Sequence record: SRR20825010_4798
DNA: 35,810 nt
Direction: 5' to 3' (one strand)
Shown: positions 1 through 35,810 of the stretch, in pieces
Layout of the letters: every line of letters starts with the position of its first letter
Numbering within the stretch: the first letter of the stretch is position 1
Notes under the pieces: generated by a model
The model's database searches: none
The model's input: the letters and a program-made list of their open reading frames with translations, nothing else
Told to the model about the DNA's origin: nothing
Program-made: the position numbers and the translations under genes

Positions 1-1
1 T

Positions 2-2308
2 GCCGATGCCACCGCCATATATGGTTCCCGTGGGGCCAATGGGGTGGTATTGATCACCACTAAAAAAGGAACCGGATATGATAAAAAGACAGCTGTGGAA
101 GCGCGTTGGTATTCAGGTCTGGGAACCGTTTCCAATAAAATGGAACTGTTGGATACCCAGCAGTATTTAAGCATTAGAAGGGCCGCCCTGGAAAACGACG
201 GCAGGGAGGCCAATGAAACCAGCGATTACGACCTACTGCTGTGGGACCAAAACCGTTATACGGATTGGCAGGAGGAGCTTTTCGGGGGCACTTCCACCAT
301 AACCGACGTAAATTTATCCGCATCAGGGGGCAATGCCACCACCTCTTTTAGATTGGGCGGTTCCTATCATAAGGAAGATATGGTATTCCCAGGTGACCAG
401 GATTATAATAAGATAACTGGGGGACTTAATCTAAACCACCTCTCCGATAATAAAAGGTTCAATATTGATTTATCCGTAAACTACGGTTTGGACAAAAGTG
501 ATGTTTTTGCCAACGGTGGGACCAATCTTGTGTCGACAGCAATGATCTTACCGCCCAATGCCCCGGCTATCTACAACCCGGATGGTAGCATACATTGGGA
601 AGCTTGGGAATATTCCAGTTGGGACAACCCTTTGGCACCTATTATGCACAGGACCACGGAGGATGAGGGAAATAGCATTATATCCAATTTGGGCTTGTCA
701 TACCAACTTTGGAAGGGTATGACGTTAAAAATGAATTCAGGTTATACCAGAAATGTTAGGGAGTACATAGGCCTTGTTTCCAAAGAAGCCTATAGTCCTC
801 AACTGAGGGACGGAACCGGTCACGTCTCCCAAAGAAACCATCGGAAACGGCAATCCTGGATTTTGGAACCCCAGTTATTGTATTCAAATAAGCTTGGGAA
901 GGTTGAAATTGAGGCTTTGTGCGGAGCGACCTTTCAACATAGCGAAAATAGCAACCTGAGTGTTTCGGGAGAAGGTTTTGTATCGGAATCGCTGATGGGC
1001 GACCTATCGGCCGCTGAGGTATTGAAAGTAGCCAGCAATGAAAAGATAGCCTACCGTTACAGTGCTATTTTTGCCCGACTGGGCTTTAACTACAAGAAAA
1101 AATATTTTATCAACCTTACGGGGCGTAGGGACGGGTCTTCCCGATTTGGGCCAAACAAACGTTTTGCCAATTTTGGGGCCATTGGGGGTTCCTGGATCTT
1201 TTCCGAAGAAAATTTGATAAAGGACCACTTTCCTATTTTAAGTTTTGGAAAACTTCGGGGAAGCTACGGTACCACAGGAAACGACCAAATTGGGGATTAT
1301 GGATATTTGGATGCCTACGAGGCTACCAGGGGACCGGGCGGCCTTTATCCGACCCAACTTTCCAACCCGGATTATTCATGGGAAATTAACAAAAAACTGG
1401 AAGTTGCCCTAGATCTGGGGTTTATCAAGGACCGAATAAATTTAGGGGTAAACTGGTACCGTAACCGTTCTTCCAACCAATTGGTGGGGTATCCCCTGCC
1501 TGCCATTACAGGCTTTAACACGGTCCAGGCCAATTTGCCGGCAACGGTCCAGAATACTGGGTGGGAAGTGGAGTTGTCCGTCATCAATATCAACTCCAAG
1601 GTATTTAAATGGTCCACTTTTCTTAACCTGACCGTACCGCGCAACAAATTATTGGACTTTCCAAACTTGGACCAAACCTCGTATGCCAATTTGTACCGTA
1701 TCGGGCATCCGTTGAACATCGAATTGTTTTACAAATACGGGGGAGTGGATACAGAAACCGGACTTTATAAGGTGGTTGACGTGAACGATGATGGTAGGTT
1801 GGATTATGAGGACCGTACGGAAATCAGAAACTTGGGGAGAACGTATTACGGTGGCTTGGCCAATAATCTGTCCTACAAAGGCATAGGGCTGCAGTTTTTA
1901 TGGGAGTTCGTAAAGCAGGACAGCTCAACCAGGGGATTTTTAATGGACGTGCCCGGTTCCATAGGCAATCAAACCGCAGATTTCTATAAATCATGGCAAA
2001 ATTCAGGGAACAGCAATGTACAGGAGGTGAGCCAATCCTTTGAAGCCCTAATCGCCTATTACGATGCTTTGGAGAGCGATCACTTTATAACGGACACATC
2101 TTTTCTGCGTCTAAAAACGCTTGCCCTAAGTTATCAGTTGCCAAATGGTTTCTTACATAAAAGCGGCGTGAAGAACTGTAAGCTATTTCTACAGGGCCAA
2201 AACCTAATTACCATATCCAATTTTGATGGGCTGAATGTTGAATATCCGGGCGGAAGCAACATACCTTCCCTGCGAACCATAACTATTGGAGTACAACTTA
2301 ATCTTTAA
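2..2308 (+). CDS. susC: SusC/RagA family TonB-dependent outer membrane transporter (5' part outside window)
   Basis: The frame is open from base 2 and reads ADATAIYGSRGANGVVLITTKKG, the SusC plug signature. RRDGSSRFG and KLRGSYGTTGND barrel motifs follow. A SusD gene lies directly downstream. Confidence 0.96.
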   Translation, partial: ADATAIYGSRGANGVVLITTKKGTGYDKKTAVEARWYSGLGTVSNKMELLDTQQYLSIRRAALENDGREANETSDYDLLLWDQNRYTDWQEELFGGTSTITDVNLSASGGNATTSFRLGGSYHKEDMVFPGDQDYNKITGGLNLNHLSDNKRFNIDLSVNYGLDKSDVFANGGTNLVSTAMILPPNAPAIYNPDGSIHWEAWEYSSWDNPLAPIMHRTTEDEGNSIISNLGLSYQLWKGMTLKMNSGYTRNVREYIGLVSKEAYSPQLRDGTGHVSQRNHRKRQSWILEPQLLYSNKLGKVEIEALCGATFQHSENSNLSVSGEGFVSESLMGDLSAAEVLKVASNEKIAYRYSAIFARLGFNYKKKYFINLTGRRDGSSRFGPNKRFANFGAIGGSWIFSEENLIKDHFPILSFGKLRGSYGTTGNDQIGDYGYLDAYEATRGPGGLYPTQLSNPDYSWEINKKLEVALDLGFIKDRINLGVNWYRNRSSNQLVGYPLPAITGFNTVQANLPATVQNTGWEVELSVININSKVFKWSTFLNLTVPRNKLLDFPNLDQTSYANLYRIGHPLNIELFYKYGGVDTETGLYKVVDVNDDGRLDYEDRTEIRNLGRTYYGGLANNLSYKGIGLQFLWEFVKQDSSTRGFLMDVPGSIGNQTADFYKSWQNSGNSNVQEVSQSFEALIAYYDALESDHFITDTSFLRLKTLALSYQLPNGFLHKSGVKNCKLFLQGQNLITISNFDGLNVEYPGGSNIPSLRTITIGVQLNL

Positions 2309-2320
2309 ATAAAAATAACC

Positions 2321-3730
2321 ATGAGGTACACTAATAATAAGATTCGATTCATAGTGGCTTTCAACCTGCTTTTTACAATGTCCTGTGAAAATTTTGTAGA
2401 GCTTGATACGCCAGATCATATACTGGTAAGCCCAGTGGTATTCAATAGTGGGGAAACCGCTACTGCGGCCATAAAAGGAATTTACAACGAATTGGCCGAT
2501 GCGGATTTTTCCCGTGGATATCAATATTCCGTTACCGTACTGGCCGGAATGCCCTCCGATATTTTTGAGACCACCAGTGTTACGGACACCCGTTATGGCC
2601 CATTTCAACAGAATGAGATTGCTCCAGGGGAGACACCGGATGCCTCCGCCAACTATAACCTGTGGTCCAGTGCCTATAATGTCATCTATATGGCCAATAG
2701 CGCCTTTGAAGGATTGGAAAATTCAACGAACATCCCTGCGGGGCAACTTGGAATACTTGAGGGCCGCGCTCTTTTTTTAAGGGCCTTTACCTATTTCTAC
2801 CTGACGAACCTGTATGGCGACGTTCCTTTGGTCCTGACCACGGATTATCGACAGAATTCCCTGGCAACAAGGAATCCGGCCAGTGAGGTATGGGACCAAT
2901 TGACGGATGACCTAGAAGAAGCTGTGGTCCTTCTTGATGGACAGGATTTTTATGGGGAGAACGAGCGAACCAACATCAACCAATATGTGGTACAGGCCTT
3001 TTTGGCCAGGGTCTACCTATACCGGGAAGACTGGAATAAAGCAGAGGAATGGAGCAGCAAGGTTATTGATCAGACTACTATATATGAAATCCAGGAGGAT
3101 TTGGATCTAGTGTTCTTAAAAAACAGCAAGGAAGCCATTTGGCAGATATCCCCTGAGGGCAGGGGATTTTCCTCAACATATACCGGGGAAGGCTATATGT
3201 TCAGAGGCAATTCCAGTTCGCCGGTAAAACTGTCGGACAATTTTGTGGCCTCCATGCAAGAAAAGGATAAAAGGCTTGCCAATTGGGTAGGATTCAATTC
3301 CAGCAGGTCATTTCATTTTCCTTATAAATACAAAGACTCCAACAGTAGAAATAGTGCTTCCGAATATTCTATGGTGCTTCGCTTGGCGGAACAATACTTG
3401 ATTCGGGCAGAATCGCGGGTCATGCAAGGGAATATTTCCGGGGCAATTGCCGATGTCGATGTATTGAGGTCCAGGGCAGGATTGGATCTTATCAATGATA
3501 TCGAGCCCGGAATAAACAAGGAAGGGTTACTGAACATTATATCGGAGGAACGAAAACTGGAACTCTTTTCAGAATGGGGGCACCGCTGGTTCGACCTTAA
3601 GCGTACTGGAAAAGCGTCCCAAGTGCTAATGCCCATAAAGCCGTTATGGCAAGAGACGGATGTATTGTTTCCCATACCACAAGTGGAACTTGACAAGAAC
3701 CAAAATCTACATCAAAATGTTGGGTACTAG
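2321..3730 (+). CDS. susD: RagB/SusD family outer membrane lipoprotein
   Basis: Lipoprotein signal (LLFTMSC). Motifs LRAFTYFYLTNLYGDVP, LRLAEQYLIRAE and ERKLELFSEWGHRWFDLKR. Starts 12 bp after susC. Confidence 0.96.
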   Translation: MRYTNNKIRFIVAFNLLFTMSCENFVELDTPDHILVSPVVFNSGETATAAIKGIYNELADADFSRGYQYSVTVLAGMPSDIFETTSVTDTRYGPFQQNEIAPGETPDASANYNLWSSAYNVIYMANSAFEGLENSTNIPAGQLGILEGRALFLRAFTYFYLTNLYGDVPLVLTTDYRQNSLATRNPASEVWDQLTDDLEEAVVLLDGQDFYGENERTNINQYVVQAFLARVYLYREDWNKAEEWSSKVIDQTTIYEIQEDLDLVFLKNSKEAIWQISPEGRGFSSTYTGEGYMFRGNSSSPVKLSDNFVASMQEKDKRLANWVGFNSSRSFHFPYKYKDSNSRNSASEYSMVLRLAEQYLIRAESRVMQGNISGAIADVDVLRSRAGLDLINDIEPGINKEGLLNIISEERKLELFSEWGHRWFDLKRTGKASQVLMPIKPLWQETDVLFPIPQVELDKNQNLHQNVGY

Positions 3731-3749
3731 AATAACAAGGCTTTCGTCC

Positions 3750-6614
3750 ATGTCCATATCAAAGGTCCTAATTTGTTATGTTTTCTTTACCTTGAACCTT
3801 ACAGGAACATATTCACAGGAAGAAGATGCCTATGTGCCATTAAAGTTGGATCCAAGTATCCGCTTTGGAAAGTTATCCAACGGTTTTACCTATTACATAA
3901 AACATGTGGCCAATTCCGGCGACAAGCTTGTGATGCGCTTTTATGTCAAGACCGGGGATTATAGTGAGGCACCCGAGGAACTGGATTTTGCACATGCCAT
4001 TGAACATCTCGCGTTTAAATGTGCCAAGCATTTTAGCGGCAATATTGCTAATAATACAAAAATGCGTTCCAGATTGGGCATGGACGAAAATGACGTTTTT
4101 GGAGGAACATCCGCAATGAAAACATTATATTATTTTAATGTTCCCTATGACCGCAGGGATGCTTTTGATACTGGGTTACAATGGTTCCAGGATATTTCGG
4201 ACCTGCATTTGACCCCAGAGGTAATCAATAAAGAAAGAGGCCCCTTAAGACAGGAGGTAATAATGAAACAGGGTAGCAATTTAAAAGAACATTTTACTAG
4301 GATGCGCCTTGAATCCGAAATAATGCCCTGCAGAATGGATAATTCCAATTTCTTTGAACATAACAAAAAATTTGACCCCGAACGGCTCATAAAATTTTAT
4401 AGGAAATGGTACTTGTCAAATAATATGGCGTTGGTTCTGGTAGGTGATACCACACGAATACAGGATATGGAGAGCAACGTTATAAAGCGCTTTTCCAATC
4501 TTGAAAGTGGCAGGTCCCCTATACCGAGCGAAAAATGTGTAGCGGAATATCTGGATCGGCCAAATCAATTTGTCTCGTTGGTGCAATCTAAGGCCCTTGA
4601 AAACTCCAATACATCTTACGTTAAGGTTCATCTTTATATGAGGGATGGTAAAATTTTGGAACAAAGGGATACTTGGGACGGACTAAAAAGAGAAGTGGTC
4701 TGGAGCATGTTGCGAAATGTGATGAATGGTCGTTTCAAAAGGGTCGGCAATGATTACAATTCTACTTTTTCGGCCTCGGGCATGCCGCCCCACCTCGCTT
4801 TTCCCGCATACCGAATACAAATTCAAGAGGCCGGGGAAAATGCGGAAAGGGCAATTAGGAAAGTCATGGTTCTGTTGCAGCAGTTTAAGAAATACGGGCT
4901 GAGCGAAACAGAATGGGAGCAGCAAAAGAATAAGAAGATCAAGGAAATGCAACCCGATGTTACAGAGAACTTAAATTATTGGATAGGACAGATCCAAAAT
5001 AATTATGTTTATGGCTTGGCCCTTCCGGAGAACAAGGCTTCAGTTCTACATCGATGGTTGTCAGATCTGACTTTGGGCGAATTCAATGCGCTTTTGCAAG
5101 ACTATATGTTCACTATGCCCAATGACATTGCGATTGTTGCACCTGAAGGAGTAAACTTTAATGAGAAAGAAGTCCGTTCTTGGATCCAACAAGAGCAGAA
5201 CAGGGCATCTGGGCCTTATATTTTTAAGGAGATACCCGGTCAACTGATGGATAGGACCAAGGTTGCCTCCCTAAAACCGGTGGAATCGAACTTTATTGGT
5301 ACAAGTTCCTTTGGAGCAAGGGAATTTGTTTTGGATAATGGAGCAAAGGTGGTGTTGCTCAATTCAAAAGACTTGGCAAAAAGTAACAATGATAAGATTT
5401 ATCTACATGGCTTCAGTCCATATGGGGCTTCGTGCTTTAAAAAGGGAGATTATTTTTCGGCCATAAATGCACCATCAATTATACAAAATGCGGGATTGGG
5501 TGAAATGGATAAATTTCAAATTCAGGGTTTCCTTGATGGAACGAGTATAAGGAGTGGCTTGTCCCCATACATTGATTATAGGGAAACTGGAATTAAAGGA
5601 AATGCCTCCATTCATGATCTTGAAAATCTGCTACAGCTGGTTTACCTCCATTTTACCAATCCAAGAAAGGATCATAGGGCCTTTGATGATTGGAAACTCC
5701 AACAGATTAAAAGACATAGCTCCAAACCGTCCTATGATCCTATTTTGGAGGATTTCAATGTTGCCGTACGCGAGTTTCTAGTTGATAGTTCAAAAGCTCC
5801 AAATGGAACCCCGAGATGGGAAGGTATTTCGAAAACCAATTTTGACCGGAGCTATGAAATTTATAACCAATTATATGGGGATCCTTCGGATTTCACATTC
5901 TTGATCACCGGGGATGTTACAGTAAATGCCATTTTGCCACTGATTCAAAAATACCTGGGCAGTATTCCCCGTTCGGGATCCGTACCGGGTTGTAGACAAG
6001 AAATGATCGGAAACGTAAAGTTGCCAAAGGGTCCATTGTACAGGGAATTTTCTGCCCGGGAACTTGGTGCTTTATATGATTTGAAAGGCGTTAAATATTC
6101 CATGAAGTTCATAAGTGCAACGCAGGATCCGTTGGATTGGCAAGAACATATTAAAGTAGAGATTTTGGGATCCTTGCTAAGTTCAATTTCCAAAAAGTTA
6201 CGGTACGTTGATGAATCCGCAATATACGACACTTTTGCGACGGCCTCTTTCAATAGGGAGCTGTCATCCTATGAGATTACATTGTATTTGGATTGTATGG
6301 CCCAAGATTTGGACAAAATACGGATTTCCTGTAAAGAGCTGGTAAAAGAAGTGGGCAAGAAATCATTGCAACAGGGACTATTTAAGGAAGTTATAATAAA
6401 CAAAATCACCAAGTTACAGGGAGGGAGTGTATTCCAGCAATTGGAAAAACTGCATGGATACTATAAATTTAATAAGCCATGGTTATACACCACTGAGGTA
6501 GAAGATTATTTAAAATCTTTAAAAATCGAGGATATAGAGGTAACGGCCAAAAAATATTTAAGGGATGAAAATATGATGGAATTTGTTTTTAAAAATGGCC
6601 GGAAGGATCCATAG
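3750..6614 (+). CDS. M16 family (pitrilysin/PqqL-like) zinc metallopeptidase, exported
   Basis: Motifs GKLSNGFTYYI, inverted zinc motif HAIEH (HxxEH), downstream ERGPLRQE and a second-half LDNGAKV. Start moved from 3660 to the ATG at 3750, which avoids the SusD overlap and gives a signal-peptide-like N-terminus. Confidence 0.9.
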   Translation: MSISKVLICYVFFTLNLTGTYSQEEDAYVPLKLDPSIRFGKLSNGFTYYIKHVANSGDKLVMRFYVKTGDYSEAPEELDFAHAIEHLAFKCAKHFSGNIANNTKMRSRLGMDENDVFGGTSAMKTLYYFNVPYDRRDAFDTGLQWFQDISDLHLTPEVINKERGPLRQEVIMKQGSNLKEHFTRMRLESEIMPCRMDNSNFFEHNKKFDPERLIKFYRKWYLSNNMALVLVGDTTRIQDMESNVIKRFSNLESGRSPIPSEKCVAEYLDRPNQFVSLVQSKALENSNTSYVKVHLYMRDGKILEQRDTWDGLKREVVWSMLRNVMNGRFKRVGNDYNSTFSASGMPPHLAFPAYRIQIQEAGENAERAIRKVMVLLQQFKKYGLSETEWEQQKNKKIKEMQPDVTENLNYWIGQIQNNYVYGLALPENKASVLHRWLSDLTLGEFNALLQDYMFTMPNDIAIVAPEGVNFNEKEVRSWIQQEQNRASGPYIFKEIPGQLMDRTKVASLKPVESNFIGTSSFGAREFVLDNGAKVVLLNSKDLAKSNNDKIYLHGFSPYGASCFKKGDYFSAINAPSIIQNAGLGEMDKFQIQGFLDGTSIRSGLSPYIDYRETGIKGNASIHDLENLLQLVYLHFTNPRKDHRAFDDWKLQQIKRHSSKPSYDPILEDFNVAVREFLVDSSKAPNGTPRWEGISKTNFDRSYEIYNQLYGDPSDFTFLITGDVTVNAILPLIQKYLGSIPRSGSVPGCRQEMIGNVKLPKGPLYREFSARELGALYDLKGVKYSMKFISATQDPLDWQEHIKVEILGSLLSSISKKLRYVDESAIYDTFATASFNRELSSYEITLYLDCMAQDLDKIRISCKELVKEVGKKSLQQGLFKEVIINKITKLQGGSVFQQLEKLHGYYKFNKPWLYTTEVEDYLKSLKIEDIEVTAKKYLRDENMMEFVFKNGRKDP

Positions 6615-6653
6615 ATTCAAATGCTATTCTCCTTTTTTTGATTGCCAAAAGGC

Positions 6654-6688
6654 AAAAACACCAGACTCTTAGGCCTGGTGTTTTTTTT
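6654..6688. terminator. Probable bidirectional intrinsic terminator
   Basis: AAAAACACCAG-N10-CTGGTGTTTTT inverted repeat with A/T tracts on both sides, between convergent genes. Confidence 0.75.
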
Positions 6689-6706
6689 AGTGAATTAATG
6701 AACCCT

Positions 6707-6997
6707 CTAGGGGCGTGGGTCTGGAATTACCTTGATCTGATTTGTAGAATTCCGTATCGGATTGTTGGTGCTTTCATCGGCGTATACGGTATAGACCTGT
6801 GATTGCCCTTCGAGCCTTACTTTACAATCCTTATTGTCCACTTCATCACAATCCACGTCCACCTCATACCAGGTAGTGCCTATCTGAATAAATCCGGTAG
6901 CGTAGTAATCATCGGCCGTTGCATTTGTGAACGCAAACGACAGTGCAATGGCAAAAATAAATGCCAACATCGGTAATATCAATTTCAACTTTTTCAT
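6707..6997 (-). CDS. Small secreted two-cysteine protein, DUF6520-like
   Basis: 96 aa with signal peptide MKKLKLILPMLAFIFAIALSFA and an acidic mature region containing C-x7-C. Lies downstream of a MauE/DoxX gene, the context I associate with this family. Confidence 0.75.
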   Translation of the reverse strand: MKKLKLILPMLAFIFAIALSFAFTNATADDYYATGFIQIGTTWYEVDVDCDEVDNKDCKVRLEGQSQVYTVYADESTNNPIRNSTNQIKVIPDPRP

Positions 6998-7123
6998 GAT
7001 AATATAATTTTAATTAATAATAGCTGCCTACTCTCTTGTACAGGTTTTCGGTCTTCCCCCTGCTCTTGTCGCGCAACAAAATATCTTCATCATTTTACTT
7101 TTTATTTGTGGTCCCATGGCCAT

Positions 7124-7588
7124 TTAAGGGTCTTGGTGGATCTTGTTCCATGTATTATTTTTATGTTTGGGGGAGAGCAATATGGCCAGTAAGGCCAATA
7201 GGAGCAATATCGCATTGAGCAACAAATGATGTTCCCAGGACAAGAGGGAGATAACGCCCCCACAGGAACAAGGTTTATAGGGGGCAAAAAATAGAATGGC
7301 CAGGGTGTAGCCGGTAAATAGGAGCATCAGGACTGCTGCCCCATAGAGCCCCATCAATCTCGTTTTTTTCCAAATCAATAACAGGGCAACGGCCAGTTCC
7401 GACAAGGGTATGGCCCATGAGGCCAAAGAAGCTATGGCCTTGCCCCCAAGTACGGGCGAGTTCCTGATGTTGTCGTAGAACATATGCCCTTCAAGGAGTT
7501 TGGTAAGTCCGGCATACGCAAATAGGACAATGAACAGCAAACAGGCCGTTTGTACAATTGTCTCCCTAAATATTTGGTGCCGATTCAT
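7124..7588 (-). CDS. MauE/DoxX family redox-associated membrane protein
   Basis: About four hydrophobic segments, with LFAYAGLTKL and PCSCGGVI motifs. The likely start is the ATG at 7588 (MNRHQIF); the 7783 start overlaps the AraC gene. Confidence 0.88.
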   Translation of the reverse strand: MNRHQIFRETIVQTACLLFIVLFAYAGLTKLLEGHMFYDNIRNSPVLGGKAIASLASWAIPLSELAVALLLIWKKTRLMGLYGAAVLMLLFTGYTLAILFFAPYKPCSCGGVISLLSWEHHLLLNAILLLLALLAILLSPKHKNNTWNKIHQDP

Positions 7589-7625
7589 ATCATTTGTGTT
7601 GATATGGCAAAGTTCGGGAGTTAAA

Positions 7626-7664
7626 ATTACTTGTAAGGGATAAATACTTATCCCAGAGGGATTT
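7626..7664. promoter_or_regulatory. Tandem 18-bp operator-like repeats (21-bp period) upstream of the MauE/DoxX gene
   Basis: ATTACTTGTAAGGGATAA (7626-7643) and CTTATCCCAGAGGGATTT (7647-7664). A Bacteroidota -7-like GAACTTTG lies about 10 bp further on the minus strand. Confidence 0.6.
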
Positions 7665-7670
7665 ATGTAT

Positions 7671-8669
7671 TTAGATCTCTCCCAAATCGGCCTTTTTTCT
7701 AAAAATTTTAGGGGAGTATCCGTACTGTTCGCTGAACGTCCTGCTGAAATGCGGAACGCTTTTGAAACCGACCATCTTGGCAATGGACTTGAAGTTCAGT
7801 TGGGTATATTGGACCAAGGTCTTGGCCTTTCGCAACCTTTCCTGAACCAGATATTTGAATACCGTGGTGCCATAAAGTTCCTTAAAACCATATTTCAGCT
7901 TGAACTCATTGGTACCCAATTGGTGGGCCAGGTCCTTAAGGTTGGGCAGGTCCATCTGCAGGTTGTTGAGGATCATATCCCGTCCCTCCCTTATCTTGCG
8001 GATGTCCTCATAACTCAGTTTTACCTTTGGCCTTGGTCCTTTCTTTTTGGAAATTGTGCTATTGGGGTCCGTATTAATGGCAGTTTGGCTCCTTTCCTTG
8101 GCATAGGTCCTGCCCGTAACGGTATGGACCACGGTGATCAGAACGTTGTGGGAACCGTCCGCTTCGGATCTGATGGACGTGATATGGCAGCGGTTGGGGA
8201 CGACCAGATCTTCATTGGTCAAAAAACTAAGGGGGATTGCCATATCATAAAAACTCTTTTTACCAATGGTTTTCCATTTCTGGTCCCAATCCGTTTGGGA
8301 GGCTTCCGTCAACAGGTCCGAAAATGGTTTTTGGACAATATTGCCGTGCAATTTGGAAAGGATGGTACAGGCCTTTTGGTTGGCCATTTGGACCATACCA
8401 TTCCCGTCCAGTAAAAAGGACATCTGCACCAAATGCTCGGTGGTGCCCTTGGAACTCACATATCCCTGATGGTAGAAGGATTCTTGGATCTCTTCGGCCA
8501 GCATGTTGAGCACTATGGCCAGGGCCTCCACATTGTCGTTCCTGTCCGAGGTCTCCAGGCGGTAAAAGAAATTACCTCCGGCCATTTCCAGGAGCATGTG
8601 CTGGATTTCTTGCATTCTATGTTCAGTTCTTAAGGGGGACATAGGTGTTTGTTTATAGGTTAGCTTCAA
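7671..8669 (-). CDS. AraC family regulator with N-terminal HAMP-like and PAS-like domains
   Basis: HAMP-like EMAGGNFFYRLETSDRNDNVEALAIVLNMLAEE, PAS-like FLLDGNGMVQMANQKAC and a C-terminal double HTH (LKDLAHQLGTNEFKLKYGFK ... IAKMVGFKSVPHFSRTF). Exact start uncertain. Confidence 0.92.
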   Translation of the reverse strand: MKLTYKQTPMSPLRTEHRMQEIQHMLLEMAGGNFFYRLETSDRNDNVEALAIVLNMLAEEIQESFYHQGYVSSKGTTEHLVQMSFLLDGNGMVQMANQKACTILSKLHGNIVQKPFSDLLTEASQTDWDQKWKTIGKKSFYDMAIPLSFLTNEDLVVPNRCHITSIRSEADGSHNVLITVVHTVTGRTYAKERSQTAINTDPNSTISKKKGPRPKVKLSYEDIRKIREGRDMILNNLQMDLPNLKDLAHQLGTNEFKLKYGFKELYGTTVFKYLVQERLRKAKTLVQYTQLNFKSIAKMVGFKSVPHFSRTFSEQYGYSPKIFRKKADLGEI

Positions 8670-8696
8670 TGGGTATTACCTTAGGTATTGAATAGT

Positions 8697-9098
8697 TTAA
8701 AATATGGCCGTAGCAAAGACAAGGCCGAGGAACTTGCCCAAATAGGCCAGGGCCTTCGAAATTTCGCGAAAAGAGGCCGTAGGGATGTCCGGATGGTTCG
8801 TCATAAGATAGAACCTTGTCATGACATCCGTCACGGGAGGCTCAATGATAAAGGCCAGGGCCTTTATCAGCAGGGAACCCTCCAGCGCCAGATAGTCCCT
8901 GGCGGCCTTGTCCACCCTGCGGAGCTGTCGGATGTCGCAGAGGACGGGATAGGCCCGTTCCTCCTGGAACATCAACCGGTCCCTGACAATCCGTTTAGAC
9001 GCTTGGAGGTCGATAATTACCCCCTTTTTGTAAATGATATGTACAATATTGTCCACAAGCATGTACTGCGTGAAATCGTTTTCAAAATAACTTTGCAT
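8697..9098 (-). CDS. STAS/SpoIIAA-like small protein of unknown function
   Basis: 133 aa alpha/beta pattern with PVLCDIRQL, KAARDYLA and ALAFII, ending in F...ALAYL. Ends 27 bp before the AraC gene on the same strand. Confidence 0.7.
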   Translation of the reverse strand: MQSYFENDFTQYMLVDNIVHIIYKKGVIIDLQASKRIVRDRLMFQEERAYPVLCDIRQLRRVDKAARDYLALEGSLLIKALAFIIEPPVTDVMTRFYLMTNHPDIPTASFREISKALAYLGKFLGLVFATAIF

Positions 9099-9197
9099 GG
9101 TCTATTAATAAAAACTGGTAGATGACACTAAATTTACATAAATATAATGATTGTGAATTTTAAAACCTTCTATAGGACCTATATAAAAGGGGTTTTT

Positions 9198-9236
9198 CTT
9201 ATCCATGAGGGATTAAAACTTATCTGAGAGGGATAA
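9198..9236. promoter_or_regulatory. Tandem 18-bp operator-like repeats (21-bp period) in the divergent promoter region
   Basis: CTTATCCATGAGGGATTA (9198-9215) and CTTATCTGAGAGGGATAA (9219-9236). The palindrome TATAGGACCTATA lies nearby at 9171-9183. Confidence 0.65.
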
Positions 9237-9303
9237 ATTTTGTGTTGGGTAGTACAAAATCCTACAAATGCCACTACTTTTTAGGGACCAAACACAAATG
9301 ACC

Positions 9304-11697
9304 ATGGCAAAGATCAAGCACAATAATTTTTTGGACACCGTCAACGAGGTGATTACCGATGCAGCCAAACAGGGTGTTCTACACTTGTATGCGGAAGGGG
9401 AGGAGTTTACAGGAAGGACCATTGGGGTCGGGGGAAATACGCTCTACCATTTTGGTACCACAGGATATTTGGGACTGGAACAGGACCCCAGATTAAAGGC
9501 GGCCGCAGTCGGTGCCATCCAAAAGTACGGTACCCAGTTTCCCCTGTCCAAATCCTATATTTCCCATCCGTTGTACAGCGCTCTGGAAGAAAAAATTGGG
9601 CAAATGTACGGGCAGCCCATCATTATCACCAAGAACAGTACCCTGGGGCATCTGGGTGCCATACCCAGTGCCGTGGACGATAGGGATGCCGTTATACTGG
9701 ACCATCAGGTGCACTGGAGCGTTCAGAATGCCTGCAAGCTGCTAAAGAACCGAAGTATCCCAGTGGACATGGTCCGCCACAACCATTTGGACATGCTGGA
9801 GGACAAAATAAAATACCATTCCCGAAAGCGGAACCGTATCTGGTACATGGCGGACGGCATATACTCCATGTACGGGGACAGTGCACCGCTGCACCAACTG
9901 ATTGCCCTATCGGAAAAGTATTCCCAATTGCATTTCTATATCGATGACGTGCACGGCATGAGCTGGGCAGGGAGACATGGTACTGGTTTTGTCATGGACC
10001 AGCTAAAGGAGCTTCCGGACAACATACTCCTTTTTGGGACCTTGAGCAAGACTTTTGGGGCAAGCGGGGCGGTACTGGTATGTCCGGATAAAAAAATGCA
10101 CCATAGAATAAGGACCTTTGGAGGGCCCCTGACCTTTTCGGCCCAACTGGAACCGGCATCCGTCGCAGCGGCCTCGGCCTCGGCGGACATCCATCTTTCC
10201 CCGGAGATCTACAGCCTCCAGGACGAACTCAAGGAACGTATCCAATATTTCAACGGCCTGCTGTCCAAAACGGATCTGCCCTTGGTGGATAAGAACATTT
10301 CCCCTGTGTTCTATATTGGTACCGGGATGCCCAAAACAGGTTACAATTTTGTAAACCGATTGATGGAGGAGGGATTCTATGTCAATCTGGGATTGTTCCC
10401 GGCCGTGCCTGTAAAGAACACTGGCGTACGCATCACTATATCCAGACATAACCAAAAGGAGGAGATAGCTGCCCTGGTGGAGGCCATGGCCCATCATTAT
10501 CCAAAGGCCCTTCAGGAGACCGGAACCGACCCGGGCAGGGTACACCATGCCTTTGCCATGGCCGTCCCTAAAACAGGGGCAAAAGTTGTACCTGGTGATC
10601 TCGATATCCGATTGGAAAATTCCATAAACATGGTAGAGAAGGAGATGTGGAACAATTTAATGGGGGCACATGGGGCCATGGACTGGGACGGACTCTTGTT
10701 TTTGGAGAACAGTTTTCAGGGGAACAATCTCAAGGAACACAACTGGGAGTTTCGATATCTGATCATACGCGACGGCAAAGGGAAGCCGATATTGGCCACG
10801 TTCATGACCCTAGGACTGTGGAAGGACGATATGTTGGCCAAGGAAAGTATATCAAAAACCTTGGAACAGACCAGAAAGTACGATCCCTATCATTTGACTT
10901 CCAGGGCACTCTCCCTAGGTTCCCTTTTTACAGAGGGAAATCACCTGTACCTGGACCGGAAGCATCCATTGAAGGATAGGGCCCTGAGCATACTGATGTG
11001 GACCCTGGAAACCTTGGGACATAAAATGGGGGCCAAAATGACCGTCCTCCGGGATTTTGGGCCGGATGAAGAATTGGGGAAATTTTTTAAAGATCAGGGA
11101 TTTGTACGCATCCAAATGCCTAATTCCTGTGCCGTGCACCTTACAGGTCGTATGGATGTCGAAACCTATTTCTCCCAGCTTTCCGTCCGTAACCGTCGTC
11201 ACTTCCGAAAGGAGATCTTGGCTTTTGAACCGGAATTCCAGGTAGACATCCTGGCATCATGCCACAGGGAACAATTGCAACAGCTTATAGCTCTGTACGG
11301 CAATGTACATAGGAACAATCTTGGCCTGAATACCTTTTCCTTTCCGCAGCGGGTGTTCGAGGCCATGTCCGACAATCCCCATTGGGAGTTCATCATACTC
11401 ACTTTAAAGAGCAGCCCACAAACGCCCATAGGGGCAATGTTCTGCTATAAAAACCAGAACAAAACCTACGTTCCGGCCTTCGTAGGACTGGATTACACCT
11501 ATGTAACGAGCCATTATACCTATCGCCAATTATTGTACCAGACCATCAAAAGGGCCATCGCCCTAGGCTTTTACGGTATCGATTTTGGGCTTACCGCTTC
11601 CTTTGAAAAACGCAAGCTGGGAGCCGAAGTCAGCGAACGGTATGCTTATGTACAGGCTTCCGACAACTATGTACTGGAACTTTTGGGCACCATGTAA
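9304..11697 (+). CDS. Fusion of PLP-dependent alpha-oxoamine synthase (BioF/Kbl/CqsA fold) and C-terminal GNAT/FemAB-like domain
   Basis: GYLGL, DGIYSMYGD, DDVHG, GTLSKTFG (PLP lysine) and RITIS motifs in the first ~420 aa. The C-terminal part has GNAT-like features (IDFGLTASFEKRKLGA). Start taken at MAKIKHNN. Confidence 0.88.
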   Translation: MAKIKHNNFLDTVNEVITDAAKQGVLHLYAEGEEFTGRTIGVGGNTLYHFGTTGYLGLEQDPRLKAAAVGAIQKYGTQFPLSKSYISHPLYSALEEKIGQMYGQPIIITKNSTLGHLGAIPSAVDDRDAVILDHQVHWSVQNACKLLKNRSIPVDMVRHNHLDMLEDKIKYHSRKRNRIWYMADGIYSMYGDSAPLHQLIALSEKYSQLHFYIDDVHGMSWAGRHGTGFVMDQLKELPDNILLFGTLSKTFGASGAVLVCPDKKMHHRIRTFGGPLTFSAQLEPASVAAASASADIHLSPEIYSLQDELKERIQYFNGLLSKTDLPLVDKNISPVFYIGTGMPKTGYNFVNRLMEEGFYVNLGLFPAVPVKNTGVRITISRHNQKEEIAALVEAMAHHYPKALQETGTDPGRVHHAFAMAVPKTGAKVVPGDLDIRLENSINMVEKEMWNNLMGAHGAMDWDGLLFLENSFQGNNLKEHNWEFRYLIIRDGKGKPILATFMTLGLWKDDMLAKESISKTLEQTRKYDPYHLTSRALSLGSLFTEGNHLYLDRKHPLKDRALSILMWTLETLGHKMGAKMTVLRDFGPDEELGKFFKDQGFVRIQMPNSCAVHLTGRMDVETYFSQLSVRNRRHFRKEILAFEPEFQVDILASCHREQLQQLIALYGNVHRNNLGLNTFSFPQRVFEAMSDNPHWEFIILTLKSSPQTPIGAMFCYKNQNKTYVPAFVGLDYTYVTSHYTYRQLLYQTIKRAIALGFYGIDFGLTASFEKRKLGAEVSERYAYVQASDNYVLELLGTM

Positions 11698-11720
11698 CAT
11701 GAGGAATAAACCCAAAGGGG

Positions 11721-12560
11721 ATGAAGTATCAAAGACTGGTATCGGAATTCAAGACGCAACTGGACAAGCTGGAGAACGGAAACGGCGACATCCTTTTTAG
11801 GGCGGAGTCGGGCATCACCATGGTAGAACGCTACATAAAACGGCTGCAGGCCCAAATTGATAAGAAGTCCTTTGATTCCCAAGTGGAGGAAATCAATTTT
11901 TTTAAGCATATCAAACCCCAGTTCTTTAGTAAACTTATCTATTATGGCAGGTTGTTCAACATCGAGAGCAGAAGGCCTCGGGGGAGTAATGCCGCACAGG
12001 TGAAATACTTAAAGAACCAGATCGAAAAGTTACAGATCTTCTTTAACGACAACCTGGAATTCTATAACTATTACCGTCGTGGGGCCATTTCCTTGGACGA
12101 ACAGTATTTCGTACGGGGCAATATGGACCTGCGGCTGCCCTTGGAATCCTTTCATTTTATGATCGACGACAGGTTCTCCACCTGTCAGGACGGTACGGTG
12201 GCGACCATAATGGCCTATGACATGCTTATCGTATACCTTCAAAGGGAGATCGATACCTTGACGAGCAACATGGACGACTTAAAAGATAAACCTATGGAAC
12301 GACCTTCAAAACTATTTTGGACCGGTAGCAAGACGGATCTGATCGAACTCCTCTATGCCCTCCACTCCATTAAATGTATAAACAGTGGGACCGCGGACAT
12401 AAAGGAGCTGGCGGCCCATTTCGAACATTTCTACAATGTGGACCTTGGCAACTACTACCATACCTTTATCGAGATCAGGTCCAGGAAGACCGGTAGGACC
12501 AAGTTTCTGGACAGGCTCATCGAGATGCTGCAACAAAGGATGGAGGGTCTGGACGACTGA
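11721..12560 (+). CDS. rteC: RteC domain transcriptional activator of ICE excision/transfer
   Basis: C-terminal WTGSKTDLIELLYAL...YHTFIEIRSRK...TKFLDRL and N-terminal EEINFFKHIKP. Lies upstream of an excisionase-like operon. Confidence 0.93.
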   Translation: MKYQRLVSEFKTQLDKLENGNGDILFRAESGITMVERYIKRLQAQIDKKSFDSQVEEINFFKHIKPQFFSKLIYYGRLFNIESRRPRGSNAAQVKYLKNQIEKLQIFFNDNLEFYNYYRRGAISLDEQYFVRGNMDLRLPLESFHFMIDDRFSTCQDGTVATIMAYDMLIVYLQREIDTLTSNMDDLKDKPMERPSKLFWTGSKTDLIELLYALHSIKCINSGTADIKELAAHFEHFYNVDLGNYYHTFIEIRSRKTGRTKFLDRLIEMLQQRMEGLDD

Positions 12561-12564
12561 CCCA

Positions 12565-12607
12565 AAATCCCCCACCTTGGGATAGAGGTGGGGGATTTCC
12601 ATTTTTT
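12565..12607 (+). terminator. Hairpin after rteC (terminator or operator)
   Basis: Perfect 13-bp inverted repeat AAATCCCCCACCT-N8-AGGTGGGGGATTT followed by CCATTTTTT. Confidence 0.65.
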
Positions 12608-12846
12608 ACCCTTCAACATAAAATTTGGATGCTTTTTAAGTTGGACGGTGAGGTATTGATACGGCAAATCACTACAAATGCCCCTAAAAAATAGTTCCAA
12701 AAAAATATCTCCCACCTCTATCATAGCTATGGAATTTTAACCAAAATGCCACTGCAATTTTGTAGGACGAAAATCAAATCCGGTCAGGGGCCGTCAAATT
12801 AGTTGACAGCAATGCGATGGCCCCTTTCCTTAAAAACCGTTCTACA

Positions 12847-13134
12847 ATGTCAGCAACAATCATTACAACAGAAGATTTAAAGGAATTCAAATTGGAACTT
12901 CTCGAAGAGATCCGGGAAATGTTCAACGAAAATCGGGCCATGGTCATGAAAAAGGAGTGGCTCAAAAGCACCCAGGTCATGGATATGCTCAATATCAGCC
13001 CAGGGACCTTACAGAAATTCAGGCACAACGGCACCCTGGCCTATACCAAAATAGGAGGGCTCATTTTTTATGAGGCCGGACAGATCGAAAAGATGCTATC
13101 GGACAACCTGGTCAATAACGAAAAACTCAAATAA
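12847..13134 (+). CDS. HTH_17/MerR-like excisionase-type DNA-binding protein
   Basis: MSATIITTEDLKEFKLELLEEI start and WLKSTQVMDMLNISPGTLQKFRHNGTLAYTKIGG. Follows rteC. Confidence 0.9.
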   Translation: MSATIITTEDLKEFKLELLEEIREMFNENRAMVMKKEWLKSTQVMDMLNISPGTLQKFRHNGTLAYTKIGGLIFYEAGQIEKMLSDNLVNNEKLK

Positions 13135-13808
13135 TGAACTATATAAAGCACCTAAATGGGGTTTTTGAGCAATTTTCAAAAGATTCGAGGCTCAATCCCT
13201 CACATGTAAGCCTATATATGGCCCTGTTCCAATGTTGGAACCAGAACAGGTTTCCCGAGAGTTTTCAAGTGGACAGGGAAGAGACCATGTCCCTTGCCAA
13301 AATAGGGTCCAGGACCACCTACCACCGATGCTTGACCAATTTGAGCGATTGGCACTACATCGCCTATCTGCCCTCCCATAGCCGGTTCCAAGGAAGCCGA
13401 ATCATGATGCCCATTTTTGGGACAACTGCTGGACAACCCCTGGACCACCCTGAAACTAGCGGTGGACCAGCGGTGGTATCATATACAAACATTAACAAAC
13501 ATAATAAAACATTAAATAAACACTCTAGAGAGTGCCGCCCAAAAAATGAACATGATGTTATTGAATTTTTTAAAATGAACAAGTGGCCGCTTACCGAGGG
13601 TGCCAAATTCTACAACCACTACCAGGGAGTGGGATGGAAGGTAGGCGGAAAATCCATGATAGAGGACTGGATGGCCATGGCCAAAAATTGGATGCTACGG
13701 GCCAAGGAACTGAAAAAGGTCGGTGCTTTTGGCGGTAGGTCCAACAAAAAGTTGAGTGCAGATTATCTGGATATCCAAACAAATAAAAACTATGGGGAAC
13801 CTTTGTAA
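13134..13808 (+). CDS. Winged-helix protein resembling a replication initiator/replisome organiser
   Basis: N-terminal LNPSHVSLYMALF..WN plus an HTH, a linker, and C-terminal FYNHYQGVGWK...DWMAMAKNW. Coupled to xis by a TAATG overlap. Confidence 0.65.
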   Translation: MNYIKHLNGVFEQFSKDSRLNPSHVSLYMALFQCWNQNRFPESFQVDREETMSLAKIGSRTTYHRCLTNLSDWHYIAYLPSHSRFQGSRIMMPIFGTTAGQPLDHPETSGGPAVVSYTNINKHNKTLNKHSRECRPKNEHDVIEFFKMNKWPLTEGAKFYNHYQGVGWKVGGKSMIEDWMAMAKNWMLRAKELKKVGAFGGRSNKKLSADYLDIQTNKNYGEPL

Positions 13809-13812
13809 TGAT

Positions 13813-14475
13813 ATGGCCGATCCACGCCCACATATCCTTGTTGTAGGGGGCACCGAATATTACCTGGGCAGTTTTGACGGCAAGCGCATCGAATACGACT
13901 TCTCCAAGGTGCTCGCCTATCTGGATGCCAAGGGCAGGTCCCTGTTCGGGGAAAGTTTTAAGATCCGGGATGGGGACAAGGGCACTTTTCTAAAGCTCTG
14001 CAGTTATATGGTCAAGGATATCGAGAGTTGCCGGAAAATGGAAATGGATACGGGCAAAGGTATTTTGTTGACCGGGCCGGTGGGATGTGGCAAGACGAGC
14101 ATGATGAGGCTGGTACGCCACCTTGTCCCCCATAAAAGAAACTACGAAATTATTCCTTCCCGCAACATCACCTTTGCCTTCAACCATATCGGGTATAAGA
14201 TCATCGAGGATTATGGGAACGGCCGATTTTACTGTTTTGACGATCTGGGGGTAGAACCCATGGGCAGGTACTTTGGGGACGATTGCAATGTTATGGGCGA
14301 GGTGCTGGTCTCCAGGCACGAACTGTTCCAACGGACGAAGATCCCTACCCATATCACCACGAACCTGAATGCCGAAGAATTGGAGGAGCGCTACGGCAAA
14401 CGTGTCCGAAGCCGCATGCGCCAAATGTTCAATCTGATCTCATTTGCCAAGGACACCGAAGACAAACGAATCTAA
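13813..14475 (+). CDS. DnaC/IstB-like P-loop ATPase
   Basis: Walker A GPVGCGKT, Walker B FDDLG and HITTNL...ERYGKRVRSRM. Start taken at the ATG at 13813. Confidence 0.85.
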   Translation: MADPRPHILVVGGTEYYLGSFDGKRIEYDFSKVLAYLDAKGRSLFGESFKIRDGDKGTFLKLCSYMVKDIESCRKMEMDTGKGILLTGPVGCGKTSMMRLVRHLVPHKRNYEIIPSRNITFAFNHIGYKIIEDYGNGRFYCFDDLGVEPMGRYFGDDCNVMGEVLVSRHELFQRTKIPTHITTNLNAEELEERYGKRVRSRMRQMFNLISFAKDTEDKRI

Positions 14476-14574
14476 AACTAAAAATATGAAATGAGCCAAT
14501 ACCACACTTGAAACCAAGGAGATGTGTAAAGACGAATTACATATGACATATTAGAAACAATAAAATTTAGACAT

Positions 14575-15687
14575 ATGAAAATAGCCAGCTTGAACATCGA
14601 AAATATATATCACCGGGACAAGGGCCTTGTACGGCCCAAGTTGAACAAATGTGTTTCCGATTGGGTATCGGAGCTCGATAGCCTAATGAACAGAATCCAA
14701 AAAAATGCAAATGATATGGATCGGATCAGGGAACTCACTTTCTTATTGGGATTTGAAAAAACGGACCATCGCCCTTTCGGGGTCCTGCGAAAAAGGCAGG
14801 GGGAACTCTTTCTGAAACAGAACGGATCCGCCCATGAGGCCAAGGCCTCACGGCTTACCGATTGGAACGGATGGGTGGCCCTGCAGACGGTGGCCGTTCC
14901 CTATAGTTCCACCCTCAACAAGGCCAGGCTCATTGCAGCTACGGATGCGGATGTGCTCGTCCTCCAGGAAGTGGAGGATAGGGCCTCCCTGATGGATTTT
15001 AACCGTGGACTTTTAAGGGAATTTGATATGGAGCCCTACGAACAGGTGATGCATTTGGAGGATAACGATGGCCGTGGCCGGGGAATGGCGATAATGGCGA
15101 AGAACGGTTACCGGCTGGACACACTAAAAAGCCATGGCCTGGAACTGGCAGATGGGCAGGATCCTATTTTTGAGGTGGACTGTCAGGAATATGCCGTTTT
15201 GACTCCTGAAGGCCGATCTGTTCATATTCTTTCGGTACAGTTTTCTTTGGACAAGGATACCCATAGAAAGCTTCAGGCCAGAAAGGTGGCCGATATCTAT
15301 CATAAAATGAAGGATTCCGGAAAGGAATTGGTCCTGGTATGCGGGACCTTGAACGATGTAGCCTATAGCGATTTCCTGTCCCCATTACTTAGGGGGACCG
15401 ATCTTGAGGATGTCTCCAGGCAACCTGAATGTATTGTAGAAAGGGACCTGGGCAAAGGTGCAGGATATTTTAGATTAGGAGCCTACGGTATGGGGGTGAA
15501 TATCAGGCAAAAGGATTATATGTTGATTTCCCCGGAAATGAAGGGGAAGCTTGCCTCCTGCGGTATTGATCGCAAAGGGATGTGGCCCGAAGGGAAAACC
15601 CGATGGCCCACTTACCCGAACCTAAAGAACAGGACCCATGCGGCAAGTTCACATCCCTTGATCTGGGGGGAGTTCAAGGATATATGA
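14575..15687 (+). CDS. Endonuclease/exonuclease/phosphatase (EEP) fold protein with degenerate motifs
   Basis: MKIASLNIEN, ADVLVLQEVE, VCGTLND, KDYMLIS and ASSHPLI occupy the EEP motif positions. Confidence 0.8.
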   Translation: MKIASLNIENIYHRDKGLVRPKLNKCVSDWVSELDSLMNRIQKNANDMDRIRELTFLLGFEKTDHRPFGVLRKRQGELFLKQNGSAHEAKASRLTDWNGWVALQTVAVPYSSTLNKARLIAATDADVLVLQEVEDRASLMDFNRGLLREFDMEPYEQVMHLEDNDGRGRGMAIMAKNGYRLDTLKSHGLELADGQDPIFEVDCQEYAVLTPEGRSVHILSVQFSLDKDTHRKLQARKVADIYHKMKDSGKELVLVCGTLNDVAYSDFLSPLLRGTDLEDVSRQPECIVERDLGKGAGYFRLGAYGMGVNIRQKDYMLISPEMKGKLASCGIDRKGMWPEGKTRWPTYPNLKNRTHAASSHPLIWGEFKDI

Positions 15688-15739
15688 CAGGAATGGGATG
15701 AAGGGTTTTTCAATGGAAGGTTACAGTATGCAGTTTATG

Positions 15740-16185
15740 GGGTACGGCCACACCACCTCGGCACATTGCCGCTACATTCCATTTCGGGCAATAAGCCTCG
15801 GGGGGGTCTTGGACTTGAGCAAGGGTTTCCTGGTCTTGCCTTGGGCATCCTCCACTTCCCGACCATAAAACCCTTGCTCAAGTCCGCCTGGCCAACGGCC
15901 TAGTTAGATGGTCGTGGTCTGTGAACGCATATATCGGTTTTGGTTGTACAAGGTTTGACCAGAGTGCCATCGATTCATTTTGTGCCGTTCCTTGGAAGTT
16001 GGAATTCTTCCAAGATTCGTTTTCGATCTATGGCCATACTGGCACTCGGACCTTTTTTGGATAGCGAAATAACAACATTCCCCCTTGTCCGACGGCATAA
16101 ACCAGTCACGCCCATGGCGCGATCTTTTTTATACGTCTTTCCAAGTTCGAATGTTGTGTTGGGTTTTGCATCAAAAAAGGTAACG
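15740..16185. promoter_or_regulatory. Highly structured non-coding region upstream of ssb
   Basis: Perfect 18-bp inverted repeat 15811-15828/15868-15885. Further stems at 15962-15969/16040-16047, 15991-15998/16007-16014, 16050-16059/16172-16181 and 16073-16080/16149-16156. Confidence 0.6.
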
Positions 16186-16222
16186 TGAGAGCTCTATGGG
16201 AAGTAGATCAAAAAAAAGAACT

Positions 16223-16381
16223 ATGAAATCGAATCCAGATCCTAAAAAAGGAACCGCACAAAACAATCAAAAAGGCCTGCCTGCCGCAGGCAAGGAAAAC
16301 GTTCGAGATATAATAAGTAGATCATTTAAATCCATTATTAACCGTCCACTGGGAGGTGGACAAAATATTTTTCAATTATGA
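16223..16381 (+). CDS. Small basic hypothetical protein translationally coupled to ssb
   Basis: 52 codons with an A-rich leader before the ATG at 16223. Its stop overlaps the ssb start (ATGA). Confidence 0.5.
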   Translation: MKSNPDPKKGTAQNNQKGLPAAGKENVRDIISRSFKSIINRPLGGGQNIFQL

Positions 16382-16716
16382 GCAAATTCAGAAACCATGT
16401 ACAGTTGATCGGGAACATTGGGGAGGACCCCAAGATTACCAATCTGGACAGTGGCAAAAAGGTGGCCAGATTTCAGATGGCTACCAATGAGCGCTACAAA
16501 AATGCCAAAGGGGAGACCGTCCAAAATACGGACTGGCATACCATTGTGGCCTGGGGCAGGACCGCGGAGATCGTGGAGCAGTTCGGGGCCAAGGGCAGGG
16601 AAGTGGGAATTACCGGAAAATTGAAGTCACGCCACTTTGAAACGAAGGAGGGTACTATGCGATATGTAACGGAAGTGGTGGCCAATGAGATCCTGTTGCT
16701 GGGAAGCAGGTCTTAA
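16378..16716 (+). CDS. ssb: Single-stranded DNA-binding protein (OB fold only)
   Basis: NHVQLIGNIGEDP, TDWHTIVAWG and GKLKSR...YVTEVVA motifs. Confidence 0.95.
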   Translation: MSKFRNHVQLIGNIGEDPKITNLDSGKKVARFQMATNERYKNAKGETVQNTDWHTIVAWGRTAEIVEQFGAKGREVGITGKLKSRHFETKEGTMRYVTEVVANEILLLGSRS

Positions 16717-16746
16717 TGGGAGGTCTTATCAAATGCCAGAAAAACA

Positions 16747-16778
16747 AAGAGGGCGTTCCCGAAATTCAACGCCCTCTT
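16747..16778. repeat. 11-bp inverted repeat between ssb and the next gene
   Basis: AAGAGGGCGTT-N10-AACGCCCTCTT. Confidence 0.7.
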
Positions 16779-16804
16779 ATTGATTAATACTAACTCAAAC
16801 TCAT

Positions 16805-17185
16805 ATGAACTTCAAAACTAGAGAAATTAAGGAACGGATACAACATTTTAACGGTTCGTTAGTACTTTATCAAATTCCACTTATCCGCACAAAATTTACA
16901 GAGGGCATAAGATACCTTGCCCAAGCCGGAGAATGCTTTTGGTTGGTTACGGACACCTCTGTTATCGCCAAAAGCCTCATGGACAAAAGTCGATTCATTA
17001 CCATCGATTTTAGAAAACTCAACGAGGAGGAAAAGGACATTATGGGATATGCGGCCAAAATTGATTACAGTGATGGTAATGGGCATATTTTTGAGACCCA
17101 AAAATATCATTTGACGGATTTTCCGTTGGACGAACTCAGATTGTTCTTTGTGGAAGATACCCTGATGCTTCCCAGTGAATATTGA
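16805..17185 (+). CDS. DUF6876-like protein
   Basis: FTEGIRYLA...CFWL, DGNG, TDFPL and terminal LMLPSEY. Confidence 0.75.
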   Translation: MNFKTREIKERIQHFNGSLVLYQIPLIRTKFTEGIRYLAQAGECFWLVTDTSVIAKSLMDKSRFITIDFRKLNEEEKDIMGYAAKIDYSDGNGHIFETQKYHLTDFPLDELRLFFVEDTLMLPSEY

Positions 17186-17196
17186 ATTGTATAATG

Positions 17197-17228
17197 GGCG
17201 TCCCCGATCCTGGGGCCGCCTTTTTTTT
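17197..17228 (+). terminator. Intrinsic terminator
   Basis: GGCGTCCCC-GATCCT-GGGGCCGCC stem with one mismatch, followed by T8. Confidence 0.8.
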
Positions 17229-17359
17229 AACGATTGCTTTTCACTATCCTCACCCTTTTTCCAAATCCTTTGGAAATTCCTCAAAATTGGACTTTAAAAT
17301 CTCTTAAAATTTTCCATTCCATGCCGGGTTGTGGCCAAGCGGACTACATTGGGCATAGA

Positions 17360-17560
17360 GCGGAAATTTTTCGCCGGCGCGGAAAAACGGAATAGCAAGA
17401 GGACAACGCGCGTTGCGACGTTGTGGAGTTTAGTTTCTGTATAAATTACTGATTATCAATTATTTAAATTGATAAACTTCAGTAATTGAGAATTTAGAAT
17501 AAAGTGGTTTGCGGCAAACGGCCCGAAAACCCCCATAAACACGGCAGAATTTGCGGCAAT
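17360..17560. other. Candidate origin of transfer (oriT) and mob promoter region
   Basis: Non-coding stretch directly upstream of the mobilisation operon. It holds an imperfect inverted repeat (17367-17387), the palindrome CAACGCGCGTTG (17404-17415), a long AT-rich inverted repeat (17444-17487) and TTTGCGGCAA direct repeats at 17508 and 17550. Confidence 0.55.
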
Positions 17561-17580
17561 CAACAATTTAGACAATTGGT

Positions 17581-18135
17581 TTGGAAACTTTCAGCAACAT
17601 ACGGTTCAAGAAGGATACGGCGCGGCAGTTCCAAACCTTCTCCAGGCAGTTTTTCAATACCCATACGGAAGCATTGCAAACAATGTTGGATTTCTTTATT
17701 TACAACGAGATTTCCCCAAAGGAATCTTTTGGCCCCAATGGTAGGACCATCGCCGACCTAATCAAGAAAAGGTTCAATGCCATGGCCGCCATGATGAAGA
17801 ACATAGAAATACACGGGGTACTCCCGACCAAGGCCATGTTGGAACTGCTTTTCGAACACTCCCCCCAGAAGAAACAGGGGCAGGCCCCTTTGCTTATGGT
17901 TGGAAAGAAGGCAGATCCTGAAAAGGATATGTTCTTTAAAAAGGTGGAGGAGGCCATTATCCTAGAAAAGAATTACACCAATCTTAAACGGGATCTGGGA
18001 CAGTTGCAGTCTGAATTTATTAAACTTCTGAACAAGGTGGAATTGGTAAAGAGCAGCTTCGGAAAGCCCAGGTTGCAACTGGATATGACCCCCGAGGAGT
18101 TCGAGCAAGTGAAAATGAAATTAAAATCAGAATAG
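17581..18135 (+). CDS. BfmA/BtgA family mobilisation accessory protein
   Basis: IRFKKDTARQFQTFSR...HTEALQTMLDFF..NEISP and IKKRFNAMAAMMKNIE. TTG start; lies directly before the relaxase. Confidence 0.8.
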   Translation: METFSNIRFKKDTARQFQTFSRQFFNTHTEALQTMLDFFIYNEISPKESFGPNGRTIADLIKKRFNAMAAMMKNIEIHGVLPTKAMLELLFEHSPQKKQGQAPLLMVGKKADPEKDMFFKKVEEAIILEKNYTNLKRDLGQLQSEFIKLLNKVELVKSSFGKPRLQLDMTPEEFEQVKMKLKSE

Positions 18136-18139
18136 CATT

Positions 18140-19165
18140 ATGTACATCAGTATTACCAAGCAACATTTGGACGCCACCTTTTCCCAAAGTTCTTCGGATT
18201 ATGTGGCTTACCTGGAAAAAGAGAACGAGGGAAAATTGCCCGAACAACAGGAACACTTTTTTGACCAGTGCAATGAACGGATCCCACCCGAACAGGTCAT
18301 TAAGGAAATAGACGGCAACACCGCCAAATTGAAAAAAAGGGAACCTAAGTTCTTTGCACTGACCATCAATCCCAGCCAAAGGGAATTGAGACATATTGAC
18401 AACGACCCGGAGCTACTCAAAAAATACGTAAGGGAGGTTATGAAGGATTATGCGGCTTCCTTTCATCGCGATACCCCGGTGTCCGTGGACAGTATCAAAT
18501 ATTATGCGAAGATAGAATATGAACGCACCTTTAAAGGATTTGACAGGGAAGTCAAGGAGAACCAGGTGTACCGTGCGAAGATTGTAAGATTGGAAAATGA
18601 AATCCGTATGGTGGAACGTGGGGAGGTTTCCGGAAATGTTAAGGCCATGAGGAAGGAAATAGATAGGCTAAATGCCCAAATGCCACACCGTATTGATGGA
18701 CAGGTAGTGGCACAGGGAATGCAAAAGCCGGGCTTGCAGACCCATGTCCATATCATAGTAAGCAGAAAGGATGTTACCAATAGATATAGCCTTTCTCCCG
18801 GGAGCAAATACATGGAGTCGGAGTCCAAACTTAACGGCAAAATGGTCAAGCGTGGTTTTAAACGGGACCAATTTTACGAAAATGCTGAAAAAAGGTTCGA
18901 TACCCTCTTCAAATACCAACGCAACTATGTGGAATCCTATAGTGCCCGTAAGACCTTTGTCCAGGATCCCAAGATCTATTTTGCACAACTTCTGGGATTG
19001 CCCACAAACGAACGCAGTGCCGCACTTAGAATAATGGGTGCCGCCGGGGTGCATGTCCCTAAACTCAATATTCCCACGAACAAGGTGGAAGCTGCCCTGC
19101 AGGCCATTAAACAGTTCAAGAAAGCTGTTGACGTGGCCAGATCCTCTAGTTCCATAGGCATTTAG
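18140..19165 (+). CDS. mobB: MobB-type (DUF5712-like) relaxase
   Basis: N-terminal YVAYLEKEN, FFALTINPS, YYAKIE and the HUH motif HVHIIVSRKD. Confidence 0.88.
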   Translation: MYISITKQHLDATFSQSSSDYVAYLEKENEGKLPEQQEHFFDQCNERIPPEQVIKEIDGNTAKLKKREPKFFALTINPSQRELRHIDNDPELLKKYVREVMKDYAASFHRDTPVSVDSIKYYAKIEYERTFKGFDREVKENQVYRAKIVRLENEIRMVERGEVSGNVKAMRKEIDRLNAQMPHRIDGQVVAQGMQKPGLQTHVHIIVSRKDVTNRYSLSPGSKYMESESKLNGKMVKRGFKRDQFYENAEKRFDTLFKYQRNYVESYSARKTFVQDPKIYFAQLLGLPTNERSAALRIMGAAGVHVPKLNIPTNKVEAALQAIKQFKKAVDVARSSSSIGI

Positions 19166-19206
19166 GGATTCAATAAAATGACAATGGTTAATATCTGTAA
19201 TTCAAA

Positions 19207-20796
19207 ATGTGGGCTATGGTACTTATCACAATTGGAATCTATGCAGTGTTGATTGCAGTATTTTATCTTTCCTATACACACTACACGTATGCCTATGTCC
19301 AAAATATTCTAATGTTGATGCTGTTGGGAGTCGCTCTACATAACCTGCATGGCTGGCAGGAATTTACCAAAGTGTTGTTGTGGTGGTTATTGCCCTTTCA
19401 AATAGTCAATCTGGGATTTTTTATAGGCTTCAATTATCACTTTGGAATTCCTAAAAATCCTGAAAAGTTCAAGGTCAGATTCAATCTGTTGAACGGTAGT
19501 CTAGTACTTAAGAATATTCGACGGGGTGCCTCTATCATAGGGTCGGCCGGAAGTGGCAAAACAGAAAGCGTGGTCTATGGTTTTCTAAAACACTTTGGCC
19601 AACACCGGTTTTCCGGGGTCATCCACGATTATAAAGATTTTGAGATTACTGAAATGGCCTATCCTATTTTTGGAAAGGCCGATATTCCCTTTCATATTAT
19701 CTCCTTTGACGATATCCATAGCCGGGTAAATCCCATTGCGCCCCGGTATATGACGGATGAAGAAAGCGTTAATGAGGTTTCAAGGGTACTTTTGGAAAAC
19801 CTCTTGGAGCAACGTGAATCCATAGCGTTGGGATCTTCAAAATTCTTCAACGATGCCGTGGAAGGACTTTTGGGCGGGCTGATCTGGAAATTGAAAACTG
19901 ACCATGCCGAGTACTGTACCCTACCGCATCTTATAGCCACCTATCAGTATCTGGAAACCCAAAATCTTATACATTTTCTAAGTTCCAATTATACCTCCAG
20001 GGCCATGGCGGATGCATTTATCTCCGGAAAGGATTCCGAACGACAGACCGCTGGGGTAATGGGTACTCTGGCCAATGCACTAAAAAAGATCAGTACCCAG
20101 CGTATCTTTATGGCCCTTTCGGCCGATGAAGTGCCCTTGGATATCAACAACCCTGAGCACCCATCCGTAGTTTCCATAGTGAACAATCCCAAATTTGAAA
20201 CCGCCTATTCCCCCGTGATAGCCACTATTATGCATACCATAACAAAACAAATGGGCATTCGTGGGCGTCCACCCTCTTTTATCCTTATGGAGGAAGCCCC
20301 TACCATTCGATTGCTCAATATGCACCGCATTCCGGCGACCTTAAGAAGTTATGACATTGCCACGATTTATGTGCTCCAGGACAAGATACAAAACGATATG
20401 ATGTACGGGGACAGGGCCAGCAGGGCCATTTTGAGCAACCTTTCCTACCAGTTCTTTGGGAAGGCCAACGACCCCGATACCGCCCGATATTACGAACGCT
20501 TTTTTGAAATCGTTAAACGGCCGACCAAAAGTGTGAGCAAGGGAGAGAATACCCTGAATTTTGATACCAGGATTACCAAAGGGGAGCGGGAGGTAAGCAA
20601 GATACGGGCGGAGGAATTTTTTAGACTTAAAGAGGGGGAGTTTATTGCCTTTGCGGATGGCAAGGATAAAAAGGTGAGGTTTCCCAGGCCCAATATCATA
20701 ACAGAACTGCCAAAACCAAGATTCCGAATCGGGGATGGCGCCATAAAAGCAAACTTCGAGCGGATCCATTTGGATGTTAGGAAGTTCCTGCGTTAA
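19207..20796 (+). CDS. Type IV coupling protein (VirD4/TraG-like)
   Basis: N-terminal transmembrane segments, Walker A GSAGSGKT, HDYK and a Walker B-like LMEEAPT. Follows the relaxase. Confidence 0.9.
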   Translation: MWAMVLITIGIYAVLIAVFYLSYTHYTYAYVQNILMLMLLGVALHNLHGWQEFTKVLLWWLLPFQIVNLGFFIGFNYHFGIPKNPEKFKVRFNLLNGSLVLKNIRRGASIIGSAGSGKTESVVYGFLKHFGQHRFSGVIHDYKDFEITEMAYPIFGKADIPFHIISFDDIHSRVNPIAPRYMTDEESVNEVSRVLLENLLEQRESIALGSSKFFNDAVEGLLGGLIWKLKTDHAEYCTLPHLIATYQYLETQNLIHFLSSNYTSRAMADAFISGKDSERQTAGVMGTLANALKKISTQRIFMALSADEVPLDINNPEHPSVVSIVNNPKFETAYSPVIATIMHTITKQMGIRGRPPSFILMEEAPTIRLLNMHRIPATLRSYDIATIYVLQDKIQNDMMYGDRASRAILSNLSYQFFGKANDPDTARYYERFFEIVKRPTKSVSKGENTLNFDTRITKGEREVSKIRAEEFFRLKEGEFIAFADGKDKKVRFPRPNIITELPKPRFRIGDGAIKANFERIHLDVRKFLR

Positions 20797-21003
20797 AAAT
20801 CAAAACCAACATTTCCTATAGTGAGCACGCATACTATTTAAGCATTTTAACATCTGTTCTCGAATTATTAAAATTATGCTTACGCGATGTACATAAATTA
20901 TGATTGCGTGCTGTGATTTTTATCATGCTTGGATGTTTTATACAATTCCTATTGCCAAATGAAAATACTTCGTTTTTGTCGTTTTGAGTTGATTATGCAT
21001 TTA

Positions 21004-21197
21004 ATTGGAAAATATTTATCAGAAGTACATCTATAATGGAAAATTTTTGTTTCCAAGCATATAAATTACCTTCTTAATGGAAAATATTTTCATGCCTCTT
21101 TTATCTTTATATTGGAAATATTTTGTAAAATATCACATTATAATGGAAAATATTTGTAATTTTAGATTCTAAATCGAATTATAATGGAAATAAATTT
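21004..21197 (+). repeat. Six copies of an A(A/T)TGGAAA(A)TATTT-like motif upstream of and overlapping the Fic start
   Basis: Copies begin at 21004, 21035, 21076, 21111, 21142 and 21183. Confidence 0.8.
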
Positions 21198-22656
21198 GCC
21201 CATCCACCTTCAAGAAGTTATTTTCTCTTCCAGTGATTCCAATATAAGCAGGCAAATTTCTTTATTGGAAAAGGAAGGGAAAATTAGAAAAATTGCATCA
21301 CGAATATATACTTCGAACTTTATTGATAGCAATGAGGATATTGTTAAACGGAACCTATTTACCATTCTCGGGAAACTATACCCAGGATCCTTATTAAGCC
21401 ATAGATCCGCTATTGAATTTAAGCCTACGTCAAAAGGACATATATTCATAACCTATACCTACACCAAAAAAATAAGTTTACCAGGGATAACCATACGGTT
21501 TCTTCAAGGAGAAGGCCCCATTGAAGGAGATACAATTTTTTCGGGAGAATTATATGTCTCCCAAAGAGAAAGGGCTTTTCTGGAAAATCTGCAAGTTTCT
21601 AGAAGACCAGGGCCAGAATCCAAAACATTGACATTGCCTGAGGTAGAAGAAAAACTGGAACAAATTGTTAGGGTAAACGGGGAAGAAGCTTTAAATGAGG
21701 TAAGGGATAAATCCAGGGTCATAGCAGAAAAGTTGATGATGCACAAAGAATTTCAAAAACTGGATGGGTTGATAAGTGCTTTACTGACCACCCATACCTC
21801 AAAAATATTGACATCTCCCGTAGCAATGGCCAGAGCATTTGGAAAGCCATTTGATCCAGCAAGAATTAAGTTGTTCGAAACCTTATTTTTAGCATTGCAC
21901 CAAAGTGAGTTCAAAAGCTATCCAGATCAAAACATAAAACCACCCGCATTTAAAAACTTTGCTTTTTTTGAATCCTATTTTTCCAATTACATAGAAGGGA
22001 CGGTATTTGAACTTGAAGAAGCAAAAGATATTATAAGTACAGAACGGCCCTTGCCCAATAGAAATGAGGATTCCCACGATATATTGGGCACCTATAAATT
22101 GGTTGGCAATATGAAGGAAATGAAAACCCTTCCAGAATCTGCAGAAAAATTATTAAGTATTTTAGAATACCGGCATCAAATCCTTTTAGGAGCTAGATTG
22201 GACAAGAAACCAGGAAAGTTTAAGAACAAGAACAATAGGGCAGGTAATACGCATTTTGTTGATTATACTTTGGTTCGGGGAACTTTGATAAAGGGGTTTG
22301 AATATTACAGTGTATTGAATGACCCTTTTGCCAAAGCGGCTTACATAATGTTTATGATCAGTGAAATCCATCCGTTTTCGGATGGTAACGGAAGGATTGC
22401 AAGGGTCATGATGAATGCAGAACTTGTTAAGGCAGGACAGACCAGAATAATAATCCCCACCGTTTACAGGGATGATTACTTAGGTGCTTTACGACGATTG
22501 AGCAGGCAATCGGATCCTGAAGTATACATTAGGATGTTACAAAGGGCACAGCGTTTTTGTAGTACGTTAAAAGCAAATTCAATGGATTTTATGCAGGTCC
22601 AATTGGAAAAAAGCAATGCCTTTAAAGAACATGAGGAAGCTAGATTAACCTTTTGA
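21184..22656 (+). CDS. Fic family protein with long N-terminal extension
   Basis: Canonical HPFSDGNGRIAR motif and inhibitory-helix motif SNYIEG. Visibly more AT-rich than the flanking mob and tra genes. Confidence 0.93.
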   Translation: MEINLPIHLQEVIFSSSDSNISRQISLLEKEGKIRKIASRIYTSNFIDSNEDIVKRNLFTILGKLYPGSLLSHRSAIEFKPTSKGHIFITYTYTKKISLPGITIRFLQGEGPIEGDTIFSGELYVSQRERAFLENLQVSRRPGPESKTLTLPEVEEKLEQIVRVNGEEALNEVRDKSRVIAEKLMMHKEFQKLDGLISALLTTHTSKILTSPVAMARAFGKPFDPARIKLFETLFLALHQSEFKSYPDQNIKPPAFKNFAFFESYFSNYIEGTVFELEEAKDIISTERPLPNRNEDSHDILGTYKLVGNMKEMKTLPESAEKLLSILEYRHQILLGARLDKKPGKFKNKNNRAGNTHFVDYTLVRGTLIKGFEYYSVLNDPFAKAAYIMFMISEIHPFSDGNGRIARVMMNAELVKAGQTRIIIPTVYRDDYLGALRRLSRQSDPEVYIRMLQRAQRFCSTLKANSMDFMQVQLEKSNAFKEHEEARLTF

Positions 22657-22814
22657 TTATAAATTGATCTAGGTTCCAGGTAAAGTTAAATATTATTAGG
22701 TCAACTATTAAGTTAAAAGGGTTAACTTATGGACTCTGTAGTGTTGACTAAGTCCTTCATATTTAAAATGACCAAATAAGAACGTAAATTGGGACAGGAT
22801 TGTGAATGACAAGA

Positions 22815-23636
22815 TTATCTCAATTTCAAAATTACATCTCTATTTCCATTCAACTCTTCCAGTTTCATCATAAGCCTCTCACGGGCTCCCAAAGTAAATT
22901 TGGGATAGACGCATACAAATTGAACCAGCTCACCTTTTGGAACCACTGTTGGCATTTGAAACTGAAAGATAGGTGGTAGAAGCAATTCCTGATAGGATGA
23001 CTTACGTTTATTGTTGCCGTTCACTTTGTACAGGTTCAAGGTGTTAATCTCGAAATCGATTTGGGAACCGTTCTCAATTTTGAAAACCACATAGACCTCG
23101 TTAAGATAATAGATACTTTTCGTCATGCTAATAGTGACTCCATCCTTATATTTTATCTGATCAAAGGGCCTGGGATTTCTAAGCAATTGCGCGCAGAGTT
23201 TTGTATAGTCCAAAGCTTTATCCGAGTTTGGGATGGTGTCAGAATCCACCAAGGACAATTTTACTTGGGGGACAATTGAGGGACCGGTCCTTTCATGGCC
23301 GATACTGTCGGAGTTATCAATGAAGTAATTCAGCTTTTCAAGTTTTTGGGAATACCGTAGCAAATAGGAATAGACCCCGCCATTCTGGGTTACCACCAAA
23401 AGATTGCTTTCGTCACCCGGAGTGGCCTGTAGCAGCCCAAAGTACTGTGCTCTTTCCCTATTGAAGCTAAAGGCGTAATTGGAGGACCCTGTAACCCCTT
23501 GCCGAATAGGGTCGGGAAAGAACAACGATACCGTCATTTGTTCGTTGGCATATATAGTGTCGATGGCCTTTGTAATTTGCGCCTTCCCGGAGGAAATTAT
23601 GGCCAGGAGACCGAACAAGGATATGTATTTTTTCAT
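22815..23636 (-). CDS. traN: Conjugative transposon TraN-like protein (DUF4138)
   Basis: Signal peptide, TVSLFFPDPI, SNLLVVT, VYPKFTL and ELNGNR. Follows traM. Confidence 0.85.
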   Translation of the reverse strand: MKKYISLFGLLAIISSGKAQITKAIDTIYANEQMTVSLFFPDPIRQGVTGSSNYAFSFNRERAQYFGLLQATPGDESNLLVVTQNGGVYSYLLRYSQKLEKLNYFIDNSDSIGHERTGPSIVPQVKLSLVDSDTIPNSDKALDYTKLCAQLLRNPRPFDQIKYKDGVTISMTKSIYYLNEVYVVFKIENGSQIDFEINTLNLYKVNGNNKRKSSYQELLLPPIFQFQMPTVVPKGELVQFVCVYPKFTLGARERLMMKLEELNGNRDVILKLR

Positions 23637-23648
23637 AGGTGTATGGAT

Positions 23649-24581
23649 TTATGGCCCCTTGGGCGACTTTAATATGAGTTTGTAATTGTTGAGTACGGCT
23701 ACTTTTGTTCTTCGATTGTTCCGCTGAAATACTTTTTTTATACCGCTTACCTGGGGGACCCCAGCGATATTGATATCGTCCAGGACATCGTCGACCACCT
23801 CATTGGTAATTTCGCCCCGAAAACTGTTCTCTACATAGATGCCCTCCAATCCATCCTGAAGATCGAAGGCCTTCAGTTTTACGGGAATGTGGTCTATATT
23901 ATCAATTTTTAGGAGTGTACGGTTGGGCCCAAAACTGACGATGCCATATATCAAGGTGTTTTTGGGGATTATTGTTTTGCCCAATTGTATTTCTTGCAAT
24001 AGGCGCAGCTGCAATCGGCTGTTTGTCCTTACCACTTGGTTGCCATCCACTTCCACGTTAACAACCAGGGGATCGGGAACAAAGGAAACAGGATCTGGTA
24101 TCGGATCGGCAGCAAAAAATAGTTGGTGCTCCAATGCCAGTTCCTTGGTGGAAATGGGCTGCACATCTTCCTCTACGATGGTATCACTTTCTACGGGTGC
24201 AACCACCTTGGGTCTTGGGGGTTGTACATTCCGGTAGCTCTTTTGGGAATAATCGATCCGGCCCTGGCTGTAAATGCTGTCCACGATGCGTTGTTTATCC
24301 CTGTCCATAAAATCGGGATCATATAAACCTGTGGAATCCAACAACCTTTCATCGTAAATACTGGGTGCGTTTTTTACACGTTCTTCGGGAATATTGTCCA
24401 CCGCCTCCAGTTTGGAGCGGTACTCCTTTTGCTGCTCGTCCAATTCCGGCACTTCGGTCTTGTCCAGTGATTCTCCCGAGTCACCCCCCTTGTCCATGAC
24501 CAACATGGCATATCCTACAATGAACAGTACAATGACCAGGATTACCGAACCGAATACGATCTTGTTCCTTTCAATTTTCAT
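23649..24581 (-). CDS. traM: Conjugative transposon TraM protein
   Basis: N-terminal transmembrane segment and C-terminal LQLRLLQ...IPKNTLIYG...AFDLQDGLEGIYV. Confidence 0.88.
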   Translation of the reverse strand: MKIERNKIVFGSVILVIVLFIVGYAMLVMDKGGDSGESLDKTEVPELDEQQKEYRSKLEAVDNIPEERVKNAPSIYDERLLDSTGLYDPDFMDRDKQRIVDSIYSQGRIDYSQKSYRNVQPPRPKVVAPVESDTIVEEDVQPISTKELALEHQLFFAADPIPDPVSFVPDPLVVNVEVDGNQVVRTNSRLQLRLLQEIQLGKTIIPKNTLIYGIVSFGPNRTLLKIDNIDHIPVKLKAFDLQDGLEGIYVENSFRGEITNEVVDDVLDDINIAGVPQVSGIKKVFQRNNRRTKVAVLNNYKLILKSPKGP

Positions 24582-25185
24582 CCTGTACCTTTTTTAAAGA
24601 GTTCTCGAAATAGTCGGTGATCAAAAGTCCGTGGGTGTTCTTGGGAAAGTTCCGGTCCACATGGATCAGATTGCCCGTAGTCACCAATTCATAAGTATCC
24701 GTTACTTTGCCCCGATTGATCTGGAATAGGGTAGTGGTACGAAAAGTATAGGGCTCTTGGGAGATCTCTATCTCGGATTCGATCCGGAGTACCTTCTGTA
24801 CTAGGGAATATTGTAATAGGCGGTTATAGACCCCATCCGATTTTTTCTGTCTGTACAGGGCATCCACCGAACTGTTGCCCAACCATAGCGCCTTTTCCAA
24901 GTTCTTTTCGTAGTTGCTCGGGTCTATATTGTAGAAGTAAGTGTGGAACAGTTCCAAATGGGACAGGACTTCCACGCCCAGATTTTCTTTTTGGGAAACC
25001 AATTTCAAGGGTATCACGTCCCCATCCGTGTTCACCATAAAGACTTTGTCGACGGTTTCCCTGTGCATTTTTAGCATGGAAAAAATGGCTACGACGCAGG
25101 TCACCGTGGTGCCTATGACCATTGACCAAACTATGAACCGATTTTGGTCAAGGACTTTGTAGATATTTTTATAAGGTGTTTTCAT
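24571..25185 (-). CDS. traK: Conjugative transposon TraK protein
   Basis: HLELFHTYFY, EKALWLGNSS and RNFPKNTHGLLI motifs, with one N-terminal transmembrane segment. Confidence 0.88.
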   Translation of the reverse strand: MKTPYKNIYKVLDQNRFIVWSMVIGTTVTCVVAIFSMLKMHRETVDKVFMVNTDGDVIPLKLVSQKENLGVEVLSHLELFHTYFYNIDPSNYEKNLEKALWLGNSSVDALYRQKKSDGVYNRLLQYSLVQKVLRIESEIEISQEPYTFRTTTLFQINRGKVTDTYELVTTGNLIHVDRNFPKNTHGLLITDYFENSLKKVQDEN

Positions 25186-25215
25186 TATTGCGTTTTAATG
25201 GTTTTTAGTGAAGGC

Positions 25216-26058
25216 CTATATACCGCTGAACAGTTTCAAAGTAAAAGAGATGGCACGCCGGTACAATTTGAATTTCAGGAACACTATAAATCCTATGGAC
25301 CCCAATTGTATCAAGGGCGCAAAGAATAGGCTCCCCCAGTCCGTTCCGAACAGGTCGGACCAAAAGTTGGTGTTCACCTCGGTATATAGCAGGTTTATAA
25401 AGACATTGACCAGGAAAAATGCAGGTACCACCATATATACCCCCGCATAGAGCTTGAAAAAGTTATAGGCCATGGACCTGAACTTTTCAAAAACGGCCAG
25501 GCTGATGACCAATGGAAAAAAGGCCTGCATGATACCCAGTAGAAAGAAACGTTCTGCCAAGAACAAGGGATAGATGAACAGGTCCATCAACCATAGGAAA
25601 AGGCCGATAATGAAGGCCAAGATCTTTAGGCCGAACAAAGGGGTCACCAAAGCCTCGTACAATAGGGCCATGGCCTTCTTGGCGGCCTCGATCGCTCCCA
25701 CATCTTGTTCTATGTCAATTTCCTGCATCTGCAACGGAAGTAGGGCAGGGGCCGTGTCCCTGTATTGGGATTCAATGGCCACCAGAATGGAGTCGAAGAC
25801 CCCCAACACCTGGGTGGAAAAAATGACTATGATCACTACCGCAAAATTCTTGGCCAGTTCGGCAGGGGTCAGCCCCCAGGTAAAGCCTTCATTGTTGGCC
25901 ACACCTTCATTGTACTTTTTCAGGATATTGATCAGAAAGAACAATACCGCAAGGGTTTTCATTCCGGTAATGGTGTACTGGGAGAAATCACTGTTCTTGA
26001 TGGTCTGAAAAACAGTGTCCACATATTCCAATCCTATGCTCAAGGCTATTCCAGGCAT
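25216..26058 (-). CDS. TraJ/VirB6-like polytopic membrane protein
   Basis: Many hydrophobic segments and FFPLVISLAVF; sits immediately upstream of traK. Confidence 0.7.
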   Translation of the reverse strand: MPGIALSIGLEYVDTVFQTIKNSDFSQYTITGMKTLAVLFFLINILKKYNEGVANNEGFTWGLTPAELAKNFAVVIIVIFSTQVLGVFDSILVAIESQYRDTAPALLPLQMQEIDIEQDVGAIEAAKKAMALLYEALVTPLFGLKILAFIIGLFLWLMDLFIYPLFLAERFFLLGIMQAFFPLVISLAVFEKFRSMAYNFFKLYAGVYMVVPAFFLVNVFINLLYTEVNTNFWSDLFGTDWGSLFFAPLIQLGSIGFIVFLKFKLYRRAISFTLKLFSGI

Positions 26059-26061
26059 AAA

Positions 26062-26643
26062 TCAATATTGGGCCTTCCTGCCGTTGATAACTGCCTGCAT
26101 TTCCCTAAAGGCAATGATTTCCCGGTAGCGCCGTGTCTTGGACTCTATCTCGGCCACCATTTCCTTGGACTGCACTTCCTTTTCCTTGAGTATCGCTGCC
26201 CGTTCGGCATCGGTCATCCTAAGGTTGTCGCTGGACAGCACTTCCTCTATGTAATCCATGCCGGTCAGGGAGTTTTCGATGATGTCGTTGAAGGAATCCG
26301 AGATACGGGCAACTTCATCAGGCTTGATATAGGGAGAACTGAAAATCTCCCTAAGATCGTCCTGTACGATATCGAACAGGCGCTGGTTGCTATCGGCCAG
26401 TTCCTTAACGGCCTTTAGCTGCTTGATGACATCGTTGACCTTGTCAACGTTCTCTTTTTGTTCCTTTAGAAATTTGACGGTCTTCAACAATTGGGAGGTC
26501 TGTTTGCCGGATTCCAACAAAGATTTCATAAAGGAGATGAAATTGGTGTTGTCGTATACCGGCATTCCCTGGCAGGCAGCGTCTGCAGGCAATAAAAGGG
26601 AGAGGGCCAACAGGATCCCCAATGTTCTGATTTTCTTTTTCAT
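26062..26643 (-). CDS. Secreted conjugal transfer protein (TraI/VirB5-like)
   Basis: Signal peptide, QGMPVYDN and LRMTDAER; coiled-coil character; lies between traG and the traJ-like gene. Confidence 0.7.
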   Translation of the reverse strand: MKKKIRTLGILLALSLLLPADAACQGMPVYDNTNFISFMKSLLESGKQTSQLLKTVKFLKEQKENVDKVNDVIKQLKAVKELADSNQRLFDIVQDDLREIFSSPYIKPDEVARISDSFNDIIENSLTGMDYIEEVLSSDNLRMTDAERAAILKEKEVQSKEMVAEIESKTRRYREIIAFREMQAVINGRKAQY

Positions 26644-26647
26644 AGTA

Positions 26648-29053
26648 TCACTTTTTTTGTTTTATAAATTCAGTTATAGCTTTCTCCATATCATTGGTCT
26701 TTTCATAAAGGGCCATTATGGCCTCGTTTTCCTCGCCATCGGTTAGATAGGCGGCATAGACTTCAGGGGGTACCTCCAACCTGAAAATGTTGCTTTCTTT
26801 CCCAATCTTGATGAACATTTCGGTGTACTTGCGTGGTCCCGAAAGGTTGTTCTTTATGGATTTCAATTGGTTCAGGTCGTGGCTGGACAGGTTCAGCCTG
26901 TTCTTAATTTCCCCATAGCCCTTTTCGTTGTTCAGGCTATAGATGACCTGGGTATTTTCCAGTATGCTGGCCGAGGTGGAATTGTTGGGCAATTGGTTGA
27001 TGGATTGCAGGATGATCCCTATGGCCCCGTTCTGTTTTCGGATGGCCTGATAGTAGAATTCCACACTCTCCAGTACATTGTCGAATTTGAGCTGTTTGGC
27101 GAACTCATCGAAAAGGATGATGCCCTTTTCCGCTCGGTTTTTCCAGATGGTACGTTGGATGGCTGACTTGATCAGTTTGAGCATTACCGAAAGGATTTCC
27201 TTATTGTCCTTTACCTCGTCCAATTCAAAAACGATCAAGCGCTTGTCCTCGATTTTAAAGGTCTGGTCCTCGCTGACCTCGAACAGGAAGCTGTACAGCC
27301 CATTGCCGACATATTCGGACATAATGTGGAGGAAGCCGGGGATATTGAAGTAATCGGCCTGTATTTTAAGCTGGTCCAACAAATTGTTTTGATGTTCCTC
27401 AATAAAGTGATAGAAACTGTCCAGGGAATGGTTCTTTTTGACCATCTGATAATAATACAGCAGTATTTTTTTAATGGAGACGGACTGGGCCTTGGTGGCC
27501 TTTAGCTCAGAGGCCAACAGTTCAAAAAGAAATACCGAAAGGTCCTCCAATCGCTCCGGGGTAAGGTCTTTAGGATTGTGTACATAAAATGGGTTGATGC
27601 CCAGGTTCTTTCCGCTCTCATATCTCAGTACCGTATATTGTTCGGGATATAGTTTTGCAAACTTGGTGTATGATCCCCCTAGGTCGATGATGACCAACCT
27701 GACGCCGGCCTCGAAGTATTGCTGTAGGATATTGTTGGCTAGGAAGGACTTGCCTTCTCCCGTTGGGGCGAAAATGGCAAAATTCCGTGCCTTTATGCGC
27801 TTTTTCCTTTCGTCCCAGACATCCTTTAGGACTGGGATGTTGTGTTCCCGGTCGTTGAAGATAATCCCTGTAGCATCAGATTTGTAGTTGCTATTGTTGA
27901 TATACAGGCACAGTGCATGTTTCAGGTCGGTCACATAGAGATCCTCGTCCGAAAAATTGGGGGAGAAACAGAAATAACTATTAAGGATATAATTTTTTCG
28001 TTCCTCCCCCCTGGGGTAGTAGGGGACCATATCGAGTTCCTTGAATTCTGTCCTTATTTTTGAGCCTATTTTCGCAAGGCCCTTGGCTTCTAAATCCCAA
28101 AAGATGACATTGAGATGGCCACGAATGATTCGAGAGCTGTCATCGTTATTGATCTGGTCAAGGATATGTTGGACCTTTGCAAGCGTTACCTTGTTCTGGG
28201 AACCGAAATTGGAACTTTTCTTAAGCTCCTCGATCTTCTTGTCCAATAACTTGCGCCATTTGTGCTTGTCGTCCAGATAGATGATCTGGTTTACGATATG
28301 GTTCTCGTCCAATGCGAGGCCTATTCCATCGATGAACCCTTGATGAAACACAAAATCGTCCGAGGTAAACCGTTCATTGGTCTTGCTGCTTTGGACATTC
28401 TCCCCAAAGCAGAGCTCACTGTTTATGGCCAAAACATCAAAGAGATTCTCCCCAATAGAAATCTTGGACCTGTCCAAAAGGATGTCGGTATCAAAGCCTT
28501 CATTGAATCCATTAAAATAGTTGTCGGTTATGGAAAGGATTTCCTTTTCGGCCAAAGGAACGAACTGCATTTTGCGACTGTTGTTGATAAAGGAGACGGA
28601 GTCGTTTACGGAGTCCATAAAACTTTTAATCTGATCGTCCAGTTCCTGGGGAATACTTTGGGGCACTTTTCGGAACGGATTCACATATTTGGCATTGTTC
28701 GAGGCTTTGTTCTTGGTATGGATGAAAAACAGAAAGCATCTATGTTCAATGTACTCCCGACCCTTGAAATGCTCATGGGTAGCTTTGGCCAAAAAGGTGG
28801 TATTGGGCAAATTTTTAGAAGTGTATTGCTTCTTTAAATAAACATCCTGTTTGTGGATTACACATCCGATGGGCAAGGATTTTATGGCCTGGAACCAGCT
28901 GCCGTGGATATCCTCAAAATCCTTCTCGGAAAGGGAATGGATTTCTGGCAGGGAGCCTTCATGACATAGGATTACATTGCCATTATTGGCAAAGACCATA
29001 TTGGATTGTAAATCCGCAATTGGATGGTGTGCCGAAAGATTAATCTTGTCCAT
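26648..29053 (-). CDS. traG: TraG/VirB4 family conjugation ATPase
   Basis: 801 aa with IHKQD, Walker A APTGEGKS, IIDLGGSY, LFDEFAK and IRKQNG. Confidence 0.93.
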   Translation of the reverse strand: MDKINLSAHHPIADLQSNMVFANNGNVILCHEGSLPEIHSLSEKDFEDIHGSWFQAIKSLPIGCVIHKQDVYLKKQYTSKNLPNTTFLAKATHEHFKGREYIEHRCFLFFIHTKNKASNNAKYVNPFRKVPQSIPQELDDQIKSFMDSVNDSVSFINNSRKMQFVPLAEKEILSITDNYFNGFNEGFDTDILLDRSKISIGENLFDVLAINSELCFGENVQSSKTNERFTSDDFVFHQGFIDGIGLALDENHIVNQIIYLDDKHKWRKLLDKKIEELKKSSNFGSQNKVTLAKVQHILDQINNDDSSRIIRGHLNVIFWDLEAKGLAKIGSKIRTEFKELDMVPYYPRGEERKNYILNSYFCFSPNFSDEDLYVTDLKHALCLYINNSNYKSDATGIIFNDREHNIPVLKDVWDERKKRIKARNFAIFAPTGEGKSFLANNILQQYFEAGVRLVIIDLGGSYTKFAKLYPEQYTVLRYESGKNLGINPFYVHNPKDLTPERLEDLSVFLFELLASELKATKAQSVSIKKILLYYYQMVKKNHSLDSFYHFIEEHQNNLLDQLKIQADYFNIPGFLHIMSEYVGNGLYSFLFEVSEDQTFKIEDKRLIVFELDEVKDNKEILSVMLKLIKSAIQRTIWKNRAEKGIILFDEFAKQLKFDNVLESVEFYYQAIRKQNGAIGIILQSINQLPNNSTSASILENTQVIYSLNNEKGYGEIKNRLNLSSHDLNQLKSIKNNLSGPRKYTEMFIKIGKESNIFRLEVPPEVYAAYLTDGEENEAIMALYEKTNDMEKAITEFIKQKK

Positions 29054-29324
29054 AGCTGAGTAATGACGATTTTTTATTGCTGATGATTTTTGGGAATACC
29101 CCCCAAAGGGTAATTGGTTGTGAATTGTTTGTAATCCTGATCAAGGCTAAATACAGAGCAATATTGAATAACGAGACTCCGATAATCATGGCAAGACTGA
29201 ACGAGAAAATGATCAACATTAACGAACCGACCACACAAATCATTTGTAGTGCAAATAAGGAAATGGACAGGCCAAATATCATGGCCTGCTTTCTGATGTT
29301 CCGATATACCTCGAACCTTTTCAT
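29040..29324 (-). CDS. TraF/VirB3-like small membrane protein
   Basis: FEVYRNIRKQAMIFGL followed by two transmembrane segments; overlaps the traG start. Confidence 0.65.
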   Translation of the reverse strand: MKRFEVYRNIRKQAMIFGLSISLFALQMICVVGSLMLIIFSFSLAMIIGVSLFNIALYLALIRITNNSQPITLWGVFPKIISNKKSSLLSYGQD

Positions 29325-29412
29325 CTGTTGATATTTATTTGTTTTTTATTGGTCAGCTGCAATTCGCCATTAAACATCTCGATTACTGCCAAGATTTGTT
29401 TGGCTCATTTCA

Positions 29413-29700
29413 TTAGACCACTATTCCTATTAGATAGGTAAAGATGCCGACCACGGCACCTGCGATAAGGACAAAGACCAGTACCCTGGTTATACCCTTT
29501 TTAAGATCTGAATTTTCGCCAAAGAAATGGCCGGCGTTGAATAGGAAGCCGATAAGGAAAATGACCCCGAGTATAATGGGAAAGATGGTCCGGATAGTAT
29601 CAGAAACGTCATTGACAGAGTCTTCTATTCCCCCGATTTGGGCAAAAGTTGATCCTGTGGTCATAAGTAAGAGTAAGAGAGTTTTAAGTGGTTTATTCAT
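29413..29700 (-). CDS. TraE/VirB2-like pilin
   Basis: Signal peptide plus two hydrophobic helices; first gene of the tra operon. Confidence 0.65.
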   Translation of the reverse strand: MNKPLKTLLLLLMTTGSTFAQIGGIEDSVNDVSDTIRTIFPIILGVIFLIGFLFNAGHFFGENSDLKKGITRVLVFVLIAGAVVGIFTYLIGIVV

Positions 29701-29902
29701 GACTGTTCGTTTTTTATGCTCCCCTAATAATGTTGGAAAGACCGATTGATGAATTATTCGTTATGGAATTTCTAAAGGATGGCCGAAATCGATAGTAATT
29801 GAATAAATTTTAACAGTCGAAAGCGTTAAAATTTTGTGGAATGGGAACGATTTATTGTAAACGATGAAAATTGTGCAACACGCACTTTAAAAATCGAACA
29901 AA

Positions 29903-30559
29903 ATGAATCGTTTTTGGATAGTTTGCCTGTGGATAGGTTTTGCCCTGATTTGTATTCCCATACATTCTCAAGAGCATAAAAGGCCAATCGTAGTCCTTGA
30001 TCCAGGACATGGGGGTGTGGACCCAGGAGCAATCGGAATTAATGTGATAATGGAAAAGGTTATTGTTCTGGAGGTTGCCAAGGAGGCAATACGTTTGAAC
30101 AGGGAACTGTTTGGAAATACCTTGGATATCTACTTGACCAGATATAACGATACTTTAATTTCCTTGGGAGATAGGACCAAGTTAGTAAAGGCCTTAAATC
30201 CAGATTTTATTATTTCTATTCATTGTAACCAGGCTGATAGGAGGGAAGCCCAGGGAATTGAAGTCTATGTGCAGCAACCAAATTCTAAGACGAATTCATA
30301 CCTTCGATCTAAATCCGAAAACTTAGGGGAATCATTATTGTCTGAATTCGATAAAGCTTTGGGGTTTAAAATTAGGGGATTGAAATATGCAAATTTTCAG
30401 GTATTACGTGATACCCAAGACATTTGTCCGGGAGTGTTATTGGAATTGGGTTTTTTGTCCAATTGGGAGGAGGCGGAGCATAGTAGGAGGAGGGAGAGTG
30501 TTATGGGGTATGGGATTGTTATACTACAAGTAATTTTAAAAACTTTGGAGTCAATGTAG
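29903..30559 (+). CDS. N-acetylmuramoyl-L-alanine amidase (Amidase_3)
   Basis: Zinc-amidase motifs VVLDPGHGGVDPGA, EK, ISIHCN and VLLELGFLSN, plus a signal peptide. Confidence 0.93.
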   Translation: MNRFWIVCLWIGFALICIPIHSQEHKRPIVVLDPGHGGVDPGAIGINVIMEKVIVLEVAKEAIRLNRELFGNTLDIYLTRYNDTLISLGDRTKLVKALNPDFIISIHCNQADRREAQGIEVYVQQPNSKTNSYLRSKSENLGESLLSEFDKALGFKIRGLKYANFQVLRDTQDICPGVLLELGFLSNWEEAEHSRRRESVMGYGIVILQVILKTLESM

Positions 30560-31020
30560 AACCGATAGAATTATTACGAACAGTACAAGAATTTCATAAG
30601 ATTAATGAAACACCACCTTAAATCAAGATTGGCGCGCTGAAAAGGTATTCCTTTAAATTGTGGATTGTCCATTTTTTGGGTAGTGTCCCGAAAAAGAGTC
30701 TTTCAGTGACATATTGTGAATAGCTTTCAATAATTCTATATATAAACGATCATCCCTTATGATGTTTTCTTTCGTTAAGGCTGGTTTATTGGTTTTCTAA
30801 TAGCGTCCTGTATTTAATTTTAAGCTGTTGGTATTTCTCCATATCATCCTTGGAATGATTTCCGAATTCGTCTCAATTATCATTTTTAATGTTATTAGCC
30901 CATAGAAATATAAGGATTCTTTCAAATTCATCCGTGGAGCCTTTTATTTCAATTCTTGCCATATAATGATCGTGGATTTGGAGATTGATTTTAGCCAAGG
31001 TCTTTATTAGGTTTTCGCAT

Positions 31021-31513
31021 TTATCGCTTTATGAAATAGCTAATTAGTGTAAGGTCTGAACTGTCAGATTCATCCTTGATGACTTTAAACCGTTAATTTT
31101 AATTTCCAATCAATATATTTATAGGTTAAAGTTCTGAGAACAAATCCTTGATTCCAAATAAGGTCAAATTTATGAGATTCTATTTCCATTTCATCCGTAG
31201 CAATACGCCCCAATCACAATCTGAAAGATGACAAGCACCCCACATTTGGATATAAAATCGATTATTGTCATAACGAATATTAAATTTCATAATGGATTCT
31301 ATTTTCTCATCTTCGTTCATCCCTAAGCCGCTAAAGACGTCATTTACAAGTTCTTTCAATACCGAATTTTTGGAAATTGTTGATATTGCCACTTTGTTGA
31401 CAAAGTAATTCTTCATCTAAACTTTTCACCACATTATTATCTTTGTTTGTTGTCTTGTTTTTGTAACTCGAAACCGTAATAAAAATAAAGATTATGTAAA
31501 AGATTGTTTTCAT
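31021..31513 (-). pseudogene. Frameshifted remnant of a probable lipoprotein gene
   Basis: A signal-like MKTIFYIIFIFITVSSYKNK starts at 31513. FYIQMWGACHLSDCDWG follows in a second frame, then FDLIWNQGFVLRTLTY after another frame change. Confidence 0.45.
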
Positions 31514-31574
31514 CGTTGTTGAATTTGCTCTTTTTATGTATAAAACCTATCTTAAATCTATAATAGAAGTGAAT

Positions 31575-32614
31575 TGCCCCGACACCGAGATGGTGGTCCA
31601 CGATATTTCTTCCCAATTGATCCTAGTCGTAGCCCATCCCGTTTGGGAAGCGATTGGATTTGGATTGCATTAATATAAATGTTGAGACAATGGCCTAGGC
31701 GCATAAGATAATTAACTTGGCCTTGAATTCATAGGCCTTCTTGGTGACCCTATCGATGAGCTTAACTCCTTTTGCCCCTTTCGTATCTGGATCTTACATT
31801 ATCTCATGTAGGATGGAACCGGGTCTCAACGACATATTTGCGGTACGTTCGGCAGCAGGCAAGGTAGATGAACTACTGCTAAATTACGCCCCGGACGGGC
31901 TACCCCGAATGCATCGGTTTCGGAACATGCAATGTTGCCACCCTTCGAATTTTTTGGTTGCCGGATCTTGACGACCTTTCCTGCCGTGTCCACACTGCCA
32001 TCAAAATTCTCGCCCACCTTTTCGCGAAATCGTTGTTCGACACAATTAAGGGCCATCATCGGTAGTAACTGGCCATCGGGTAATTATTCCAACCCTAGAT
32101 TTTCTCCCTACACTCCAATGTAGGTCTCTGTTTTATCTTACCAAGGGGCGATATCCTTATATCTAACGGGCTAATCCACTGGGATTCCCTCTCGCTGGTT
32201 GGCGGTAAAATTGATATCGCTCCAACAGTAACTATGTCGTCCCCACATGATAGAACGCCCACCCACATGGTAGCCACGCATCCAGTCAAAACGTTTGATT
32301 TCGTTATAGGGGTGTTCCAAATCGTTCGCGAACCACAGGGTACTCGCCGTATTGGTCGTGTACCCGGTCCTAATTTGCTTTGGTTGATTTTTAAATCTTC
32401 TTGGGTAGGTTGTCCCTCCGTTTGGTAGGTCTCAAGGATCTTTATAGGCAATCGGATAGTCCTAGATATGGCGTACCAACTTTTCCCGCTCCAGAACCAA
32501 GGTCTGAAGACCGTTCTCACAAAGTTCCTTGGCGACCCAGCCACCGCTGATGCCGGTTCCCACAACAATTGCATCATAGGATTGCTCTTCTTCGTTGTTA
32601 TAGAATTTTTTCAT
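31575..32614 (-). pseudogene. GMC family oxidoreductase pseudogene, 3' truncated
   Basis: The ATG at 32614 gives MKKFYNNEEEQSYDAIVVGTGISGGWVAKELCENGLQTLVLE (GxGxxG) then TAG. Later fragments in shifting frames read WMRGYHVGGRSIMWGRHSY, SSTLPAAERT and QSKSNRFPNGMG..QLGRNIVDHH. Confidence 0.88.
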
Positions 32615-32752
32615 CGTCAAATCTTTTAAAAAGCCGTTCATTCTTTCGCTATCTTAAAATGTATTAATGACTTTGTGTGCACATTTTTATCATCTTTGAG
32701 CATTTGGTTTTCTAATCGGACACCATAGTTCATATAACCATTTGTCAATTAT

Positions 32753-33958
32753 CTATACCCTGTAGTCTTTCAGAAACCTTAAATGGGGAAGAAAGGTGAG
32801 TAAAAGCATTGTCGTACGTACCATTTGATAGGAAACCCAATTAGCCAACCTATTAAATATACCTGCTCTTTGTCTAAGACGCTCCTTTGTAATTTCGCTA
32901 CACTCGTTGATAACCTTTTCAAAGTCGGCGCGAAGGTTTTCGGCAAATTCTACGGAGTGAATTTCCACGTTCATTTCAATACTACCGTAGCAACTAAGAC
33001 TGTTCAGGTTAAATGAGCCTACAGTGGACCATTTTTTGTCTACCACGGAAGCTTTACCATGCACCACGGATCTGTTCCACTCATATATCCTCATATGGTG
33101 GTTTAAAAAAGAGGAATACAAATGTTGGGTTGCCCTACATACCAACGGCACATCACTAATGCCTGCTAAGATTACCGTTGTCTTTATTCCTCTTTTACAG
33201 GCTTTTTTCAATGCCTTTGCTATTATGCTGCCAGGTAAAAAATACGAACCTACGATTACTATCTCTTTTTCGGCATGGAGAATGGCATTGGTATAGGCAT
33301 CGCAGACTTCCGTTTTGTTTTTAAGCCAGTCGTTCTGTAAGATTCCTACCCTTGCTTTGTCCATTAAATGCATGACGGGCTTTATTTTTTTTGAACTTCC
33401 CTGTTTAAAAAAATAGTCAGCGCATAGTCTTTGTAAATGGATTGCTGCGGGGCAATCCAACTGCACGGCGTAATCAAGCCAAGGTTCCGATTCAGGTGTG
33501 CCGTGGTATTTATCGGCGATATTGATGCCGCCTATCAGTGCTGTTTTTTCATCAGCTACGACTATCTTATGGTGCATACGCCTACCGAGATAAAAATTGT
33601 TCCAAGAGTACAGAGGGGAGAAAAACCGTAGTGAAATGCCATATTGTACCAAATCGTTTACATAACTATCGGGAAGCGCAGCACTGCCATAGGCATCCAG
33701 TAAAACATACACTTTGACTTTTCGTTGGGCGGCTTCCTTCAGAAGGGCAGCTATCCGATTTCCTGTACTATCGTTTTCAAAAATGTAGGTTTGTAGATGG
33801 ATTTCCTTTTTGGCATTTTCAATTATTTTTCCCAACCTATAGAAATAATCTTCGCCCGAATGGACCAACTCGATATATTCTTCTTCATGATGCATTTCAC
33901 CCATTATTTTTCTGATATTTTTCTTTTGTTGATTTAAAATCTTCCCATCTTTTTCCAA
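32753..33958 (-). CDS. clsB: Phospholipase D family cardiolipin synthase, ClsB-like
   Basis: Two HKD motifs (HHKIVVAD...GGINI and HGKASVVD...GSFNL) and no N-terminal transmembrane segments. The true start may be a downstream ATG. Confidence 0.85.
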   Translation of the reverse strand: MEKDGKILNQQKKNIRKIMGEMHHEEEYIELVHSGEDYFYRLGKIIENAKKEIHLQTYIFENDSTGNRIAALLKEAAQRKVKVYVLLDAYGSAALPDSYVNDLVQYGISLRFFSPLYSWNNFYLGRRMHHKIVVADEKTALIGGINIADKYHGTPESEPWLDYAVQLDCPAAIHLQRLCADYFFKQGSSKKIKPVMHLMDKARVGILQNDWLKNKTEVCDAYTNAILHAEKEIVIVGSYFLPGSIIAKALKKACKRGIKTTVILAGISDVPLVCRATQHLYSSFLNHHMRIYEWNRSVVHGKASVVDKKWSTVGSFNLNSLSCYGSIEMNVEIHSVEFAENLRADFEKVINECSEITKERLRQRAGIFNRLANWVSYQMVRTTMLLLTFLPHLRFLKDYRV

Positions 33959-34079
33959 TATAACGACAGACCTTACATTGGTCGGGGCCGAATTGCTTCT
34001 ATCAATAGCGACGAGGATATTTTCAATTAATCTAAAGACATTTCTATAGAATCATCTTCGAATATGAAATCATTTCCTG

Positions 34080-35288
34080 CTATTGCCTTAAATAATACAC
34101 CAATCCTATTACAATCAAAACGACCGATCCTGCAATTATAAAGGGATAATAAAACCCACCGGCGAGTAACCAAGTTCCCAATATGGGGCCTAAAATCTGT
34201 CCGATACTGTTCGTAGAACTTTGTATGGAAATATTTCTGCCCGTATCTTCCTTGGATATCAAAGATACCGACGAAAGCAGATTGGGAGTGACCATGGCAC
34301 CTCCGCTGGCAAAGAGAATTATCAGGCCATATACAGATAATTCATTTCGCAAAAAAGGAAACACTACGAGCGATATCCCTGTTATCAATAAGCCTAACGT
34401 GATTTGCTGTTTCGTGGTCATGATTTTTTCCCCATAAGTTGCAAAAACGGGCTGTAAGGCTGCCATCACAGAACCGCAAAGCATAAAGCCAATACCGACT
34501 TGACTACTATTGAACTCTAATTCATTCTTACCATAAATTGAAAATACGGTTTCAAAGAGGGTCACAACAAATTGCATAACGAAAGACAGCGTTAATAGCA
34601 CTATAAAATAGCGACTAAAGGAGACACTGAGCTTAGTCTCTTTTTTACTAATCTTGGCTACTATGGCTGTGTTATTTAGCCATTTTATTATAACGAACAA
34701 TACGATTAAACCTAATACTGCAGCAAAAAGAAAAGGAACCGAAAAACGGTCTAAATGGAATAACCCAAATGAGTACTTCAAATGGACATTGGTCTGTGAT
34801 AAAAGACCACCCAACACAGGGCCGAAGATAAGACCGGAACTAATGGCAACCCCGGACCATGCCATTATCTTGGTCCTCCGTTTCTCCGAAGTTATGTCAC
34901 TAAGATAGGCATTGCTTACAGGGATTACGGATGAAGTGAATACTCCCCCTAAGATGCGGGCGACATACAACATCGTAAGCGAAGTGGCCAGGCCGGTCAG
35001 CAAGTTCATTGTTATAAAACCGATAAGTCCGACTAAAATTATGGACTTACGACCATATTTATCGGAAAGTCTACCCCATACAATCACAAAAATGAGCTGG
35101 AAAAGTGGGTAAATGCTGGTCAACATTCCGATATGGAAATTTATCAGGTCGGGATCTACATCATCCTTTAGTGCCAATCTTTCCGTATAATAGGGAAGAA
35201 TGGGCAATAGGATACCATACCCTAACATTACCACAAATAGGCTCAACAGAATCAAAAATATCCTGTTGAGCTTTTCTTTCTTGTTCAT
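34080..35288 (-). CDS. MFS transporter, DHA1-like
   Basis: About 12 hydrophobic segments, motif A GRLSDKYGRK and GLIFGPVLGG. Confidence 0.9.
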   Translation of the reverse strand: MNKKEKLNRIFLILLSLFVVMLGYGILLPILPYYTERLALKDDVDPDLINFHIGMLTSIYPLFQLIFVIVWGRLSDKYGRKSIILVGLIGFITMNLLTGLATSLTMLYVARILGGVFTSSVIPVSNAYLSDITSEKRRTKIMAWSGVAISSGLIFGPVLGGLLSQTNVHLKYSFGLFHLDRFSVPFLFAAVLGLIVLFVIIKWLNNTAIVAKISKKETKLSVSFSRYFIVLLTLSFVMQFVVTLFETVFSIYGKNELEFNSSQVGIGFMLCGSVMAALQPVFATYGEKIMTTKQQITLGLLITGISLVVFPFLRNELSVYGLIILFASGGAMVTPNLLSSVSLISKEDTGRNISIQSSTNSIGQILGPILGTWLLAGGFYYPFIIAGSVVLIVIGLVYYLRQ

Positions 35289-35809
35289 TATTTTTTTCCG
35301 ATTCTTCTCTTTAATAATTGTGCGTTGATAGCCACAATGATGGTAGACAAGCTCATGAATACCGCACCTACGGCAGGACCCAGAACAAATCCTGACGAAT
35401 ACAAAACTCCAGCTGCTAATGGAATAGCCACTACATTATAACCGGTAGCCCAGATCAGGTTCTGGATCATCTTGTTATAGGTGGCTTTCCCGAATAAAAT
35501 CAGGTTGGCGATGTCCTTCGGATTGCTGTTGACAAGAATAATATCGGCGGTCTCAGCGGCAACATCGGTACCGGATCCAACGGCAATACCGACATTGGCC
35601 TTGGCCAATGCGGGGGCATCGTTCACACCGTCGCCCGTCATAGCTACGAATTCTCCTTTGTTTTGTAATTCATTTACGATTTCAACTTTTTGGTGAGGCA
35701 ATACTTCGGCATAGTAGCCATCCAACCCTAGTTTTTCACTAACAGCCTTAGCTGTTTTTTCGTTATCGCCAGTTGCCATCAGAACTTTAATGTTATTCTT
35801 TTTAAATAT
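35288..35809 (-). CDS. Copper-translocating P1B-type ATPase, C-terminal part (5' part outside window)
   Basis: TGDN, MTGDGVNDAPAL, YNVVAIPLAAG and MSLSTIIVAINA; the frame is open to the window edge. Confidence 0.92.
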   Translation of the reverse strand: MFKKNNIKVLMATGDNEKTAKAVSEKLGLDGYYAEVLPHQKVEIVNELQNKGEFVAMTGDGVNDAPALAKANVGIAVGSGTDVAAETADIILVNSNPKDIANLILFGKATYNKMIQNLIWATGYNVVAIPLAAGVLYSSGFVLGPAVGAVFMSLSTIIVAINAQLLKRRIGKK

Positions 35810-35810
35810 T

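What the first reader, a model, noticed from the sequence alone, without database searches (positions are those of the whole stretch)
7671..12560. Candidate small-molecule signalling module wired to rteC: alpha-oxoamine-synthase/GNAT fusion, HAMP-PAS-AraC regulator and STAS-like protein
Seen: the synthase fusion ends 23 bp before rteC on the same strand, so they are probably one operon. It is divergent from a STAS-like gene and a soluble HAMP-PAS-AraC regulator. No tetQ, rteA or rteB is in the window. Established: in CTnDOT, tetracycline-induced RteA/RteB switch on rteC, which activates excision genes. Alpha-oxoamine synthases of this fold include the autoinducer synthases CqsA and LqsA, and PAS domains often bind small ligands. 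Inference: this ICE may make its own diffusible acyl-amino-acid-derived signal, sense it through PAS-AraC and co-induce rteC, giving a quorum-like switch for excision and conjugation. I do not know of such a circuit in Bacteroidota ICEs.
Basis: partly seen in the sequence, partly recalled or inferred. Interest (0 to 1): 0.85.

Follow-up and report, generated by a model that had tools for sequence, protein, structure and literature searches.

The report
Synthase-sensor module upstream of rteC
A conjugative element of marine flavobacteria carries, directly in front of its excision-activator gene rteC, a conserved enzyme-plus-sensor gene set that looks like a small-molecule signalling circuit and may decide when the element moves.

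Summary
The four genes are real and lie as described: PAS-AraC (7671-8669, -), DUF7793 (8697-9098, -), an alpha-oxoamine-synthase/tandem-GNAT fusion, here FUS (9268-11697, +), and rteC (11721-12560, +) 23 bp further on.

In 74 of 80 related loci from many Flavobacteriaceae genera, FUS sits directly upstream of rteC. The gap is 12-34 bp in 66 of 69 loci. 79 of 80 loci keep the divergent DUF7793 and PAS-AraC genes.

A tandem direct repeat with a 21-bp period lies upstream of FUS and again beside the araC stop. It occurs only in loci that have the AraC gene.

Outside Flavobacteriaceae the same FUS/DUF7793 pair is never next to rteC. There it sits with a PAS histidine kinase and a LuxR-type response regulator (13 of 15 loci). 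That kinase's N-terminal sensor region is homologous to the AraC protein's. So an old synthase-plus-sensor cassette was captured once in front of rteC.

DUF7793 folds like SpoIIAA/STAS. The FUS C-domain folds like FemX-type tandem GNATs.

Not shown: the product, whether it diffuses, what the PAS domain binds, or any effect on excision. FUS is no closer to CqsA than to other oxoamine synthases.

I found no description of this module in the literature.

The parts
2..2308 (+). SusC/RagA-type TonB-dependent outer-membrane transporter, cut by the window's start. First gene of the conserved left arm.
   Evidence: NCBIfam TIGR04056 489.3 bits, cut-off 368. A homologue holds this position in 64 of 81 sources.
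2321..3730 (+). SusD-family lipoprotein.
   Evidence: Pfam SusD_RagB 106.8 bits and SusD-like_3 81.2 bits. Conserved in 63 of 81 sources.
3660..6614 (+). M16 (insulinase-type) peptidase. This position is variable: other loci carry a Met-zincin (DUF4953), an S9 peptidase or a TlpA-like thioredoxin here.
   Evidence: Pfam Peptidase_M16_C 61 bits and Peptidase_M16 23.4 bits. Alternatives.
6707..6997 (-). DUF6520 small secreted Cys-containing protein.
   Evidence: Pfam DUF6520 80.3 bits. An N-terminal signal-peptide-like segment is seen by inspection. The positional equivalent (cluster c9, 53 loci) is also DUF6520, 44.5 bits.
7124..7588 (-). MauE/DoxX-type membrane protein. The long ORF runs to 7783, but the probable start is the ATG at 7586-7588.
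   Evidence: Pfam MauE 99.4 bits. Conserved at this position.
7630..7664 (+). Operator 2: two GGGAT half-sites 21 bp apart, between the araC stop and the MauE start, in the same orientation as operator 1.
   Evidence: The strict motif is found in 27 of 67 unique MauE-AraC spacers and in 3 of 5 further AraC-type loci.
7671..8669 (-). Soluble regulator: HAMP-like N-terminus, PAS domain, AraC-type double HTH. An alternative ATG start lies at 8642.
   Evidence: Pfam HTH_18 70.4, HTH_AraC 43.3 and PAS_9 28.5 bits. HAMP only E 0.14. The N-terminal sensor region is homologous to PAS histidine kinases of non-ICE cassettes, E 1e-10. No hydrophobic segment by inspection.
8697..9098 (-). DUF7793 protein with a SpoIIAA/STAS-like fold, co-oriented with the regulator.
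   Evidence: Pfam DUF7793 149 bits. AlphaFold model pLDDT 85.7. Foldseek top hits are DUF3478 SpoIIAA-like, STAS, SpoIIAA and RsbS, with TMq 0.55-0.65.
9110..9120 (-). Conserved leader word (ACCAGTTTTC on the - strand) 11-12 nt upstream of the DUF7793 ATG. Function unknown.
   Evidence: Alignment of 68 spacers. The word occurs at this place in 41 sources and almost nowhere else.
9198..9236 (+). Operator 1: tandem direct repeat CTTATCnnnGAGGGATWA x2 with a 21-bp period, upstream of the fusion gene. Candidate PAS-AraC binding site.
   Evidence: Two exact matches at 9198-9215 and 9219-9236. Conserved columns in 68 aligned spacers. The strict motif is in 40 of 77 unique spacers. It is present in 5 of 5 further AraC-type loci and absent from this spacer in 15 of 15 kinase-type loci.
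9268..11697 (+). FUS: a fusion of a PLP-dependent alpha-oxoamine synthase (about residues 50-410) and a FemX-like tandem-GNAT transferase (about residues 445-809). Probable start at 9298 or 9304.
   Evidence: Pfam and NCBIfam. PDB sequence matches to AONS, KBL and SPT keep the His, Asp-x-x-His and Ser-Lys motifs. C-domain model pLDDT 95.1. Foldseek top hits are FemX, aminoacyl-tRNA-dependent peptide synthases and tandem GNATs. All 81 copies are intact at 797-821 aa.
11721..12560 (+). rteC, the transcriptional activator of ICE excision genes in CTnDOT. Second gene of the FUS-rteC unit.
   Evidence: Pfam RteC 280.1 bits. The gap to FUS is 23 bp here and 12-34 bp in 66 of 69 loci.
12565..12598 (+). 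Terminator-like hairpin (14-bp stem, 7 G-C pairs, then a T run) that closes the FUS-rteC unit.
   Evidence: A hairpin starts within 12 nt of the rteC stop in 53 of 59 unique loci, against 174 of 295 shuffled controls, so enrichment is modest.

Best explanation
The stretch is the regulatory input module of a family of Flavobacteriaceae integrative conjugative elements (ICEs).

Proposed mechanism:
- A soluble one-component regulator (HAMP-like N-terminus, PAS, AraC HTH) is co-transcribed with a STAS-fold protein, DUF7793.
- This regulator binds a tandem 21-bp-period direct repeat upstream of a bicistronic operon, FUS-rteC, and controls it.
- FUS is a two-domain enzyme. Its PLP-dependent oxoamine-synthase domain condenses an amino acid with an acyl thioester to give an alpha-aminoketone. 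Its FemX-like tandem-GNAT domain then N-acylates or N-aminoacylates that amine.
- The resulting small lipophilic molecule is the likely ligand of the HAMP-like/PAS sensor, directly or through DUF7793.
- FUS and rteC share a transcript, so the circuit would feed back on itself. RteC would then switch on the downstream excision and replication genes (HTH_17 and following).

Shown here:
- the gene content
- the conserved order and spacing
- the operator and its co-occurrence with the AraC gene
- the age of the FUS/DUF7793/PAS-sensor cassette
- a single capture of that cassette in front of rteC
- the folds of DUF7793 and the FUS C-domain

Inferred:
- co-transcription
- AraC binding to the repeat
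- the chemistry of the product
- that the product is the sensor's ligand
- that the product acts between cells
For: (1) Synteny. The search for related loci gave 329 relatives, of which the best 80 loci were kept.
- rteC lies directly downstream of FUS in 74 of 80 loci. That is 73 by tblastn plus a partial rteC at a contig end in L048. One locus (L014) ends 186 bp after FUS. Five lack rteC (L005, L006, L041, L047, L064).
- PAS-AraC and DUF7793 are present in 79 of 80 loci. The exception, L056, starts inside the module.

(2) Unbiased samples.
- In 201 Flavobacteriaceae genomes (about one per genus) there are 23 full-length FUS genes. 17 are directly upstream of rteC, 1 is at a contig end, and 5 are not adjacent.
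- In 401 Bacteroidia genomes, 43 hold the FUS C-domain. It is rteC-adjacent only in 5 Flavobacteriaceae genomes and in none of the 37 genomes of other families.

(3) One unit. The gap is 12-34 bp in 66 of 69 loci. No terminator-like site lies between FUS and rteC, and a strong one lies at 12565-12598.

(4) Operator. Exact tandem repeats lie at 9198-9215 and 9219-9236, and a second pair at 7637-7664.
- Over 81 sources (1.58 Mb, both strands) the motif GGAT[AT]N16GGAT[AT] falls 46+7 times in the DUF7793|FUS spacer and 19+4+3 times in the MauE|AraC spacer. No other place has more than 3 hits.
- It is present in 5 of 5 extra AraC-type loci, including 4 without rteC, and in L110.
- It is absent from the equivalent spacer in 15 of 15 kinase-type loci.
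- Of the 15 rteC loci without AraC, 12 have no hit and 3 have one hit each (L104, L105, L119), whose positions relative to genes I did not check.

(5) Old synthase-sensor pairing. In 15 loci from 15 non-Flavobacteriaceae genomes, FUS is divergent from 1-5 DUF7793 genes in 13 of 15. A PAS histidine kinase lies within a few genes in 13 of 15. In seven loci a gene of the response-regulator cluster lies directly beside the kinase, and two of these were confirmed as REC-GerE by Pfam. The AraC protein's first ~110 residues align to the kinases' N-termini (E 1e-10 and 3e-7).

(6) Tree of 101 FUS proteins. All 86 AraC-type copies form one clade (SH-like 100). All rteC-linked copies form one sub-clade of 81 (support 100) with scattered secondary losses.

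(7) Enzyme. The PLP motifs are kept. The C-domain model (pLDDT 95.1) matches FemX and aminoacyl-tRNA-dependent peptide synthases at E 1e-10 to 1e-12. All 81 copies are intact, and FUS is the most conserved gene of the left arm at 63-68% identity.

(8) Precedent. Spt followed by the acyltransferase bCerS acting on the 3-keto amine in bacterial ceramide synthesis (PMC11087976, passages read). ICEs under quorum control, ICEBs1 and ICEMlSymR7A (PMC5812530, passages read).

(9) Other rteC elements. These carry other regulators at the same place. Examples are TPR kinase + response regulator + LytTR in L112 (Pfam), with three ORFs of matching size and order in L119, and MarR in L113. In CTnDOT, rteC is switched on by RteA/RteB of the tetQ operon (PMC5812530, passages read).
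Against: - The oxoamine-synthase domain is no nearer to CqsA/LqsA than to biotin, glycine or serine enzymes.
- No product, exporter or receptor-ligand contact is shown.
- The PAS domain has a near-invariant Cys, so redox or another external cue is a plausible input instead of the FUS product.
- I could not place the operator relative to a Bacteroidota-type promoter. Activation versus repression is therefore open.
- Operator 2 points away from MauE and into the 3' end of araC, which the simple model does not explain.
- Only about one in five rteC genes in the family sample has FUS upstream (17 of about 80 full-length matches). 5 of 23 FUS genes there, and all those outside the family, are not next to rteC. 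The cassette's primary role is therefore not ICE-specific.
- An internal rteC promoter inside the 3' end of FUS cannot be excluded.
Confidence: 0.5

Rival explanations
1. Environmental switch with a lipid output. The HAMP-like/PAS-AraC regulator senses an external or physiological cue such as redox, light-independent stress or a nutrient. It then turns on FUS-rteC. FUS makes a membrane lipid, an N-acylated aminoketone similar to oxidised ceramide or a sulfonolipid precursor. That lipid prepares the envelope for mating, or is simply a co-regulated product, and is not the sensor's ligand.
For: - The chemistry AOS then N-acyltransferase on the keto-amine is that of Spt and bCerS (PMC11087976, passages read).
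- The nearest functionally named relatives of the AOS domain include serine palmitoyltransferases and cysteate acyltransferase.
- A near-invariant Cys in the PAS domain.
- Operator 2 links the same regulator to an envelope-related operon, MauE-DUF6520.
Against: - Scores to the curated SPT models are far below their cut-offs (139.9-155.2 bits against 500-640).
- A lipid-synthesis gene would not be expected to keep a dedicated PAS sensor and 1-5 STAS-fold genes beside it across at least 15 families of Bacteroidia.
- The nearest folds to the C-domain are aminoacyl-tRNA-dependent transferases rather than acyl-CoA lipid acyltransferases.
Confidence: 0.27
2. Passenger cargo. The cassette is an accessory gene set that landed at the cargo hotspot upstream of rteC. 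rteC is transcribed and regulated independently, and the AraC protein regulates only its own cassette and the MauE/SusCD arm.
For: - The site upstream of rteC holds unrelated genes in other elements: beta-lactamase-family, HMA, and MarR with an efflux protein.
- The cassette exists without rteC in most Bacteroidia.
- Loss of rteC with retention of the cassette occurs (L005, L006, L041, L047, L064; L084, L099, L100, L102).
Against: - The gap is kept at 12-34 bp in 66 of 69 loci across genera whose FUS proteins are only 63-68% identical, with no room for a terminator plus promoter.
- The rteC-linked copies have a single origin and persist for a long time.
- Variable cargo in these elements sits elsewhere, between the AAA/EEP genes and the amidase.
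Confidence: 0.13
3. Protein or peptide modification. The FemX-like domain uses aminoacyl-tRNA or an acyl donor to modify a protein or peptide, for example DUF7793 or the secreted DUF6520 peptide. The modified protein, not a free metabolite, is the signal or partner-switch element.
For: - The top fold matches are FemX and aminoacyl-tRNA-dependent peptide synthases.
- DUF7793 has invariant Arg41 and Arg67 and near-invariant Lys64 but no invariant Ser or Thr.
- DUF7793 is always next to FUS, in up to five copies.
- A weak-support prediction that DUF7793 contacts the HAMP-like/PAS region. The score is 0.40 with the best of 3 controls at 0.00. That mark was reached by 51 of 78 solved complexes and 2 of 108 mismatched pairs. 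At 0.60 or under, it was reached by only 5 of those 78 and by all 4 mismatches that passed. The runs agree in at least 97% of contacts and the partner's pLDDT is at least 85.
Against: - The fused oxoamine synthase makes a small-molecule amine that is the obvious acceptor.
- No precedent is known to me for such a protein modification.
- The complex score is weak and by its own calibration more often wrong than right.
Confidence: 0.1

Closest known systems
CTnDOT regulatory cascade (tetQ-rteA-rteB -> rteC -> xis2c/xis2d/exc)
   Same: rteC (Pfam RteC 280 bits) sits between an upstream input module and downstream small HTH and replication-type genes, inside a Bacteroidota ICE with a Tra/Mob backbone. 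RteC's role as activator of the excision operon is taken from PMC5812530 (passages read).
   Different: There is no tetQ, rteA or rteB. The input is a one-component PAS-AraC regulator plus a STAS-fold protein. rteC is the second gene of an operon whose first gene is a biosynthetic enzyme. No translational attenuation leader was seen.
CqsA/CqsS (Vibrio) and LqsA/LqsS/LqsR (Legionella) alpha-hydroxyketone signalling
   Same: An alpha-oxoamine-synthase-family enzyme is encoded next to a dedicated sensor. In non-ICE relatives that sensor is a histidine kinase, often with a response regulator alongside.
   Different: The AOS domain is not a member of the CqsA group (43 bits to CqsA chains against 126 bits to the best chain; NCBIfam model 73.6 bits against a cut-off of 428). 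It is fused to a tandem GNAT domain. The sensors are soluble HAMP-like/PAS proteins, whereas CqsS and LqsS are membrane kinases (recalled, not tested here). A STAS-fold partner is always present.
Quorum-regulated ICEs: ICEMlSymR7A (TraR/TraI acyl-homoserine lactone) and ICEBs1 (PhrI/RapI peptide)
   Same: The element carries its own signal-synthesis and sensing genes upstream of the excision and transfer decision (PMC5812530, passages read). The proposed logic here is the same.
   Different: The chemistry, proteins and phylum all differ. Here nothing beyond gene content, order and operators is shown.
Bacterial ceramide pathway Spt -> bCerS (Caulobacter) and Mycobacterium tuberculosis BioF2 (Rv0032)
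   Same: An oxoamine synthase is followed by N-acylation of the keto-amine (PMC11087976, passages read). Rv0032 is an oxoamine synthase with an extra domain and unknown function (PMC12910592, passages read).
   Different: Here the two activities are fused in the order AOS then transferase. Rv0032's extra domain is N-terminal. The scores to SPT models are far below their cut-offs. The gene is tied to sensors, not to lipid-pathway genes.
FemX/FemABX and aminoacyl-tRNA-dependent peptide synthases (tandem GNAT fold)
   Same: The C-domain model matches FemX (7z6a, 1ne9, 4ii9) and Sbb17/Sba18 at E 2.7e-12 to 2.4e-10, with TMq 0.52-0.56. Pfam Acetyltransf_6 is above its cut-off.
   Different: Sequence identity is 12-14% with rmsd of 5-7 A. 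Pfam FemAB_like is below its cut-off (23.9 against 27). The donor substrate is unknown.

Membership tests
RteC (Pfam PF09357) | Full-length match to the family model above the gathering score | tested here: met
   280.1 bits against a cut-off of 25.3, profile positions 1-217 of 219.
CTnDOT-type RteA/RteB/RteC cascade | rteC under the control of a tetQ-rteA-rteB operon on the same element | tested here: not met
   No TetQ-like, histidine-kinase or sigma-54-type regulator among the scanned ORFs of the window. The element's far ends lie outside the window.
Alpha-oxoamine synthase (PLP fold type I, BioF/KBL/SPT/ALAS group) | Family match plus the PLP-binding Lys, the Asp-x-x-His motif and the ring-stacking His | tested here: met
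   Aminotran_1_2 86.7 bits. NCBIfam PRK07505 259.7 bits (below its cut-off of 342) and bioF 163 bits. In the residue-by-residue alignment to 8xha, HWS, DDVHG and LSK align with the chain's HFC, DEAHS and LNK. The same columns are conserved in the 131-sequence consensus. The catalytic roles of these residues are recalled, not tested.
CqsA/LqsA alpha-hydroxyketone autoinducer synthases | Membership of the curated equivalog model, or closer similarity to CqsA than to other AOS enzymes | tested here: not met
   NF005526 73.6 bits against a cut-off of 428. CqsA chains 2wk8 and 3hqt score 43 bits, ranked behind AONS, KBL, SPT and ALAS chains.
CqsA/LqsA alpha-hydroxyketone autoinducer synthases | Synthase gene kept next to a cognate sensor gene | tested here: met
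   PAS-AraC in 79 of 80 ICE loci. PAS histidine kinase within a few genes in 13 of 15 non-ICE loci. This is a likeness of arrangement only.
FemABX / tandem-GNAT transferases | Two GNAT halves in one domain, with similarity to Fem-type enzymes | tested here: met
   Model pLDDT 95.1. Foldseek top ten are FemX, Sbb17/Sba18 and the tandem GNAT MAB_4324. Acetyltransf_6 28.1-28.9 bits against a cut-off of 22. FemAB_like 23.9 bits against a cut-off of 27, not reached.
FemABX / tandem-GNAT transferases | Aminoacyl-tRNA as donor | not testable with these tools
   Needs an enzyme assay.
STAS / SpoIIAA-like anti-sigma antagonists | SpoIIAA-like alpha/beta fold | tested here: met
   Model pLDDT 85.7, pTM 0.81. 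Foldseek matches: 2q3l (DUF3478, SpoIIAA-like) E 7e-5; 4xs5 STAS; 1tid/1thn SpoIIAA with TMq up to 0.65; RsbS. One Atlas cluster of DUF7793 proteins carries Pfam SpoIIAA-like on 12% of members.
STAS / SpoIIAA-like anti-sigma antagonists | Conserved phosphorylatable Ser/Thr and a partner kinase of the SpoIIAB type | tested here: not met
   In 95 aligned DUF7793 proteins the invariant residues are Arg41 and Arg67. No Ser or Thr is invariant or nearly so. No SpoIIAB-type gene is in the cassette.
HAMP domain | Match to the Pfam HAMP model | tested here: inconclusive
   E 0.14, 13 bits against a cut-off of 25 for residues 18-63. NCBIfam WalK aligns residues 19-188 to WalK 205-366, E 4.4e-6. The segment is shared with the kinases of related cassettes.
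AraC/XylS transcription factors | C-terminal double HTH, and tandem direct-repeat operator half-sites about two helical turns apart | tested here: met
   HTH_18 70.4 bits. Two 18-bp half-sites with a 21-bp period sit upstream of FUS and co-occur with the gene. Binding itself was not tested. The 21-bp rule for AraC is recalled.
Quorum-sensing-controlled ICE | A self-made extracellular signal that raises excision or transfer with density | not testable with these tools
   Needs metabolite, reporter and mating assays.

The most novel reading that the evidence does not exclude
FUS + DUF7793 + HAMP-like/PAS sensor may be a so far unrecognised autoinducer system spread through Bacteroidia, a group with no well-defined native quorum-sensing synthase-receptor pair. 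Its signal would be an N-acyl or N-aminoacyl alpha-aminoketone. One lineage of Flavobacteriaceae conjugative elements would have captured it, swapped the kinase output for an AraC DNA-binding domain, and placed rteC in the synthase operon. The element would then count its own carriers and excise in a bistable, density-dependent way. The co-regulated MauE-DUF6520/SusCD arm might add a second, peptide-based channel.
Probability: 0.3. Interest if true: 0.9.

Novelty: new variant of a known kind. Interest (0 to 1): 0.72.

Why it matters
How Bacteroidota conjugative elements other than the tetracycline-induced CTnDOT decide to excise is largely unknown. These elements move polysaccharide-use, defence and resistance genes among marine and host-associated bacteria.

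This module gives a concrete wiring diagram that can be tested: sensor, operator, a synthase-rteC operon, then the excision genes. It applies to an element family present in many Flavobacteriaceae genera, sometimes in two or three copies per genome.

Separately, the synthase/STAS/PAS-sensor cassette occurs in 43 of 401 sampled Bacteroidia genomes. That makes it a candidate cell-cell or metabolite signalling system in a phylum where such systems are poorly defined, and the enzyme's product could be found by expression and mass spectrometry.

Tried and rejected
- **RNA evidence.** The look-up of sequencing runs listed no holder on record as RNA. Four runs labelled 'RNA-Seq' were laid, but they are contigs and 'probably DNA'. 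Nothing can be said on transcription: no RNA holder listed.
- **Own genome.** The window's assembly is not held. I used G001 (27% shared words) and sampled relatives instead.
- **Promoters.** The sigma-70 scan gave 13 sites against 10.5 expected, which is uninformative for Bacteroidota. My search for TAnnTTTG/TTTG boxes gave no convincing promoter for FUS, MauE or rteC.
- **Terminator conservation after rteC.** 53 of 59 loci against 174 of 295 shuffles, so only modest. An earlier, stricter count (11 of 60) was confounded by second hairpins.
- **Operator half-site in the whole window.** 4 matches against 3.93 expected. The single half-site is not significant. Only the tandem form and its placement are.
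- **PDB sequence search for the C-domain and DUF7793.** No C-domain hit at E 0.001. DUF7793's best hit is 3bl4 at E 0.081.
- **Earlier notes of this scan.** Nothing found by place, words or sequence.
- **Literature.** Nine searches found no description of this module. PMC11005914 (outline and passages read) concerns a different regulator in gut Bacteroidales. Supplements were not consulted.
- **LOV-type PAS.** Rejected by inspection: no NCRFLQ-type motif (the motif is recalled).
- **RteC as the protein that binds the tandem repeat.** Rejected because the repeat follows the AraC gene in loci without rteC. Of 15 rteC loci without AraC, 12 have no hit and 3 have one hit each, whose positions I did not check.
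- **Complex prediction, DUF7793 with the HAMP-like/PAS region.** Weak support only. It is cited under the fourth explanation with its controls and not used as evidence for the main reading.

Full report
**1. What is there.**
The window carries part of a Bacteroidota integrative conjugative element (ICE).

Right of the finding lie:
- an HTH_17 gene and a DnaC/DnaI-like ATPase
- an endonuclease/exonuclease/phosphatase-family (Exo_endo_phos) gene, SSB and DUF6876
- a DUF5712 protein (taken here to be the relaxase, from its position before the coupling protein) and a TraG/TrwB-type coupling protein
- Fic
- TraN, TraM, TraK and a VirB4-type TraG ATPase

Left of it lie:
- SusC (TIGR04056, 489 bits) and SusD
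- an M16 peptidase
- a small secreted DUF6520 protein
- a MauE/DoxX membrane protein

The four genes of the finding are as described:
- PAS-AraC, 7671-8669 (-)
- DUF7793, 8697-9098 (-)
- rteC, 11721-12560 (+), 23 bp after the FUS stop

No tetQ, rteA or rteB equivalent is among the scanned ORFs.

**2.
The FUS protein has many full-length relatives of about 800 aa in Flavobacteriaceae. A scan of one genome per species found 329 relatives, and the best 80 loci were kept. Several genomes hold two or three copies, for example Aequorivita antarctica on three contigs.

Results from tblastn, ORF clustering and gene maps:
- rteC lies directly downstream of FUS in 74 of 80 loci. One locus ends 186 bp after FUS, and five lack rteC.
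- PAS-AraC and DUF7793 are present and divergent in 79 of 80 loci. The exception begins inside the module.

The recurrent order is:
SusC > SusD > [M16 | Met-zincin DUF4953 | S9 peptidase | TlpA-like thioredoxin] > DUF6520 < (MauE fusion) < MauE < PAS-AraC < DUF7793 < | FUS > rteC > HTH_17 > orf224 > AAA > variable cargo, then amidase and the tra genes.

In Tamlana fucoidanivorans the block lies inside the element, between integrase-ParB-relaxase-coupling protein-defence cargo and the tra genes.

**3. Unbiased samples.**
In 201 Flavobacteriaceae genomes (about one per genus), 61 have an RteC match and 21 have FUS. Of 23 full-length FUS genes, 17 are directly upstream of rteC, one is at a contig end, and five are not adjacent. 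Roughly one in five full-length rteC genes therefore has FUS upstream.

In 401 Bacteroidia genomes, the FUS C-domain occurs in 43 genomes of many families, nearly always inside open frames of about 800-860 aa. It is next to rteC only in five Flavobacteriaceae genomes, in one of which FUS is broken. It is next to rteC in none of the 37 genomes of other families.

**4. An old cassette.**
I fetched 20 FUS loci not linked to rteC.

The 15 from outside Flavobacteriaceae show the following:
- FUS is divergent from one to five tandem DUF7793 genes in 13 of 15.
- A PAS histidine kinase (HisKA_3 or HisKA plus HATPase_c) lies within a few genes in 13 of 15.
- In seven loci a gene of the response-regulator cluster lies directly beside the kinase. 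Two of these were confirmed as REC-GerE by Pfam.

The first ~110 residues of the window's AraC protein are a HAMP-like helix pair and the start of the PAS domain. They align to the very N-terminus of these kinases (E 1e-10 and 3e-7). Pfam's own HAMP model gives only E 0.14.

The conserved unit is therefore enzyme + STAS-fold protein + HAMP-like/PAS sensor. The output is either kinase/regulator or, in Flavobacteriaceae, an AraC DNA-binding domain.

The five Flavobacteriaceae loci without rteC keep PAS-AraC and DUF7793. Most also keep the SusCD/MauE arm.

A FastTree tree of 101 FUS proteins was rooted on a kinase-type copy, and that rooting is my choice. It puts all 86 AraC-type copies in one clade (support 100). 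All rteC-linked copies fall in one sub-clade of 81 (support 100), with scattered later losses of rteC. This fits a single capture in front of rteC followed by spread with the element.

**5. One transcription unit.**
- The FUS-rteC gap is 12-34 bp in 66 of 69 loci. The three outliers reflect start-codon choice.
- The window has no terminator-like site in the gap.
- A 14-bp-stem hairpin with a T run starts 5 nt after the rteC stop, at 12565-12598. Related loci mostly have a hairpin there too, but enrichment over shuffles is modest.
- All 81 FUS copies are intact at 797-821 aa.
- Co-transcription remains an inference. No RNA data could be obtained.

**6. The operator.**
The divergent spacer of about 200 bp is conserved in length and holds a tandem direct repeat. 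In the window it reads CTTATCCATGAGGGATTA (9198-9215) and CTTATCTGAGAGGGATAA (9219-9236), with a 21-bp period. A second pair of GGGAT half-sites, also 21 bp apart, lies at 7637-7664 between the araC stop and the MauE start.

Where the strict tandem motif falls:
- Over 81 sources it falls 46+7 times in the DUF7793|FUS spacer and 19+4+3 times in the MauE|AraC spacer. No other place has more than 3 hits.
- Counted per unique spacer, it is in 40 of 77 and 27 of 67. The aligned columns are conserved more widely than the strict pattern shows.
- It is present in 5 of 5 further AraC-type loci, four of them without rteC, and in L110.
- It is absent from the spacer in 15 of 15 kinase-type loci.
- Of 15 rteC loci without AraC, 12 have no hit and three have one hit each, whose positions I did not check.

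The site therefore tracks the AraC gene, not rteC. Its form is the tandem direct-repeat kind that AraC-family dimers use (recalled). I could not place a Bacteroidota promoter with confidence, so the sign of regulation is open. Operator 2 has the same orientation as operator 1, pointing into the 3' end of araC, and this is unexplained.

**7. The proteins.**
- *AOS domain.* It matches AONS, KBL and SPT chains (best 8xha, 126-128 bits) and keeps the His, Asp-x-x-His and Ser-Lys PLP motifs. CqsA chains score 43 bits, and the curated CqsA-type model gives 73.6 bits against a cut-off of 428. The resemblance to autoinducer synthases is therefore only that of the superfamily.
- *C-terminal domain.* These ~390 residues have no PDB relative by sequence. 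The model is confident (pLDDT 95.1) and is a tandem GNAT. It is closest to FemX, to the aminoacyl-tRNA-dependent peptide synthases Sbb17/Sba18, and to other tandem GNATs, MprF domains and N-myristoyltransferase. A library-wide HMMER search found 708 representatives at E 0.001. Most of the best 150 are fusions of about 800 aa, so the fusion itself is old. Named members are Flavobacterium, Vicingaceae and other Bacteroidota, plus one 1429-aa protein of Candidatus Kentron.
- *DUF7793.* It models with pLDDT 85.7 and matches SpoIIAA-like DUF3478, STAS, SpoIIAA and RsbS. Its invariant residues are two arginines. It has no conserved Ser or Thr, so a phosphorylation-type partner switch is unlikely and ligand or partner binding is more likely. 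A complex prediction with the HAMP-like/PAS region gave weak support only (0.40 against a best control of 0.00).

**8. Mechanism proposed.**
- Shown: gene content, order, spacing, operator distribution, folds, evolutionary history.
- Inferred: the PAS-AraC protein controls the FUS-rteC operon through operator 1 and the MauE-DUF6520 operon through operator 2.
- Inferred: FUS makes an alpha-aminoketone and N-acylates or N-aminoacylates it. The same order of reactions is used by Spt and bCerS in bacterial ceramide synthesis (PMC11087976, passages read).
- Inferred: the product feeds back on the sensor.
- Inferred: RteC then activates the neighbouring excision-type genes, as in CTnDOT (PMC5812530, passages read).

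I put 0.8 on the operon, 0.7 on AraC binding to the repeat, about 0.4 on the product being the sensor's ligand, and about 0.3 on it acting between cells.

**9. Context that bears on the reading.**
Other rteC elements in the same family carry different genes at the same spot:
- a TPR histidine kinase, a response regulator and a LytTR protein with the SusCD/MauE arm retained (Pfam on L112; L119 has three ORFs of matching size and order)
- MarR with an efflux protein
- a LuxR-type protein
- a beta-lactamase-family gene
- an HMA protein

This fits the place upstream of rteC being where inputs are plugged in. It equally fits a cargo hotspot, which is the third explanation. L110 holds a 219-aa remnant of FUS before rteC, and one genome (G521) has a broken FUS.

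**10. Known or new.**
Nine full-text searches found no description of this module, of DUF7793's role, or of an oxoamine-synthase/tandem-GNAT fusion in ICE control. Supplements could not be read.

ICEs under quorum control and oxoamine-synthase autoinducer systems are both known. This would therefore be a new variant of known kinds, built from a synthase fusion, a STAS-fold partner and a sensor family that are all uncharacterised.

**Verdict.**
Interest 0.72.

Noticed in passing
window 7630-7664: A second tandem GGGAT operator lies right after the araC stop and upstream of MauE. It has the same orientation as the one upstream of FUS, so it points into the 3' end of araC. It could be an inverted activator site, an antisense promoter or a looping partner.
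   Followed up: partly
window 9110-9120: A conserved word, ACCAGTTTTC on the - strand, lies 11-12 nt before the DUF7793 start codon. The exact word is at this place in 41 of 81 sources and is very rare elsewhere. Its function is unknown.
   Followed up: partly
window 2-7588 and L001-L080: The arm SusC-SusD-X-DUF6520-(MauE fusion)-MauE is conserved with the element. X switches between M16 peptidase, Met-zincin (DUF4953/DUF5117), S9 peptidase and TlpA-like thioredoxins. It looks like a system that makes, processes or imports a disulfide-containing secreted peptide.
   Followed up: partly
L112 and L119: In some rteC elements the PAS-AraC/DUF7793/FUS triad is replaced by three other genes, while the SusCD/MauE arm stays. 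In L112 these are a TPR histidine kinase, a response regulator and a LytTR protein by Pfam. L119 has three ORFs of matching size and order.
   Followed up: partly
L096 11919-14367; L088; L089: Non-ICE cassettes carry up to five tandem DUF7793 paralogues next to FUS.
   Followed up: no
L110 11148-11804; G521:C1:1214954-1216064: Decayed copies. L110 has a 219-aa N-terminal remnant of FUS directly before rteC. One genome has a FUS broken by stop codons next to an intact rteC.
   Followed up: partly
window 12565-12598 and the same place in related loci: The hairpin after rteC differs in sequence between clades (CCCCCACCT...AGGTGGGGG here, TCCCAAGTT...AAGTTGGGA in most others) but keeps its pairing. 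This suggests a conserved RNA or terminator structure.
   Followed up: partly
window 21184-22656, 32753-33958, 34080-35288: Cargo-like genes on the element or beside it: a Fic-domain protein, a PLD-family protein and an MFS transporter. Related elements carry HipA-type kinase pairs and ABC-3C/FRG defence genes in the variable region.
   Followed up: no
P0190: A 1429-aa protein of Candidatus Kentron (a gammaproteobacterial symbiont) ends in the same C-domain. It is the only named non-Bacteroidota member seen.
   Followed up: no
L081 18277-18819: In Tamlana an ECF sigma factor gene lies about 1.5 kb upstream of the element's SusC. It was not seen directly upstream of SusC in the other loci that reach that far.
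   Followed up: no
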